From the NCBI GenBank assembly GCA_964407615.1, contig CAYOWH010000001.1:85171-149170 (forward strand): DNA of 64,000 nucleotides. The letters are read 5' to 3'. This document shows positions 1-64,000 of the stretch, in pieces. Numbering within the stretch: position 1 is the stretch's first letter; every line of letters begins with the position of its first letter. Made by a program: the position numbers and the translations under genes. The notes beneath the pieces were generated by a model. It was given only the letters and a program-made list of their open reading frames with translations. It was not told the DNA's origin and made no database searches. Source of the stretch: an uncultured Bacteriovoracaceae bacterium. Lineage in GTDB: Bacteria; Bdellovibrionota; UBA2428.

Positions 1-2964
1 ATGATAGATATGTATCGAAATAAAAAAGGTTTAATTTTAGGTGCTGATAAAAAGACAGAACATTTCAATTTGTTAAAAGAATTATTCTATGAAACCGAAT
101 CAGAAGTATTCGAAAAATACAATCCTATATTTGGTACATTCTTTCAAAACCAAGATAAAATAGAAGGATTAAGTGATTTACAATCTAATTTTAAAAATTT
201 AAATTCTCAAATAAAAAAATTAAATGAAGTGATCTCAAAAGTAGATCCTACTGATGCAACTAAAATTGAAACTTTAAATAAAGAATTAAAAACTTTAAAA
301 ACAAATAAACAAAATTTATTAAAAACTGCTCCAGCATTTAAAAAATATTTTGATATTTTAAACAGCAAAGTTGGTGAGTATTCATCTGTTGACATGAATA
401 CTACTGGAAAAAGTAATCTTTTAAATAATTTTTTTAAAATAATTACTGAAGAATTTTTTGAAAATGAAGATAGTATTACTGCTAGATCTAGAAGATTAGA
501 TTTTGATAACGAAATCCATAATTTAATAAAGACAAGAGTATATGATCGGCAAAATACAAAAAACTTTTTAAACTATTCTTTATTAAACAGAGTTGAAGCT
601 ATAAAGGCTTCATATAAAAACAGTCATAGTTTCTTTGCTCCTTTATTAGAGCGTGTTGAAATATTTGGTGCAGAATTCTATCATGCAATGCAAGGTGCAA
701 CTATGCAAGGTGATGAATTCAACACTCTTGCTAGATCTATAGATTATAATCCATTCTTTAGAAGATTAGGTACTGTATTTGCTGGTGGTTTTCTGTTACA
801 TTCGGTATTGACTGGTAGTCTTTTAGGAACAATGGAAAATCCAGGTGAATTAAAAGAAATATATAGTGGTAATAAATTTGTTGATGTTAGGAAAGGTAGA
901 TTTTGGGAAGGTGGTGGTTTACCTTATGAAGGCTCTGATGTTTTGTATTCAAGGCCTCATGCATATCATTTATTAATGACAAGAGCAGAAGAAAAATCTG
1001 TTTGGGGTGAAGAAGACGAATTATACAACCCAATATCTAAATGGTTCTTGAAGAACTTTACCTATCATTTAGAAGAGAAACATTTTTATGATAGACCTTA
1101 TCCTATTTCTGGTGTTGCTTTTGAAAACGTTCCAATATTAGGACCTATCTTAGCTCACACTATTGGTCGCTTAATTAAACCTGCAAAAATAATGCATGCT
1201 AATGAATACATGCGTGTAAATGATAATAATGAATTAGAATATTATTATCCTCCTGAAGTTGGTACTACTAAAGAAATAGGTGGTACAACGCCAAATGGGC
1301 CACCAATATCTCCATATGAAGGGAAATTATTGCCAGGAAAAATTCAGTATCAATTTAGAGAATTAGAAGGTTTAACTGGTTGGGTGAAAAATATGATACA
1401 GAAAACAGTAACAGGTAGAGAAATCTATGGTACTGATTATCCTGTACTAGCTAGTGCAAATCAAATGGACTCTTCTATTGCAGCTTTTTGGGACAAAGAT
1501 TTAGGTGGTATGATGTTTATGTCTGAAGCACTTAGACGTTTATATCCAAGACCAAAAAAAGAAATAGAACAATATAATCCAATTACTAATACGATGCCTT
1601 CTTGGATGCCTGATAAATTTAGAAGAGGCGACCCATATACAAAAATACAAAATGCTTATGCTAGACTACCAGGTGAAGGTTTTGAAGCAGTATTCCCCAT
1701 GCTTCAAGGATTCGAACCTGAAGATTATCCAGATATTTTTAAATATAAAATATTAGCTGATGTGGATCCAACTTCTAGAGAAGTTGTTAAGTTGCGAAAT
1801 CAATTGTATGAAAGAAGAGCTGCTGGAATCACTAGTGAATATGAAAATAAATTAATGGATGTAGTTGCTGAATCTCATGCAAAAGTATTAGGTATGCAAG
1901 AGTTTAAAGGTTATGAAAATCAAATAAAAATACCTGTTTTATCAGATATAACTCAAGCAGGTTATTATCAATTAAAAGAAGGTATTCGAACAGTTGCTCA
2001 ACCTATTGAATCTATTGTTCCTTTTGGGTTTAGACCTGCACAAAAATTACTTGGTGGAGAAAGAGATGCAATTGATCAATATGAATATGAGAGATTGTAT
2101 GGTACACAATTAGCTTTCTGGGATAAACCAATTAGAGACTGGGTTAGACCGGCTTTCTATTCTGGATTAAATGCTTTAGGTTGGGAAGGCAAGCCAAGCT
2201 ATGTACAAGATAGAGAAGCTCTATCTAAACAATATGATCAATTGAACTTCTACAAGTTCATGAATCTTTCTCAGCAAGCGGGTAGCATGTATGAGAAAAA
2301 ACAAATGATGGCACAAGCTGCAAAAACTCGTGCAGGTGTGAATCCTTATGGTGATCCCTTAAGTATCTATATGTCTTTACCTACTGAAGAGAAGAAATTT
2401 TTTGATGCATTTGCAAATGCACAAGGTTCTGAACGAGATAGAATTTTAGAAATGATTCCTGAAGACCAACAACATTTATATGAAGGTCTATGGAGTAATT
2501 TAGATGCAGGTATAGATCCAACTTCTTTAATTGAAGAAAAACCAAAATATGATGAACAATATTTGCAAGAACAATATTCTAATTTAGACATGGGAGAATA
2601 TCCTATGCCAGAACCAGATTGGGTTGGTTGGAATAAAGAAGTTGACATCAATGATATTAAAGTGAATTATGTTGCTTCTTTAGGTGATGAAATGAGAGAT
2701 TATGATCTCTGGGATTCTCAAGTTAGACGTGTAAAAAGACATCATGCTTTAAATAAAGCACATGAATTCATGTATGAAGAATCTTTTTCAAATAGAGGTC
2801 TTGTAGATTCTTTATTGAAATATTCAAATCCTTATGAAAGATTAAATAGTAATTTTACTGTTAATACTACAAGTGATTTTCAAAACCGAACACAATTAAT
2901 GTATAATGATGATAGACAAAACGAAATAAATGCATTGATTAACTCTTATAGAAGTGGATACTAA
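1..2964 (+). CDS. Large hypothetical virion-block protein (987 aa; may extend upstream of the window)
   Basis: Uninterrupted ORF starting at window base 1. One hydrophobic helix (TVFAGGFLLHSVLTGSLLGTM). Its stop context TAATAATGA abuts the start of the next megagene, so both are in one operon. I recognised no family. Confidence 0.6.
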   Translation: MIDMYRNKKGLILGADKKTEHFNLLKELFYETESEVFEKYNPIFGTFFQNQDKIEGLSDLQSNFKNLNSQIKKLNEVISKVDPTDATKIETLNKELKTLKTNKQNLLKTAPAFKKYFDILNSKVGEYSSVDMNTTGKSNLLNNFFKIITEEFFENEDSITARSRRLDFDNEIHNLIKTRVYDRQNTKNFLNYSLLNRVEAIKASYKNSHSFFAPLLERVEIFGAEFYHAMQGATMQGDEFNTLARSIDYNPFFRRLGTVFAGGFLLHSVLTGSLLGTMENPGELKEIYSGNKFVDVRKGRFWEGGGLPYEGSDVLYSRPHAYHLLMTRAEEKSVWGEEDELYNPISKWFLKNFTYHLEEKHFYDRPYPISGVAFENVPILGPILAHTIGRLIKPAKIMHANEYMRVNDNNELEYYYPPEVGTTKEIGGTTPNGPPISPYEGKLLPGKIQYQFRELEGLTGWVKNMIQKTVTGREIYGTDYPVLASANQMDSSIAAFWDKDLGGMMFMSEALRRLYPRPKKEIEQYNPITNTMPSWMPDKFRRGDPYTKIQNAYARLPGEGFEAVFPMLQGFEPEDYPDIFKYKILADVDPTSREVVKLRNQLYERRAAGITSEYENKLMDVVAESHAKVLGMQEFKGYENQIKIPVLSDITQAGYYQLKEGIRTVAQPIESIVPFGFRPAQKLLGGERDAIDQYEYERLYGTQLAFWDKPIRDWVRPAFYSGLNALGWEGKPSYVQDREALSKQYDQLNFYKFMNLSQQAGSMYEKKQMMAQAAKTRAGVNPYGDPLSIYMSLPTEEKKFFDAFANAQGSERDRILEMIPEDQQHLYEGLWSNLDAGIDPTSLIEEKPKYDEQYLQEQYSNLDMGEYPMPEPDWVGWNKEVDINDIKVNYVASLGDEMRDYDLWDSQVRRVKRHHALNKAHEFMYEESFSNRGLVDSLLKYSNPYERLNSNFTVNTTSDFQNRTQLMYNDDRQNEINALINSYRSGY

Positions 2965-2966
2965 TA

Positions 2967-5900
2967 ATGACAAATCCAAGTTTAATTTATAATGTTTATA
3001 AAAAAGATACTGAAGAGCGTCGTGCTTTTGCAAGGAATAGTTTTGATGTTTTAAAAACTATTGGTGGTGCTTCTTTTGTTTTAGGTGCAGGTTATTTAGG
3101 TTTTGCAAATGATAATCCTGATATGAAAAATCCTATCCCTGGTGTTAAGAATTTAACTAATTTTATGAATTCTAGTGGTAGAAAAGAAGACAAACCTTTA
3201 CCTACCAGAAAAATTGGTAAGGCAATTAGAGATCGTTCAATTAGTGATTATCAAGCTAGAACTGCATTAGCTAAAGAGAAAGCTAAAGAAGTAACTTTAA
3301 ATCTTTTTGATGAAATGAGTAATGTAAATGCTAAAGATAAATTAGATGAAATTTTAGCTGCTAAAGAAAATCAAAGAATAACTCATTTATCAGTAATTTT
3401 AGATATGATAAACGATCCAGAATTAAACTTAGACGATGAAGCTAAAGGTAAATTAATTACTAAAGTAAGAGGTGCAATTGAAGATTCTTCTCGAATGAGT
3501 GATGCAGATAAAGCTGATATTGCTGGGTTTTTAGATTCAATTCGAAGTAATAAAACACTTGAAGAAAAATATGTCAGTCTGCATCAAAAGAATTCTAATG
3601 TTGCACATTTAATAGCAACTAGTTCTAAGAGAGCAAATAATGGTGCAAATTCTCTTTTAACAAATCCTTTTGAAACTTTTAGTACTCAAAAAAATGTTAA
3701 TACTATCTATTATAGACAAAATTTAACTGAATCTAGTTTGCAAGATGATGCAATGTGGAGTATTTTTAAAGACAAAAGCAATCAAGTACAAAACACAGTT
3801 TTAAACAGATATAGAACTATAAGTGATCATTTAAGATTAGGTAACAACAATTCAAATTTTAAGATTTCTTTTGATATTATTAAAGAAGCAAACGAAGATG
3901 CATATGGGGTTTATGCAAGAATTAGTTCTACACATAATAGAGCTTCCAATCAGCCATTAATTATACCTTTAATGGCTGCAGAAGGTCAACATGGTAAATA
4001 TGTTAGATTATCTAGTGATTATGGTAATGCTAAAGTTGCACATAATCATTACTTTGATGCAGCAGATTTTGCTGAAGTAAGTAAAGGTCAGAATCTTGCA
4101 GAAAAACAAAAAATAGCCAGAGATATTTTTAATAAAAAAATGCCTACATCTTCTTTTGAAGACTTTGCGATTAATTTATTAAAAACATATTCTAGTAATG
4201 ATCTTCACTATATGAATCAAGCAGAAAGAAATTCTTTTATGGAAGTTCTTTCAGGGTTAACTCAATACTACCCTACACATGGTCAAATGGATTTTGGATA
4301 CACTGGTTTGCAACAAAAACATGGTATTCAGATCATGTCTAATACTGCTTACTTTTTTAATAAAGGAGCTACTGGTGGAAAATTTCCAGTTGATTTAAAT
4401 GAATTAGTAGCTTTAAATATTGGTATATTTGGTCCTGCGCAAGGTCAAGCAGGTACAATTCGAAAAGAATTAAAGAGTACTTCCTTTGAACAACAAGCAG
4501 TGATACTTGACCCAAATGTAGTACTTGGAAAACCTGGTGCGAGTCCTGCTATCATACCTTATAATATAGCAAGAACACATGGTATCAAAGATCAATCGTT
4601 ATTGCCTGGTTCTGCACGTATCGCACAGTTGTTTGCAAAACCTGAAGCTATGCTTGGTTATTTTCCTGCAAATACCAAATTTGAAACATTTGAAGAGATG
4701 CAACAGCAAATTAAAAGTTCAAGTTTTGGTAGAACTGGAGCAATTAAAACTTCTGCAACTAAAGGTAGGGACCTTTTAGTAGTTGGTAAAGAGTTTCAAA
4801 ATTTAGATTTAGTAGGTGCAAATACTGGGATTATTATTGATTTTAATAGTAATGCAAAAAAAGGTCAAAGACTAGGGTTGGCAGATGCTATGCAATATAG
4901 AGGCGGTATGCATTTAATTTCTGAGCCTTTACAGAAATCATTTCAATATACTCAAGGAATGACAAATCTAAGTCTTTATGAATCTGATGTTTTTCAAAAA
5001 ATATTAGCTGGAAAAGAAGTTAATTTATTTGGCGAAGAATTAGAAACTTTCTTTAAAAATTATGGAGATAAAGATGGAAATCTAGTTTTAGGTTTTAAAG
5101 ATAACATGCCTACTTTGATAAAAAAACAAAAAGGTATGATGGGTTTAAAGTTAAAAATGAATACCAATGTCAATACTGAAAGAACTGGTATGTTTAGTAT
5201 TGCTGGCGAAATGTATGGTGCACATGAAGGTAAAATATTTTCTGAAGCTGTTAAAGGTGTTTTCTTTGGTGAAGAACAAATACTTGATGAAGGCGGTATG
5301 AAAAATGTTTTAGCGCAGGCTTTATATAAAAAAGATCCAGTTACTGGAAAATTTATAAATAGAGAAGCTGCAATGTTAGAAGCTAGTCATTTTTTTGAAC
5401 ATACTTATATGAAAACATTTGGTGGTAAAATTGAAAGCACTATAATTGCAGGTATGGATATTGTTACAAAAGGGCCTCAATATGCATCTTCTCTTCTGTA
5501 CGGCTCATTGAAAATGTTAGGTTATGAAGATACTTTTATTGAAAACAATATTTTTAATATGAAAGGTAAAATTCAAGCTGCTGAGATGGATACTAAAGTA
5601 AAACCACATGCAGTTAAATATCAAACAATTATTGCTGAGAATATTATTGAAACATTCTCGAATTTAATAGCAAGTAGTACCAGCTTGCCTACTGTTGCTG
5701 GTGGCAACGCTCAACCAGTAACTCCTGAAGTTTTAGGTAACTTGTTAATTCCTGCATACCACAATTTAAAAGAACCAGCAACTGAACCTGGTCAAAAAGC
5801 TGTTGCGTTTAAAGATCAATTGAAAGGACTTTTAGCAAACACTAAACTTACTAAAGCACAACAAGAAGTAGTTCTTGAAACCGCCGATCGAGGTTTTTTT

Positions 5901-8900
5901 ATTGGTGCATTATCTACTTTTGCAGGTACGCAATCTACTATTAATAAAGACAGAATGGCTAGAGTTGAACCTCGTTTTGCTAACTTTGTTATGGGGAATT
6001 TAATGGGTATGTTTCAGATGTCTGAAGATGAAGCTGCAGAATATATGGCAGAATTATTTTCTAAACAATCTGGCGTTGCTGAAAAAGCACAAGCAATGAC
6101 GCCATTATTATTAATGGGTCAATCATTGCATCCTAGCATGGATCAAGGTGCGTTGAAACATTCAATTGATGATTTTGTTGGTCAAGGTTATTTATTCAGA
6201 GCAGATGAAGAATTCACTAAAAAGTTTTTAAGAGCAAATGTAGACGTTGATTCAGCGACTGCTTTGAGTAATTTTTTAAAAGAACAACAAGAATTAAATC
6301 CTCAAGCTATGGGGTTTGTGTTAGATATTCAACAAATGTTTGCTAGAGGTGTTGAAGGTAATGAAAATATAAATACTGCAGCTTATCAAAGTTTTTTAAA
6401 ACAAATTGGCGAATCTAAAACCGAACTAGTAGTTCCTTTAAGTAATGTATTGGATGTTGTTTCTGGTGTAGAAATTAAAAGTAATCAAAAAGATTTGAAG
6501 ATTGAATCTGAGTTATATAGAAAGGTAAATGATATTTTTGCTTTTTTAAGAGAGTCTGCTGTTTCAACTGAAGAAGTCGATCAAACTAATAAAGTTAATC
6601 AAGCTATGTACCATGTTAAACAATTGCAACATATGTTAGGTGGTATGCAACGACAGATTTTAGCTGGTAGAATGTCTGGTTCTGCAACGCTAGAAGGTAA
6701 GGGCGTTCGTTTAGGTGATCCTGAAAAAGATCAAATTACTAGATTTGTAAGCGATGATTTAGATAATGCTAAAATTCTTCAAAAAATGAATGCAGCTTTT
6801 ATTGAATCTAATGGTTATAATATGTTTTTGGATACGCAAGCATTTATGTATGCTAGTAAAACGTTTAATGCACAAGATCCAACAGAAAAACGAGAATTAT
6901 ATAAAAAGTTTTTATTTGGTATGGAAGAGGATGTCTTGCAAATTTCAGATGGAACTATGAGAATAGTAAATAGTTTAGAAAATGGAAGTTTTAAACCTCA
7001 AGGTATTTCAGGTATAAATTTTCGTAATCCACAACTTGGTATGTCTCACATTGCTTTAAATATTGATATGTATAAATATATCGGAGAGAATCTGCCTGAA
7101 TCTCATTACTCTGATGTATTAAATTATAATACTAGAGGGCAAATATTTTTATCTTCTCTTTCTGAATTCATGGGTAACAATCAAGATTTCAGAAATAAAT
7201 TAGCTAATAGTGGCGGACAAAATGTAATTGATTATATTGATCAATCTAAGAAGGCAGCTGCAGATATTAATGATGCTTTTTCATTTTTAAACTTTAAAAG
7301 TTTAAATATTTTAAATCAGTTAAACAAAACCGGCATATTCAAAGACATGAAGTTTGATTTTCAACAAACTACAATGGAATATTTAACTAGTAAAAAAAAT
7401 AAACTAGAAAGTAACGTTTTTAATTTAAATGAAAGAATTTTCAATTTACAAACTGCATATCAAAGAAATGTAAAAGGTATTGAAAATACTTTAAATTCTA
7501 ATGTAATTTCAAGTTATGAAAATCTTCAAGAAAGAATAGCAAAAGCAAGATTCTTTTCAAATCAAAAGCAACAAAAGCAAGAACGTTTAGCTGGGAATAT
7601 ACAACAAAAACAAGATTTTATTCAAACTTTACGACAACAAAGAAGTGAAATGCTTAAAGGTAATTTTTCTTATACTAGAATAAATAAAGATACTAATGTT
7701 GAAGAATCAGTAGATAGAGTAGGAAAAGGGTTTTTAAATTATTATAAACAAAAATCTTCTAATATAAAAGATATCAAAAATGATAGGAATCGAAGACTTC
7801 AAGCAGGCAGGTTATTAGGTAAGGATTCTAGATATGCTTATAACAGTTTAAACCCTAACATGACGTTAGATAGTACAGGGACTTCTTTTGAAAATGTTGG
7901 AGATCAAATAAAAAGAACTGATGCTTTAGATAGATATTATAGAGGATATGGATATGACAATACTTATGAAGAAGCTATAATTAAAAATTATAAAGAAATT
8001 GATCTTCAATCTCATAGATTAAAATTACTTTTGACGCAAAGTAAACGTAGTAAAAGTAATTTAGAAAAACTAACTAAACAACGTGATTTTCAAAAACTAA
8101 TTATTAATTCTTTTGGTGGACATGAAGAAGAAATTTTAAGTCAAATTGAAGTATTACATCAAAGTGGAAAAAATAAAGGAAAGCCTATGCTTGATAAGTT
8201 TGGTAAACCTATTTATAAAACCCAAACTGAGAAATTTTTAAATTTAACAATCATACATCCTGATTTTCCTATTACAAACAAAGAGATTGTTGAAACTTTT
8301 GGAAGTCATGAATTTTACAATAGAACAAAAATAAAAGAGTTTAATAAAGTATTTGAAAGCATGAAAGATACCATGCAATCAGATGAAGCTAATGCTTTTT
8401 TTAAGAATAAAAAAGCAAGATTAAATTTATTTGATTTCTTATATGAGATGAATAATTCTGATTTAAGTTCTGAAGAAAGAACACAACTTGAAAACAAAGG
8501 ACTTGGTCGTGCTAGAGTTGCTAAAAGATTTATACCATTTATAGATTCTTTAGATGATGATGCTCAAAAAGTTTTTTATGAGCATGATGGATCTGATTTT
8601 TTAAAAGACTCTGAAGGTAACAAAATTAGAAAAATCATAACTTTTGATAGGGAATCAAAAACTGTAACTAGAAACGGCAAAGAAAGAACTTATTCTGGGT
8701 TTAATTATATAAAATATAATATTGAAAATATTGATGAGAATGGAAATTTAATTGATTACGCAGACCCTAATGATCCTAATAAAACTATTGTAAAACATAT
8801 TTCTGACAAAAATAAACAAGTAAGTGTAAATAGCAAAACAGTATATACTTATTTAGAAAATTATATTCAACAATTAAGTAGTGATCCTACCGAACATTCA

Positions 8901-11900
8901 GATTTGAATGATAATCCTATTTACAAAGCATTTTTCAAAATTTTTAATTATAAAAAAATGAATGAAAAAGCTAGTAGTATTAATAAAGAAATCAAAACAT
9001 TACAAGAAGCATATGTTCATTTTGGGTATTCTCCTGCACTAGCTGAAGATGTCATACAAAAAGGATTAAATAGATTTTTAAATGATTCTAAACTGTATCG
9101 AGAATCATTAAAAGAAAATTTAAATTTAAAGCGTCCAATAAGTCCTACTGAAATAAATAGCCAAGCTATTAGTGATATTTTTGCATTGCAAGATTTTGGT
9201 TTACAACAAAATAGAACTTTAGGAGTTGATACTGATCAATTAGATTTATTAGAATTGCCTAGATTTTTACATGAAATCAAAGATGATTTTGCTGAATTAT
9301 TATTTACTTCGGATCATTTTAAGCGTGATGCATCAGATAATTTTACAGCAATGACTTATGATGAGAATGGAAAATTGATACCATTCTCAAAATTACATAA
9401 ACAAGAAAAGAAGAAAGCGATTGAAAGTTTGTTTTCTTTTGTAAAAACATTAATGGAAGATCCAATTGTTCCAACCACAAATCATTTTCATGCAACTTCA
9501 ATGCTTTTTGATCTATTAGAGAATCTAAAAGAAGGTAAATACCAAGATCAAATAACTAATACAAGTAATTCTGAAGCAAAAATTCAAGAATTTACTTTAA
9601 AAAAACAATTTGTAGAATCAATGATTCAAGGGAAAACAAAAGGTGCAAATAACTTTGTAAATTCAATGTTATATTATGCACAATCTATAATTCCCAAAAT
9701 GCTCATACGGGAAGAACAAGAAATTTATCAAGCTCGTAAAGATTTTCTTCAATCGTTTTTTAGCGATGAATATGATTATCATGTTGTTGATGATGAAGGT
9801 AAATTTGTTAGAAATATTACAGATTCAGACGAAGACAAAGCTTTAATTAAAGCTTTTCAAGATAATTTAAAACAGAATCCAGATCAAACAACTTTTGGTA
9901 AAATATCTGCTACTCGATTAATGAAACCTTTTGAAGAGTTAGATGATGATCAAAAAGAGTTTTATAAAAATCATTTAGAGAATAAAGTAGAAGAGGCTTT
10001 AGGTGAAAAACAAAAGAAAGCACTTTCTAAAGTAAAAATAAACAAAGGTTATGAATTAGGACCTGATGGAAAACCTGATAAAACGAAACCTATTTATTAT
10101 GATGAAAGCAAACAATACAGTACTTTAGAAGAATTAGATAAAGATATATCTAAATACGAAGCAGAAGAAAGAACAAAATATAAAGTAGGGCGCATTAATA
10201 AAAATACTCAGTTAATTAAAGAAGAAGAAGATAAGTTAGCTACTTTACAAGAAAAAGCAAAAGAAGCTAGACAAGAAAGAATTAATATTGATTTATCTAT
10301 TGATGAATTAGAAAATAATGGTCTAAGTCGAAAAACTAGTGCAAATTTCTATTATGAAGAATTAGCTTCTGATTTTGATGAGTATGATACTGATGGTAAT
10401 ATAATAAAAAAGGGAGAACTTAAAGATTTAGCAAGAGATACTGAAGGAAAGGTGATACTTGATTCAGAAGGTAAACCTACATACGTTAATGCACTTGATG
10501 AAGTGGGGATGCCAATTACTTCTAGACAACCAGAAACTTTTCTAGGTAAATCGAATATAATTTTAGGATTAGAAGCTTTTACTGAAGAAGAAGAAATTAA
10601 TTTAACTAAATATAATCAAGAAACTGATGAATCAGAAATTGTTTATAAAACTAATTACGATCCTGAAACAGGTACACATATACCAACTGATGAACCAGAG
10701 AGAATAACTGTAAAAAAAGTAAATAAAGATTTATTAAAGAACTTTATTCGTGCGCATAATTATTTTACAGAAATGGATGAACTTATTTATCATGATTTTT
10801 ATCATGAAGAAGATGAAGCATATTATGTAGAGCATGATGATGTACGTACAAAACAAGAACAATTATTGGAAAAAGTAAGAAATAATGAAGACAATCTTTT
10901 GCAAAAATTAGACGATTTTGAAGATGGAAATACTGAAAGATTACTTTATAAACCAATTCTTCGTTCACCGGGAGATATGGATTTAACAACTTTAGAGCAA
11001 AATGAAAAAATTGAAAAATTACAAGGTTTTATAGAAGAAGAAAATGCTAAAATATCAGAGATAGATAATAAAATAGCAAATGTAGATTTAAATGAAGAAA
11101 AACAATATCATAGTTTAGATGATATTATTAATGAAGCTGTAGATCTATATGATCAGAATTATACAAGAGCTACTGGTTTAGGTGCTGGTAGAGCAGTGTA
11201 TCCTGAATTTGAAACTACTTTTAAATTTGAAAATACAAAAGATCCATCTAATACTTTTGATATAAAAGTACGTACAGATATATCTAGAGCTGCAGTTGGT
11301 GACTTTGACGGTGATATTTATCAAATCATTTTAAATAATGAAAAGACTAGTAATGCATTTAAGGGACAGATACAACGCAATGTAAGAGAAATGCAAAAGA
11401 CTGGTGCAATGATGGTCGTCAACATGGAGATTGCAAAGAAAGCAATGTCTAAAGTTGCAGAAAGAATGGATGTCGCCAATATTACTTACCAAGATTTATT
11501 AAAATCAGAATCTTCAAAAGAAAGAATTCTTAAAGCTGGTACTGGTTCTGTTGACGTTGCCGTTAAAAAAGTAGCAGTTGGTGCAGCTTATAATTTAGCT
11601 AAAGGAAATATGAATTTAAATGATTTTAGAAAAACAGATTTAGCAGCACAATTATTGATTTCTGCTTCTCAAGAATCTGTTGTTATTAAATCTAAATCAC
11701 TTGATTTAGCTACAAACATTGGTGAATTATTTACTCAAACATTAAATGAAGCATTTAAAACAGGTGATACAACTAAATTTGAAACATTTATGAGAGATAC
11801 AGTTTTTAAAGATACTGATTTCTTAAATGATTTGATGGTAACAAAAGTCAGTGTAGAGAATATGCCAGAGCCATTAGCTAGTGCATATACAGAAGGTTTA

Positions 11901-12632
11901 AATAAAGAAAGAATTACATTTAATTTTGATGATATTTTTGAAGGTTTAAGAAACATTATCAAAACTGTAAATCAACAAAATTTAAGTCCTTATGCATCTG
12001 ATAATATGTTAGGCGCTTTAATGAGCGCCGGTAACAATAGACGTTTTACAAATGAAGATTATTTAAAACTTGTTAGAAATTTTGATGTTTTAGAAGCTGC
12101 AGTAGGTTCACAAGGATTAAGTACTCCTGAACAACAAGCTCTATTTGAGAATCTATTAGGTGTTAAAAAATCTAGTGTTTTGAGTATGGTCGGCGATAAT
12201 ATTGCTAATTTATCCAATATGAAAATGACTGCTGCAACTGCTGCAATTGTTGGGACATCATATTTATTATCATCTTCATATGATACAGAAGAACTTAGAC
12301 CAGAAGAAATATTTACTGATACTAGAGTTAATGAGAAAATTAGAAATAGAGAATTAGCTCAAGTACAAAATTATAATTCAGATGTATCGGTTTCTCCAGA
12401 TTCTATGCAGAGACCTTTTTATAAAGATATGGTAGGTAGAGTTCAAAGTCCAGGCAGTACAATGCTTGCTAGAAACCAATCATATTTAATTAAAGGAAAC
12501 GTTAGAAATATTGAAGAAGCAAATTATATGAACAAGATTGCTTTGCAAAATGGAGGTAGTTCAAGTATTATGATCAATGATAACCGCAAACCATTAACTG
12601 GTGGTTATCTTGATCAACTTATGGGAGAATAA
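2967..12632 (+). CDS. Giant virion/ejection-type megaprotein (3221 aa); candidate double-psi-beta-barrel RNA polymerase and/or tape-measure-like ruler
   Basis: Single 9.67-kb ORF. N-terminal hydrophobic helix TIGGASFVLGAGYLGFA (about nt 3058-3111). Globular region to about aa 1450. K/E/N/D/L-rich helical low-complexity region at about nt 7300-11130. C-terminal region carries GRAVYPEF...ISRAAVGDFDGDIYQIIL and another hydrophobic helix (about nt 12219-12285). The function is inference. Confidence 0.55.
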   Translation: MTNPSLIYNVYKKDTEERRAFARNSFDVLKTIGGASFVLGAGYLGFANDNPDMKNPIPGVKNLTNFMNSSGRKEDKPLPTRKIGKAIRDRSISDYQARTALAKEKAKEVTLNLFDEMSNVNAKDKLDEILAAKENQRITHLSVILDMINDPELNLDDEAKGKLITKVRGAIEDSSRMSDADKADIAGFLDSIRSNKTLEEKYVSLHQKNSNVAHLIATSSKRANNGANSLLTNPFETFSTQKNVNTIYYRQNLTESSLQDDAMWSIFKDKSNQVQNTVLNRYRTISDHLRLGNNNSNFKISFDIIKEANEDAYGVYARISSTHNRASNQPLIIPLMAAEGQHGKYVRLSSDYGNAKVAHNHYFDAADFAEVSKGQNLAEKQKIARDIFNKKMPTSSFEDFAINLLKTYSSNDLHYMNQAERNSFMEVLSGLTQYYPTHGQMDFGYTGLQQKHGIQIMSNTAYFFNKGATGGKFPVDLNELVALNIGIFGPAQGQAGTIRKELKSTSFEQQAVILDPNVVLGKPGASPAIIPYNIARTHGIKDQSLLPGSARIAQLFAKPEAMLGYFPANTKFETFEEMQQQIKSSSFGRTGAIKTSATKGRDLLVVGKEFQNLDLVGANTGIIIDFNSNAKKGQRLGLADAMQYRGGMHLISEPLQKSFQYTQGMTNLSLYESDVFQKILAGKEVNLFGEELETFFKNYGDKDGNLVLGFKDNMPTLIKKQKGMMGLKLKMNTNVNTERTGMFSIAGEMYGAHEGKIFSEAVKGVFFGEEQILDEGGMKNVLAQALYKKDPVTGKFINREAAMLEASHFFEHTYMKTFGGKIESTIIAGMDIVTKGPQYASSLLYGSLKMLGYEDTFIENNIFNMKGKIQAAEMDTKVKPHAVKYQTIIAENIIETFSNLIASSTSLPTVAGGNAQPVTPEVLGNLLIPAYHNLKEPATEPGQKAVAFKDQLKGLLANTKLTKAQQEVVLETADRGFFIGALSTFAGTQSTINKDRMARVEPRFANFVMGNLMGMFQMSEDEAAEYMAELFSKQSGVAEKAQAMTPLLLMGQSLHPSMDQGALKHSIDDFVGQGYLFRADEEFTKKFLRANVDVDSATALSNFLKEQQELNPQAMGFVLDIQQMFARGVEGNENINTAAYQSFLKQIGESKTELVVPLSNVLDVVSGVEIKSNQKDLKIESELYRKVNDIFAFLRESAVSTEEVDQTNKVNQAMYHVKQLQHMLGGMQRQILAGRMSGSATLEGKGVRLGDPEKDQITRFVSDDLDNAKILQKMNAAFIESNGYNMFLDTQAFMYASKTFNAQDPTEKRELYKKFLFGMEEDVLQISDGTMRIVNSLENGSFKPQGISGINFRNPQLGMSHIALNIDMYKYIGENLPESHYSDVLNYNTRGQIFLSSLSEFMGNNQDFRNKLANSGGQNVIDYIDQSKKAAADINDAFSFLNFKSLNILNQLNKTGIFKDMKFDFQQTTMEYLTSKKNKLESNVFNLNERIFNLQTAYQRNVKGIENTLNSNVISSYENLQERIAKARFFSNQKQQKQERLAGNIQQKQDFIQTLRQQRSEMLKGNFSYTRINKDTNVEESVDRVGKGFLNYYKQKSSNIKDIKNDRNRRLQAGRLLGKDSRYAYNSLNPNMTLDSTGTSFENVGDQIKRTDALDRYYRGYGYDNTYEEAIIKNYKEIDLQSHRLKLLLTQSKRSKSNLEKLTKQRDFQKLIINSFGGHEEEILSQIEVLHQSGKNKGKPMLDKFGKPIYKTQTEKFLNLTIIHPDFPITNKEIVETFGSHEFYNRTKIKEFNKVFESMKDTMQSDEANAFFKNKKARLNLFDFLYEMNNSDLSSEERTQLENKGLGRARVAKRFIPFIDSLDDDAQKVFYEHDGSDFLKDSEGNKIRKIITFDRESKTVTRNGKERTYSGFNYIKYNIENIDENGNLIDYADPNDPNKTIVKHISDKNKQVSVNSKTVYTYLENYIQQLSSDPTEHSDLNDNPIYKAFFKIFNYKKMNEKASSINKEIKTLQEAYVHFGYSPALAEDVIQKGLNRFLNDSKLYRESLKENLNLKRPISPTEINSQAISDIFALQDFGLQQNRTLGVDTDQLDLLELPRFLHEIKDDFAELLFTSDHFKRDASDNFTAMTYDENGKLIPFSKLHKQEKKKAIESLFSFVKTLMEDPIVPTTNHFHATSMLFDLLENLKEGKYQDQITNTSNSEAKIQEFTLKKQFVESMIQGKTKGANNFVNSMLYYAQSIIPKMLIREEQEIYQARKDFLQSFFSDEYDYHVVDDEGKFVRNITDSDEDKALIKAFQDNLKQNPDQTTFGKISATRLMKPFEELDDDQKEFYKNHLENKVEEALGEKQKKALSKVKINKGYELGPDGKPDKTKPIYYDESKQYSTLEELDKDISKYEAEERTKYKVGRINKNTQLIKEEEDKLATLQEKAKEARQERINIDLSIDELENNGLSRKTSANFYYEELASDFDEYDTDGNIIKKGELKDLARDTEGKVILDSEGKPTYVNALDEVGMPITSRQPETFLGKSNIILGLEAFTEEEEINLTKYNQETDESEIVYKTNYDPETGTHIPTDEPERITVKKVNKDLLKNFIRAHNYFTEMDELIYHDFYHEEDEAYYVEHDDVRTKQEQLLEKVRNNEDNLLQKLDDFEDGNTERLLYKPILRSPGDMDLTTLEQNEKIEKLQGFIEEENAKISEIDNKIANVDLNEEKQYHSLDDIINEAVDLYDQNYTRATGLGAGRAVYPEFETTFKFENTKDPSNTFDIKVRTDISRAAVGDFDGDIYQIILNNEKTSNAFKGQIQRNVREMQKTGAMMVVNMEIAKKAMSKVAERMDVANITYQDLLKSESSKERILKAGTGSVDVAVKKVAVGAAYNLAKGNMNLNDFRKTDLAAQLLISASQESVVIKSKSLDLATNIGELFTQTLNEAFKTGDTTKFETFMRDTVFKDTDFLNDLMVTKVSVENMPEPLASAYTEGLNKERITFNFDDIFEGLRNIIKTVNQQNLSPYASDNMLGALMSAGNNRRFTNEDYLKLVRNFDVLEAAVGSQGLSTPEQQALFENLLGVKKSSVLSMVGDNIANLSNMKMTAATAAIVGTSYLLSSSYDTEELRPEEIFTDTRVNEKIRNRELAQVQNYNSDVSVSPDSMQRPFYKDMVGRVQSPGSTMLARNQSYLIKGNVRNIEEANYMNKIALQNGGSSSIMINDNRKPLTGGYLDQLMGE
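11301..11315 (+). other. DFDGD motif (aa 2779-2783 of the 3221-aa protein), RNAP beta-prime/YonO/RdRP-like metal-binding signature
   Basis: Codons gac ttt gac ggt gat are in frame. The flanking pattern R-A-x-x-P...hydrophobic strand...AAVGDFDGD resembles NADFDGD of the beta-prime double-psi beta barrel. Confidence 0.45.
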
Positions 12633-12634
12633 CC

Positions 12635-13849
12635 TTGGCTGGTTTAAACTTAAATAAAGAAATTATCAATAGAGATTATTTTGAATATACTGGTAAAATG
12701 ACTTTTTCAGAAGTAAGTAATCATTTACGAGAATTAGGAGATAATACAGGGTTTATTTTAAACGACATATTATTTCCTATACCACCTATTTCTATTCAAA
12801 TTCAAAAAGATAATTTTAATTGGGGTTACAAAACACTAAGATCTAAGACTACAACGAAAATTGTATCTGGTAGAAGTAGTGTTGGTATTCAAATCAAATT
12901 ACTATTTAATAGAGAAATGATTTTAATGTTGCATCGTTTAATTATTCAAATAAGGAACAATCCTTTTGTATGGGTGAAAAATGATTACATTAAGAATTCT
13001 ATTTTAGAAATAGATCCTAATTTAGGTTTAGATCCATCCAATCCAACTAATCTTTTTTGTACTGTAGTTGGATTTAGAATAAGTTCTTATCAAGCCGGTG
13101 TATCTTCTTTTGAAGCAGAATTAGATTTAAAATATTTCAATTATTATCCTTATTCTCCAAATTTAATGTTTAGAAAAGAATTGGAATCTTTATTGATTCC
13201 AATTTCGGATATCAAATTCTCAAGTTTTGTGTTTCCTGTTTTTGATACTAGAAGACTTGCGCAAATAAACTACACTTTAACTAATCAAACTAACACTCAA
13301 GCTGCAACTACTGAAACAAATTCAACTTCTGATTCTACTAAAAAAGAATCAGAAACATACTTTACTTCGATGTATAGAAACTTAAAGAAATATAACTTTT
13401 CATTGAGTGTCAGAGAACCTTACTTTAGCAATGTATATGTTAGATACTATAATTACTTACAAATAAAATCTTTAACTGAGAACTTTGGAATAAATTGTGT
13501 TGATCGATCTATTTTTACAAAAGAAGAAATGTTACTTTTAGAATCAGGTTTAATAGGAGATAATTTTCAAAATTTAGTAATTGGAGTTCATTCAGCATAT
13601 TTACCAGAATACATTAAAATTAAATTAATTTTAAAGATGCTAGAAAAAGATTTAAATATGAAAATTTACTGGAATCAATATTTCTATTTAAACTTACCAG
13701 GAGAAGTATTAAAAAGATATCGACAAGAAATTTTGGATGGTACTGAAAAGATTAATGATGTTGAGCAAAGACAAAAGAAAATTCTTGAAAATCAAAAGAA
13801 AATAGCAGATGCTTTGATTAAAATTTCGAAAGAAGAAGGTGTAAAATGA
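12635..13849 (+). CDS. Hypothetical tail/baseplate-associated protein (404 aa), TTG start
   Basis: The ORF begins with TTG, 6 nt after a GGGAGA Shine-Dalgarno-like sequence. Its end overlaps the next start as ATGA. N-domain, T/S/N-rich linker (TNQTNTQAATTETNSTSDSTKK), then C-domain. It sits between the two megagenes. Confidence 0.6.
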   Translation: MAGLNLNKEIINRDYFEYTGKMTFSEVSNHLRELGDNTGFILNDILFPIPPISIQIQKDNFNWGYKTLRSKTTTKIVSGRSSVGIQIKLLFNREMILMLHRLIIQIRNNPFVWVKNDYIKNSILEIDPNLGLDPSNPTNLFCTVVGFRISSYQAGVSSFEAELDLKYFNYYPYSPNLMFRKELESLLIPISDIKFSSFVFPVFDTRRLAQINYTLTNQTNTQAATTETNSTSDSTKKESETYFTSMYRNLKKYNFSLSVREPYFSNVYVRYYNYLQIKSLTENFGINCVDRSIFTKEEMLLLESGLIGDNFQNLVIGVHSAYLPEYIKIKLILKMLEKDLNMKIYWNQYFYLNLPGEVLKRYRQEILDGTEKINDVEQRQKKILENQKKIADALIKISKEEGVK

Positions 13850-16800
13850 ATGAATTAGGCGTTAAAGGATTAATGACTGCAAAAGAATGGCAAAAAAATC
13901 AACATCTTACAGATGCTGATTTTGGCGTTCCCACTGGTATTCAAGAGATTTTATATTTTTTTAAATCTAGTGTTGGCGAAGGAGAAGATAAAGATAAGAT
14001 AGTAGCAAAAGAGAACACTAGTTTTTTCCTTAATCAATTATCTATTTTAGAAAAAAAAATAAGAAAGACTATCATTATTGCTGAATATTCTTTCGGTTGT
14101 TATCCTTGCAATAATGGGTTCTATACTTTATTTGGCAACAAATTTGTAAATAATGATGCAAGAGACTTAAATGGAAGTAACCAATACATTGAACGTCCTT
14201 TTTATATTGATTCAGAAAAGAAAATTTTAATAGACTTTTTAAATCCTGTTTTTTCTTCTTCTTCTCCAGATTCTGCAGAATACTCTTTGTCTTCTTTTAG
14301 CAAAAAATATTCTATTAACTCCAATGAGGATTATCGAAAGTATTTAAAAAATAATTTTATTTTTATTATTTTTTATTCTTATGAATTCAGCTCTATAGAA
14401 TCTTTAACTAATTCTCAGTTAGATTTTTTTGCTATTGATAGAATGTCAAATAAATTTTTAAAAACTGGTTTATCTCAATACTACTATTTTAAAGACTCAC
14501 AATTAAAACATCTTTTTAACAAAAAAGATCCAAACGATGATAGTCAAAAATTGTATTTTGTTTACGGTACAGATAATAAAAGTCCAATGACACAAGGATT
14601 TTCGATTTATATTTCTAAAATAAAAGGCAATCCAAATTTTACGGAAAGACTTGCTACTCCACCTACAAGAGATATATTTGATCCTGCTTCCTTTTTTAAT
14701 AAATATAATGATTTGCAAAAACCAAATGTAACAAAAGAAGAAGCAGAAGAAAGAATAAAGAAATTTTTATTTACTTATTTAGGTATTACTGCTCCTAGTA
14801 TAAGTGCGAAACTTGACGGAGAATATTATGATATTGAAAACGAAATTATTATTCCTCCTAATCAATTTGCTAATATAATGGACAAATCCTTAAAAGCAGA
14901 TCGATATGGCACTAAAGGAGATCCAGATGCTGTAGATTCTCTTACTAAAGGGATTCCTGGATTTTTTAAGAATAAATCCATCCCCAGTCCTTTTGTAGGA
15001 ATTACTAATATAATAATACAAGAAATTCTTACAAAAGAAAAAGTAACTGGATATCAAATTTCTAAATTTACTATTAACGAATTTGATTTTTCAAAAACAT
15101 CCGATGAAGTAAACCAACTAATAGCTTCTAATTATCAAGCTTTTTTAAAAGAAAATTATAATGTAATTGCAAAAAGTTTTTATGAGACTTTCTTAAAAAA
15201 AATGTTAGAGATATCTCCTCCAGAAAAAAAAGAAATAATAGAACCAGTTGCAATTGTACCTGAATTAGCTACTCCTGAACCACCTGCACCTGCTCCTCAA
15301 CCTGAACCAGAACCAATAGTTGCTGCACCTCCTCCACCACCTCCGCCACCTGAACCTGAAATAAAGCCTGTAGTAGAAGAACCCAAACCTGTAGAGCCTT
15401 GGCCATTAAAATATCTAACTAAAGAAGATCTATCTAATTTTAAAGAAATAAATTCAGTATTAAATGGAAATGAAACAGAATCTCCATATCAACCTTGGCT
15501 AAATAAAGATTATATTTCAAACATATTTACAAAAACAAAAGTTTTACCATTAACTATCGAAGATGGTCTTGATTTTAAAACAAAAGATAATGTTTTAGTT
15601 TCTGTTTCTGGCGGTATCAATTCTTTAACTGCAAACATCCCAATTCTAGGACAAGCATATCCTACTACACAATTTCTAAGTAGTATGGAACCTAACTATC
15701 AATTAAATCTAATAGCTTCAAATAATATGCATGCAAATGGTTTGGAAGATTCGGCAAGTGATCTTCCAAATGCAATTAAGCGTTTGGAAGAAATAAATAC
15801 TACAACACTTCGAACAGCCAGAGAATATAAGTTTGTACCAGATGGTTCTAGTATTTTAGTAGATTCTTTTATTACTAGATTATTTGGTTCATTTAAAGAA
15901 GAGTATGTAATTTTAGAAAACCTAGATGATGCAAACAGCTACTATGTTACTTTAAAAAAACCTATTAATATTGAAAGTACAGAATATAGAACTTTAGAAT
16001 CTAACCCTGGTGCTTCTGCATACAGTATGCGTTTAAGTGAAACCAATGTATATGATCCTGAAGTTTTAAAAGAAGTAACGACTAATAAGAAATTAAAAAA
16101 TGATCAATTATATAATGAAGTTGTAAATTATGCTTTGATGAATTGCGATAGTTCATCTTATATGAATAGATTTGTAGACACAAAAGAAAACATTCTTGTA
16201 AATAATATTGAAACTGGAGATGTTTTTGAATGGCAAACTAAATACTTTAAATCTTGGGACTTTTTTGGTCAGTATCTTAACAAAAAAGATGAGCTTAAAA
16301 AATTATTAGAAGAAAAACAAATTGCAAGGATTGTAAATCTTAACCTTTATGATTTAGCAAGCACATACTTAGATCCTTTATTTGAAGAATTAGCAAAAGA
16401 CGCAAATTTAGCTAAATTTTTTAAAGGAATTAAAATAACTAGTGGTTTTTCTACAGATGAAGATGATACAAGAACTACTTTTTCTCAACATTATTTTGGA
16501 TCTGCTGTTGATATTGTAGTACCCAATTTTAATGCTTTGCATATTGTGAGAATATTACAAAAAATATCTAATACAGTAAATCGTAAAATTGGTATTGGAG
16601 TTTACGGGAACGATATTTTGAAAAAAAATTATTACAAAGGAATTGAAACTGATGTAGCTGACTTAACATGGTGTACCGTAATGGATGGTCAAAAAGCTAC
16701 AACAGGTTTTGTGCATGTTGATTTAAGATTAAATATGTTAGATCAATTAGAATATGATTCAAAATTAGAAACCTATGCAAATTCAAATAATACTACTGTT

Positions 16801-19800
16801 CAAAATTTAAAAACCTTTGATAAAAGGAAGTTTTCTAGTTTAACGCAAGAAGAAAAAGATACTTATTTTGCTTTAAGAAAATTGAAGATGGAGTCTTTTA
16901 AAAAAGATATCAATAATCCTAATTACGAACCAGAATATCAAAGTTCAGTTTTTTGGTCTGCTGATACTGAAGGTAGTTATGCAGTAGGATATAACGATGA
17001 AAAAATAGATGTTTTCAAAACAAACATAGCGCCAGCTGAAGCCAGTCATCAATTCACTATATATGATGTTTATTTAGGAAAAGCTTCATTATCATATCTA
17101 CATCTTTATAATTATTTTGATCAAAATTATTATAATAATAATGAAATATTTATTAACAAAAGCAATGATATGAATCATATGAATCAGTACTATAAATCTT
17201 TATTTACTTCTTTTAGAAGTTCAATCATTAATACTGAAACAAATACTCCTTTAGATAGTGATGATGTAAATAATATAGATGACGTAGATGCAGATATCGA
17301 TACTGATATAGTTAAAACAACAAACAGTTTAGAATTTTCTAAAGAGACATCTCTTTATGATGAGAGTCTTAGACAAGAAAAATTCTTTAATCAGTTAGAT
17401 GAGCTATTCAATAGAGATACAATCGATTATGTTTTAGGTATTAATTATGAACAAAAGAAATTCTCAGAACTAGAAGATCCAGTAAAACAAAAATTAATGA
17501 GTTCAAATGTTACAAATGAATCTCCAGTATATATATATGATATAGATAATGGGAGCGAGCTAATTTCTTCTGAAAAATACAATGATTTTTATCATAAATA
17601 CAGAGCCGCTAATCCACAGTTAAGTTCAACTGCTACTGAGGTTCTTACAGCTTATTTTAAAGAAAATAAAATAGATGCATATGTAGAAGAAGATGACAAA
17701 TCAATATTTACAGATTATAAAATATATATATTGGATCCTTTAACTACATCTACTTTTACTAAAAGACAAACTTCAAATGCAGCTGAAGAAATAAAAGTTA
17801 AAAAACTTTTAACTATGATTTGCGATTTTCATTTACTAGCTGGAATTCTATTAATTGAACCTTACGTTTATCTAGATGATGAAAAAGAAATTAAAAAAGA
17901 AATAGCTAGATTTAATTCTACTTTTTATGGAATAAGTGTTGTTCCTTTGTACTTTAATAATTTGTATTATGCTATTACTGGATTAAGCTTAGAGTCATAT
18001 CAAAACGAAGGTATACAACCATACAATCAACAAGAATTGTTAGGGAAAAAAAATCAATTAACAAATTTCTTAAGTAATGATGGTATAAATTCTAAAAGTT
18101 ATGTTTCTAAATTCACAAAAACAAAAGATGATTGGACGATTAGTCGTAAACTTGAATCTACGACTGCATTTATTGCAGTCGCTACTCTCATAGGGGCAGT
18201 TGCACTTTCGGTAATAAGTGCTCCAGCACTTATTTTAGGTATGATTTTTGCAGGATATACAATGTATCAAGGTCTTGAATCTGCTGAAAAAGATAGGACT
18301 GGATTGATATTTGGAAGAGGATCAAGTCATGAATTATATAGTTCAAATTGGTTTAATTTAGCGTTATTAAAAGGTGTTATTTTAGATTCTTCTGGAGTTA
18401 ATGGATCTTTGACTAATAGTGAGCGATTAGGAATTTCAATTTTAAATCAAATTTATACTCAAATTGAGTATGATAAAGATTTGAATTTTAATTTGCAAAC
18501 TCTTTATAGCAAAATGAACAATGGAGAAGAGATCTGGGACTTTACTACTGATATAGTAAAACAATACTTAATAGAAAATCCTATAATTTTAAAATATAGT
18601 AAATTAAGTAAATATTTTAAAGAGAGCAATCAAGGTTTAACTTTTTCTTTAAGTAATATTATTGATCAGAATTTTTTTGAAAATGAAGAAAAAAAAGAAA
18701 AAAGTGGTTTAATTAATAATGGTTTTACAGAATCAAGTTTTGCACAAGATTGGTTAAAGTATATTTTAGGTTTTCCTTACCAAGAAGGGTTGCCATATTT
18801 TAAAGAAAATCATACTATTCAAATTGATAATGTTAAAAAAAATCAATCTAAAGATTCTAACAATATTCAATTTGAATATTTTTCAGGAATACTTGATGAA
18901 GTTAACGAAATATTTGAAGAAACTGATGCTTTGATTCCAAAAATTAGCATGGAAGAGAAAAAAGAAGAATTAAATAAAAATAAATCAGAATTTGAAGAAA
19001 AAATAAAATCTTTAGAAGAAAGCAAAACTGAAATTAATTTAAGGATAAAAAAAGCAAAAGATGATTTTTCCAAAGATAAAACGGTTACAGCTCTTGATGG
19101 ATTGAAACGTTCTACTTTTGAGGATAATTTAAAATTATTAAATGAAGAATTAAATAAAAATCTTGAAGATAGTAAACCTATTATTGAGAAATTAAAAGAA
19201 ATTAACAATAATATAAAGAAGTTAGACACTTCTTTATATTTAAAAGATATTTTTGAACAAGGAAAAGAACTTTATAAAAATACAAACATTAATATATTAT
19301 ATCCTTCGGGAGAGACTACTGTTTCAAATTTAGCTAATGTTGATTGGACATCTCTTTATTCTTTTTTTAGTACTATTCCTTTACCAGATAAACCAGATGC
19401 AAGAAATGATGTATTAAAAAATTTCAAACAAAAACTTACTTTAACTGACAATTTTATTTCAATTTTCTTAGGAGAAAGAAAATATGTGCAAAGGCCTAAC
19501 CATGTGAAAGAGCCTGGCAAATATTTCTTTTTTTCACAATCGCAAAATGTAATAGTAGAAGATTTTTTGCAAAGTTTTGCACTTTATTCAAATGAAACTA
19601 AAGAAAAATATGTTTTAGATGAAAGTAAATTACAAAACAATTTCTATTTCGAAGATGAAATAAATAAATTGTATAATAAGAATGAGTTTTTTACTGCTAA
19701 TTATCAATATAACAGATCTAACAAAGATTTGAAATATGAAAATTTAAAAGATTTATTTTTTAATATTCCTTCTGGATTAAAACAAGGAATTTGCACAGCT

Positions 19801-22800
19801 TATAAAGAACACAATGATAAAACCTTAGGTTTCTTAAAGAATTTATTAGAAGAAATAATTAAAGAACTTTTGAGTAGCGAGTTCTTTAAGAAAAATTTAA
19901 ATATTTCTGAAAACGAAAATGTCTCGGATTCTTTTGATTTTGGTAAGGATAAAAATAATTATCCAGATATTGACCTTCCTATCGACCCTTCTGAAGTTAA
20001 TTCAAATGTAAATTTAAATCCTGGATTCTTTTACTATGAATCAGATTTTAATGATAAAATTCTTACAGATGTAGATAACCGTGCAAACAATATTTTAAGA
20101 AAATCCTTAAAATTTATGAATGATTTGGAATCAGGTTTTGTAACTGGAGATGGTAAGAATCTTCAAAAAGGAGATCCTGCTGATAATTATGTTAAAGATA
20201 TAATTATTGATACTCAAGATTCTTCTTCTAGTTCATATTTAGTAAAAGGTGGTTCGGGAGACAGTTTTAAAGAATTAATGTTGAATCCAAATGCATCTGT
20301 AAAAATAAATTTTCAGCAAGATTCAATGACTACCTTAACTGCAAACGATATTGCCTTTATAGATATTAAAAATCTTGTTGAAAGTTCTCAAAGTGAAGTT
20401 AGACTTCAAACTTTAACAGATAAAATAAAAGAAATTCAAGATAAAACTAGTTCTATAGATATTGCTTTTGGTTCTAGAACTGGATTCTTAAATGAACCGC
20501 TAAGTTTATTGAATTTTTATAAAACATATAATCAAAAAGGCGATTCTTTATTCTTTGGAAATTCAGATACAGAAAAAGCTATAGCTGGCAAATTAGGTAT
20601 TTTTGACGATGCAGATTTAAGTAATAACAAAGAAGACATTTCTATGGTTATGAAACAATCTGGTAGAAAATTGTTCCAAAAACAATTTAAGATGCAAAAA
20701 GCATATCCTACATTTAGATTGTTTTTAATTGAAGAAGATGCAATTGAATCTGATACTTATTTTGTATTTGATGATTTTTATTCATTTAGCGCTGTGAAAG
20801 ATTTTACTGTTTACAAATCTAAAAAATTAGCTGCAGATACTGCAATTATAAGATTACAAAATGTATCTGGTGTACTAGATGGTACTAAGTTAGGTGTAAT
20901 TAGAGATGTAGATTATGAAATGGCTACTAATAGAATAAAAGAAGTTGAAGCAGAAAAGAAAGCAGAAGAGAAAAATACTCAAGTAATTGAATCTCTAGTT
21001 CTAAGGCCTGGTGTAGCTTGTCAATTGAGAGCTGGTTATTCATCTAATCCAAAAGAATTAACTATTCTTTTGTCAGGTAAAATAGCTGATGTTTCTTGGT
21101 CTTCTAGTGGAGATATGTGTGAAGTAGTAGTTCAATCTTTTGGTGTAGAATTAGAAGTTAGAAAGTATGGATCTAGTGATGTTGATTCAGGTGTTAGTGA
21201 ATTGGAATTCCATACTACTCATAAATTACTTGGTTGGTGTATGTTTAGAAATGAATTGAAACATTTTGGACGATTTAAAAAAGAAAGATTATTCCAAACT
21301 GGGATTAGTAATTCTGAATCTAAAGAAGTTGTAATATCTAAAGAAAGTTATATAGGTACTCCACCTGGCTATAGTGATAGTATGTTTCAATTCTTCCAAT
21401 CTAATTGGGGGTGGTTTGTAGTTGCTGACGTACTTTTGTCTGTAGCTACTGTCTTTATTGGTGGTGCTAGAGGACTTGCTAAAGAAGCTGTTTCTGAAGC
21501 TACCGAAGCTGTTGCTAAGACTGCTGCTAAAGAGGCAGGAGAAGAAGTAGTAGAAGCTGTAGCTAAAGAAGCTGCTGAAGCAACAGTTACAGAAGCAACT
21601 AAAGCTGCTGCTAAAACTACAGCTAAAGCTACTTTTATTAGTAAGACTGCACAATATTTAGCTTCTGCAATGAATATCTCTGATAATCTCTTAACAGGCA
21701 CAAAATGGTACTCTAAAGGATTGTTAGCTCCTTTTAGATGGGCTTTTGGATCTGGTTGGAATCCAGGTGCAAATACAGTAATAGTTAACAATGTATTAAG
21801 AAGAATTGCAAAGGATACAGCGGGTTTGTCAGATGACGCTTTAGAAGCTGTTGTCAAAGCAACATTACTTGAAAATGTAAAAGGAGGACGAGGTCCTTTA
21901 TTAACTACCCTAGGCAAAATATTTGGTTTAAATGTAGCAGTTGCTGGTTCTAATTTAAAAAGATTACTAACAGTCAGCCCTAAAGCTGTATTGTCTGGAA
22001 TTCAAAAAGCAACTAAAGAGGGAGTTCTAGATCAAAAGGTTGCTAATGCATTAGTTAAAGAAATGTCTACTAGTTTTAATGTTTTGTATGCTGGACGTAG
22101 TGCTCTTGAATCTTTTAGTTTAGGTTTTGTTAAAGCCAGCAAATTCTCAATATTAGCATTAGGCATAGGCGCTAGTATCGATATTGTTTCTAATATAGTA
22201 TCTGCTAGTACTGGTTATTTATCAGATTTAATTAGTAATACTTTAAATCCTTATTCTGAAAAAATTGCTTTATCTCCTCAAGATGATGCAATCTATGCAC
22301 CTCACCCAGACAGATACATAAAGCCTAAGAATGAAACAATAGGTGTTAGATTTGCTGATATTATGAAGAAAACTGGAATTGCATTTTTAAATGCAATGTC
22401 TATGTATCAAGCTGAAGCTAATGCTGAAAAATTACAGAAAGATATAATACTTGGAAGAACATTAGCAATGGACAAAAGAATGTATTCTAGTTCTGGAGAG
22501 AATATATTTAAATTAAAGAATCATACTATCTGGGAAGTCTTTCATGAGATGTCTTTGAGACATCCTGGTTGGGTATATGGTGCTAGACATTATGGTACTG
22601 GTTTAGAATATAGAATGTTTTTTGGTTTACCAAATCAAAGATATTTTGGTGCGCCATTAAATAATAGAACTATTTATCGGATGAATGATATTATTCGTGC
22701 AATTTCAAATAATGATTTAGCTAGTATGCGTAAATTAGTAGGCGAAACAGCTAATACTATTGACAATTATTTAAAAGATACAGAAGGATTAAAAGCAAAC

Positions 22801-24279
22801 TTTGATACAGCCAAATCAGCAATGTATAAAAGCATACTTTTAAATGAATGGAATAGAGTCACTGAAAAAAGATTTACACCTTTTAGAAATTATCATTTAG
22901 TATCAAGTAAATTTAATTTAGTTGCTAATAATATCAAAGGTGTAAATAATGATGTAATTAATGAAATCGCTGTTTTGTTTGTTAATAATTCTAGTACTGA
23001 AAATCCTGAATATACACAAAGAATTATTAGATCACACGAGAATATACCTGAAGATCAAATTCATGCTAAAGCTGTAAAATATGACAATTGCAAAGGTTTT
23101 AACAGTGCTTTAAGATATGGTACATCTGAATTATTAAACGCAGCTAAAGAAATGTATGCTGGCGAAATTTTAATACTTGGGAATCCTGAAATAAATCCTT
23201 ATGATGTGATTCTTTTAGATGATCAATATTCTGAGATGTACGGTCCTATTGAAGTAGAAGCTGTTACTCATATTTTTAGTATGGATACTGGTTTTATTAC
23301 TGAAATCAAACCAAATGCTTTAGTAACTGCAAATGAAGGTTTAACTTATCCTATTATTAATAGTGTAATTATGTATGATGTTGGTAGAGAATTAGCAGAG
23401 AAATCTCCTTTTGATTTTGTGAATACTGTAAAAACATACAGAAAAAATCCTAATGATGAAAAAAGTAAAAACACAATTAAAACTAGATTAAATGAATTAG
23501 TTAATAAATGGTTTGATAAAGAAGTTGGTACTTTTGAATTATTTGGTCTTTTTCCAAATACTGTACAAATTGGTTTTTCAGATTATCTAAAGATGGATGA
23601 TAATCAACAAGCAAAAATTAAAGAATCAATTGTTGAAGATTTGTTAAAACAAGTTCAAACAAACAACATTGTTTTACAAGCAGAAATATTAAATCCAAAT
23701 GCATCTATCGATTCTTTAATCGATACAAGTGCTATCACTGGTCTCTTGAGTAGTGCTGCAGCTATTGCATTAGCTACTACTGTAAAATTTGGTACAACTA
23801 AACTTCCTATTGCTTTCTTTACTGCTTTAGCAGCAGCTAGTGGAAATTTTAATTCAGTTATTAATAACCAATTGAGAACACCTGACAGTCTTCTTGCAAA
23901 TAAATTAATCCCTGGAGACATGTTAGTATCTCAAGTAGCTGATGGAAATCTTATGCAAATATTTCCTTTGTACAAGAATAATAAACCTTTAATTTATGCA
24001 GGCTATGATAAGATAAATGCTAAACGCAGAATTAAAAATAAGTTTGGAAATATATTTACTGATTTCTCTGATGCAATGGAAACTTTCAACATAATGTTGA
24101 AAGAATATGCAAATAAAGAAAATATTATTTATTCTGAACCTAATTTTGTTGCTGAAACTGCAGGTATACTAAGTGATGCTGCACAAAGTCTTTTGCCTTT
24201 TAAATTACCTGAAGGTACTATTAGAGGGTATATAAATTCTTATACTCCAGATCAACTGATAAACAAATCATTAAAGTAG
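13846..24279 (+). CDS. Giant tail megaprotein (3477 aa): M15/LAS peptidase domain + TM segments + split baseplate-hub (gpD/XkdQ-like) domain
   Basis: Single 10.4-kb ORF, ATGA-coupled to the upstream gene. The domains listed as separate features below were recognised by motif. It is followed directly by XkdS-like and Baseplate-J-like genes, the position normally held by tape measure and hub. Confidence 0.6.
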   Translation: MNELGVKGLMTAKEWQKNQHLTDADFGVPTGIQEILYFFKSSVGEGEDKDKIVAKENTSFFLNQLSILEKKIRKTIIIAEYSFGCYPCNNGFYTLFGNKFVNNDARDLNGSNQYIERPFYIDSEKKILIDFLNPVFSSSSPDSAEYSLSSFSKKYSINSNEDYRKYLKNNFIFIIFYSYEFSSIESLTNSQLDFFAIDRMSNKFLKTGLSQYYYFKDSQLKHLFNKKDPNDDSQKLYFVYGTDNKSPMTQGFSIYISKIKGNPNFTERLATPPTRDIFDPASFFNKYNDLQKPNVTKEEAEERIKKFLFTYLGITAPSISAKLDGEYYDIENEIIIPPNQFANIMDKSLKADRYGTKGDPDAVDSLTKGIPGFFKNKSIPSPFVGITNIIIQEILTKEKVTGYQISKFTINEFDFSKTSDEVNQLIASNYQAFLKENYNVIAKSFYETFLKKMLEISPPEKKEIIEPVAIVPELATPEPPAPAPQPEPEPIVAAPPPPPPPPEPEIKPVVEEPKPVEPWPLKYLTKEDLSNFKEINSVLNGNETESPYQPWLNKDYISNIFTKTKVLPLTIEDGLDFKTKDNVLVSVSGGINSLTANIPILGQAYPTTQFLSSMEPNYQLNLIASNNMHANGLEDSASDLPNAIKRLEEINTTTLRTAREYKFVPDGSSILVDSFITRLFGSFKEEYVILENLDDANSYYVTLKKPINIESTEYRTLESNPGASAYSMRLSETNVYDPEVLKEVTTNKKLKNDQLYNEVVNYALMNCDSSSYMNRFVDTKENILVNNIETGDVFEWQTKYFKSWDFFGQYLNKKDELKKLLEEKQIARIVNLNLYDLASTYLDPLFEELAKDANLAKFFKGIKITSGFSTDEDDTRTTFSQHYFGSAVDIVVPNFNALHIVRILQKISNTVNRKIGIGVYGNDILKKNYYKGIETDVADLTWCTVMDGQKATTGFVHVDLRLNMLDQLEYDSKLETYANSNNTTVQNLKTFDKRKFSSLTQEEKDTYFALRKLKMESFKKDINNPNYEPEYQSSVFWSADTEGSYAVGYNDEKIDVFKTNIAPAEASHQFTIYDVYLGKASLSYLHLYNYFDQNYYNNNEIFINKSNDMNHMNQYYKSLFTSFRSSIINTETNTPLDSDDVNNIDDVDADIDTDIVKTTNSLEFSKETSLYDESLRQEKFFNQLDELFNRDTIDYVLGINYEQKKFSELEDPVKQKLMSSNVTNESPVYIYDIDNGSELISSEKYNDFYHKYRAANPQLSSTATEVLTAYFKENKIDAYVEEDDKSIFTDYKIYILDPLTTSTFTKRQTSNAAEEIKVKKLLTMICDFHLLAGILLIEPYVYLDDEKEIKKEIARFNSTFYGISVVPLYFNNLYYAITGLSLESYQNEGIQPYNQQELLGKKNQLTNFLSNDGINSKSYVSKFTKTKDDWTISRKLESTTAFIAVATLIGAVALSVISAPALILGMIFAGYTMYQGLESAEKDRTGLIFGRGSSHELYSSNWFNLALLKGVILDSSGVNGSLTNSERLGISILNQIYTQIEYDKDLNFNLQTLYSKMNNGEEIWDFTTDIVKQYLIENPIILKYSKLSKYFKESNQGLTFSLSNIIDQNFFENEEKKEKSGLINNGFTESSFAQDWLKYILGFPYQEGLPYFKENHTIQIDNVKKNQSKDSNNIQFEYFSGILDEVNEIFEETDALIPKISMEEKKEELNKNKSEFEEKIKSLEESKTEINLRIKKAKDDFSKDKTVTALDGLKRSTFEDNLKLLNEELNKNLEDSKPIIEKLKEINNNIKKLDTSLYLKDIFEQGKELYKNTNINILYPSGETTVSNLANVDWTSLYSFFSTIPLPDKPDARNDVLKNFKQKLTLTDNFISIFLGERKYVQRPNHVKEPGKYFFFSQSQNVIVEDFLQSFALYSNETKEKYVLDESKLQNNFYFEDEINKLYNKNEFFTANYQYNRSNKDLKYENLKDLFFNIPSGLKQGICTAYKEHNDKTLGFLKNLLEEIIKELLSSEFFKKNLNISENENVSDSFDFGKDKNNYPDIDLPIDPSEVNSNVNLNPGFFYYESDFNDKILTDVDNRANNILRKSLKFMNDLESGFVTGDGKNLQKGDPADNYVKDIIIDTQDSSSSSYLVKGGSGDSFKELMLNPNASVKINFQQDSMTTLTANDIAFIDIKNLVESSQSEVRLQTLTDKIKEIQDKTSSIDIAFGSRTGFLNEPLSLLNFYKTYNQKGDSLFFGNSDTEKAIAGKLGIFDDADLSNNKEDISMVMKQSGRKLFQKQFKMQKAYPTFRLFLIEEDAIESDTYFVFDDFYSFSAVKDFTVYKSKKLAADTAIIRLQNVSGVLDGTKLGVIRDVDYEMATNRIKEVEAEKKAEEKNTQVIESLVLRPGVACQLRAGYSSNPKELTILLSGKIADVSWSSSGDMCEVVVQSFGVELEVRKYGSSDVDSGVSELEFHTTHKLLGWCMFRNELKHFGRFKKERLFQTGISNSESKEVVISKESYIGTPPGYSDSMFQFFQSNWGWFVVADVLLSVATVFIGGARGLAKEAVSEATEAVAKTAAKEAGEEVVEAVAKEAAEATVTEATKAAAKTTAKATFISKTAQYLASAMNISDNLLTGTKWYSKGLLAPFRWAFGSGWNPGANTVIVNNVLRRIAKDTAGLSDDALEAVVKATLLENVKGGRGPLLTTLGKIFGLNVAVAGSNLKRLLTVSPKAVLSGIQKATKEGVLDQKVANALVKEMSTSFNVLYAGRSALESFSLGFVKASKFSILALGIGASIDIVSNIVSASTGYLSDLISNTLNPYSEKIALSPQDDAIYAPHPDRYIKPKNETIGVRFADIMKKTGIAFLNAMSMYQAEANAEKLQKDIILGRTLAMDKRMYSSSGENIFKLKNHTIWEVFHEMSLRHPGWVYGARHYGTGLEYRMFFGLPNQRYFGAPLNNRTIYRMNDIIRAISNNDLASMRKLVGETANTIDNYLKDTEGLKANFDTAKSAMYKSILLNEWNRVTEKRFTPFRNYHLVSSKFNLVANNIKGVNNDVINEIAVLFVNNSSTENPEYTQRIIRSHENIPEDQIHAKAVKYDNCKGFNSALRYGTSELLNAAKEMYAGEILILGNPEINPYDVILLDDQYSEMYGPIEVEAVTHIFSMDTGFITEIKPNALVTANEGLTYPIINSVIMYDVGRELAEKSPFDFVNTVKTYRKNPNDEKSKNTIKTRLNELVNKWFDKEVGTFELFGLFPNTVQIGFSDYLKMDDNQQAKIKESIVEDLLKQVQTNNIVLQAEILNPNASIDSLIDTSAITGLLSSAAAIALATTVKFGTTKLPIAFFTALAAASGNFNSVINNQLRTPDSLLANKLIPGDMLVSQVADGNLMQIFPLYKNNKPLIYAGYDKINAKRRIKNKFGNIFTDFSDAMETFNIMLKEYANKENIIYSEPNFVAETAGILSDAAQSLLPFKLPEGTIRGYINSYTPDQLINKSLK
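15259..15399 (+). other. Proline-rich linker (PELATPEPPAPAPQPEPEPIVAAPPPPPPPPEPEIKPVVEEPKPVEP)
   Basis: A locally GC-rich run of CCN/GAA codons inside the 3477-aa ORF, separating an N-terminal ~470-aa region from the rest. Confidence 0.8.
16210..16745 (+). other. Peptidase M15 / LAS-family zinc D,D- or L,D-peptidase domain (virion-associated cell-wall hydrolase)
   Basis: KITSGFSTD...TFSQHYFGSAVDIVV...IGIGVYGN...GFVHVDLR gives the S-x-H-x-x-G-x-A-x-D and H-x-D zinc-ligand motifs. By my count these are H882, D889, H957 and D959. Confidence 0.65.
20698..21175 (+). other. Baseplate hub / late-control-D (gpD, XkdQ)-like domain, N-terminal part
   Basis: KAYPTFRLFLIEEDA...AADTAIIRLQNVSG...VLRPGVACQLRAGYSSNPKELTILLSGKIADVSWSSSGDMCEVVVQSFGVELE matches the usual pattern l.pG..v.l.aGY.....l..lf.G.I..v. 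Confidence 0.5.
21406..21630 (+). other. Transmembrane helix followed by an Ala/Glu/Lys/Thr periodic low-complexity helix, inserted within the hub domain
   Basis: WGWFVVADVLLSVATVFIGGARGL, then AKEAVSEATEAVAKTAAKEAGEEVVEAVAKEAAEATVTEATKAAAKTTAKA. Repetitive GCT/GAA/AAA codons. Confidence 0.7.
23158..23325 (+). other. Baseplate hub (gpD/XkdQ-like) domain, C-terminal part
   Basis: AGEILILGNPEINPYDVILLDDQYSEMYGPIEVEAVTHIFSMDTGFITEIKP matches the typical hub C-terminus G.i.l.G.p.i.p.d.v.l....sg.~G.y.v..v.H.....Gy.T.i. Confidence 0.5.
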
Positions 24280-24285
24280 GTTTTT

Positions 24286-24807
24286 ATGAGTCAAAAAGTT
24301 AAAGGTATCAGATCTAATTTTAATAAAGCTGTTAATAATTCAGAAATTTTTAAAGCATCTTTTAACAAAGACATGAAAGTCTTTGTTCACGCTTTAGTTA
24401 TCGATATTGTTAGTGGAAACAAAACTTCTAGTAGATTTTTACCTGATGAAAAATTTGATCAAGGTGGATTCTTTGTTATTTGTGGAGTTGAAAAACTAGA
24501 AAGAATTATTTCTATACAAGTTAAAAGTTTAACTTATGATCAAATTAGACAGCAATATGGATCCGACTTCAATATCATTGGTAGAAGAATTTTAATAGAG
24601 TGCAATGCATATGATGAGTTTTCTATTAAAGCTGGGATAATTAATTTTGACCCGCCATATCAAACAAACTACTATGAAAATGAAGATAGAAATGTTCCTA
24701 TTAGTTATGGGAATATGTTTGGACATTCATCTAGAAAAGAAGATAGAATGTTTTACAATCAAGAAGCTAGTGAAAATATTGGCTTTAATTGGAGACCTTT
24801 AATATGA
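24286..24807 (+). CDS. Hypothetical baseplate-core protein (173 aa)
   Basis: ORF between the hub megagene and the XkdS-like gene. ATGA overlap with the next gene. No motif recognised. Confidence 0.55.
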   Translation: MSQKVKGIRSNFNKAVNNSEIFKASFNKDMKVFVHALVIDIVSGNKTSSRFLPDEKFDQGGFFVICGVEKLERIISIQVKSLTYDQIRQQYGSDFNIIGRRILIECNAYDEFSIKAGIINFDPPYQTNYYENEDRNVPISYGNMFGHSSRKEDRMFYNQEASENIGFNWRPLI

Positions 24808-25160
24808 GTAATGTATTTGTCGGGCCGCAAAATAAAACAATAAAAGCTCAATTTAATTCATTCTGCACTGCAGCTTTAGTATGCGAAATGAATAACATTG
24901 TACTTACTGCTGGCAGTCGAAATAAAACAAATTTAATTGAAGTATCTGATAATGGTATTTATATGCAACCTGCATCAGGACAATCTATCACTCTAGGAAC
25001 TTATTCTATTAAAGGACCTTTACATTATGAAAATCCAATCATATTTAATAGAATGCTACCTGGTGTAACTCAAGCACCTAGTGCATTTTTTAGTTTAGAT
25101 ATGTTAAAAAAAGGAGTACAAATTGGTACTGCTTTAGGTTCACTAGGAGTTATATTATGA
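24804..25160 (+). CDS. Hypothetical baseplate-core protein (118 aa from ATG at 24804)
   Basis: The ORF track starts at 24789. ATG 24804 forms an ATGA overlap with the upstream stop, and the product begins MSNVFVGPQNK. Hydrophobic C-terminus. Confidence 0.55.
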   Translation: MSNVFVGPQNKTIKAQFNSFCTAALVCEMNNIVLTAGSRNKTNLIEVSDNGIYMQPASGQSITLGTYSIKGPLHYENPIIFNRMLPGVTQAPSAFFSLDMLKKGVQIGTALGSLGVIL

Positions 25161-25591
25161 TTAGAGATTTAATCTATACTGAAGATTGTGATTTTTATTT
25201 AGATCAAAACAGAAATATTTCAAAAACAAATGATGACATAAATCTAAGTAGACTTAAGCAAACTATTATAAAAAGATTACAGACTACATATTCTGATTAT
25301 GTAGTACCTAGTAGAGATAATATACTTACTGCAGATCTTTTAAATTATTTAGGAAAGAACATTGATGAAGATCTTTTGAGAACATTGAAATACAATATAT
25401 ATAATGTTTTAACATACGACGGTTTAGTGGATTCTGCTAAATTAAAATTTGTAAACGAACAAATATTTCAAACAGAAGTTTATTTGTTAATATCTATTGA
25501 ACAAACGAAAAGCTTACCTATTTATTTAAATATAGTTTATGATACAAAAAACAATCATGTTGTTCCTAGAATTTTAAGAAGATTAGGTTAA
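25157..25591 (+). CDS. Baseplate wedge protein, XkdS/DUF2634 or gp25/GPW-like
   Basis: 144 aa, lying immediately upstream of the J-like gene. The pattern LSRLKQTIIKRLQTTYSDYVV...LLNYLGKNIDEDLL..LKYNIYNVLTYDGLV resembles the XkdS/gp25 family core. Confidence 0.4.
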   Translation: MIRDLIYTEDCDFYLDQNRNISKTNDDINLSRLKQTIIKRLQTTYSDYVVPSRDNILTADLLNYLGKNIDEDLLRTLKYNIYNVLTYDGLVDSAKLKFVNEQIFQTEVYLLISIEQTKSLPIYLNIVYDTKNNHVVPRILRRLG

Positions 25592-25595
25592 TATA

Positions 25596-26837
25596 ATGCG
25601 AATACAAAATGTTGATGTTGCTAGATACTCTTCTAGTTTGAGAACAAGAATAATGGAGTCTCTAGGTGCGGAAAGTAGTTATACTAGTGATTCTCTAATA
25701 AATATTATATCAGAAGTTTTTAGTCAAGAATCTGCAAATTATGTAAATCAATTAAATACAGTTTTAGATTCAATGTCTGTTTTAAATGCTAAAGGTAGCT
25801 CACTTGATACACTTGCTTATTCCATGTATGGTTTAAGTAGATATCCTGCTAGAAAAGCAAATGTAAAGGCTAGCGATTATAATATTTATTTTACAGTGGC
25901 TAGAGGAAAAACTAGTTTTGGTGATATAAATGATGGAGCTTCTATCACTATTCCTGCGGGTACTATTTTATCTACAAACGGAAGTATAAATTCAACTGGA
26001 AGCATTAGATACGTTGTTTCTAGTAATGTAGTTTTAAGTTCGAATTCTAATGTAGGTTATGTATCTGCTATAGCAGTTGGTGCTGGTAAAAGCTTTAATT
26101 TAAACAAAGGTTTAAATTATCATGATTTTACAAATTATTATGATTTTGAAAATAACACGCTTTTAGTTTCAAATACTTACCCTATTTTAAATGGTTCTGA
26201 TGCAGAAACAGATGAGAATTTTAGATTTAGAATAATGAATCATTTAAATTCATTAAAATTTACAAATTATAATAATGTTTTATTTAGTAGTTTAAATATA
26301 CCAGGGATTATTAATGTCAAAATAATAAACTCTTATTTTGGAGTAGGTACTGCAGCTGTAGTTTGTTTTGGACAAGCAAAGCAATCGAATACTGAATTAG
26401 TTAAAAAAGTTCAAAATATATTAGATGCGAAAGATTCAAATAATTTTCGTTTTATAGCAATTGAACCTAGAAGACTAAATCTCGATATAAAAATTACATT
26501 AAATCTTTCTAGAATAGATTCTACTGATGAAATTAAAAATAGAATTGAAAATGCAGCTCAAGAAAATGTTCTTAACTTTTTTAATCAGAGAATTGGAGAA
26601 AACAATTATTTGCTTTCTGAATTTCACAATTCTTTGATTGATACTATTAATCGATTTTTAGTTAAACCAATATTACCTTCTAAAGATTATATACCCGTTA
26701 TCAACGCCTCAAAAGTATCTAACAACGATATTATAGAGCAATACTCTTTAATAAGAATAAGTGATGATATCTTTTTACAAGATGATGAAATGGTAGATGT
26801 CGCTAAAATAACTTTTGATTTTAAGTTAAAGGATTAA
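25596..26837 (+). CDS. Baseplate J-like protein (XkdT / gp6 / P2 gpJ family)
   Basis: 413 aa. N-terminal LINIISEVFSQESANYVNQLNTVLDSMSVLNAKGSSLDTLAYSMYGLSRYPARKANV fits the Baseplate_J signature (A.G..LD.LA...G..R..A..A). Synteny after the gp25-like gene supports the call. Confidence 0.6.
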   Translation: MRIQNVDVARYSSSLRTRIMESLGAESSYTSDSLINIISEVFSQESANYVNQLNTVLDSMSVLNAKGSSLDTLAYSMYGLSRYPARKANVKASDYNIYFTVARGKTSFGDINDGASITIPAGTILSTNGSINSTGSIRYVVSSNVVLSSNSNVGYVSAIAVGAGKSFNLNKGLNYHDFTNYYDFENNTLLVSNTYPILNGSDAETDENFRFRIMNHLNSLKFTNYNNVLFSSLNIPGIINVKIINSYFGVGTAAVVCFGQAKQSNTELVKKVQNILDAKDSNNFRFIAIEPRRLNLDIKITLNLSRIDSTDEIKNRIENAAQENVLNFFNQRIGENNYLLSEFHNSLIDTINRFLVKPILPSKDYIPVINASKVSNNDIIEQYSLIRISDDIFLQDDEMVDVAKITFDFKLKD

Positions 26838-26840
26838 CCT

Positions 26841-28829
26841 ATGAAAAGCTATTTTGGACAATTTTACAGAAACAGATTTCCTGAATATTCTAGAATTAGA
26901 AATGATGATAATTCTGTTGGTGCAAAAATATTTGATTTAATTGGTTCTAAAATGCACGAACCATTAAATTACTCTATAAAATCTAAAAGAGAAAAAGAAG
27001 TATTATTAAATACTCCTGTTACTTTGCCAGATTTATTTTATTTAATTAGATTAAACACAGATTCAATTTTAAATTCAGTCAAAGGTAATCATTTTAGAAA
27101 TTTTTTAGATAGTTTAAACACAAGTAGATCTCGTCAAAAGATTAAAATAACATCACTTTCAGCAATGATTGGTAACAATTCTATTGATTGCTACAACGCA
27201 GATACTTTTGATTTACTATTTAGTTTAGCTCCTACTAGAGCTGTTTTATCAGATTCATTTATTACAGATGAAAACAATTCATTAATTCTAAGTACAACAG
27301 ATAAACAGAAGAGTTTAAATTATTTTTTTAATTACAATGGAGAGTACGTATATATAACTGTACATAAAGAATACGATACTGATAAGAGGATATTTTATTA
27401 TTCCGAAAACAATCCAATTCCAAACTATGATGGCGAAATATCTGTAACACTTAGAGGTTACGATCAATTCATGAATAGGATTGAAGAAAAAATTTATATT
27501 GGATTAAAAAGCCACTATCGAAGCAAAAACAAATTTTTATATTTAAAAGATTTAAAGCAAGATAATGAATCGAATTCTTTTGGTGGTTTTGCTTTTGAAG
27601 TTAATGGTTTTGAAAGTTTAGTAGAATTACATAAATATCCTTGCTATGAAATAATAGAAGAAGTTTATGAAAACGAACTTTTAGTTAACAAAGAGTATTA
27701 TTTAAAAACTGCAAATGATCGTTTTTTCTCTGATGCGTTTTTTAATATTAAAGATAATATTTTTAGTTATTACTTTTACACTTATGGAAACGTATTCATT
27801 TCTAAATATAATGAATACCCTATTGATTATGTTAAAAGATTATTTTATCAACAAAATCTAATACTTCCAGAAACACATAATATTGTAAGCTACGATATAG
27901 ATTATACTAGAGATTTACTAGTAACTTTAAGTAACAAAGGTTTATTATCTTTTTTTAATATGCAACGTTCTAATTTTAAACATCCAGAAATTAATAGAAC
28001 AAAATATACTTCTTTAGAATTTGAGAATACTATCCAAAGAACTAGAAAATTAAATGAAACAGTTTACTTACAATTATTTGATCGGCATTTTACAAAAAGA
28101 AATGATTGCATTTTAATCTTTAGAAGAACTCCAAGTCTAAAAAATTTAGGACAAGCAAATTATAAATTTGAATTTTTAAATTCAGATGCAGAATGGATTG
28201 ATGCTCCTTATATATTCAAAAGAAAACAGATCTTAAATTATAATATTCCTTTAGATCATTTAATAGAGAATAGGTTATCTAATGATATTCAGATCCCAGT
28301 ATTGTTTAATGAACTTGGACAATATGATTTTTATGTTATGAATTATGACATAAGTAATTCTGCAGCATATGAATTAGAATCTAAATATTTGTCTGAAAGT
28401 AATTATAATAGTAAAAAATTAAAAAGCTTTTTTGAATCAGAACTTGCTAAGCAAGAGAAAGGCGAATTAGAAAATGAACTATTCTTTGAACTGAACTATC
28501 ATTCAGTTCTAGTTGAATCTAATTCACCCTTCAAAAGTTTTCAGTTACTAGATACAGAAGCAAATTTTTTAAATGCTTTTGAGAATAAAAAATTCTCTAT
28601 TAAGTTTAACAATGTCAATAACTCATTGTTTTTCTATGTAAATAATGACACAGAAAACAGTGTAAATATTTACACTGTTTTTCTTAGTTTTGATTACATT
28701 GTTTTTGATCAAGCAGACTATAATAGTACTTTAATTATGTTTGAAGAGTACGATTCAGTAGATGTATCTTTTGAAACTCAGAATGGTGATTCTCAAAGTT
28801 CAACATTTAGATATCTGAAAGAAGATTAA
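26841..28829 (+). CDS. Hypothetical baseplate/tail protein (662 aa)
   Basis: Tightly packed ORF in the baseplate operon. N/Y/F/D-rich. No family recognised. Confidence 0.6.
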   Translation: MKSYFGQFYRNRFPEYSRIRNDDNSVGAKIFDLIGSKMHEPLNYSIKSKREKEVLLNTPVTLPDLFYLIRLNTDSILNSVKGNHFRNFLDSLNTSRSRQKIKITSLSAMIGNNSIDCYNADTFDLLFSLAPTRAVLSDSFITDENNSLILSTTDKQKSLNYFFNYNGEYVYITVHKEYDTDKRIFYYSENNPIPNYDGEISVTLRGYDQFMNRIEEKIYIGLKSHYRSKNKFLYLKDLKQDNESNSFGGFAFEVNGFESLVELHKYPCYEIIEEVYENELLVNKEYYLKTANDRFFSDAFFNIKDNIFSYYFYTYGNVFISKYNEYPIDYVKRLFYQQNLILPETHNIVSYDIDYTRDLLVTLSNKGLLSFFNMQRSNFKHPEINRTKYTSLEFENTIQRTRKLNETVYLQLFDRHFTKRNDCILIFRRTPSLKNLGQANYKFEFLNSDAEWIDAPYIFKRKQILNYNIPLDHLIENRLSNDIQIPVLFNELGQYDFYVMNYDISNSAAYELESKYLSESNYNSKKLKSFFESELAKQEKGELENELFFELNYHSVLVESNSPFKSFQLLDTEANFLNAFENKKFSIKFNNVNNSLFFYVNNDTENSVNIYTVFLSFDYIVFDQADYNSTLIMFEEYDSVDVSFETQNGDSQSSTFRYLKED

Positions 28830-28830
28830 T

Positions 28831-29700
28831 ATGATATACAAAATGAAAATAGATAACTTGATTGCTGAAAAGGGTTACACTTTAGGTATTAAAAAAGAAA
28901 TAGCAGAAACTAATGAAAATTTTTTTAGAAGAATTCAACTTGCTATGAATTTTATAAACAAAAAAAGAGATACTGTATCAGCTTTAGGTTTTTGCACTAA
29001 AAATATTGAACAAAATCTTTGCGAAATAACTCAATTCGTAGAAACATACGATCCTCCTAGAATTCGTTTTAATCTATTGAACGTTCAAGTATGGATAAAA
29101 AGTAGTTTATCATTAGATAATAATCCTGATTATACTATAGAATACAAGAGTGTTAAATTTTTAATTGATTTTATTGAATGGCTAGAATCTTTAGAAACAG
29201 ATGATGGGTTTCCTTTATTCAACATAAAGATGATGCAATTTGATGATTCTTGGAAATTTCTTCATACTTCAAAAATAATCAAAATAGATACTTTAATTTT
29301 CAAAGAAGCATATCCTTTAATGAATTATCATAGTCAACAGCTGCCACATGATTATATATTCGATTTATTTTTTAATAACTCGTCAAAAGAATATATCAAT
29401 GTACCTGTTGCATCATTAAACAATGATAGCAAATACTATTTTGATAGTATAACAAGTACACTAGTTAGATATTACAATGATCCTATCGAAGACGTGAATT
29501 ACTTCTATTGTGATTATCCTGTAATTTTAAAATTAAATGCTTTTGAAATTATAAATTATGAAAACAAACAATTTGATGAAATAGTTTTAGATAAAGTAAA
29601 ATATGATTCTTCTACTTTAGAGCATAAAAGACTTAATCAAACTGGTGCAAAGTATTATAATGAACTATTAAAACTATCAAATAGTTACTGGGGCAAATAA
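28831..29700 (+). CDS. Hypothetical baseplate/tail protein (289 aa)
   Basis: ORF directly abutting its neighbours (TAATATG and TAATG junctions). Confidence 0.6.
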   Translation: MIYKMKIDNLIAEKGYTLGIKKEIAETNENFFRRIQLAMNFINKKRDTVSALGFCTKNIEQNLCEITQFVETYDPPRIRFNLLNVQVWIKSSLSLDNNPDYTIEYKSVKFLIDFIEWLESLETDDGFPLFNIKMMQFDDSWKFLHTSKIIKIDTLIFKEAYPLMNYHSQQLPHDYIFDLFFNNSSKEYINVPVASLNNDSKYYFDSITSTLVRYYNDPIEDVNYFYCDYPVILKLNAFEIINYENKQFDEIVLDKVKYDSSTLEHKRLNQTGAKYYNELLKLSNSYWGK

Positions 29701-31796
29701 TGAATTTAGTAGAACGAACGATTCCTTTAAAAATTTTTGTTTATGAAGAAAAAGAATACTTTCCTTTAACTGGGATATATTCTATTGAAGAAAAAGTAAA
29801 ATCAGCGATTACAAATAGATCCTTACTTACTAGTAATGAAAATATTAGAGAGCAAATTACTACTTCTATTGGCGGATTTAATTATAATTTAATAGAAGGT
29901 ACCTCAGATAAACATTGGGATGGTGGTGTTATTTCTGAATGTAATTTTGAAGATGTACATATTGTAAAAGATTCAATATATCCAATTGTAAAAACAGGAA
30001 CATATACTTTATTTGATAAATCTAGAAAATTATATAGCGATGAGTCTTATGTTAAAGTTTTAAAACCAGGAATAGCCTACACCTTACCTGATGATATAAA
30101 AGCGGAAACTATAGAAATTTCTATTTTTAAAAGAGATTCTAATTTTAATAATATAAAATTTATAGATTTTGAATCAGATGAAACCTCTGATTTTTCATAT
30201 ACCTATGATTTTGAAGAGAACACAATTACTTTAAATAATAGTTATAGTCCTGGAATATATGTGAATTTAGAAACTCCAACAGCAGATCTTATTCATAAAA
30301 TTGGTGAATTTAAATTTAAAGGAAACGGCACTAAAAGACTTATTTATACAAACTATTTTCCTATAGATACAGATTATGTAAAATTGTATTCCTTAGATAT
30401 GTATACTAATGAAATTAAAGTTTGGAATAAGGTAGAAAATTTTTTAGATCCGGAACCTCTGTCTTTAAATTGTTTTTGTGTAATTCCAGAAAAAGGTTTA
30501 ATTATTACATCTGGCACTTCAGTAAATCTTAATAAAGAATATTCAGTAAAAGAATCTTTTTTTGATAAATACAATAATTTAACATCATTAATACTCTTTG
30601 AAAATATTTCAGATTGGGATTCTCAGGGTCTAGTGATTTTAAATAATCTAAGTGTCTATTCATATAATGAAAGAACTTCAAATAGTTTGAATCAATTAAT
30701 TTTTATTTCTGGAGAAGAAGTTCAAGATATATCTAGTGTAAAATATTATCACCCTTACAATAATACAAGCACTACTGAAAATTTTTATTTATTGTATGAA
30801 GTTGGTTATGCAAGATTAGATGTAGAAATTAATAATGCTAAAAGAATAGAATATGAATTAGATTTGAATCCTTTAAAACTTTCAAAACAATATGGAATTT
30901 TACAAATATCTCCTTATGAAAAGCATGTTAACAAAATTAATTTAACATGTTTGAATAAACCGATAAATATATCTGGAATTTATGAATCTTTATGTTTAGG
31001 TACTGATTATCTAGATTTACAGGCAATATGTTTGAATGCTGCTGGCAATAAAGTAAAAGATGTTTTAGTTACCTTTGAAGTACTTGATCAAGATATTAAT
31101 CTTTTGTTTGAAGGAGATGCTAAATCTATAAGTATTAATTCTAATTATTTTGGAGAATCTAGAACAAAAGTAAACGCTCCATATGATGATTCTTTTATGT
31201 TTATAACTGTAGATTTAGATCAGATCCAAGATAAAGAAATTTATATAAACGATCCTAAGTTTAATTTTAGCGGAAGCTTTTTTACTTTATTTGCTATTCT
31301 TAAATACAACGGTTTAGAATTTATTGAAAGACCAGATGTTTATTTAGCTAATTTAAATTTTGATTCTATAACTGATGAAAATAAATATCCATTAGTTGAA
31401 AGATTGTTATATACAGAGTCTAATGATAAATATTTACTTTTGCAACCAACGTCATATTTTAACAACAGATTACAATTTAATGAGAATTTATTAACAGATG
31501 ATATGATTTGGAAATATAAAATATACTTCAATAGAATATGTAGAATTAGAGCTAAGTGTATAGATCCAGGAAGTGGAAGTATGATTTATTCTAATGTAAT
31601 AAAAGTTAATTTAGATTTACCGCAACATATGAAGGGATTCAAAACACTAAGCGATTCTTTTATTAATGGATTGCGTTTTAAGAAAAAGAATAGTAATAAT
31701 GATGAATATAATTTTGCAACTGGATTAGGTGGTGCAAATTATATTACTATTGAACCAACAGGTTTGACTTCAGCAATTAGTTTAAGGATACAATAA
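29700..31796 (+). CDS. Hypothetical baseplate/tail protein (698 aa), possible Ig-like segment
   Basis: ORF in the operon. The segment LQAICLNAAGNKVKDVLVTFEVLDQD weakly resembles bacterial Ig-like (Big) domains. Confidence 0.55.
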   Translation: MNLVERTIPLKIFVYEEKEYFPLTGIYSIEEKVKSAITNRSLLTSNENIREQITTSIGGFNYNLIEGTSDKHWDGGVISECNFEDVHIVKDSIYPIVKTGTYTLFDKSRKLYSDESYVKVLKPGIAYTLPDDIKAETIEISIFKRDSNFNNIKFIDFESDETSDFSYTYDFEENTITLNNSYSPGIYVNLETPTADLIHKIGEFKFKGNGTKRLIYTNYFPIDTDYVKLYSLDMYTNEIKVWNKVENFLDPEPLSLNCFCVIPEKGLIITSGTSVNLNKEYSVKESFFDKYNNLTSLILFENISDWDSQGLVILNNLSVYSYNERTSNSLNQLIFISGEEVQDISSVKYYHPYNNTSTTENFYLLYEVGYARLDVEINNAKRIEYELDLNPLKLSKQYGILQISPYEKHVNKINLTCLNKPINISGIYESLCLGTDYLDLQAICLNAAGNKVKDVLVTFEVLDQDINLLFEGDAKSISINSNYFGESRTKVNAPYDDSFMFITVDLDQIQDKEIYINDPKFNFSGSFFTLFAILKYNGLEFIERPDVYLANLNFDSITDENKYPLVERLLYTESNDKYLLLQPTSYFNNRLQFNENLLTDDMIWKYKIYFNRICRIRAKCIDPGSGSMIYSNVIKVNLDLPQHMKGFKTLSDSFINGLRFKKKNSNNDEYNFATGLGGANYITIEPTGLTSAISLRIQ

Positions 31797-31799
31797 TAT

Positions 31800-34700
31800 A
31801 TGAGCACTTTGACTTATTTAAAATTAGCAAGATTCATTGATGGTGAAAGACCATCAGCTGACAAATTTAATGCTCTTTTTGGTTATTTAGAAAGAAAGAT
31901 AAACGAACTTCAAACTGCTTCTGGGGTTGCTTCTTCTAATGGTATTATATCTACAACGCCTTTAGATTCACAAGAAGCAGACTCAGTAGATTTTAATTCC
32001 AACAAATATTGGGGATATCAGAAAACTACAAGTGATAGATTAAATAATACAGAAATTAAAAGAGGCACTGATGTTGTTAATCTCTCTTTGCTTGTAGGAT
32101 CTGCAGCAAATTTAAACCCTTTATCTTTAGGATCTGAAAGTCAAATTATTAAAGAAGAATTTCCGGCAGGACTATATGAGATAAATTTAAAATATCCTGT
32201 AATTTGTGAAGTATTAGAAGGCATTGCTGATCGAGGTCTTACTAATCAATCAAATAGTTTAATTTTTAATTTAAATGGTGATGACCCAAATACTAAGTAT
32301 CAAACTTTAAAAATTAGTACGGAGACTTTAGAAGATGACGGAGATTATAAATTTATAGACTTACATGGTATTGAAATCAATGGTTATCAATATTATTATT
32401 CTAATAAAATTATTTCTAAAACATCTGCTAGTGTGGGATTTAGTTTAGAGTACGAAGTAAACCCTATTAGATTTGGAAATATATCTGCACCACAAAATGC
32501 AACTTACAATGTTATTCCAGATCCAAATACGCCAAAAATAGAACCAGGAACTGAAGATAGATTTTATAATTTGAAATTTAATTCTCCAGATGCTTCTGGT
32601 TTTTATCTTGTTGAATTGCCATGGGCAAAATATAATCAAAACGGTCAGAATGTTTATGGTTTCCATGAGTCTACTGAAAACGATCAATCATCATTATTGT
32701 ATGATGTTAGATTAGAACTTCCAAAATATTTTCAAGATGCTGCTGGAGAAAATGATACTGCTTATGTTATTCCTGAAGGTTTTATGTATCTAAAATCCTT
32801 TGGTTCCAATGGAGATGAATTCAGAAATTTAACATACGTATATCAAAGCAAATATCAATTTTTAGTTAATTTACCTGCAACTGTAGGAAGTAAATGTTTA
32901 AACGGAACAATTCAAATGTTTGTTTGTGTAGTTGGAAACGACATCACTACGTCTTTAAATGATTTACAAATTAAATTTATCGAACATGATCATAATGCTA
33001 GTTATGGAGAACGAGCAATTGATGCAAATTCTTTGTATGGTTTTTATAAGTATCAATCTCAATTTAACAAATATTATGTTTCAGAAAACAAAGACAATCT
33101 AATTTCTAAATATTTACATAGAGATGGTTATAGATATCAATCTGATCCTCAAAATCAAGATAATAAATTGCTAGGAGATTTACTTTTAGCAAATTCAAAT
33201 TCAGTTGTAACTGGATCTAGCTATAAACTTATTTTTGGTAAAGCAAATTTAAATACTACTGATTTGTTCCCATTTGTCGGGAATACAAATATTTCTAGTT
33301 GGATTTCACAACAGATGGATAATCTACAAGTTGTTAGCGCTTCTGAAGATAACAGTGGGCTTAGATTTATTAGTAATGATAAAACAAGCCTTGCAAGTAA
33401 AAATAGAAACTTATTTTACATTAAAAATGTAAATGATGCATTTGTTGCACTTGCTCATAATATTAGCAGTTATCCATTAACTCATTCATTCTTGTCTACA
33501 ACTTCGTATCTTGATCAAACAGCAACAACTTCTACTATACATTCTCCTGTCTTGAGTGTTTTAGAAACTAATAATAATTTTATAAAGGCAGAATATTCAA
33601 ATGAAAATGCTAAAATTGAAATTGTAAATGAACCATTTGAAAGTGATACTGACTATTCGTATTCTCAAAGTATTGTTTTAAATAATAATCAAAAAAGAAT
33701 TTCTATATTATCTAATCGTGACGGTGATATTAATTTACAATCTAAAGAATTAAGAGTAAAAGATTTTAATAGTGAAGAGAGCGTTTCATTAAATAAATTT
33801 AAAAAACAATTAGACGCTTCATTTAGTATCAGTCATGAAACTTTAATTGTTGATCCAAACAAATCTTCCAGATTTGTAGAGCCTTTAGCTATTACAAAGG
33901 TAGATAACACTAACGTAAGAAAAGAAGGTAAATTTATTTATTTTGTGCAACATCTAGTTGAAGATAATCCAGATTATGAAACTTTAGGAAACGATTGGAG
34001 CTTAGAAAATTTTAGATATAGGTATATAGCTCAAGATGCATCTTTTTTTGATTTTTCAAATCCTAACGTAATTGAAAACAAAAATGCTTTTGAATTAGGT
34101 ATCCATCAACGTCAAATCTTTAACAAAACATACGATTCTGTTAGAGATAATTGTTTAGCAGAAAATCAAAATTATTTTTCAGGTTGTTATAAAGAATATT
34201 ATCCTCCACTTGGTCAAACACATACTGTATTTCAGATAGCTAAGGCAACAGGTGTTTCTGAAATTGGAACTATGCTATATTGGGATAGTAATCGATCAGG
34301 AAGATACAATAAGTTTGATTGGATTGATCAGACATCTGTTGAATATAGATTCATGAGATGGTATAAAGACAATGCCTATCCAACTTCATTAGAATATATA
34401 TTTAGACATTTTTACATACATACTTTATATGATGAAGAAGGAAACGCTGGTAGAAATTTACTTTACTATAGAACTACTATGCATAGATTTTTACAAAATT
34501 ATAATAATTATACTACTGAAATTACAATGGAAGATAGACAAGATTTTTGTTATGATAAAACAAGAATTCTAACAAAAATGATTTGGAGAAAATACTGGTT
34601 AAAAGATTCTAGTGATGATTTTTCTTTAGATTTTGATTCTATTTTTAATCAGAACTCTGATCTTTCTAATACTAAAGCAATATTAATTGATCAAGGTATT

Positions 34701-35903
34701 GTTGTGGACATGATTGATGGTTTTTCTAATGCTGAATTGCAAGAAGAGTTAGACGGTCAAATTACTTTTGAAAGAGCTATAAAAAGAGTTTGCAAATTTT
34801 ATAAAGCTAAACAAGCTCACTTAAAAACTTTAACTACTGGTGAGAATCCAGTATATCATCCACAAGAAGATGAATTAATTAAGTATGGCAGTATATATGT
34901 ACCTGCAAAACCTGCTGAAAATAGATTTGAAAAGATAACAGAGTTTTTTAGTAAATACGAAGAACATACTTTTGAAGAAGACGATAACATTATCGTGTTT
35001 GGGAAAGGGTTTGTTAATTTCTTACCTAGTAGAAATCCTGAAACTAGTGGTGCTACTACTTATGAACCTTTATTTGATAGTGCTTATGATGAACAACAAG
35101 ACAATCAAAATGGAATTCTTGGAATTAAAAGACAATTGTCAATCAAATTAAAATCTGATGAAACTGTAGATAGAAATATTCAAAAGAAAAAGAATTTAAA
35201 AATTCTTTTCTCAGATTTTGTTTCTGAGATCCCTTATAATAATAACATAAACCCAGTGAATCAGGTTGATTATTATTGTTTAACTCAAGGTGTAATTACA
35301 ACTGTACCTCAATTTATGAGAGCAGTTGCGAATGGATTAGGATACCATGTATTCTTTGATGATTATTGGAAATATCTTTTAAGAATATATATATTTGATG
35401 ATTTAAATCTAGAAACAAAAAATCATTATAATTCTTTTTATTGGAATAGTTCTGAACATTTAGAAGATTTGCCAACTAGAGATATTATTGCAATTGGAAG
35501 TAAAGACAATAATGAGAATTACCCAAGAACATTCTTTACTCAATTCAAAATTGATTTTGTTAATAGTAGTAATAACTTTCATTTTGCTAGTTTAAAAACT
35601 GTAGATGGATATCAAGAAAGAATTAAAAAGAATAATATTTTGATAAACTTATGTATTTATAATAAGATGCAGACTCTTATGTATGATGATATTCGAAGAA
35701 ATTTAGGTCCAGTTCAAGGATTCTATGATATTGAAATTGATTATTTAGCTTCAAAAGAAATGGTATCTTTTTATACACCTGTAACTGGTCAATTTAAACT
35801 ACCAGAAACTCATGATAGATCTATTGCAAGTATGTATTCTATTAAAACTAATACATATAATCATTTTACTTTATTAAGCGGTTCTACTAAAGAAGGCGTA
35901 TAA
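31800..35903 (+). CDS. Large tail fibre/spike-like structural protein (1367 aa)
   Basis: N-terminus LARFIDGERPSADKFNALFGYLERKINELQ is typical of fibre N-termini. It also has an H-x-H element (IEHDHNASYGE). Position within the fibre/baseplate block supports the call. Confidence 0.4.
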   Translation: MSTLTYLKLARFIDGERPSADKFNALFGYLERKINELQTASGVASSNGIISTTPLDSQEADSVDFNSNKYWGYQKTTSDRLNNTEIKRGTDVVNLSLLVGSAANLNPLSLGSESQIIKEEFPAGLYEINLKYPVICEVLEGIADRGLTNQSNSLIFNLNGDDPNTKYQTLKISTETLEDDGDYKFIDLHGIEINGYQYYYSNKIISKTSASVGFSLEYEVNPIRFGNISAPQNATYNVIPDPNTPKIEPGTEDRFYNLKFNSPDASGFYLVELPWAKYNQNGQNVYGFHESTENDQSSLLYDVRLELPKYFQDAAGENDTAYVIPEGFMYLKSFGSNGDEFRNLTYVYQSKYQFLVNLPATVGSKCLNGTIQMFVCVVGNDITTSLNDLQIKFIEHDHNASYGERAIDANSLYGFYKYQSQFNKYYVSENKDNLISKYLHRDGYRYQSDPQNQDNKLLGDLLLANSNSVVTGSSYKLIFGKANLNTTDLFPFVGNTNISSWISQQMDNLQVVSASEDNSGLRFISNDKTSLASKNRNLFYIKNVNDAFVALAHNISSYPLTHSFLSTTSYLDQTATTSTIHSPVLSVLETNNNFIKAEYSNENAKIEIVNEPFESDTDYSYSQSIVLNNNQKRISILSNRDGDINLQSKELRVKDFNSEESVSLNKFKKQLDASFSISHETLIVDPNKSSRFVEPLAITKVDNTNVRKEGKFIYFVQHLVEDNPDYETLGNDWSLENFRYRYIAQDASFFDFSNPNVIENKNAFELGIHQRQIFNKTYDSVRDNCLAENQNYFSGCYKEYYPPLGQTHTVFQIAKATGVSEIGTMLYWDSNRSGRYNKFDWIDQTSVEYRFMRWYKDNAYPTSLEYIFRHFYIHTLYDEEGNAGRNLLYYRTTMHRFLQNYNNYTTEITMEDRQDFCYDKTRILTKMIWRKYWLKDSSDDFSLDFDSIFNQNSDLSNTKAILIDQGIVVDMIDGFSNAELQEELDGQITFERAIKRVCKFYKAKQAHLKTLTTGENPVYHPQEDELIKYGSIYVPAKPAENRFEKITEFFSKYEEHTFEEDDNIIVFGKGFVNFLPSRNPETSGATTYEPLFDSAYDEQQDNQNGILGIKRQLSIKLKSDETVDRNIQKKKNLKILFSDFVSEIPYNNNINPVNQVDYYCLTQGVITTVPQFMRAVANGLGYHVFFDDYWKYLLRIYIFDDLNLETKNHYNSFYWNSSEHLEDLPTRDIIAIGSKDNNENYPRTFFTQFKIDFVNSSNNFHFASLKTVDGYQERIKKNNILINLCIYNKMQTLMYDDIRRNLGPVQGFYDIEIDYLASKEMVSFYTPVTGQFKLPETHDRSIASMYSIKTNTYNHFTLLSGSTKEGV

Positions 35904-35907
35904 TTAA

Positions 35908-37935
35908 ATGGCTAACCTTATAATTCCAGTAGATAATATTGAAGTTGAAAAAACTTTAAATTTAAAATCTATAGTCAATAATCATTCTGATTCTATTATT
36001 TTATCTGACACTTTAGACAATAGATCTATTGCATTAGAATACATTGAATTCCCAGAAGTTTCTACTGTTAGAAACTTAAAAATATTAGATAGAAGCTGGG
36101 AGTCTTCAATGCTTAACAATAGGCGCGTTTTTGAGAATCCAGATTATGCTTTCTTTGTAGATTCTAGGTCTTTTGAAATTCCTTATAAAGATGTTTTGAT
36201 TACTAATATTTCAAAAAACGGAATACCTATTTATTATAAACATAAAGTTAAAAATAATAAAAAAATTGTAAATTGTACAATTCATTCAATATCTAATACT
36301 TCAGAAAGAATTACTGAATCTGGTTATTTATTTGATGAAGTAACTAATCAAATATATACCAACTATCAGAATACATTTGATGTTATAAACAATTTCTACA
36401 AAATATATTTTGTAACATACATTACTGAAGATGCGTTTTCTTATAATGAAATATTAAATCCAGAACCTATTATAAAAGAATTAAGCTATGAAGATATTGA
36501 TTTAGATAGTGTAGAAAATTATGGAAATATAAAAAAGAATTTGATTCGGTTTAAAAAAGAAAAGAATTCTGCGCAATTAAATTTTAAGTATGAAGTTCTT
36601 TGGGAACTTTCTAATCTAGAAATTCTATGTAACACATCTGACGTGTATGACAATACTGGATTCTGGATCAAACCATATGAAACTTCTACCTTTAGAATCT
36701 TAAACCCTATAGGTTTAAAAAGTAATTCTCCTTGGTTTGTTAGATTAACTAATACAGAAATGTTTACTGATAAATTTTACATGGTTCCAGAATACTACAA
36801 ACAAGCATTTAATCCAGAATTTGGTGTAACCTATTACCTTGATAAAGACACTTATTTTGTTAATCAAAATATATTAGGTATTTTAAATAACATAAAGTTC
36901 AATCCAGATAATGAATTGCACTTTAATTTATATGAATACAATCAAGATGGCAGTCTTTTAAATAAATATACGACTAACTCAAATTTAGATAGTTCTTGGA
37001 TTAAAGATAAAGTATTTTCTTGTGATGAAAGGTCAGGTTACATTTATACTGATTTTACTTTGAACACATTGAATACTTATAAGATTGATTACTATTCGGA
37101 ATTAAACAATTATACTTATAATAAAGTAGATTTTAATCCTGTAAATAATCCTGAAGTTTTAGAACATAGTTATGTTTTGTTTTTAAAATCTAGAAACAAT
37201 TTGATTTATGATATGTCTCAATTTGATAATTCAAAAGCGCTGTATCATTTAAAACTTGATGCAGATAATAGAATTGTAGGTAGTGATTTTCCTTCAATAG
37301 ATTATAAAACAGAACCACTGTATTTTAAAGATCAGTTTCTTATTGATTTTAGAACGCAACATTTAATTTTAGCTGAAGTTTCTTTAAATAATAGTGTTGA
37401 TAAAGATCAAGTTTTTAATTTTGATCTTAGAAAATATGATTATCTAAATGAGAAAGAACTAGATTCTGTATTCCAAAGAAACTTTAATATATTGCAATCT
37501 TATTTAGGTTATGGATCATCTGGTCAAATATTGCAAAAATATAATGTTGATATAATTAAATATCCTTTTAGGTTATTAAAAGAATATGGAGGAGATTATA
37601 CTTTAGAAACTTTAAAAAGAAATATACAAAACAATATAGAACTATATAGAGATTTTGTTTTATTACCTGATTATCTCAAACCAGAACTTTTTGTAAGTTA
37701 TAATGAACCAGAACATTTAATTTCTTGCACTTGGGAAGCACCTGGAATTTATAAACTTAAGAAATGGGACAATCTTGGTCAATTTGAAATTGTTCAAGAA
37801 ATAGAGCAGTTAGTTAGACCTGAAAACGACATAGTAATATTTACAAACTTAAACATTGCAAATAGAACTAGAGAAGAATATACTGTAGCTATTAATGATG
37901 AATTGGATTCTAATAGACTAATAGTAGGTAAATGA
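35908..37935 (+). CDS. Hypothetical baseplate/tail protein (675 aa)
   Basis: ORF in the operon with an ATGA overlap to the next gene. Confidence 0.6.
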   Translation: MANLIIPVDNIEVEKTLNLKSIVNNHSDSIILSDTLDNRSIALEYIEFPEVSTVRNLKILDRSWESSMLNNRRVFENPDYAFFVDSRSFEIPYKDVLITNISKNGIPIYYKHKVKNNKKIVNCTIHSISNTSERITESGYLFDEVTNQIYTNYQNTFDVINNFYKIYFVTYITEDAFSYNEILNPEPIIKELSYEDIDLDSVENYGNIKKNLIRFKKEKNSAQLNFKYEVLWELSNLEILCNTSDVYDNTGFWIKPYETSTFRILNPIGLKSNSPWFVRLTNTEMFTDKFYMVPEYYKQAFNPEFGVTYYLDKDTYFVNQNILGILNNIKFNPDNELHFNLYEYNQDGSLLNKYTTNSNLDSSWIKDKVFSCDERSGYIYTDFTLNTLNTYKIDYYSELNNYTYNKVDFNPVNNPEVLEHSYVLFLKSRNNLIYDMSQFDNSKALYHLKLDADNRIVGSDFPSIDYKTEPLYFKDQFLIDFRTQHLILAEVSLNNSVDKDQVFNFDLRKYDYLNEKELDSVFQRNFNILQSYLGYGSSGQILQKYNVDIIKYPFRLLKEYGGDYTLETLKRNIQNNIELYRDFVLLPDYLKPELFVSYNEPEHLISCTWEAPGIYKLKKWDNLGQFEIVQEIEQLVRPENDIVIFTNLNIANRTREEYTVAINDELDSNRLIVGK

Positions 37936-38357
37936 TGTTAAGAATACTTGATAAAGATGGTAATGATTTGCAAAGAAACTCTATGACTTTCACACAATCT
38001 GCAAATCCTCAATATATTTCTATTGAATTAAGAGTTAAAAACGAATCAGACAAAACAATTTTAAATCCAGGAGTTTTTTTAATTCCAAGTTCATTAGATG
38101 GAAGTATATTTTCTTTTAGTAATAAAACACCAGAATCTATGCTGCAAAAAATACTATTAGATCGAAGCATTGAAATAACAGGAGATACTGTTCAAAATAA
38201 TTCATTTTTTGATTTAAATAATGGCTCTAGGGAAGATAATAAGATTGTTATAACTGATTCTCTACAAGCTTCTGGATATGTCAATATCCATTTAATATGT
38301 GATAAAAGCCAATTTGATGCTGCTGAATTCTATTACATTGGGTTGGAAGTAAAATGA
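37932..38357 (+). CDS. Small hypothetical tail protein (141 aa), beta-sandwich-like by composition
   Basis: ORF with ATGA overlaps on both sides. Confidence 0.55.
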   Translation: MMLRILDKDGNDLQRNSMTFTQSANPQYISIELRVKNESDKTILNPGVFLIPSSLDGSIFSFSNKTPESMLQKILLDRSIEITGDTVQNNSFFDLNNGSREDNKIVITDSLQASGYVNIHLICDKSQFDAAEFYYIGLEVK

Positions 38358-40159
38358 TAACTAGATTAAATATTTCTAAATCAATTATTTGGCAAGAATC
38401 TTTATTAGAGTATTCTCAGAGATTAAAAACATATTCTCAAAATACAATATCTAATAAAGTAATTTCTGTTTACAGAACTTATTCTCCAGATCGAGATATT
38501 ATATCTTTTTCTTTATATGGAAATCGTTCTAATTTTAACATTGAAAAGATTAATTTTACATTATTAATGTTTCAGGCAGCGATAAATTTTCATAACTTTT
38601 TAAAAATCCAAATACAATCAGAAATAAATCGTTTTATTAATTCTGTATTAAATCAAGATTTAAAGATAAGTAAAGATGTATATTTTTTGAACAAGATACT
38701 TTTACAAACAAAAAGTAAAAGATTAAATCTTGCTACTAAAAGCTTAGTAATTAATGATTTTAGTGATTCAGCTAATCCTGTTAAATTAGTAGATCCTAAA
38801 AATAATAATAGACTTAGAATATATGAATTACTAGATTCAGGAAATCAAACTTTAAATTTAAACAAAACAAACGTATATGAGGTATTAGTAAAAGATATTG
38901 AAATCGAAAAGTTAAATTCTACATTTGGAAATGTTTTAGTAAAATCTAATTTAAGAAATCTTTTAGTTCCAGGAGAACCTTTTAGATATCTAATCCATGT
39001 AAATATGAAAGATGATTATAATCGTTTTAAAAATATTGAATATGCGCTTTTAACTTTAAATTTTAAGTTTAAAAAACCAGAGTTTTTAAACTCTATAAAG
39101 ATTAAGTTAGCTTCTAGTCTTAATGTTTATTTAGCAAAAGATTGTATTAAATATTTTGATGGAGAGAATTGGAATCCAATAAATACTTACAATGAAACAA
39201 TCAATGAGGACATTGAATTATTTTTTGAAACGATTCAAACTAAAGAAATCAAAATTGAATTTAAATTAAATCGATGGTTAGAAGAAAAGACTATTAATGG
39301 AATTTATGGACGAATATATGATTTCTCAATTGATTTGATTAGTTTTCAATATTCTCTGTATAGAGACAAAGGTATTTTTATTTCAAATGATTATCTTAAA
39401 ATAAATGAACTTCAAACTTTAAAAAGTGAAATCAGTTACATTTTTGAAGATCAAGACGTCTTTACTGAATTATATTTAGATACAAAACTTTGGAATAAAT
39501 ATGAAACAAACTCTAATTTAAAACTTTCAAAGAAATTGCCATTCCCAATTAAAAGAATAATCAAAGAAAAGATTTCATTTTCTAATGCTAGAAATGCAAT
39601 CAATGGTGAAGCTAATAATTATAATTATATAAAATTAAAGTTTAATTTATTGTTTCCACCTAAAGAAACAAGTATTCGTATTTTTAAAAATGGAGAGCTC
39701 ATTAATCAAGAATTGAGTAATGCAATATATTTAAGCAATGATGCTAGTAGTAGTTTTTCTCTTTTAAATTCTTTTGAAACAGATCGTCAAAGATCTATTA
39801 ATGGAGAATTGTATAATTACAATGATTTTTACATAGGAATTCCTAAAACTACAAATATTAAATTACATGATCTTTATGTCATTGAATATGAAGTAAAAGA
39901 TTATTTTTCATATGATGAAGTTTTAGAATTCTTTATGAATACAATTAGTATCAAAGACCAAACAGCTCAATACATTGGGTATACAGTTCCCATCTTAGTA
40001 ATGAGAAACATAAGTAAATATAATGATTCTACTTCAGTAATTGATAAAATGTTTTTACATTGTACTGAAAAATCATCTAGAGATGACATGGAAAATTTGA
40101 TAGAAATAGAAGAACAGATAACTAATACTTATAAAGGCGATGGATATGTCATTGTATAA
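38354..40159 (+). CDS. Baseplate/fibre-network protein with jelly-roll (galactose-binding/discoidin-like) module, paralogue 1 (601 aa)
   Basis: Module at about nt 39026-39361: LNSIKIKLASSLNVYLAKDCIKYFDGENWNPI...TKEIKIEFKLNRW...GRIYDFSIDLISFQYSLY. The same pattern recurs in the 998-aa and 696-aa ORFs. Confidence 0.45.
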   Translation: MITRLNISKSIIWQESLLEYSQRLKTYSQNTISNKVISVYRTYSPDRDIISFSLYGNRSNFNIEKINFTLLMFQAAINFHNFLKIQIQSEINRFINSVLNQDLKISKDVYFLNKILLQTKSKRLNLATKSLVINDFSDSANPVKLVDPKNNNRLRIYELLDSGNQTLNLNKTNVYEVLVKDIEIEKLNSTFGNVLVKSNLRNLLVPGEPFRYLIHVNMKDDYNRFKNIEYALLTLNFKFKKPEFLNSIKIKLASSLNVYLAKDCIKYFDGENWNPINTYNETINEDIELFFETIQTKEIKIEFKLNRWLEEKTINGIYGRIYDFSIDLISFQYSLYRDKGIFISNDYLKINELQTLKSEISYIFEDQDVFTELYLDTKLWNKYETNSNLKLSKKLPFPIKRIIKEKISFSNARNAINGEANNYNYIKLKFNLLFPPKETSIRIFKNGELINQELSNAIYLSNDASSSFSLLNSFETDRQRSINGELYNYNDFYIGIPKTTNIKLHDLYVIEYEVKDYFSYDEVLEFFMNTISIKDQTAQYIGYTVPILVMRNISKYNDSTSVIDKMFLHCTEKSSRDDMENLIEIEEQITNTYKGDGYVIV

Positions 40160-43136
40160 TAGTACACTTTCACCTCGTAACTTAAACTTAACAAATTTTT
40201 ACAAAAGATATGTTAATATCGAAGATCCAGTAAATGAAAGTGATTTTGATTTTGTTGAAAGTTTTTACAATGATTACTTGGCAACTTTAAAAGAATCTCA
40301 TGCTGAATATTCATCATTAAATATGATGAATTATGAATCTTTGAATCCTATTTTAATTAGATCCAATCGAATGTTAGAAGAAATTAATTTACTTTCTTCT
40401 TGGATTTATTCAGAGAATCAGAATAACAATTCAATTCTATTGATGTATTTTAATAAACAAGAATTAATGCATAAACAGATTGTAAATTTAATAAAAAGAA
40501 TTCAACAAAAGCTTTATACTTTAGAACAAAGCGGAAATAATTATAGATTTACTTTTGTGGAAACTTTTTTAACATTAGACAATGTTTTCAATCTAACTAA
40601 TAAACAATCGTTGAATGTTGATACTTATTCTGAATTAGCTACTTTACCTATTGCCTCTTCAACTTCTTTAAAGATAAAAGATATTGCTATTGGTTCTTCT
40701 AGCAATGGTTTAAGCGGAGAAATTAATTCATTAAAAAATGCGCTTTTAGATAATTTAATTGATGGAAGTGTGTCTACTGGTTTCTCTTACTTTAAAACAG
40801 AAACTGGACCACTTATTTTAAATTTAATATTTAGTTTATCTGAAGAATCTATAGTTAATGAAATCAGAATTATGCCATTTGAAATATTAGGCAGTGCTGA
40901 TTTCTATATAAAAGATATTTTGTTTTTATCAGATTTAATTCAAATCTCCAATCCTGGAACTTCCATTAAAAAATTATTAAATGAAAAACAGCAATCTTTT
41001 AAAATTAAAACTAACACTAGTGAATCTCAAAATATTATAAAGTTTCTACCAGTTAAATGTTCAAAGATAAGTATATTTTTTGAACAAAAAAATTATTTCA
41101 AATCATCTACATCTAGTTTAAAAGTTTATAATATAGGTATTAAAGATATTGGATTTTACAAAACAAAGTACATAGAGAAAGGTACTGTAGAATCCACTGT
41201 TATTTCTAATGTAGAAAACTTCAATTCTGTTGAAAGTTGGATTGATATTTATCCTAGATCTAAAAGCCTTTACAATTATACTTTAAAATATACTGAAGAT
41301 AATGGTGGCCAATACAAGCAGTTTGATTTTGAAAAGAATTTACATAAATCAACTTTGAGTTTCTTAGATTTTAATGCAAAAGATTTTAAATATGAATTTG
41401 AATTAAGTAGAAATGAAGAAGGTTTCTTAACAGCTGATAATTATGAAGAAAATATTAGTTTGTTTAATATTTTCTGTTTCTCAAGAAGAATCAATTCAGG
41501 TTCAAGCCCAGCTTATATAGACTTTAAAAATGTTTATATAGAAGATACTTTAAAGGTTGCTGAAACAAAAATTGCAAATATAACTAGCGATAATGGTAAA
41601 AGTTTAAAACTTGGTTTAATACTACCTGGTAGTAATGTAATAGATTTAATTTTTGATTTAAGATTCTCTTTGAGAGATTTTAAAATTTTAATTTCTGATC
41701 TATTGATTTATTGCGATAATATACTCTGGGAAAGAGTTAATACTTTAGAAGAATTAGAATACAGCAAATATTATCTTTATCCAGATCAGCAAAGAATACA
41801 TATTAAGTACACTAATGATCCTGGTTTTAAAAAGTTTAATTTTAGAATTAGACCTAAAAATTTAATTCTAAAAAAGATTAATAATGGTTTCTTTTGTGAA
41901 TTAAATAGTGCTTTTGATTATGATAAAAACAATATAAGAATATATCAATATACAAATAGTACTCAAGAAATTGACATATTTCCACCTGGTGATTTAGATG
42001 GCTATTATAGTTTATCAAAACAAAATATTACAGATGTAACTTTTCAATTGTTGACTTCTCAAGATGGTTCAACTTTTGATTTAGTTCCAAATAGAGATAA
42101 TTTTCTACTAGATGCTGAAACTGGATCAATGCAAATTTTCTCTGAAGAGTTAAGGAATTCTTTTTTACAATGTAAGTATTATTTTAAAGATAAAATTGAA
42201 ATTGAAAAAGATGCTTTTGAAATTTATTTTAAAGAGAAAGATGCACTAGGTTTTTTCTTTTCAGATTCTCAAATAAATTTATTTAGAGAAGTTGATGTAG
42301 AAACTTTTTATGATTCTAGATTTGTTAGATTATGTAGATTCCAAAAGAATAACTACATTAGAGGAAGTGTTAGCATAGATAGTTTATTTGGGAACCATTA
42401 CTCAGATACTGATCCAGATATTGTTTACTTTGCAAAGAATCCAAAAGAAGTAGATTACATTAATGGTTATTTAGAATTTCAATCTTTAGATCATTTGAAT
42501 GAAAAATTAAATGATGAATATTTTGATGAGAATGATTTATTTGAAGAAGATTATTATAAATTTATATTTAGAATTTCTAGAATTCCTTTTGATGATCAAG
42601 TTTATAATGTAGATGCTTTAGATTCTAGAGGTAACTTAATTACCAATTTAAAACGCACTGAAAATTTAACATTACAAAATATAAACCAAACAATCGATCC
42701 TTCAATAAGTAAAGGATATTACAATCCTGAATCGTTACTATGTGTAATTTTAGTAGATAAAAGAATATATTCTAATCACAGTAATAATTTTACATGTAGG
42801 TATTCTTCTCAAAAGAATACTGAGCAGCAATTTTTTAAATATTCAATTGATTATGAAAAATGTATTCTGTATACAAACAAACCTTTAAATAGTAATTTAA
42901 AAATAAAAGCATTAGTGTCTGATCTATATGCTGAATATTCTTTGATTAAGTATTTGAAGAAATGGGAGTATGATGTCGCTGACAATAATATTATTATTCA
43001 AGATTTAGATGAGATTAGTAATGAAGAGAAGTCTGTTAAAATCTTTTATAATCAAAATAAAGATGGTATAAACATAGAAGCGCTAAAAGAATATTTTAGT
43101 CCACTTCTATATTCTATTAATCTAGGGTTTAATTAA
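40140..43136 (+). CDS. Baseplate/fibre-network protein with jelly-roll-like module, paralogue 2 (998 aa)
   Basis: Module at about nt 40752-41171: NLIDGSVSTGFSYF...VNEIRIMPFEILGSADFYIKDILFLSD...KCSKISIFFEQKNYF...YNIGIKDIGFYKTKY. The start may instead be ATG 40146. Confidence 0.45.
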   Translation: MDMSLYNSTLSPRNLNLTNFYKRYVNIEDPVNESDFDFVESFYNDYLATLKESHAEYSSLNMMNYESLNPILIRSNRMLEEINLLSSWIYSENQNNNSILLMYFNKQELMHKQIVNLIKRIQQKLYTLEQSGNNYRFTFVETFLTLDNVFNLTNKQSLNVDTYSELATLPIASSTSLKIKDIAIGSSSNGLSGEINSLKNALLDNLIDGSVSTGFSYFKTETGPLILNLIFSLSEESIVNEIRIMPFEILGSADFYIKDILFLSDLIQISNPGTSIKKLLNEKQQSFKIKTNTSESQNIIKFLPVKCSKISIFFEQKNYFKSSTSSLKVYNIGIKDIGFYKTKYIEKGTVESTVISNVENFNSVESWIDIYPRSKSLYNYTLKYTEDNGGQYKQFDFEKNLHKSTLSFLDFNAKDFKYEFELSRNEEGFLTADNYEENISLFNIFCFSRRINSGSSPAYIDFKNVYIEDTLKVAETKIANITSDNGKSLKLGLILPGSNVIDLIFDLRFSLRDFKILISDLLIYCDNILWERVNTLEELEYSKYYLYPDQQRIHIKYTNDPGFKKFNFRIRPKNLILKKINNGFFCELNSAFDYDKNNIRIYQYTNSTQEIDIFPPGDLDGYYSLSKQNITDVTFQLLTSQDGSTFDLVPNRDNFLLDAETGSMQIFSEELRNSFLQCKYYFKDKIEIEKDAFEIYFKEKDALGFFFSDSQINLFREVDVETFYDSRFVRLCRFQKNNYIRGSVSIDSLFGNHYSDTDPDIVYFAKNPKEVDYINGYLEFQSLDHLNEKLNDEYFDENDLFEEDYYKFIFRISRIPFDDQVYNVDALDSRGNLITNLKRTENLTLQNINQTIDPSISKGYYNPESLLCVILVDKRIYSNHSNNFTCRYSSQKNTEQQFFKYSIDYEKCILYTNKPLNSNLKIKALVSDLYAEYSLIKYLKKWEYDVADNNIIIQDLDEISNEEKSVKIFYNQNKDGINIEALKEYFSPLLYSINLGFN

Positions 43137-45227
43137 ATGCAAAATCAAAGTTTCTTTCAAACTGCAAAAGAATATGAAATTAAAAAGTTTCTATCTGAAA
43201 ATAAACGATTGCCAACTCAAGAATATTTAAATGAAAAGATTTTTAACTTTAAAAATCAAACTAACAAGAAGCTATTTGTAGATGGATTAAACGTTTATTT
43301 TGATTCTGAATTTGCTAGATTCCAGAATACAAATGAAGAAGTTTCTTCTTCTAATTTTAACACTATGTTGCATTTTGTAACTAAAGATTTAGAAGTTTTA
43401 AGAAACGAATATTTAAGTTTAATAAGTAGCGTAGAAAATTATTTTAAAACAATTACAATGTCTCAAGACCGACATTATAAAAATTTAAAACTTTTAGAAT
43501 TAGAAATCAATAAAGAACTTTTACTAAGTAATAAAAGTGATGCATTTACTTATGGCGTTGTTGAAAACTTCGACAATCACAATAACAATGTAGATTTTAG
43601 TAAATCTAGCATTTCTATTTTAGAAGACGGCAGAGTTACTTTAGGTTTATTAGAAGTTGAAAGTACAAGCTTTCAAAATGTAAATATAGACTATTTCTCT
43701 AGTAGTAGAACTGATGACATAGTAGATAGAAGAGATTTGTTTAACGTACGCAATATATTAAGTGAAGACGGAGCTTTTTTTGAACACATTGCTTACACCA
43801 GTAAGCAAGATAGCATTGTTGATTTTGCAATACATATCGCTTTAGATGGAAGTAGTAATACTAGAATTGATAAATTAAAAGTTGTTTGTAGATCAAATAG
43901 CGGATCTTCAAAAACAAACATAAATGTTTATTATTCTTTAGATAATTCTACTTTTATAAAATTAGATTATGATTCAGATTTAGAACCTAAAAACGGTTCT
44001 AATTTCTTTGATATATATCAAGATTCTGTACGTGCAATTAAAATTGTTTTTACAAAAAGAGGCTATGATTATAAACGAGATAGAATTTATGGTTATGCAT
44101 TTGGAATTGATTTCATAGGTATTACTAGCGCAAAGTATACTGTTGATAATGAATCTATACTTTACACTAAAGCATATGAAGTTTTTGATGAAAATAATCA
44201 ACCATATAACTTTACATTTGCTACTTTAAAACATGGAACTTGTTGTATTATACCTACTCAAACTTCTGTAAATTTTTATTTATCAAAAGATAATGTAAAT
44301 TGGAAATATTGCAATATTGACAATGCTGGTATGGAATATGTGCAATTTGAAAAGTCAAATGACATAGTGCACGAATTAGTTATAGATGATTCTACAACTC
44401 CATATTTAATTACAAATAAGTATGTTTCTGTTTCTAACCCAAATGTAAATTATTTAAACAATATCAAAACAAATCTAGGAATAGAACTTCAAGATGATGA
44501 AGCACTTTTGAATTATTATTTTTCTAGCACAAACAATAATGATAAAAAAATAATTGAGTCTTCTATTCAATTGTTTAGAGACGTATCTGATATTAATGAT
44601 GCTGAATCTGGTTGGCGTATAGTAAACAATAGAGCAGTTACTAACTTTGTTGTAGATGATTTAGATGGTATCTACATTGATGTTGGTGCGCATCCTTTAA
44701 GCGTAAATGGAAGAGAACTTTCTGGTGAAATTTATTTACCTAAAGGTGTGCATAAAATAATTAGCAATCAATCTCTTAATCTTATTATAGCTAAATTTAT
44801 TTATTTAAATAAAAGTACTTTAAATAATAGTTCTAACTTTAAAAATTTAGATAAAGAATTTTATCCATACAATCATAGGTATTTAATAAAAGGTTATCCT
44901 TACAAGAATGGTTTCTCTGGAGAAAAGCCATATATAAAGAAAGGTAATTCTTTTAAATATAAATGTAATTACACTATAACTGAAAATTTTAGATTTGAAG
45001 AAAGTTCTAATTATGAAATCTTCACTTTAATAAAGAATGCTTATGGAACTTTTATTAAAGTAAAAAAGAATGCAAATGATTTAACAAAAGAACTTTTTAA
45101 TTTAGAATATAAAAGCAAAAGCTACAATGAAACTCCTGAAAATAAATTGTATTTAAAGGCTGTTTTAAAAAGCTCAAATAAATTCATAACACCTAAAATA
45201 GATACAGTACAAATGAGGGTTATCTAA
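43137..45227 (+). CDS. Baseplate/fibre-network protein with jelly-roll-like module, paralogue 3 (696 aa)
   Basis: Module at about nt 43749-44138: ILSEDGAFFEHIAY...IDKLKVVCRSNSGSSKTNINVYYSLDNSTFIKL...VRAIKIVFTKRGYDY...YAFGIDFIGITSAKY. Confidence 0.45.
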   Translation: MQNQSFFQTAKEYEIKKFLSENKRLPTQEYLNEKIFNFKNQTNKKLFVDGLNVYFDSEFARFQNTNEEVSSSNFNTMLHFVTKDLEVLRNEYLSLISSVENYFKTITMSQDRHYKNLKLLELEINKELLLSNKSDAFTYGVVENFDNHNNNVDFSKSSISILEDGRVTLGLLEVESTSFQNVNIDYFSSSRTDDIVDRRDLFNVRNILSEDGAFFEHIAYTSKQDSIVDFAIHIALDGSSNTRIDKLKVVCRSNSGSSKTNINVYYSLDNSTFIKLDYDSDLEPKNGSNFFDIYQDSVRAIKIVFTKRGYDYKRDRIYGYAFGIDFIGITSAKYTVDNESILYTKAYEVFDENNQPYNFTFATLKHGTCCIIPTQTSVNFYLSKDNVNWKYCNIDNAGMEYVQFEKSNDIVHELVIDDSTTPYLITNKYVSVSNPNVNYLNNIKTNLGIELQDDEALLNYYFSSTNNNDKKIIESSIQLFRDVSDINDAESGWRIVNNRAVTNFVVDDLDGIYIDVGAHPLSVNGRELSGEIYLPKGVHKIISNQSLNLIIAKFIYLNKSTLNNSSNFKNLDKEFYPYNHRYLIKGYPYKNGFSGEKPYIKKGNSFKYKCNYTITENFRFEESSNYEIFTLIKNAYGTFIKVKKNANDLTKELFNLEYKSKSYNETPENKLYLKAVLKSSNKFITPKIDTVQMRVI

Positions 45228-47759
45228 ATGGCTTATATCTCACAATTAAATAATAAAATCTTCTCATACGCTTCTGGTAATATTAATATTGATAGTAAGA
45301 ACGCTTTGTCAGTAAATATTGCTAAAACAAAAAGCGATATTAGCTCTATTACTAATTATGTTAATGAAGTGCTTTATCCTTTGTTTTTAGGATTACCAAG
45401 CGGACCAATTTATATGGATCCTATACAATATGGTTTATCAGGAGCTTCTTTATTGAGTTATTCTATTGCTGCTGGGAATAATAGTAATCAAACAGGATTA
45501 TATTGGTCAACAGCTAACAATGGTAGACCTACTACAATAAAAGAATCTTTTGATTTTATTTTAAATAAAGTAACTGCATTGGAAACCGCTGCTGCAATAG
45601 ATCAAATAGAAGATACTAGTATTCAAGATCAGATTGATTTACTTTCAAAAAGAATCTATCAAATATTTTATGAAACTTATGGTAGTGAAAAATTAAATCA
45701 TCATTTAGCAACTACTGATGAAGATGCTTTAGTACCAACGTTTACTGCATCTTCATTATTGTATCAAGTATATAGTCAACTCATTACTGGTCAAAATTCT
45801 GGAAATTTATCAATATTAGATAACTCGTCTCATGTTGGATTTAATTTAAAAATTAACAAAGCTGCAATTGAATTAGAATTAAACGATTTATTAGATGTAA
45901 CAATTGATACGCCTTTAAATCATGAATCTTTAGTATTTAATGGTTCAGAATTTGTTAATAAAGTAATTTCTTTGGCTGATGATACTACTGGAAATTATAT
46001 TGAATCTATTACTGTAGCAAGTGAATTAGTTAAACAAATTACAAACGATGCAATTCATAATAAAACCATAAGCATTGGTTTAGCTGAATCTGGAGTTACT
46101 GCTGGTAGTTATACAAAAGTAGCTGTTGATAAATTTGGTAGAGTAACTGATTCGGTAGAAGCAACCACTTTACTTGATTATGGTATTACTGATGCAATTA
46201 ATAGTTCAGAAAAAGGTCAACCAGATGGGATTGTCCCTTTAAATTCTTCAGGATTAATAGACACCAGCTATCTTCCTTCTTATGTAGATGATGTTTTAGA
46301 ATATACTGATCTTGCAAGTTTTCCTGCAAGTGGATCTGTTGGTAAAATCTATGTAGATTTAGCTACTAACAAAATATATCGTTGGTCAGGCACTACATAT
46401 ATTGAAATATCTCCAGGTTCTCCTAATGCAGTAGTTGGAATAACTGCGATTACTCCTGTTGTTATCGGTGGTACTTCTACAAATCCTCAAATATCAGTAC
46501 AAGCTGCATATGCAAATAGTCCAAATTATTTAGTTTTAAGAAATGCAAGTGGTGATATTGTTTGCTCTAATATGACTTGTAATGAAGTAAATGGAAATGC
46601 AGCTACTGCTACTAAACTTAAATTTGCTAGAAATATTGCTTTAACTGGTGCTGTATCTGGTACTGTTGCTTTTGATGGTAGTCAGAATGTATCAATTACA
46701 ACTTCTGCTTCTGGGTTAGTAAGTACTGATGCTGTAGATCAAACTGTTTTAGGTTTAAAAACTTTTAGTAATGGTATAGAAACAGACTATCTTAAATTAG
46801 GTATCAGCCCAAATGAAACTGGTATTGAATCTAAAAATAGTAACTTGATTTTAAAATCAAGTGCAGGTTTAATCATTTTAATGAATGACACTCAAATTTC
46901 TGGTAATTCTACAGTTTATGGTGGTAGTTTTAATGTTGCAAACTCAGGTACTGGAATTACTAGAGGTTTATATTTAAATTCAGGAATGGCTTTAACTAAT
47001 CCTTCTTTAGATATCACTGCAATAGAAGTTAATAGAGGTACTTCTACTGCAAGTAAAATGATTTGGAATGAACAATTAGATCAATGGCAATTTACACACC
47101 CACTATATGCAAATTTAAGTGGAAATGCTGCTACTGCAACTAAGATTGCATCGCCAGTAAATATTCAATTAACTGGAGAAGCAAGTGGTACTGCATCTTT
47201 CGATGGTAGTCAAAATATTGAAATTAGTACTACAATTAAGAATAAATTAGTGTTTTCTCAAAGAGCTGAACATACTATTTATGTAGGTAGTAAAGATGCG
47301 GGAACGGATCACTTAACTGGAAATGATTCACCTTATAAAGAAGGTATTTTAGAAATTAATAATTTAGATCAAATTTCTTTGCAACCAACTTTACTTTGGA
47401 GAAATAATACTGGTTTTGATATTAAAATTACTTATATAGATTTAACTATGTGTGAAGGTGGTTCTAAAGGTGCTACAATAAATGATTATTCTTTCTTGTT
47501 AGTAAAGTGTAGCTCTAGTTTTACTCAAAATGACCAAGGATTAGGATCTGTTTGGGTTCCTTTATTAGGTGGTTCAACTATTCAATTTGACACTAGATTT
47601 GCTCCATTTCCAAAACATTTACCTTTAAATGTTGGAGTTTCAATTACTAATACTAGTGCTATTGTACCTTCTGGAGCATGGTTTGGTATAATTTGCGTTG
47701 ATCAACCAGAATATCCTGGTTCTGGTTTGATAGGGAATATAACTGCAGTTATAGTTTAA
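45228..47759 (+). CDS. Tail fibre protein (843 aa)
   Basis: Contains SGVTAGSYTKVAVDKFGRVTDS, KGQPDGIVPLNSSGLIDTSYLPSYV and LPASGSVGKIYVDLATNKIYRWSGTTYIEI. These are widely conserved tail-fibre motifs. It also has two NAATATK...FDGSQN repeats. Confidence 0.8.
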   Translation: MAYISQLNNKIFSYASGNINIDSKNALSVNIAKTKSDISSITNYVNEVLYPLFLGLPSGPIYMDPIQYGLSGASLLSYSIAAGNNSNQTGLYWSTANNGRPTTIKESFDFILNKVTALETAAAIDQIEDTSIQDQIDLLSKRIYQIFYETYGSEKLNHHLATTDEDALVPTFTASSLLYQVYSQLITGQNSGNLSILDNSSHVGFNLKINKAAIELELNDLLDVTIDTPLNHESLVFNGSEFVNKVISLADDTTGNYIESITVASELVKQITNDAIHNKTISIGLAESGVTAGSYTKVAVDKFGRVTDSVEATTLLDYGITDAINSSEKGQPDGIVPLNSSGLIDTSYLPSYVDDVLEYTDLASFPASGSVGKIYVDLATNKIYRWSGTTYIEISPGSPNAVVGITAITPVVIGGTSTNPQISVQAAYANSPNYLVLRNASGDIVCSNMTCNEVNGNAATATKLKFARNIALTGAVSGTVAFDGSQNVSITTSASGLVSTDAVDQTVLGLKTFSNGIETDYLKLGISPNETGIESKNSNLILKSSAGLIILMNDTQISGNSTVYGGSFNVANSGTGITRGLYLNSGMALTNPSLDITAIEVNRGTSTASKMIWNEQLDQWQFTHPLYANLSGNAATATKIASPVNIQLTGEASGTASFDGSQNIEISTTIKNKLVFSQRAEHTIYVGSKDAGTDHLTGNDSPYKEGILEINNLDQISLQPTLLWRNNTGFDIKITYIDLTMCEGGSKGATINDYSFLLVKCSSSFTQNDQGLGSVWVPLLGGSTIQFDTRFAPFPKHLPLNVGVSITNTSAIVPSGAWFGIICVDQPEYPGSGLIGNITAVIV
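46593..46706 (+). repeat. Tail-fibre repeat unit 1 (GNAATATKLKFARNIALTGAVSGTVAFDGSQNVSITTS)
   Basis: 38-aa unit, 24/38 identical by my count to the unit at 47121-47234. Matches the common phage fibre repeat (ATKL...G..SG...FDGS.N..I). Confidence 0.8.
47121..47234 (+). repeat. Tail-fibre repeat unit 2 (GNAATATKIASPVNIQLTGEASGTASFDGSQNIEISTT)
   Basis: Second copy of the 38-aa unit, 528 nt downstream of the first. Confidence 0.8.
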
Positions 47760-47775
47760 TTTTAGTAACTCTGCA

Positions 47776-47784
47776 TGGTATAAA
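47776..47784 (+). promoter_or_regulatory. Extended -10 promoter element (TGgTATAAA) for the small coiled-coil cassette
   Basis: Lies in the 57-nt gap after the fibre stop (47759). TG at 47776-77, TATAAA at 47779-84, then GGAGG at 47807-11 and ATG at 47817. Confidence 0.35.
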
Positions 47785-47816
47785 ATTTATATGCTTTACT
47801 TTTCTTGGAGGCTGCC

Positions 47817-48140
47817 ATGTCAGATAATCAAAAATATACAGATCCTACTCAAGTATTATTGGACTATAGAGTTGGACAATTAGAGAATAAAATAGATGCG
47901 CAAACAACAGATATTAAGACGTTGTTAACATCAATGCACAAAGATATACAAGCTATTAATAATAGAGGTGTAAATCTTGAAGCTAGAATTAAACATTTAG
48001 AAGATGATGTTTCTGAATTGCAGAAAACAGAATCTGAGCAAAATGAAAAAATAAATGATTTAAAAGTAAGTATTGCAGAGAAGTTTGCATTTACTTCTAT
48101 TGGCGGTATTATTGGTGGTATCGTAACAAAACTATTTTAA
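47817..48140 (+). CDS. Small coiled-coil protein with C-terminal transmembrane anchor (107 aa from ATG 47817)
   Basis: The track ORF starts at TTG 47805. ATG 47817 has GGAGG 5 nt upstream. Heptad-rich body, and a C-terminal FAFTSIGGIIGGIVTKLF helix at the very end. A holin/spanin-like or fibre-assembly role is a guess. Confidence 0.6.
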   Translation: MSDNQKYTDPTQVLLDYRVGQLENKIDAQTTDIKTLLTSMHKDIQAINNRGVNLEARIKHLEDDVSELQKTESEQNEKINDLKVSIAEKFAFTSIGGIIGGIVTKLF

Positions 48141-48150
48141 GGAAAATAAT

Positions 48151-48375
48151 ATGATAGATCCCCAGAATAAATATGATGCTGTTGTTTTAAATAGAATAAG
48201 CAATTTAGAAGAAAGAGTTAAAGATTTGATGATTGCTCATCAAAGGTTTGTATCTCTTACCCAAGTACAAGAAATCTATTCTGTATTAGTTACAGAAATT
48301 GAAAAGTTAAAAACAACTGTCTCGTCACTTGAGAAAAGAGTTTCAATACTAGAAGACCTTCCACCTATCGACTAG
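48151..48375 (+). CDS. Small coiled-coil protein (74 aa)
   Basis: AAGGA RBS before the ATG. Its N-terminus (DPQNKYDAVVLNRISNLEERV) echoes that of the preceding ORF (DNQKYTDPTQVLLDYRVGQLENKI). It is the last plus-strand gene. Confidence 0.6.
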   Translation: MIDPQNKYDAVVLNRISNLEERVKDLMIAHQRFVSLTQVQEIYSVLVTEIEKLKTTVSSLEKRVSILEDLPPID

Positions 48376-48964
48376 CTTTCATCATATTGTCTATGATATG
48401 TGCATCATTTTTAGTTATTAATTTATAAGTTTCTAACTTTGGAATCTCTACCATAACTGGTAGAATTCCTGTTTGATTAAAAATTAACTTAGAGAATTCA
48501 GTCTCGTCTCTATCTGTGTCTTTTAAAAGACATTCAAGTAACAAGTCTTTATGGAATAATTGCAATGGTTCAATGATACATTTTTGCGGATTTGAATTGT
48601 ATGCCTTTGATTGATTATCAAAAACAGTCTCGTCTAACCACGTAATTGCGGAAACAGAATCATAGTTTATTTTTTCAATTATTTTACCAATACTATTTAA
48701 AGAAAGTAATGGCATATTAATATCGACTACTAAAACTTTATCTGTTTTTACTTGCTTTAAAGCAAGTATTAGAGATTCTTTTCTAGTAGAAGCTGAATCA
48801 ATATCTAATCCAACTATAATGATATTCTTTGTAAATTCACTAAATCTATCATAAAGAATAGACCATAATGCTTTACCTCTAAATTGATAAAATACTTTTG
48901 GGATTCCAAGTCTTTTACCTTTACCACCACCCATAATAATTACTGTTAAGTTATTTTCTGTCAT
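48365..48964 (-). CDS. IspD/TarI-family sugar- or polyol-phosphate cytidylyltransferase-like protein (199 aa)
   Basis: N-terminal IIMGGGKGKRLGIPKVFYQFRGKALW fits the motif GxGxRxxxxxPKxF..l.Gk. STRKESLILALKQVKTDKVLVVDINMPLL fits R..S...AL....VLVhD.aRP. PLQLF and YKLITKNDAHI correspond to tPQ.F and NiKiT.peD in IspD. Confidence 0.65.
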   Translation of the reverse strand: MTENNLTVIIMGGGKGKRLGIPKVFYQFRGKALWSILYDRFSEFTKNIIIVGLDIDSASTRKESLILALKQVKTDKVLVVDINMPLLSLNSIGKIIEKINYDSVSAITWLDETVFDNQSKAYNSNPQKCIIEPLQLFHKDLLLECLLKDTDRDETEFSKLIFNQTGILPVMVEIPKLETYKLITKNDAHIIDNMMKASR

Positions 48965-49127
48965 AAAAACTCAAATTATTGTTATTGTCTTGTTTTTGTT
49001 TAGTTGCAAATTTCTGCTCAATCTCTAATAGTTTTCTGCTGATTCGTTCAACAGCAGTTTCCAAAGATTCTTTTCTTTTTTCACTCTCTGTTTTCTCATC
49101 TACTTTACCACTACAATTACAGCTCAT
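48951..49127 (-). CDS. Unlisted small ORF (58 aa: MSCNCSGKVDEKTESEKRKESLETAVERISRKLLEIEQKFATKQKQDNNNNLSFYDRK)
   Basis: Below the ORF-track size cutoff. Its ATG (49127-49125) forms an ATGA overlap with the stop of the 102-aa ORF. It fills the otherwise empty 48965-49123 gap and overlaps the IspD-like start by 14 nt. Confidence 0.4.
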   Translation of the reverse strand: MSCNCSGKVDEKTESEKRKESLETAVERISRKLLEIEQKFATKQKQDNNNNLSFYDRK

Positions 49128-49432
49128 TTTTGCTTATTTCCTTTTTTAGGTTTGATTTGTTTGTCTGCTTGTTCAGAAGTTAAAGCTTCTTCGGAAATTG
49201 TTTCTGAAACAATTTCTTCTTCTACAACTTGTGGAACTTCAACTAATTGACTCTTGAGTGATTCAATTTCTTCTTTCAAAGATTTATTTTCTTCTAAAAG
49301 TTTAGAAATTTGTTTTTGCAAATCTTGATCTGCGGGTGGAGCTGCTTTAGAGTTTAAAGCAGCTTGTAATGCTTCAACTTGATTTTGCAATTGAATAATT
49401 TTTGTCTTATCTGTTCTTCCTGAAAAATACAT
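49124..49432 (-). CDS. Coiled-coil protein with lysine-rich tail (102 aa)
   Basis: ORF 1 nt after the upstream stop. Heptad-rich LQNQVEALQAAL...LEENKSLKEEIESLKSQL. C-terminal KQIKPKKGNKQK. Confidence 0.6.
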   Translation of the reverse strand: MYFSGRTDKTKIIQLQNQVEALQAALNSKAAPPADQDLQKQISKLLEENKSLKEEIESLKSQLVEVPQVVEEEIVSETISEEALTSEQADKQIKPKKGNKQK

Positions 49433-49433
49433 A

Positions 49434-49931
49434 TTAAAATCCTGGTTTGAAAGGGGTGAATGTTAGATTTGGTTCCCACAGATCATGTGCTGGAGTGAAA
49501 TCTTCTCCAACTAATTGATAAGCAGTAAGCCCTGTCTTTGTAGCTGTTACAGCTACAATCTTATCTTCTTTTAACACATCTGCCATTCTTTCCGCAAGCC
49601 ATTTCTTTCCTTTAACATCCCATTCTAATTGTGGAGATTTAGAATCAAAATCAACAACTTGTGCAGAGTTTAAAGTAAGCTTTGTATTATCTTTACACAT
49701 TGAAAGAGTTACATCTTTAAAGAATCTAACTCTTCTTAACCAAGTAAAAATAGTATCAGCTAATGCTTCTTTACTTACTTGTTCTGTTAAATGCTTTCCA
49801 CCAGGAATCACATGTTTGATTTGTTTTTGCAATTGTGTGCCAGCAAGCTTTTTAACTAATGCTTGTTGATGCGCTACACTAGATCCTGCGGATTCAAGTT
49901 GTTTAATTGCTTCTGTCTTAGTAGTTGCCAT
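49434..49931 (-). CDS. Hypothetical protein (165 aa)
   Basis: Good RBS (AAGAGGA, 8 nt before the ATG at 49931). No family recognised. Confidence 0.65.
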   Translation of the reverse strand: MATTKTEAIKQLESAGSSVAHQQALVKKLAGTQLQKQIKHVIPGGKHLTEQVSKEALADTIFTWLRRVRFFKDVTLSMCKDNTKLTLNSAQVVDFDSKSPQLEWDVKGKKWLAERMADVLKEDKIVAVTATKTGLTAYQLVGEDFTPAHDLWEPNLTFTPFKPGF

Positions 49932-50608
49932 ATTACGTTTTCCTCTTGGGCTAATTGTTTTGGCGTTAAATTTAATAATTCACATCTTTGTTTTACAGTG
50001 TAACCTTCTTTTATTAGAAAGAATAAATATTTTACCCAATCACTTATTGATTCTATTTGATCAAAAATCAAAAGTAGATCTACACTTTCTTCATAAGAAG
50101 TTTGTCTATCAGTAAAATATAAAGACTTTTTATGAAAGCGCAAGTCTCTTTTGCACAATTGGTTTATTTTTCTAATATGTATAAAAATAGCATACTTCAT
50201 TTCCATAGCTATATGGTATATGAGTTTTCTTGGATTCATGTAATATGAATCCTTGTCGATACCAACTTTACTGTACACTTCTAGAAAACAAAAAACGATA
50301 TCATCGTAAACTTTAACATCTGATTTTTTGTTATATTTTAAATAAGTTTTTAATTTTTCCTCTACACTACCTATAGGTCTGTCATCTTTATCTAAGAATT
50401 TAAACACACTGTACATAGTAAAATCTTCATAAAGATTTTTATTCTTTATTAGTTTTGCCCAGTAATGAAATGTCTCTTCAAATATCTTTAATAAAAAAAG
50501 AATTGATTCTTCATGTTCTCTACCACGTTTATAGTGGTAAACAAATAGCTTATAATCGCACTCTACCTTTATAGGGATTATGTCTGTAGGGAAAATTTTA
50601 GTTTGCAT
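49874..50608 (-). CDS. Putative sigma-70-like / HTH transcription factor (244 aa)
   Basis: C-terminal DWVKYLFFLIKEGYTVKQRCELLNLTPKQLAQEENVIWQLLRQ resembles sigma region 4 / LuxR-type HTH. The remainder is divergent. The 3' end overlaps the next gene by 58 nt. Confidence 0.3.
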   Translation of the reverse strand: MQTKIFPTDIIPIKVECDYKLFVYHYKRGREHEESILFLLKIFEETFHYWAKLIKNKNLYEDFTMYSVFKFLDKDDRPIGSVEEKLKTYLKYNKKSDVKVYDDIVFCFLEVYSKVGIDKDSYYMNPRKLIYHIAMEMKYAIFIHIRKINQLCKRDLRFHKKSLYFTDRQTSYEESVDLLLIFDQIESISDWVKYLFFLIKEGYTVKQRCELLNLTPKQLAQEENVIWQLLRQKQLNNLNPQDLV

Positions 50609-50957
50609 TGTTTTTTTGTTGTTCTATATACGCTTTAAATAACTGAATCCAATCGTCAAGAAGCATAGTTACCAATGCTTCTTCTCTATCATCTTTTGTA
50701 ATTGCTGCAGGAAGTTTATTCTTTAATGCACAATCATCAATTGCTTGCCTCATTGCTGCTTTTATATTGCATTTAATTTGACGCTTAGCTTCTACATGAA
50801 TGTATTCTACTTCAACATCTGCAATTTCTTTACCACCAACTCTAGCTTGACCTAAACCTCTTTTAGCTTCAAGTCCTGTTTTCTCAGCAATATATTTTGC
50901 AAGTTCTCTTTCAAAACTTGCACCTTTAATTCTTGCGCCTCTTCCTCTGGTTGTCAT
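50598..50957 (-). CDS. Holliday-junction resolvase, Hjc/PD-(D/E)XK type (119 aa)
   Basis: RIKGASFERELAKYIAEKTGLEAKRGLGQ...IADVEVEYIHVEAKRQ matches the pattern kG..fEre....l...G..a.R...sg...D.......iEvK. Confidence 0.55.
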   Translation of the reverse strand: MTTRGRGARIKGASFERELAKYIAEKTGLEAKRGLGQARVGGKEIADVEVEYIHVEAKRQIKCNIKAAMRQAIDDCALKNKLPAAITKDDREEALVTMLLDDWIQLFKAYIEQQKNNAN

Positions 50958-51628
50958 TTTGCTTTATCCTTGATCTTGAACTTATATTTTTTAGGTTCAG
51001 GAATGTCTATTAAATCTATAAAGTTAAATTTCAAAGCTTGTTCAGCTGTAAAATAAAAACTAGTTTTACCTTGGAAATTTTGTTTCCAATCTTTTTCTTT
51101 TATCTTTGTTCGTTTCTTTAATATTCGATCCATTTGTAATTGATTTAAATTATATAAGTCTTGCATTGATTGAATTTGTTCTGTTGAAAGAACTTCAATG
51201 TAACTCATAACTACTTGATGATAAAAGAATAAACTGTTTTCACTAGCTATTCTATAATCTCCAGCAGCTAAAATAATCAAACCACCAGATGCACAAATAC
51301 CTGTTGCATAAATAATAACAGGAGATTGAATATTTCTTATACAATCATAGATTGCTAATGAAGCTGCAACTTCTCCACCATCAGTATTTAAAATTAAAGT
51401 AATTTGATCATGACTAATTTTATCTAATTCCATCAATTGACTAATTAAAGTTGTTGCTGAATCTTTATCAATTTCGTCTTTAAAACAAATAGTTCTACTT
51501 TCCACACCAAAGAATTTAATATCTGATGGATTCCAATAATGTTTAAATTTATCGTCACTTTCATTAGCTTCTAATGCAGCAATCAATTCTAGTAATTCTT
51601 TTTTATCCATTTGCATCTCCTGATTCAT
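50954..51628 (-). CDS. clpP: ClpP-family (S14) serine protease
   Basis: ITLILNTDGGEVAASLAIYDCIRNIQSPVIIYATGICASGGLIILAAGDYRIASENSLFFYHQV aligns with the ClpP core. Candidate triad residues are present: Ser in GICASGG, His in FYHQV, Asp in FNFIDLI. The likely true start is ATG 51610, with GGAG 6 nt upstream. Confidence 0.7.
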   Translation of the reverse strand: MNQEMQMDKKELLELIAALEANESDDKFKHYWNPSDIKFFGVESRTICFKDEIDKDSATTLISQLMELDKISHDQITLILNTDGGEVAASLAIYDCIRNIQSPVIIYATGICASGGLIILAAGDYRIASENSLFFYHQVVMSYIEVLSTEQIQSMQDLYNLNQLQMDRILKKRTKIKEKDWKQNFQGKTSFYFTAEQALKFNFIDLIDIPEPKKYKFKIKDKAK

Positions 51629-52040
51629 AGATTAGAGTTTTTAAAAACTCTGCATCTAATTTATACTTTAAATTATATGGTATCTCAATATAATTGTAAC
51701 CTGAATCAAGCAAAGCAGTTTTCTTTTTATTGTCTCTATACTTTATGTTATTGAAATTAATGCGTTTTTGAATAGCAGATTGATTTCCAAAACTTGTTGG
51801 TTTGTAATGCTGTTCTCCATGCAATTCAATTACTAAATTTAATGTTTCAATATACCAATCTACTGCATCTAGATTATTTGGATAAGTCTCAACTAAAGAA
51901 GAAACTAGAACTTCTTGATAGCATTGTATTTGTTTAAAATAAGCATCCGTACAAAATATTTCTCTAACTTTGTTATGAAAATCTGATGCACTTTCATAGT
52001 GGAAGAATTGATTCTTCCATGCAGTTTTTACCCTTGCCAT
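51603..52040 (-). CDS. DUF559/Vsr-like PD-(D/E)XK endonuclease-domain protein (145 aa)
   Basis: AVDWYIETLNLVIELHGEQHYKP...YRDNKKKTALLDSGYNYIEIPY matches the pattern Dfy....l.iE.dG.qH.....D..R...L...G..v.r. Confidence 0.45.
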   Translation of the reverse strand: MARVKTAWKNQFFHYESASDFHNKVREIFCTDAYFKQIQCYQEVLVSSLVETYPNNLDAVDWYIETLNLVIELHGEQHYKPTSFGNQSAIQKRINFNNIKYRDNKKKTALLDSGYNYIEIPYNLKYKLDAEFLKTLIYESGDANG

Positions 52041-52324
52041 TTACCTTGAACAATTTCTTTATCTTTAACAAAACCTACAACGCCTTTACTAAAGAAAAAT
52101 TGTAAAAGTTCTTGCCATTCAGTTTCATTTTCAATCTTTTGGAATTGTCCTAATCCTGTAATTTCTTCTAGATAAATTTCTTGAGAAGGTTCATGCAGCA
52201 GAGCTACATATTCTTTAAAGCCTCTAGTTGCAGTAGCAAGGTGAGTCCAAGGACCTCCTTGAAAAGTTACTAAAGGTAATTCAATTCTATTCTTACTTGC
52301 TAAAATAAATTCACCATGATTCAT
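52028..52324 (-). CDS. Hypothetical protein (98 aa)
   Basis: ORF overlapping both neighbours by about 13 nt. No motif recognised. Confidence 0.55.
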   Translation of the reverse strand: MNHGEFILASKNRIELPLVTFQGGPWTHLATATRGFKEYVALLHEPSQEIYLEEITGLGQFQKIENETEWQELLQFFFSKGVVGFVKDKEIVQGKWQG

Positions 52325-53078
52325 TTTGGCATTCCTTTCTTTTGGGGCAATTCATATTTATACAATATGGAATTCTTAAAAAATCTTTGTCTTGTTCGAA
52401 TCTTTTAATGTGTGAGATTAAGAAGTTTTTATTTTGTTGATCTAAATCTTTTAATTGTATTTCTTTGTAATACATTGCATTTGGACTTTTGTGAAATCTA
52501 TTTTCTGAGAAGATATCAAACGCATGAATGTATACGTTTATATTTGGGACTTTAAGATATTCATTTGCAAAACGCTTACCATAAATAAGTGTTGCGTTCA
52601 CTCCTAAATCCCATTGTAAATTTGTATCTTTTACTTTTGGTAGAAGATAAAGAAAATGTATAGATTTAGTTTTTAGATCTTTAATTACTCCGCAAAAATC
52701 CAATTCAATTAAAGTATTACTTATTTGGACTACAGGATTAAAGTGTCCAGTTACTGTAATAAACCTATGTCTTGGAAACTTTTCAAAGTAATTAGAAATA
52801 AATACATTTAAAGTGTTAGTGAATAATTCTACATTTGTTTCTTTTTGACGTTCATTTTCTATATTCTTAGTTACTCTATTAACAGCTTCTTTAACAATAT
52901 TTGTAATTTCCTCGTCAAAATCAAGATCATCTTCATAACGCAATTGCAATAATAAAAACTTCTCTACAACTTCTTTACATGCAATTTGTAATTCATTTTC
53001 ATAATCTATAAGTGCATTTAATTTATAAAGATGTGGACATACGGAATATGTCCTTAATTCACTAACTTCTAATTTCAT
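52311..53078 (-). CDS. Divergent Cas4/RecB-like PD-(D/E)XK nuclease (255 aa)
   Basis: N-terminal SELRTYSVCPHLYKL (Cas4-like s.l..y..CP..y). QhxxY-like LQWDLGVNATLIY. C-terminal Cys cluster YCINMNCPKRKEC has CX4CX5C spacing rather than the canonical CX2CX5C. Confidence 0.45.
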   Translation of the reverse strand: MKLEVSELRTYSVCPHLYKLNALIDYENELQIACKEVVEKFLLLQLRYEDDLDFDEEITNIVKEAVNRVTKNIENERQKETNVELFTNTLNVFISNYFEKFPRHRFITVTGHFNPVVQISNTLIELDFCGVIKDLKTKSIHFLYLLPKVKDTNLQWDLGVNATLIYGKRFANEYLKVPNINVYIHAFDIFSENRFHKSPNAMYYKEIQLKDLDQQNKNFLISHIKRFEQDKDFLRIPYCINMNCPKRKECQNESW

Positions 53079-53371
53079 TTAAACATACTGTCTTTGGGAG
53101 TTTGCGATTTATTAGCAAATGCTTCTTCTACATTCTTGCTAATATAAATAGGCACCATTACAAACTCTTTAGCTTTAGCTTGTAGGCAAGACATGATTTC
53201 ATAACCTTGAGGTGCGTATGAAGCTCCTGTAGGTGTTTTAATAATAGTTCTTGCAACTAATGCTTTTTTAATTCTATCTACTGTATTTGCTACATAGTTA
53301 TCTCCAGATTCAAGATAATAAAATTTCTTTTCTGAATTAACATAAATGCCTAAAGATTTGTCGTTCATCAA
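53075..53371 (-). CDS. Hypothetical protein (98 aa)
   Basis: ORF with ATGA-type overlaps on both sides. Confidence 0.55.
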   Translation of the reverse strand: MMNDKSLGIYVNSEKKFYYLESGDNYVANTVDRIKKALVARTIIKTPTGASYAPQGYEIMSCLQAKAKEFVMVPIYISKNVEEAFANKSQTPKDSMFK

Positions 53372-55866
53372 TCCTCACTGTCTTCTGCTTCATAATCATC
53401 TGCTTCTACAAATAGAACTTTTTTACCATCGGATTCTACAATCCCTTGTTCTTTTAATTCTCTGTATCTTTCAGTTTGATCAGTAGCCATTTTAGGGTTT
53501 ACTGGTTTTAATGTTACACTTGTTGGATCAAGATCCAAGAACATCTTTTCTTTAAATGAAGATATCTTGTTTTTAGTAAAATTCAAGAGTAATCTTGGAC
53601 GCATATTACCATCAACATCATTCCAGAATATTTCTGCATGTTCTTTACGATCATGAATGTCATTGTATACGTGGAAGATTATATTTGGTCTATACATTAA
53701 TGCACGTGCATCAGCAAGATCATCATCTACTGGTAATCTAAACTTACTATAATCCATTGGCATATTCTTTCTATATTCTGCAGTTGCAATCATACAGCAT
53801 TTATATTTTACTGTTAGATTCTTTTGCATATTACTAATTTGAGTAATTCTTGCAGTTTGATCTAGATTTAAAAAATCCATATAATTCATAGTATTGTCGC
53901 AAACTAAAAGAATCTTTTTATTAGGGTATCTTTGTCTATAATATCTTAGATTCTTTTCTAGTACTGAGAGTGTAGCACCATCTTCACTGTCAATAATAAC
54001 AAGTCTTTCTTGTTCTATCAATTCTCTGAAACGTTGGTTAGTAGCTTCCCAAGCTTCTTTGTATTCATGAGATTTATCTTTTAAATTAATATTAGGTTGC
54101 ACCATCATACCAATAGTTAATGGCAATGGATTTACAGTACTCATTCTGTATAGATTAGTTTTGATACGTGGTTCGATCTGTTCATAAGAGTCATCTGTAC
54201 TATGAATAATTACCAATGCATTTTCATCACTATTAGCAATATCAGTACCAATCATCAAGCAAGTTGCAGTTTTACCACTATTAGCTCTACCACCAACATA
54301 CATCAAACAACCAGAAGCCCAATTCATACCACCAGCTAAACTAGTTTCAAAGAAATTAAAGTAATCCATTTTAAAAGAAGTAGCTTGTTCATCAGAAGTA
54401 GATTCTTCTCTTTGTTGTTGAATTGCATCAAATCTAGTTAGTTGATAGTTAATACCGATCGTATTATTACGATATTCTTTCTCGATTGCTTCAATCGCTA
54501 ATTCATGGTTAGCCATATGAGAACGAATACCATCTGGATCTTCTTCTACTTCTTTAGTATACTTTTCTGCAGCACCTTTTAATCTATCTAATTTCTCATT
54601 AAACTTATTATTTCTAATTGAATTTACATCTGTGTTGATAGATGTTTCACTAATCCCAGTAAACTTTGACAATGCATTAATTAATAATTCTCTTTTAATT
54701 GCTGTGTCTTCTGCTGCGATTACAGGAATCATCTTCATACAAATAGAATCTGGAGATTCTGTATCACTAAATGTTTTCATAAGCCAATCAAATGATGATA
54801 CTTTTTCTAAACTTAAATAAAGTTCTGCATCTTCTGTTGCTTTAAGAAATTCATCTGGATCTTTTGCTTGAGATCCCTTAGGTGGCATTACTACGTAACA
54901 AGAGATACCACTAGTAGCTTTTAGAATATTTTCTAGAATTCTTTGAGTAGCTGCATAACCTGCTTTATCCCAATCAAAGTTTAAGAATACCTTTTTAATA
55001 CCTAATGTTTTTAAATAGATAAGATGTGATTCAGTTAAAGCAGTACCGCAAACAGCAACTGCGTTAGTAATACCTAATCTGTACAATTGCATTAAGTCGC
55101 CTTGACCTTCTAAAATGTACAAACCATTCTTCTTTGCAGATTGTAATGCAACATCAATACCCATTAATACTTGAGACTTCTTATAAATATGAGTCTCTGG
55201 ATTATTTACATACTTAGGTTGATGATCATTTACTACTAAGTTTCTACATGCAAAACCAATAGTTCTTTTAACATGATCTTTGATTGCAAAAGTAATCTTA
55301 TCTAAACCAAAGAATGAATGAAATTTAGTTTTGATAAAGTTGCTTTGATTAATAAAGGCTGCTTCCCAGCCTTTCTTTACTAATTGAGCAATCAAATCAC
55401 TTTCTGAGATTTGACCAATCACACAAGATTGTTGAATCCAATTACGCTCTACCAGATAAGGAATATCTACATTCCTTTGATTAGAAAGAATGTCAGAAAT
55501 ATCTGCTGCTAATTTGTATAGGTTGATCTTTTCTTTTTCTAGTAAAGATAATTCACCTGGTGAATATGGAATCTTTAGATATTCACATAATGTAGGAATA
55601 GTTACATGCAACCATTCAGGGCCATTAAGTGGTAAGTTATCTAGTATATTTGCAGCTGCAAATATATCACCTGTAAAACCACATGAAAAACACTTTACAG
55701 TTTCATTTGCAGTCTTTGGATTAAAATGCATAGATGGATCATTATCATTATGAGCAAAGCATTTTAATTTATTAGAACCTGCATCGATTCCCAACTTCTT
55801 TACTAAGTATTCTTTTAAATTTGCACGAAGCAGAGTGACTGCTTCGTTTATATCAGTTACATACAT
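53368..55866 (-). CDS. Bifunctional DNA primase-helicase (DnaG zinc finger + TOPRIM + DnaB-like helicase), 832 aa
   Basis: CHC2 zinc finger CFAHNDNDPSMHF...VKCFSCGFTGDIF. TOPRIM LYILEGQGDLMQL...FLNFDWDKAGYAATQR. Walker A GGRANSGKTATCL and Walker B KILLVCDN in the C-terminal half. Confidence 0.85.
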   Translation of the reverse strand: MYVTDINEAVTLLRANLKEYLVKKLGIDAGSNKLKCFAHNDNDPSMHFNPKTANETVKCFSCGFTGDIFAAANILDNLPLNGPEWLHVTIPTLCEYLKIPYSPGELSLLEKEKINLYKLAADISDILSNQRNVDIPYLVERNWIQQSCVIGQISESDLIAQLVKKGWEAAFINQSNFIKTKFHSFFGLDKITFAIKDHVKRTIGFACRNLVVNDHQPKYVNNPETHIYKKSQVLMGIDVALQSAKKNGLYILEGQGDLMQLYRLGITNAVAVCGTALTESHLIYLKTLGIKKVFLNFDWDKAGYAATQRILENILKATSGISCYVVMPPKGSQAKDPDEFLKATEDAELYLSLEKVSSFDWLMKTFSDTESPDSICMKMIPVIAAEDTAIKRELLINALSKFTGISETSINTDVNSIRNNKFNEKLDRLKGAAEKYTKEVEEDPDGIRSHMANHELAIEAIEKEYRNNTIGINYQLTRFDAIQQQREESTSDEQATSFKMDYFNFFETSLAGGMNWASGCLMYVGGRANSGKTATCLMIGTDIANSDENALVIIHSTDDSYEQIEPRIKTNLYRMSTVNPLPLTIGMMVQPNINLKDKSHEYKEAWEATNQRFRELIEQERLVIIDSEDGATLSVLEKNLRYYRQRYPNKKILLVCDNTMNYMDFLNLDQTARITQISNMQKNLTVKYKCCMIATAEYRKNMPMDYSKFRLPVDDDLADARALMYRPNIIFHVYNDIHDRKEHAEIFWNDVDGNMRPRLLLNFTKNKISSFKEKMFLDLDPTSVTLKPVNPKMATDQTERYRELKEQGIVESDGKKVLFVEADDYEAEDSED

Positions 55867-55886
55867 ATTCGAGTCCCTTACATGTT

Positions 55887-55905
55887 ATTATACACTGTGT
55901 GTATA
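55887..55905 (-). promoter_or_regulatory. Candidate promoter -10 (TATAAT, 55887-55892) overlapped by an inverted repeat TATACAC-tgt-GTGTATA (55889-55905), upstream of the primase-helicase gene
   Basis: The minus strand reads ...tatacacacagtgTATAATaacatgtAAGGGActcgaatATG. It has a perfect -10 hexamer, an SD-like AAGGGA, and a 7-bp-arm palindrome overlapping the -10, which is an operator-like arrangement. Confidence 0.35.
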
Positions 55906-56005
55906 GATTTGTGTTTTAAAATACAAATAAGTTTTTTATATTTCTTTTTTCTTTAAATATATCAAGTACTTACATTGTTGTCTTTTTAGTGTTGAGCTAA
56001 AGATA

Positions 56006-56066
56006 GTAAATGTCATTTTTACAAAGAAAAACAATGTAAATATTTACACGAAAAACTGTGTAAACA
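56006..56066. promoter_or_regulatory. Cluster of TGTAAA/TTTACA hexamers including a perfect 14-bp palindrome TGTAAATATTTACA (56035-56048)
   Basis: Hexamers at 56006-11 (GTAAAT), 56018-23, 56035-40, 56043-48 and 56059-64. ACAATGTAA (56031-39) recurs inverted at 55970-78. An AT-rich tract at 55918-55965 lies between the cluster and the primase-helicase start. Confidence 0.35.
56043..56064 (-). terminator. Possible intrinsic terminator/attenuator hairpin after the guaC-like gene
   Basis: The minus strand reads TTTACAC-agtttttc-GTGTAAA followed by tatttacattgtttttc. The stem is 7 bp and AT-rich, so it is weak. It shares the TTTACA arm with the 14-bp palindrome, so alternative pairings are possible. 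Confidence 0.25.
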
Positions 56067-56080
56067 ATTACGCTATTTTT

Positions 56081-57145
56081 CTAGCTTAAATTGACATTAG
56101 ATTCTTGCCAACCATTTGTTGTGATTTTTCTAAATTCTACATTCTTTGGATTAATATCAGATAGGTCTTGTAAACCAAGATAACTAATTGCTGATTGAAT
56201 TCCATCATTAAACTTTTCTAGTAATTCTTTATAAGTATATTTTGGATTAAAGTATTGAGAGCTTTCACCTTCAACATTTTTTGCGGTACCATATTGAGCT
56301 AATTGAAAATCTTTACTAGCTTGACCTCTATATCTTTTTACCTTATCTCTTGATTTTAATTTGATAGCAGTAAACAAATCAGGTAAATCCCAACCAGCAG
56401 ATTCTTCTGTATAAGATAGTAGTTTGCCTAGCATTATATGTGTTGCACCTGCAGCAAAGTATTTAACTGCATCACCACTAGAAGTAATACCACCATCAGC
56501 AATGATCATGATTTCATCTAATAGGCTAGCTTTATTCACTGCATTATAAATATCAAAAACAGCAGATAGTTGAGGTACACCAACTCCTGTTACTAATCTT
56601 GTAGTGCAAGCAGCGCCAGGACCAATACCTACTCTTAAGTAATTGCAACCAGCGTCAATACATCTAAGTGCAGCAGATGATGTTGCAATACTTCCAGACA
56701 TAATATCTTTTACATATGAAAGTTTTCTCCATTTAGAATAAATTTCATGCATGTATTCTGTATCTCCATGAGCTACATCTACACAGATATTAATTTTTTC
56801 ATTAGGATCAATATGTGCTCGCAATTCTTCTAGAAATTTCTTTTCATATTCAAAATCTGAACTTACAGCCCACCAAAAGTTATTTTTATAGCTAGAAAAT
56901 CCAAAGAAAGCTTTTACTCTTTCTGATTCATCTATAAACCTACTTAACACTGGTAGTTGATTATTATCGATTAGCTCTCTAGTCAAGTTATAACCTGTAA
57001 CAGTATCCATTGGTGCGGAGAACATATAAGGTAAAAGAGATGCTTCTGATCTTGATTTTAAAATTCCACAATCAGGAACAAGCAATACATCTTTTACTGA
57101 AAGATTTAATTCTTTAAAAGTTTGTAAGTTTCTTTCGAAAATCAT
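56081..57145 (-). CDS. guaC: GMP reductase-like enzyme (IMPDH/GuaC family, no CBS insert), 354 aa
   Basis: VKDVLLVPDCGILKSRSEASL...FSAPMDTVTG; ICVDVAHGDTEY; catalytic-loop RVGIGPGAACTTRLVTGVGVPQLSAV; IIADGGITSSGDAVKYFAAGATHIMLG. Collinear with E. coli GuaC (about 347 aa). Confidence 0.75.
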   Translation of the reverse strand: MIFERNLQTFKELNLSVKDVLLVPDCGILKSRSEASLLPYMFSAPMDTVTGYNLTRELIDNNQLPVLSRFIDESERVKAFFGFSSYKNNFWWAVSSDFEYEKKFLEELRAHIDPNEKINICVDVAHGDTEYMHEIYSKWRKLSYVKDIMSGSIATSSAALRCIDAGCNYLRVGIGPGAACTTRLVTGVGVPQLSAVFDIYNAVNKASLLDEIMIIADGGITSSGDAVKYFAAGATHIMLGKLLSYTEESAGWDLPDLFTAIKLKSRDKVKRYRGQASKDFQLAQYGTAKNVEGESSQYFNPKYTYKELLEKFNDGIQSAISYLGLQDLSDINPKNVEFRKITTNGWQESNVNLS

Positions 57146-57423
57146 TAATTTACTCCAAAGTAAGTTAGATTTTGTTTTAGTAAGGTTTTCTTTTTTTGAT
57201 TGTTTTTTGATTCATATAACCAAAGCGTCATTGCAGAGACTTTTTTAAACTCTAAAGATATTTGTAAAAAGATATCTAAAGCTTCATTTTTAGTATCATA
57301 TGGACCATAAGTTGTTACTACTGCATTTCTTTTCAAATCTACATAGTAACTAAATTTCTCTAGGTTTCTTTTCGTTGTCATAACAGATATTTTTGTATTG
57401 GCAAAGATCACATTGCCAATCAC
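57145..57423 (-). CDS. Hypothetical small protein (92 aa from GTG 57423, or 78 aa from ATG 57381)
   Basis: The ORF overlaps the 3' end of the upstream nuclease gene. The start is uncertain because no clear RBS precedes either candidate. Confidence 0.45.
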   Translation of the reverse strand: MIGNVIFANTKISVMTTKRNLEKFSYYVDLKRNAVVTTYGPYDTKNEALDIFLQISLEFKKVSAMTLWLYESKNNQKKKTLLKQNLTYFGVN

Positions 57424-58375
57424 CCTTTTCTACTTGTTTATTTAATTTTTCTTTACCTTCTGCAATTTGAGCAAGTCGCTTTTCATATTGTGCAGTTTCG
57501 GTTTTGTTAAGTTCATTTCTTTCATAAAGCAAATGAATCTTTTCATCAGAATAAGCTAATTCATAATCTCTACTTGGAATAGTACCTGAATCAACACAAT
57601 CCTTAATATATTTGTATTGAGCACAAATACTTTGCATTGTAATTCCAGAGTTAACTTTTTCTGTAGTTACTGGATTATTACCTTGATAAAAAATATAATC
57701 TAGGTCATCTTCTGCTTTCTCTACAGTAATTTTGTATTCTGCATATCTTCCAGTATCTCTAGATCCATAAATCAACAATGCTTCTGCAAAATCATCATGC
57801 ACATTACCATACCACCATTGATACAATCCAATTTGCATTAAGTGAGATTCTCTAGGTTTTCCAAGTTCACCTTTTTTGTGATCACTTGAAGTTCCCATTA
57901 CACTATTTGCATTAAAACCATATACTGATTTAACTTCAATAATATGATATTTATGTGTTTCTGGATTAATTACAACCAAGTCTATTTTACCTGAAACATT
58001 AAGTTTAGGAATATACACTGCAACTTGTGTTGCAATAAACACTCCTGCTTCCTTAGCTAAATCAACGCAGTATTGCTCATAAATTTCACCTTGTTTCCAA
58101 ATCCATTTTACATAAGTATCTGGAGGGATAGAAGTTTTATGTAGAGCTTTTACTAAATCTAAATCTTTTGAATAAGTTTCATCATCAAATGAATATAAAT
58201 CCATAAGATATCTAAAATAGTTTGCTCTTCTGCATTTTCCAACTACTTCTTGTTCTCCATGAGAATTAGTAATAATTGAAGTTGCTTCTGAAGGCCATTG
58301 TGTAGGGTGCTTTTGCTCGTCTAAAATTCGTCTATCTAAATAATTTGTAATATGGTTAATGAAGGACCAAGCCAT
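57350..58375 (-). CDS. Cas4/RecB-family PD-(D/E)XK exonuclease with Fe-S cysteine staple (341 aa)
   Basis: N-terminal Cys (VVGKCRRANYF). Catalytic GKIDLVVINPETHKYHIIEVKS (D...E.K). QxxxY in HLMQIGLYQWW. C-terminal WQCDLCQYKNIC is the canonical CX2CX5C. Confidence 0.65.
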   Translation of the reverse strand: MAWSFINHITNYLDRRILDEQKHPTQWPSEATSIITNSHGEQEVVGKCRRANYFRYLMDLYSFDDETYSKDLDLVKALHKTSIPPDTYVKWIWKQGEIYEQYCVDLAKEAGVFIATQVAVYIPKLNVSGKIDLVVINPETHKYHIIEVKSVYGFNANSVMGTSSDHKKGELGKPRESHLMQIGLYQWWYGNVHDDFAEALLIYGSRDTGRYAEYKITVEKAEDDLDYIFYQGNNPVTTEKVNSGITMQSICAQYKYIKDCVDSGTIPSRDYELAYSDEKIHLLYERNELNKTETAQYEKRLAQIAEGKEKLNKQVEKGDWQCDLCQYKNICYDNEKKPREI

Positions 58376-58686
58376 TATAGTTTAATTCTTTCTTGAATTT
58401 CTTTTTGCATTTCATTAATTGTTTCTGTAACTTTTGCTTTTAATTCAGGATTTTCATTCATCTCTTTATAAGATTCATCAATTTCTTCAAGTCGCTTCTT
58501 TTGAAAATCTTGGAATCCTTCCATGTTGATTTCAATCTTTTGTTCTGCAAGTTTTTCATAAAGATATTCTACAAGCATAGATAATTGAAGCATTGCATTG
58601 AAGTTATATTCAATTCTCATTTCGTGAGCTTGAAGGATATTAACAAGTTCTTGAACTTTTTCTTGTGTTGATTTTTGTGCGTCCAT
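58375..58686 (-). CDS. Acidic coiled-coil protein (103 aa)
   Basis: ORF with a 1-nt overlap to the next gene. Helical E/K/Q-rich sequence. Confidence 0.55.
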   Translation of the reverse strand: MDAQKSTQEKVQELVNILQAHEMRIEYNFNAMLQLSMLVEYLYEKLAEQKIEINMEGFQDFQKKRLEEIDESYKEMNENPELKAKVTETINEMQKEIQERIKL

Positions 58687-59790
58687 TTAGAGAGCACCTT
58701 TCTTAACTGGTAAATGTGTACCTAGGTACACTGGAGTGGAATAGTTAAAGTCTGTGTTGCCATTAGAGTCATGGTAAATAATAGCATAACCATTAACAGC
58801 GTTTTTAAATTTAAGATCTGCTTTGAATTGATAAGGTAATCTATGAGCCATAGCACCTTGTTCAATCAAAAGTTTGTTACCTACAATCCCTTTATATTGT
58901 TTATGTGTATGTCCAACAACAATAGAGTCAAATTCATCATTCTTTAGTCTTGCAGAAAAATGATCTAAGAGTTTGACTACTGTTGCTCCAGGATAAGAAT
59001 TGGAGAAACCATCTGGATGACAGAAAATAGTTTTCCCTATTCTTACATACCAAGAATCAAATCTTTCATAAACAACATTTGAGAAATCATGTTTCTTTAC
59101 AAGATTTCCAAATTTATCTAGCTCTTCTCCTGAAGCAATTCTTGCTAAAAGATCAGGTCTAAAAACTTGAGAAGCTTCTTGTTCAAAACCATTAGATGCT
59201 AAAGCTCTAGAGGTTCTAGCATCATGATTTCCAGAAACAATTACTACCTTAGTAAAATTGCATGATAAGAAATATACAAGATCAAAAGCAGCCATATATT
59301 CTTTAATAGCAGCTACTCTTTTAGATTTTGCATATGTACTAAAAATATATCCATCAAGGATATCACCATTAAGAACGACAATATCTGCGTCTGAATGAAC
59401 TTGACAGGCTCTTTTAATTTCTTCATGCATAAAGAATGGTATATGTAAATCACTAAATGTCAAGATCTTTCTTGTTTGATGATCTGTAATACCTATCTTT
59501 ATTTGCTCTGATTCTAAAGCATATTCTTCAATACATTCGGCTATATGATCCCAACGTTCTTGAAAGGGATCATCTTTAGGTTGTACAAGTACAGGATATT
59601 CAGAGATTCTTCCTCTATAAATTCTATTTCTTACTGCATCAGGACTTCTAATTGAAATAAACCCTGGAACTTTTTTAGAATAGTATTCATTAATAATTTG
59701 TGAAATTTCTAAAGGATTTTTTATATGTTGATATTTAAAAAGGATTTGATCCTCTTGTGGAGTCCATAGATAAGTCTTCTTGTCTGTCAT
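58687..59790 (-). CDS. Myb/SANT-like HTH fused to calcineurin-like metallophosphoesterase (367 aa from ATG 59790)
   Basis: N-terminal YLWTPQEDQILFKY...IRSPDAVRNRIYR fits the pattern W..eED..L...R....R. MPE motifs: FSDLHIP (DxH), LNGDILDG (GDxxD), VSGNHDAR (GNHD) and VVGHTHKQ (GHxH). The track ORF starts at TTG 59826. Confidence 0.65.
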   Translation of the reverse strand: MTDKKTYLWTPQEDQILFKYQHIKNPLEISQIINEYYSKKVPGFISIRSPDAVRNRIYRGRISEYPVLVQPKDDPFQERWDHIAECIEEYALESEQIKIGITDHQTRKILTFSDLHIPFFMHEEIKRACQVHSDADIVVLNGDILDGYIFSTYAKSKRVAAIKEYMAAFDLVYFLSCNFTKVVIVSGNHDARTSRALASNGFEQEASQVFRPDLLARIASGEELDKFGNLVKKHDFSNVVYERFDSWYVRIGKTIFCHPDGFSNSYPGATVVKLLDHFSARLKNDEFDSIVVGHTHKQYKGIVGNKLLIEQGAMAHRLPYQFKADLKFKNAVNGYAIIYHDSNGNTDFNYSTPVYLGTHLPVKKGAL

Positions 59791-61033
59791 CTTTATTCCA
59801 TTGGTGTTTGTAAAACTTATTTGCAATAAGTTTTATATCTGGTTCAGTTGATTCTACTTTAACTTCAGCGATTATAATATCACCTTCTTGAATTTGTAAA
59901 GCAGCATATTCTTCATATTTATGTGGAAAGACTACAAGTTCTGCAGCACGAGTTGAATCATCAATATCTAGAATTGCCATTTTCTTGCCAGCTTTAGTAT
60001 TGATGATTCTTTGTGAAAGAATTACTCCTGCTACTTTATATTTAAAATTCTCTTCTACAGATTCTAAATCTTCTCTATCTATGTTCGTCATATTGATTGG
60101 ATGTCCACCAATATAACAACCAATATAAGATGCTTGATCTAGGATTTCCTTTAGATTTATTGGTACGGTTTTAACTCTATTAAAAGTTGGTAAATCTGGT
60201 AATTCTTTTTCTTTTAAATCTACAGCTTTTTTTAATTCCATTTCTTCTAATGGAAGTAAATCTTCTTCTAATTGTGTAATTTTATTTTGAAGTTGAATAT
60301 CATCTGGAGATTTAGTCAACTTTTTCTTTGCTTTTATTAACTCATTTCTTAAGAAATTTCTTTTTTCAATTAAAGGTAGAATCTCTTCATTCCTTTTATT
60401 TCTCTCTATAATATCTAATTTTCTTTGATTAAATTCTTCTACATCTTTTAAGTAAGAATAAATAGAATCTACATTTTCTAATAATTCTGAGCGTACATAA
60501 CCTAATTTATCAAATGCACCTGCTTTAACTAAACCTTGAAAAACTTTAGTATTAACCTTTTGAGTATTTACTCTATTGATAAAATCCCAAACATCTTTGA
60601 ATGGTGTATTCCCGCGTGCAGTAATAATATATTTTGCTGCAGTACCACCAACATCTCTAATAGCGTTTAATCCAAAATAAATTTCATTATCATGGATAGT
60701 AAACTCAAAACTACTGCGATTAATATCAGGTGGGAATATATCAACCCCAAAATGTTTTGCTTCATTAATATACTCTGGAGCCTTAATAGCCCAAGTTTTT
60801 GGTTGTAAAGTTTTAGATCTAGTGCTCATTAATGCAGTAAAGAATTCTACTGGATAATTAGCTTTTAAATAAGCAGTTACATATGTAAGTACAGAATAAG
60901 AAACTGAATGTGCTTTGTTAAAACAATTTGAAACGACTACACCATTTTCTAATTGAAAATCATGATGTGGCGAATCAACACTAATATCATATACAGGTTG
61001 TTGACCTATAAAAGTTTTTGATTTTATTTGCAT
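59735..61033 (-). CDS. dnaE: DNA polymerase III alpha (DnaE) C-terminal half preceded by a split-intein C fragment (432 aa)
   Basis: After residue 36 the sequence [34 protein letters not shown] is the conserved Pol III alpha fingers segment. It is followed by PPDINRS, the HhH motif [17 protein letters not shown] and an OB fold ([37 protein letters not shown]). No PHP or palm region is present. Confidence 0.85.
   Translation of the reverse strand: [432 protein letters not shown]
60926..61033 (-). mobile_element. Split intein C-terminal fragment (IntC, 36 aa: [36 protein letters not shown]), followed by the +1 Cys
   Basis: Intein block F (VYDISV..HHDF) and block G (NGVVVSN), with the terminal Asn and a Cys+1 extein residue. 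It is nearly collinear with cyanobacterial DnaE IntC ([42 protein letters not shown]). Confidence 0.8.
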
Positions 61034-61036
61034 AAT

Positions 61037-61528
61037 TTATTTATATAAAATTGTAATTGTTGAATTTGGAATATAACTTGTTGCACTATTGTATGGTATA
61101 TTGATAGGAAGTGTTCCAGATACATTAACAAGTCCCAATTTGACTGATCTAATGGATGCTGATGAAAAAAGCATCAAGAAACAATCGACTGATGCAAACC
61201 AAACGCCTGAAGTACTTCCAGCCCGCATGATACAAAGTCCATAGGCTTGATGGTCTACTAAAGCATTTGAGGCATCCAGAAATGATGGTTGGGGTGCATT
61301 ATTTGTAGATCCTGTATTTACTGCTTGCACAATCAAATTTGATTTAACAAAAAATTCCATATTTGCTGGGAAATTGATGAAGTTGTTCGTGATACTAATT
61401 TGACCCCCAGTATCTACTAAAATGTTCCCAAGATTTATAGCGGTTGTATTAGATGCGATATTTAATGTCTCAAGGATTTCAATCTCACAAATGTGACAAT
61501 CAATGTATGGGATAGGCTGAAAACTCAT
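61037..61528 (-). CDS. Small beta-rich knob-like protein (163 aa from ATG 61528)
   Basis: The track start is TTG 61543. ATG 61528 forms an ATGA overlap with the upstream stop. S/T/N/A/G/V-rich with few charges. Its stop lies 3 nt before the dnaE-C ATG. Confidence 0.55.
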   Translation of the reverse strand: MSFQPIPYIDCHICEIEILETLNIASNTTAINLGNILVDTGGQISITNNFINFPANMEFFVKSNLIVQAVNTGSTNNAPQPSFLDASNALVDHQAYGLCIMRAGSTSGVWFASVDCFLMLFSSASIRSVKLGLVNVSGTLPINIPYNSATSYIPNSTITILYK

Positions 61529-61944
61529 GATATTGCTCCACAAGAAATGACAAAAACATTTAGATTATCAGCGGTCACAACATCCCCCGTATCAAGGATT
61601 GATGAAGTTATTTGTGTCGGCTTATCTTGATATGTAAGAGCAACAATAGGTTGCATAGTGGAGGATGATTTATGAGCAAGAGATGCACCAATTCGAGTGT
61701 TTGAACTATGACCTGAAGGGGATAAACCAATACGAGCAAGCACATAGTTTGTATCACTATCGTTTGTTGCTCTAGCCATGATTTGAATCACAGATTGACT
61801 AGCAATATGTGTTTGACTAGCATTATGAAAGCATGGCATATTAATACTTCGTTGAAATGGATTACTAACAATTGCACCTAGAGTACAAGAACTTGTACTA
61901 TTATCTAGAAAATAGACGGTTTGAGGTGTTGGCAAATATGACAT
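61525..61944 (-). CDS. Small beta-rich protein (139 aa)
   Basis: The start shares 1 nt with the upstream stop (TAATG). Same composition class as its neighbours. N-terminus MSYLPTP resembles MSYMIKH and MSFQPIP of the adjacent ORFs. Confidence 0.55.
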   Translation of the reverse strand: MSYLPTPQTVYFLDNSTSSCTLGAIVSNPFQRSINMPCFHNASQTHIASQSVIQIMARATNDSDTNYVLARIGLSPSGHSSNTRIGASLAHKSSSTMQPIVALTYQDKPTQITSSILDTGDVVTADNLNVFVISCGAIS

Positions 61945-62429
61945 TATGCAATCTCCAAAATAAAGGCACGAGAGGCACCACTATTGACGGTATCAACATA
62001 GAGAGCGCCCGTATCTCTTGAGTAGAGAAAAGAAATATAATCCCCCGCTGATGCTGATACGACTGCTGTTGCTACATTGATCGGTGTAATCCAAGCACCA
62101 CTACCAACCGCCCCGCTTGTTGTAACGGCTTGAACGGTTGGTTGTGCTGAGACGGTCACACCATTCTTTTGGATAAAAACTTGTGCACCTCTATTTTCGG
62201 TACCATTTGAAATACCTACCTTATAATAGATGATGTATGTTTTCCCAGCAACTAAGGTGATTTGATTATTAGCAAGTGTTAATCCCATATCATTGCTTTG
62301 AACAAGAGTATCTAGTGAAAGTGTTAGATTTCGGGGTACACCTGTTGAAATCGTGTAATTGGTAGTGAAAAAAGCGGTTGCCATCTTAAAAGGTTTTGCA
62401 TTTATAGAATGTTTAATCATGTAACTCAT
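61944..62429 (-). CDS. C1q/TNF-like (BclA C-terminal-domain-like) jelly-roll protein (161 aa)
   Basis: TAFFTTNYTISTGVPRNLTLSLDTLVQSNDMGLTLANNQITLVAGKTYIIYYKVGIS...QVFIQKNGVTVSAQ...ISFLYS...SRAFILEIA follows the BclA-CTD/C1q pattern (..aG.Y.I.y.v.....v.l..NG..v....a.l.I..ia). Confidence 0.45.
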   Translation of the reverse strand: MSYMIKHSINAKPFKMATAFFTTNYTISTGVPRNLTLSLDTLVQSNDMGLTLANNQITLVAGKTYIIYYKVGISNGTENRGAQVFIQKNGVTVSAQPTVQAVTTSGAVGSGAWITPINVATAVVSASAGDYISFLYSRDTGALYVDTVNSGASRAFILEIA

Positions 62430-62440
62430 AATAAAAAATC

Positions 62441-62923
62441 CTAACAGATAATCCAGTTAGCATCATTAGAACGAACTGTTAAATTTCCCCATTGTGTAGG
62501 AATAGAGATGCTTGATAACCCGCTAATCGTTTGAGCGGATACCGTCGCAACAGTTACGGCCCCCGTATTAACCCTAGTAATATGATATGTTAAGCCATTG
62601 TTTCCTACGGCGGTTGGTAGTGTAAAGGTTAAAGCGCTTGTACTGTCCATTGTATAATGTTCTTCATATACAGAAGATGCGACGGGATCAGGGATCGCAA
62701 AGTTACTAGTCTTATTTGTGATTGTAATTCTGGCACCACCACCACTTGAAATAGTACTTGGTTTCCATAACGAAGTTGAACTTTCCCAAACAAGAGCTTG
62801 TCCATTTGTAGGTGCAATACTTGAAGTATTTACATCTAAAAGTGCATCAATTGATGTTGCATTGATTCTAGTAGTAATTGTAGAATTCAAATCACCAATT
62901 TGTTTAGATTTTATTTGTGCCAT
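62441..62923 (-). CDS. Small fibre-tip-like protein (160 aa)
   Basis: N-terminal IDALLDVNTSSIAPTNGQALVWESSTSLWKPS is a fibre-shaft-type motif (L.DV....p..GQ.L.W....W.p). C-terminal ALTFTLPTAVGNNGLTYHITRVNTGAVTVAT...WGNLTVRSNDANWII is typical of receptor-binding tips. AGGA RBS. Confidence 0.45.
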   Translation of the reverse strand: MAQIKSKQIGDLNSTITTRINATSIDALLDVNTSSIAPTNGQALVWESSTSLWKPSTISSGGGARITITNKTSNFAIPDPVASSVYEEHYTMDSTSALTFTLPTAVGNNGLTYHITRVNTGAVTVATVSAQTISGLSSISIPTQWGNLTVRSNDANWIIC

Positions 62924-63304
62924 TTAAACAATCCTATAATAAATGATAGCTCTAGAAGTTAAACTTGTTAAATTAGTATAACTTCTTGTTAAGGAACTAG
63001 TTGTAGTAATTAAACCAATATCTAATATACCTCTAATGAACTTACCATCTGCTTTTACATAAGTATTATATGTATCATAAAAAGTTCTAGATGAATTATT
63101 ATTATAAGTTGTAGTTATAATATTTGAAGCCGCAGTATTATCTAAATAAGTATTAATATTTTGTTGCAAATATTTATAGATGCTACTGGATGCTGTTTCG
63201 TAATTATTTGATATTGTAATATCTGAAGGATTATTTGTAGTTTGAGTATAATCAGAATTAATACTTACTGGAGAAAGATAAGAAGATACATTAATCCAAG
63301 TCAT
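62924..63304 (-). CDS. Small N/T/S/Y-rich protein (126 aa)
   Basis: TAAATG junctions on both sides. The MTWINVSS N-terminus resembles MTFINLQS of the next ORF. Confidence 0.5.
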   Translation of the reverse strand: MTWINVSSYLSPVSINSDYTQTTNNPSDITISNNYETASSSIYKYLQQNINTYLDNTAASNIITTTYNNNSSRTFYDTYNTYVKADGKFIRGILDIGLITTTSSLTRSYTNLTSLTSRAIIYYRIV

Positions 63305-63712
63305 TTAAATACCTCCTAATTGCCAAACAATTACAAAACAAGAATTGCCTACATTTGCTGTTACAGTATTTCCTGTAATGATCGCAAGAGAAGAATTTGA
63401 TGCTCCTTGCAAATCAAAAGTTGCACAAGCATAACCTTCATCAACATTAATACTTTTAGTAATAGAAGCAGTTCCACAAGTAATATTAGTTATATTCATA
63501 AATGGATCATAATAATATATTTCTACAAAATAACTAAAACCCGGAGGTAAACTTATTATATTGCTTAGAGGAATTGATCCATTTGTAACTGTTGTAGCAT
63601 TAGTAATATTTAAATGCTTTCTTTGAAAAAGTATTGTACTAGTTTGCATAATAAAAGTAGCATATTTGGGAACTATAGTTAGAGAACCACTTTGTAAGTT
63701 AATAAATGTCAT
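63305..63712 (-). CDS. Small beta-rich knob-like protein (135 aa)
   Basis: GSIPLSNIISLPPGFSYFVEIYYYD...EGYACATFDLQGASNSSLAIITG...CFVIVWQLGGI shows a C1q/TNF-like strand pattern. Chained junctions to its neighbours. Confidence 0.45.
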   Translation of the reverse strand: MTFINLQSGSLTIVPKYATFIMQTSTILFQRKHLNITNATTVTNGSIPLSNIISLPPGFSYFVEIYYYDPFMNITNITCGTASITKSINVDEGYACATFDLQGASNSSLAIITGNTVTANVGNSCFVIVWQLGGI

Positions 63713-63713
63713 T

Positions 63714-64000
63714 TTACACCTTTTTGATTCTTTTTACAGTCATAGACACACTATTAATAGTGTGCACAGGATATGTTGCAGTATTAGAAGTCAAAGCTAT
63801 TCTTGATACAAAAGAAAAATTAGCTCCAATTGGAGTTACCAATGCTCCTCCTGTAGAGCTTCCCCCAAGAAAAAATATGCACTTTGTTTTTTCTGGATTA
63901 CTTAAATCTAAAGTATAATCTTTTATTCCTTGCTGAGAATAATAATCAAAACCAATAACAGGATCACTTGAATTAACTGTTGATTGATATTGATATGCAG
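63714..64000 (-). CDS. 3' part of a further small beta-rich ORF running off the window end (not in the ORF track)
   Basis: My translation of the minus strand from 63998: AYQYQSTVNSSDPVIGFDYYSQQGIKDYTLDLSNPEKTKCIFFLGGSSTGGALVTPIGANFSFVSRIALTSNTATYPVHTINSVSMTVKRIKKV, then TAA (63716-63714), 1 nt before the next ATG. Same strand and spacing style as the rest of the array. Confidence 0.5.
   Translation of the reverse strand, partial: AYQYQSTVNSSDPVIGFDYYSQQGIKDYTLDLSNPEKTKCIFFLGGSSTGGALVTPIGANFSFVSRIALTSNTATYPVHTINSVSMTVKRIKKV

Follow-up and report, generated by a model that had tools for sequence, protein, structure and literature searches.

Tandem cassettes of one short fibre and three small proteins, set between split-intein dnaE halves, as candidate exchangeable receptor-binding tips of an uncultivated freshwater phage

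In phages T2 and S16, host range is set by gp38, a small, separate tip protein encoded downstream of the fibre gene, which docks on the C-terminus of gp37 and recombines as a module. The globular head of complement C1q offers a different precedent, in that its A, B and C chains are encoded by three tandem genes, with one TNF/C1q jelly roll per gene, and assemble into a heterotrimeric gC1q knob, with pseudo-threefold symmetry and three different binding faces. In the ‘metaviromic islands’ of marine pelagiphages, which are hypervariable, putative receptor-binding genes with C1q domains adjoin tail-fibre genes (Mizuno et al. 2014, PMC3909814), and in the virophage DSLV2, which has tripartite tail proteins, three consecutive genes give rise to a 1:1:1 heterotrimeric receptor-binding protein (PMC12724248). 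Pam3 gp24 carries a TNF-like receptor-binding domain (PMC9608196). Here we describe an array of small genes at one end of a 64,000-nucleotide stretch of DNA (the window). A sequence-only reading had stated that no system with this layout was described, which, given the C1q-like genes beside pelagiphage fibres and the three-gene virophage protein, was too strong. We consider it probable that the array is part of the host-recognition island of an uncultivated tailed freshwater phage of ~158 kb (GC ~30%, encoding a gp6-like baseplate wedge protein), and that its products would act as exchangeable receptor-binding tips.

The array lies on the minus strand upstream of dnaE-C (59735-61033), on the replication strand and 13 kb from the main structural block. 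It consists of six complete ORFs and one partial ORF, tightly chained, and the last of these stops 3 nt from dnaE-C, as first described. The junctions are, in order, a 3-nt spacer, two TAAATG junctions (0 nt), an 11-nt spacer, a TAATG (1-nt overlap) and an ATGA (4-nt overlap), a tight arrangement that fits equimolar co-expression, and a sequence scan found no recognisable promoter or terminator between the array and dnaE-C. The encoded proteins are rich in S, T, N, A, G and V (48-57%, versus 29-39% in neighbouring genes) and poor in charged residues (7-12%, versus 23-28%), in agreement with the initial description, and dN/dS values of 0.11-0.36 against orthologues indicate that the ORFs are genuine coding genes. 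The proposal that they are free-standing and without a long shaft also holds, since the family members found are all about 125-175 aa. The three small-protein families searched are free-standing throughout (161-175, 130-139 and 159-163 aa, with the exception of one 107-aa fragment), and in these three no knob was found to share its chain with a collagen, coiled-coil or beta-helical stalk. By sequence inspection, the array proteins lack signal peptides and transmembrane segments through which they could be positioned at the host surface. What had been read as seven like knob units, however, proved to be two four-gene cassettes in tandem, each made up of a fibre and a trio of small proteins: cassette C (W160 followed by W161, W139 and W163) and cassette B, whose fibre lies outside the window edge and whose trio comprises a ~225-aa protein (the partial ORF), W135 and W126. 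The two N-terminal groups noted earlier (MS[YF] and MT[WF]IN) are real, and the group depends on position in the cassette.

The short tail fibre of cassette C, W160 (62441..62923, minus strand; 160 aa), was recognised from tail and tail-fibre PHROGs, tblastn and a family alignment. It combines a conserved N-terminal anchor peptide (MAQIKSKQIGD...), a fibre motif (LLDVNTSSIAPTNGQALVWESSTSLWKP), a GGG linker and a ~95-aa C-terminal domain ending in NWIIC. The protein matches phrog_9627 (E 5e-8), phrog_677 and other tail PHROGs, and its tblastn matches are tail fibres of cyanophages and Melnitz phages. Over residues 17-159 it shares 65% identity with the C-terminal 144 aa of an 833-aa fibre encoded by L075, one of the phages compared; this long fibre matches tail and structural PHROGs and is followed by the same trio family. 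A shorter stretch, residues 59-159, shares 48% identity with the C-terminus of a 683-aa fibre in L048. Homology places W160 amongst the phage tail fibres, and by alignment it corresponds to the C-terminal 144 residues of a long fibre, joined to an anchor of 16 residues. The fibre origin first suggested for this protein is upheld by the PHROG, cyanophage and L075 matches, whereas its identification as a knob is not, since it is a short fibre instead.

W161 (61944..62429, minus strand; 161 aa, MSYMIKH...) takes the first trio position and W163 (61037..61528, minus strand; 163 aa, MSFQP...) the third. The ORF of the latter spans 61037-61543 and encodes 168 aa if TTG-extended; a start at the ATG at 61528 yields 163 aa, and it is this form that all relatives conserve. 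AlphaFold 2 monomer models, computed from shallow alignments of 13-15 sequences, reached a pLDDT of 81.1 and pTM of 0.78 for W161, and 83.7 and 0.80 for W163. When compared with the PDB using Foldseek, the W161 model matched the phi812 central-spike knob, BclA, F-BclA, 4-1BBL, RANKL, the short-fibre CBD of cyanophage A-1(L) and C1q domains (E 3e-5 to 1e-3, TMq 0.45-0.62), and the W163 model matched TL1A, EDA-A1, TNF-alpha, the C-terminus of Bd2734, F-BclA and BxpB (TMq 0.46-0.61). Overall, the two gave Foldseek probabilities of 1.0 with E 2e-7 to 1e-3 and moderate TMq of about 0.45-0.68. Matches to W161 in BFVD were C-termini of fibre and collagen proteins together with free-standing proteins of 135-170 aa, and its family has only 13 clusters amongst 5.8 billion proteins. 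Both proteins are thus modelled as the ten-strand beta-sandwich of ~130-160 residues that defines the TNF/C1q-like knob superfamily, so that the C1q/BclA-type assignment made earlier for the 161-aa protein is borne out and applies likewise to the 163-aa protein. Despite their like predicted folds, W161 and W163 share no sequence-profile similarity. Between them lies W139 (61525..61944, minus strand; 139 aa, MSYLP...), the second trio member. Its family has six representatives amongst 1.84 billion proteins, all free-standing and 130-139 aa long, and distant members hold the middle place of fibre-plus-trio cassettes in other phages; no PDB or profile link was found for it.

In cassette B, the first trio position is held by the ~225-aa MTWIN... 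protein, of which the window contains the C-terminal 94 codons (63716..64000, minus strand). This partial ORF is 85% identical to the 225-aa product of 6654-7331 in L004, and in relatives the gene is preceded by a fibre gene of 175-262 aa (M[TA]QIK[AS]KQI..). W135 (63305..63712, minus strand; 135 aa, MTFIN...) follows in second position. It is beta-rich, with orthologues of 73-92% identity in L002, L004, L005, L006 and L012 and of about 30% in L001 and L014, and gave no Pfam, PHROG or PDB sequence match; the sole basis of its earlier C1q assignment was an LPPGFSYFVE motif resembling the G-x-Y-x-F strand of C1q. W126 (62924..63304, minus strand; 126 aa, MTWIN...), in third position, is 85-98% identical in close relatives and has no Pfam or PHROG family match. 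None of the six complete ORFs matched Pfam C1q, TNF or BclA_C, even at E<=1, and a loose G-x-Y-x-[FIL] strand motif is confined to W161, W163 and W135. W139, W135, W126 and the 225-aa protein have no profile link to W161 or W163, which leaves a fold assigned for two of the six small proteins.

The same organisation recurs well beyond the window. Across the window, L001 and L014 (three cassettes each), L003, L005, L044 and L048 we distinguished ~8 sequence-distinct cassette types, each with one fibre gene and then exactly three small genes. The layout is also found in the other phage backbones L068, L069, L075 and L076, where it comes after structural genes and before the endolysin. Fibre C-terminus and trio are inherited together: between the window and L075, the fibre C-terminus is 65% identical, W161 52%, W139 36% and W163 42%. 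Paralogy is detectable within the trio of L048 and undetectable within that of the window. The strict rule of one fibre and three small genes, the co-transfer with the fibre C-terminal domain and the position-specific N-terminal peptides argue for a physical unit.

Comparison with near-identical genomes showed strong turnover of the array, in copy as well as in sequence, of the kind that the first reading had proposed looking for. Relative to L004, identity is 94-98% for the flanks and W160 and 64-69% for the trio (amino acid), with a trio dN of 0.24-0.30 versus 0.014-0.05 in the flanks and a trio dN/dS of 0.16-0.22. Against L005, the window has 98.2% nucleotide identity over 9 kb downstream and no nucleotide similarity across 61011-62820, where L005 carries an unrelated trio of 137, 135 and 316 aa in place of that of cassette C; identity jumps to 98% from position 61010 downwards. 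Replaced or diverged between near-identical genomes, the array behaves in these comparisons as a hypervariable host-recognition island, and such turnover fits exchangeable receptor-binding tips. The exchange breakpoints appear to fall at a conserved start box common to fibre gene starts and the IntC start. One copy lies at the W160 start (62898..62926, minus strand; TAAATGGCACAAATAAAATCTAAACAAAT) and another at the start of IntC/dnaE-C (61016..61039, minus strand; TAAATTATGCAAATAAAATCAAAA), the right-hand boundary of the exchangeable segment. These two boxes are 79% identical over 24 nt at a spacing of 1887, and the 15-mer CAAATAAAATCWAAA occurs exactly at these two window sites only. Equivalent boxes of 36-60 nt accompany all fibre gene starts of L001, L004 and L014; within L014, the box at the fibre start and that at the IntC start are 89% identical over 36 nt. 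A 51-nt match ties the W160 box to the cassette B fibre starts of L005 and L012. As for a diversity-generating retroelement, no long direct repeat was found in 59000-64000 besides the 24-nt start box, and no reverse-transcriptase domain amongst the neighbouring genes scanned.

The downstream boundary of the locus is formed by the DnaE-C extein (59735..60925, minus strand), the part of the DNA polymerase III alpha subunit that contains its HhH and OB domains (Pfam HHH_6 and OB fold, PHROG DNA polymerase), preceded by IntC (60926..61033, minus strand), the C-terminal half of a natural split intein of DnaE (MQIKSKTFIGQQPVYDISVDSPHHDFQLENGVVVSN) that is followed by the +1 Cys of CFNKAHS. The matching IntN (..FADY|CLSGDTKIK..) forms the end of the 535-aa DnaE-N of L004, and DnaE-N of L005 ends in IntN too; when joined to the window IntC, L004 IntN matches Npu/cyanobacterial DnaE split inteins (7qil, 4kl5, 2keq; E 4e-12). 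The gene is thus fractured in the sense of being flanked by split-intein halves. In relatives the locus continues past the window edge at 64000 with the remainder of cassette B, followed by a lysis cassette, a gene for a 523-aa fibre and finally dnaE-N, which with its IntN lies about 8-10 kb upstream. In L004 this 523-aa fibre also matches a ‘head decoration’ PHROG. Every relative, marine or freshwater (dnaE-C identity 53-98%), has fibre genes in the dnaE gap, either giant (1000-1400 aa) or of cassette type, to which the freshwater clade of the window adds an M15 endolysin and a holin-like gene. The interval between the dnaE halves is the regular tail-fibre/lysis locus of the lineage, and the presence of fibre genes down to 53% dnaE-C identity marks this arrangement of the genome as ancient and fixed. 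L012 was the only genome in which a LAGLIDADG-type ORF was observed; it lies in the dnaE-N region and outside the interval between the intein halves.

Set beside the known systems, the locus resembles the pelagiphage islands in having small C1q-like proteins next to fibres that vary between near-identical aquatic phages, and host recognition is the role proposed in both; whereas those islands encode a single sequence-detectable C1q-domain protein with a conserved N-terminal part (PMC3909814), here three knob-sized genes lacking a C1q signature accompany each short fibre in two or three tandem units inside a split dnaE. Foldseek assigns the same predicted fold to the fibre-tip knobs of the cyanophages A-1(L) (8ke9) and A4 (9k09), to those of phi812 (9eul), Pam3 gp24 and Bdellovibrio Bd2734 (8okw), which serve in distal receptor binding as C-terminal domains of long fibres or spikes, and not, as here, as free-standing products of 126-225 aa. 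Like gp38 of T2 and S16, the trio is encoded by separate small genes directly downstream of a fibre gene, and might dock similarly, but gp38 is one protein with a glycine-rich-motif fold (PMC9608196), whereas here there are three, with TNF-like jelly rolls predicted for two. By description, DSLV2 shares the three consecutive, similar-sized and position-conserved genes in a freshwater virus, proposed to form a single receptor-binding complex, yet its fold is a T4 gp37-tip-like needle rather than a TNF/C1q jelly roll, and neither a separate short fibre nor tandem cassettes are described there (PMC12724248). The chains of C1q are clear paralogues and each includes a collagen stalk, unlike the window trio, for which a heterotrimer is hypothetical. 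The intein junctions (..Y|CLS.. and ..SN|CFNK) are the same as those of the cyanobacterial Npu-type DnaE intein; here, however, the halves are parted by 8-10 kb of tail-fibre and lysis genes rather than lying at distant loci or around one endonuclease gene (PMC2677866), and a cassette boundary box is superimposed on the first codons of IntC.

Since the trio lies directly downstream of the fibre gene and is co-inherited with its C-terminal domain, like Tfa/gp38-type chaperones, its members might be fibre-specific assembly chaperones, or a chaperone/adhesin mix, and no part of the mature virion; the true receptor binder would then be the C-terminal domain of the fibre. Co-inheritance is the one observation behind docking to that domain, and a chaperone would show it equally; moreover, W139 is not amongst the trio members with an assigned fold, and the Pam3 chaperone gp25 has a beta-sandwich domain (PMC9608196). 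We nevertheless hold this to be unlikely, as the W161 and W163 models are all-beta without a helical domain and match receptor-binding knobs, not known chaperone folds, there was no Pfam or PHROG match to tail-fibre chaperone families (Tfa, T4 gp38, gp57A type) or other tail-assembly chaperones, three chaperones for one ~95-aa domain would be without precedent, and the trio diverges faster than the fibre C-terminus, as expected of an outward-facing, receptor-contacting part. Slightly less likely again is an independent decoration of the capsid or tail surface, akin to BclA or Hoc-like adhesins and not fixed to the adjacent fibre: the strict one-plus-three rule, the joint transfer of trio and fibre C-terminal domain between unrelated backbones and the position-specific N-terminal peptides speak against it, even though the proteins are free-standing, surface decorations can likewise have the TNF/C1q fold (BclA and ExsFA/BxpB matches) and the 523-aa fibre of L004 has its head-decoration match.

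The array lies on the same strand as dnaE-C and the replication genes and is packed tightly with them, with no terminator or promoter detected in between, which would also suit non-structural early proteins acting in superinfection exclusion, host-surface masking or anti-defence, and anti-defence genes are typically hypervariable as well. However, genuine fibre genes and an endolysin/holin-like cassette are interspersed with the array, the same fibre-plus-trio cassette comes after structural genes in other phages, and the predicted folds are of extracellular adhesin type in proteins devoid of signal peptides and transmembrane segments, making this improbable. The suggestion that the array is cargo of a mobile element, an intein or homing endonuclease, that split dnaE has by far the least in its favour: although the array is flanked by IntN and IntC, intervening ORFs are known from ‘fractured genes’ (PMC2677866) and L012 has its LAGLIDADG-type ORF near dnaE-N, no window ORF has an endonuclease domain, and the 8-10 kb between the intein halves, in which no homing-endonuclease gene was found, encodes fibres, knob trios, a holin-like gene and an M15 peptidase. 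This gap holds fibre genes throughout the lineage, and cassette content turns over independently of the intein; the cargo option raised in the first reading is not supported.

Exchangeable receptor-binding tips remain the most likely function of the array on these comparisons. The island is built of tandem ~2-kb units, each encoding one short fibre and three translationally coupled small proteins. In the mechanism that we propose, the conserved N-terminal peptide of the fibre presumably plugs into a conserved baseplate socket, and its ~95-aa C-terminal domain would act as a platform for the three knob proteins, each attached by its short N-terminal peptide, which is specific to its position. 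The docked trio may then form the distal, receptor-contacting tip of the virion, as one A-B-C heterotrimeric knob or as three homotrimers. With two or three cassettes per genome, a virion could have several alternative specificities, and host range would shift by recombination, the fibre body and its trio being swapped as a block. Crossovers would take place in the conserved start box with which fibre genes begin, and one copy of this box overlaps the first IntC codons.

Between 61037 and 64000, the minus strand of the window carries six complete ORFs of 135, 126, 160, 161, 139 and 163 aa (here W135, W126, W160, W161, W139 and W163), together with one further frame that leaves the window. Successive ORFs overlap by up to 4 nt (ATGA) or are separated by at most 11 nt, and the final stop lies 3 nt ahead of the ATG of dnaE-C (59735-61033). 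The encoded proteins are rich in S/T/N/A/G/V (48-57%, versus 29-39% in neighbouring genes) and poor in charged residues (7-12% versus 23-28%), so that coordinates, junctions and composition all agree with the chained, charge-poor array described in the sequence-only reading. For W163, the 163-aa form starting from the ATG at 61528 is the version kept in relatives; an ORF caller gives 168 aa from an upstream TTG. Comparison with orthologues yielded dN/dS values of 0.11-0.36 for the array ORFs, which shows that these are real genes. A promoter and terminator scan gave a signal at or below chance, and no tRNA genes were found. The sole terminator-like hairpin in 56-64 kb (61979-61965, minus strand; 1 found versus 2.8 expected, so within chance) falls inside the 3′ end of W161.

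Relatives were collected from IMG/VR, ENA/Logan and JGI/NCBI metagenomes, giving 58 freshwater and marine loci on contigs of up to 150-160 kb (loci and contigs carry handles such as L001). No cultured relative emerged: blastn against phage GenBank gave no match, and no tblastn match exceeded 37% identity. A scan of genome contigs for a host or prophage gave one irrelevant Agromyces match. Rather than seven equivalent ORFs, as had been proposed, the comparison revealed two four-gene cassettes, each a fibre gene followed by three small genes. Cassette C consists of the short fibre W160 with W161, W139 and W163; cassette B, at the window edge, has a 175-262-aa fibre just outside, a 225-aa MTWIN protein of which the window includes only part, and then W135 and W126. 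Across the clade, exactly three small genes lie downstream of each W160-type fibre gene in every genome, and about eight sequence-distinct cassette types conform to this one-plus-three rule. Trio sizes are 161/139/163 aa in cassette C of the window, 137/135/316 in that of L005, 128/125/168 in that of L001 and 194/173/178 in that of L014, with 148/157/163 in cassette A of L001, 225/135/126 in the B type, 173/160/159 in L048 and 211/201/120 in L044. A variant cassette in L003 (3227-6358) opens with a fibre-start gene (155 aa, containing MPKIKTKQIADLN) followed by genes of 72, 689 and 117 aa, and thus keeps the gene count, but with a large middle protein. The two N-terminal groups noted previously, MS[YF] and MT[WF]IN, do exist; they depend, however, on position in the cassette, with position 1 usually reading MS[YF][LM][IA]K, positions 2 and 3 often M[ST][YFH][IL]P, and the cassette B trio MT[WFY][ILV]N.

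The W160 fibre family has a nearly invariant N-terminus in the family alignment (M-x-[KQ]-I-K-[SAT]-K-Q-I-x-D), followed by optional repeat insertions, by a motif, S-I-[DN]-A-L-x-D-V...P-T-x-G-Q-x-L-x-W...W-x-P, that is also found in cyanophage and Melnitz tail fibres, and by a Gly linker leading into a C-terminal domain of ~95 aa that finishes W-x-I-x. When the six small ORFs were scanned against Pfam and PHROG, W160 alone was matched, to PHROG fibre families, and nothing else was significant; sequence and profile searches of the PDB with W160, W139 and W135 gave no matches.

The AlphaFold models of W161 (pLDDT 81.1, pTM 0.78, from a 13-sequence alignment) and W163 (pLDDT 83.7, pTM 0.80, from 15 sequences) are both all-beta, and Foldseek matched them in the PDB (E 3e-5 to 1e-3, TMq 0.45-0.62) to the phi812 central-spike knob, the C-domains of BclA and F-BclA, ExsFA/BxpB, 4-1BBL, RANKL, TL1A, EDA, TNF-alpha, C1q domains, the cyanophage A-1(L) short-tail-fibre CBD, the cyanophage A4 tail and the Bdellovibrio Bd2734 fibre tip. 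The knob-like nature ascribed to the 161-aa protein is thus supported, and the W163 model shares it. With E values down to 2e-7, the BFVD matches of W161 included tail-fibre and collagen-repeat proteins, at their C-termini, as well as free-standing phage proteins of 135-170 aa. The W161 and W163 families nevertheless show no profile similarity to one another (hhalign probability 3-8%), and all-against-all BLAST and HH-profile comparisons, enriched alignments included, found no paralogy amongst the small ORFs of the window. As W161 and W163 illustrate, a common fold can go with no profile similarity, so these sequence negatives are uninformative about the folds of the other ORFs. Paralogy can still be recognised amongst the three members of the L048 trio (probability 96.5% and 65%). 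Each family searched, three in all, is very small: amongst 5.8 billion proteins there are 13-15 clusters, and W139 accounts for 6 representatives amongst 1.84 billion, all of them free-standing in a deep HMM search. No member carries a longer domain, the sole size outlier being one 107-aa fragment, in line with the earlier description of free-standing proteins.

The trio turns over far faster than its surroundings. Identity to L004 is 94-98% for the flanks, W160 and W126 of the window but 64-69% for W161, W139 and W163; dN is 0.24-0.30 in the trio versus 0.014-0.05 in the flanks. The trio dS is also raised (1.3-1.7, with dN/dS 0.16-0.22), which indicates allelic replacement and not mutation in situ, and since the nearest relatives differ gene by gene, recombination acts within the cassette as well. 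The comparison with L005 shows replacement of the whole cassette: nucleotide identity is 98.2% between window positions 52001 and 61010 and 77.7% in cassette B, but there is no nucleotide similarity at all across 61011-62820, where L005 has an unrelated fibre body and its own trio. Turnover of copies and sequences amongst relatives is thus strong, which fits the earlier idea of exchangeable receptor-binding tips. Diversification of the DGR type was rejected: a repeat search of 59000-64000 gave no long direct repeat besides a 24-nt one, and the neighbouring genes scanned have no reverse-transcriptase domain.

At the start of every fibre gene lies a conserved box of 36-60 nt, comprising the RBS and the first ~8-15 codons, of which each genome has 3-4 copies in direct orientation, ~2.0-2.9 kb apart in L001 and L014 and more widely spaced in L004 (3475 and 2237 nt). 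The start of IntC, the C-terminal half of the split DnaE intein, is an additional copy; in L014 it is 89% identical over 36 nt to the box of the cassette C fibre, 2131 nt away. A repeat search of the window paired 61016-61039 with 62903-62926 (79% over 24 nt), and the 15-mer CAAATAAAATCWAAA occurs exactly at these two sites only; with one mismatch allowed it has 3 matches versus 0.47 expected, a count reached in 0 of 100 shuffles. Both breakpoints of the window/L005 replacement lie just inside start boxes. From these sequences we infer that cassettes are added, deleted and swapped through homologous recombination in the boxes. L010 and L005 share 97-98% dnaE-C protein identity with the window, and their IntC begins MKIISK or MKIINK versus MQIKSK in the window; the first codons of some IntC genes thus appear to have been converted during box recombination.

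The array lies within a split polymerase gene. dnaE-C begins with a 36-residue IntC (60926-61033; MQIKSKTFIGQQPVYDISVDSPHHDFQLENGVVVSN/CFNK, the slash marking the junction) which, joined to IntN of L004 (..FADY/CLSGDTKIK..; DnaE-N plus IntN at 370-1977), is matched by cyanobacterial DnaE split inteins of the Npu type (E 4e-12), with the same junctions, ..Y/CLS and ..SN/CFNK. The two halves lie 8-10 kb apart on the same strand, a layout kept across the freshwater and marine lineage; dnaE-C identity amongst relatives is 53-98%, with IntC at the gene start in all. In every locus that includes the upstream flank, tail-fibre genes occupy the interval: two giant fibres of 1000-1400 aa (L016, L028, L031, L052, L053), a long fibre and then small genes (L044, L048) or, in the freshwater clade to which the window belongs, a 140-aa gene and a ~520-aa fibre (tail-fibre PHROGs), then a holin-like gene, a Cys-rich ORF of 47 aa and a ~200-aa gene, and lastly a Peptidase_M15 gene (92-98% conserved) ahead of the cassettes. 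Extending beyond the window edge through relatives thus places the cassette B fibre, lysis genes, the ~520-aa fibre and DnaE-N/IntN upstream of the array. Because fibre genes occupy the gap throughout the lineage, we regard it as the regular host-interaction locus of these phages and not as recent cargo, and the idea that the array was carried in by the element that fractured dnaE is rejected.

Several features of the wider region were also recorded. The Cys-rich ORF (45-50 aa, for example MCEKHSCEENECACLSGLFESC; L004 4725-4868) lies between the holin-like and ~200-aa lysis-cassette genes and has equivalents in L001, L003, L005, L012, L014, L015 and L016. In the close relative L012, a LAGLIDADG-type ORF (128-658; LGFIYTDGSI ... 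LRGLIDGDGSI) lies inside or beside the dnaE-N region, which suggests that dnaE-N has a further homing endonuclease or intein in some genomes. The minus-strand replication module of the window includes an IMPDH/GMP-reductase-like gene (56081-57145), a ClpP-like protease (50954-51628) and a MobA-like nucleotidyltransferase (48365-48964); IMPDH is amongst the genes fractured by split inteins in GOS data (PMC2677866), and the window copy is intact. On the plus strand, giant ORFs of 3221 aa (2967-12632) and 3477 aa (13846-24279) have no Pfam domain, and amongst the large ORFs beside them PHROG matches were confined to 25596-26837, a gp6-like baseplate wedge gene, and 12635-13849, where the match was weak and endolysin-like.

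Distant members of the W139 and W163 families occur in other phage backbones with gene order kept: an 833- or 837-aa fibre followed by proteins of 163, 132 and 162 aa and a Peptidase_M15 (L075/L076), or a fibre of >426 aa followed by 161, 131 and 153 aa and an M15 (L068/L069). The last 144 residues of the 833-aa fibre of L075 are 65% identical to residues 17-159 of W160, which identifies W160 as the end of a long fibre preceded by a fused 16-residue anchor, and confirms the earlier suggestion that it is fibre-derived; the accompanying trio is only 52%, 36% and 42% identical to W161, W139 and W163. The unit that moves is thus the fibre C-terminus plus trio. In L001 and L013, cassette C and dnaE-C are separated by a 47-aa ORF (9800-9943; MEIMQVTKNFKLSELEFSD, MEIMQVTKNFKLSELEFSDPIL), which is what remains of the 5′ end of a Peptidase_M15 gene and matches the M15 gene after the L075 trio; the full gene lies downstream of fibre and trio in other phages (L068, L075, L076); the remnant looks like a footprint of import. 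A fibre-profile scan of IMG/VR found no contigs beyond the four already found.

In the reading with most support, each cassette codes for a receptor-binding tip that can be exchanged, in which the conserved N-terminus of the fibre would attach to a conserved baseplate site, its C-terminal domain would act as a relatively conserved platform, and the three fast-evolving knob proteins would make up the receptor-contacting end. The tight or overlapping junctions suggest equimolar synthesis. Readings in which the trio are assembly chaperones, or decoration proteins that remain unattached, are less well supported, as are those in which the small proteins are early non-structural factors or intein-associated cargo.

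For a receptor-binding tip, the constant number three allows either one A-B-C heterotrimeric knob or three homotrimers. The head of complement C1q provides one precedent for a heterotrimer. Another is the three-gene heterotrimeric receptor-binding protein of the virophage DSLV2 (PMC12724248). A more speculative possibility, to which we give rather less than even weight, is that the cassette specifies a modular receptor-binding organelle of minimal size, in which the C-terminal platform of a truncated trimeric fibre would bear one pseudo-threefold heterotrimeric TNF/C1q-like knob built from the three downstream products. This phage counterpart of the A/B/C head of complement C1q would have three different binding faces, each exchangeable by recombination, and the first IntC codons would be co-opted as the terminal recombination box of the array.

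TNF/C1q-like knobs that serve phages as receptor binders are already known, and aquatic phages are known to carry hypervariable C1q-like genes next to their tail fibres (PMC3909814, PMC9608196). New here are the free-standing three-gene organization behind a minimal fibre, the tandem repetition of the fibre-plus-trio unit, the start-box architecture common to fibre starts and the IntC start, and a whole host-range and lysis locus fixed inside a trans-spliced dnaE. It is an unusual genome layout for late host-interaction genes to have a fixed place between the two parts of a replicative polymerase that is trans-spliced, and it poses the question of how expression of dnaE-N and dnaE-C is coordinated. 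Receptor-binding proteins set which bacteria a phage kills, and in abundant uncultivated aquatic phages they are mostly unrecognizable by sequence; the rule of a conserved-start fibre gene plus three small TNF-like genes flags such host-range modules in metagenomes. The locus shows whole-module replacement between 98%-identical genomes and suggests an exchange route via conserved start boxes. If the trio does form a heterotrimeric knob, this would represent a new phage adhesin architecture and an attractive minimal scaffold for host-range engineering, made up of ~160-aa parts and a 160-aa fibre.
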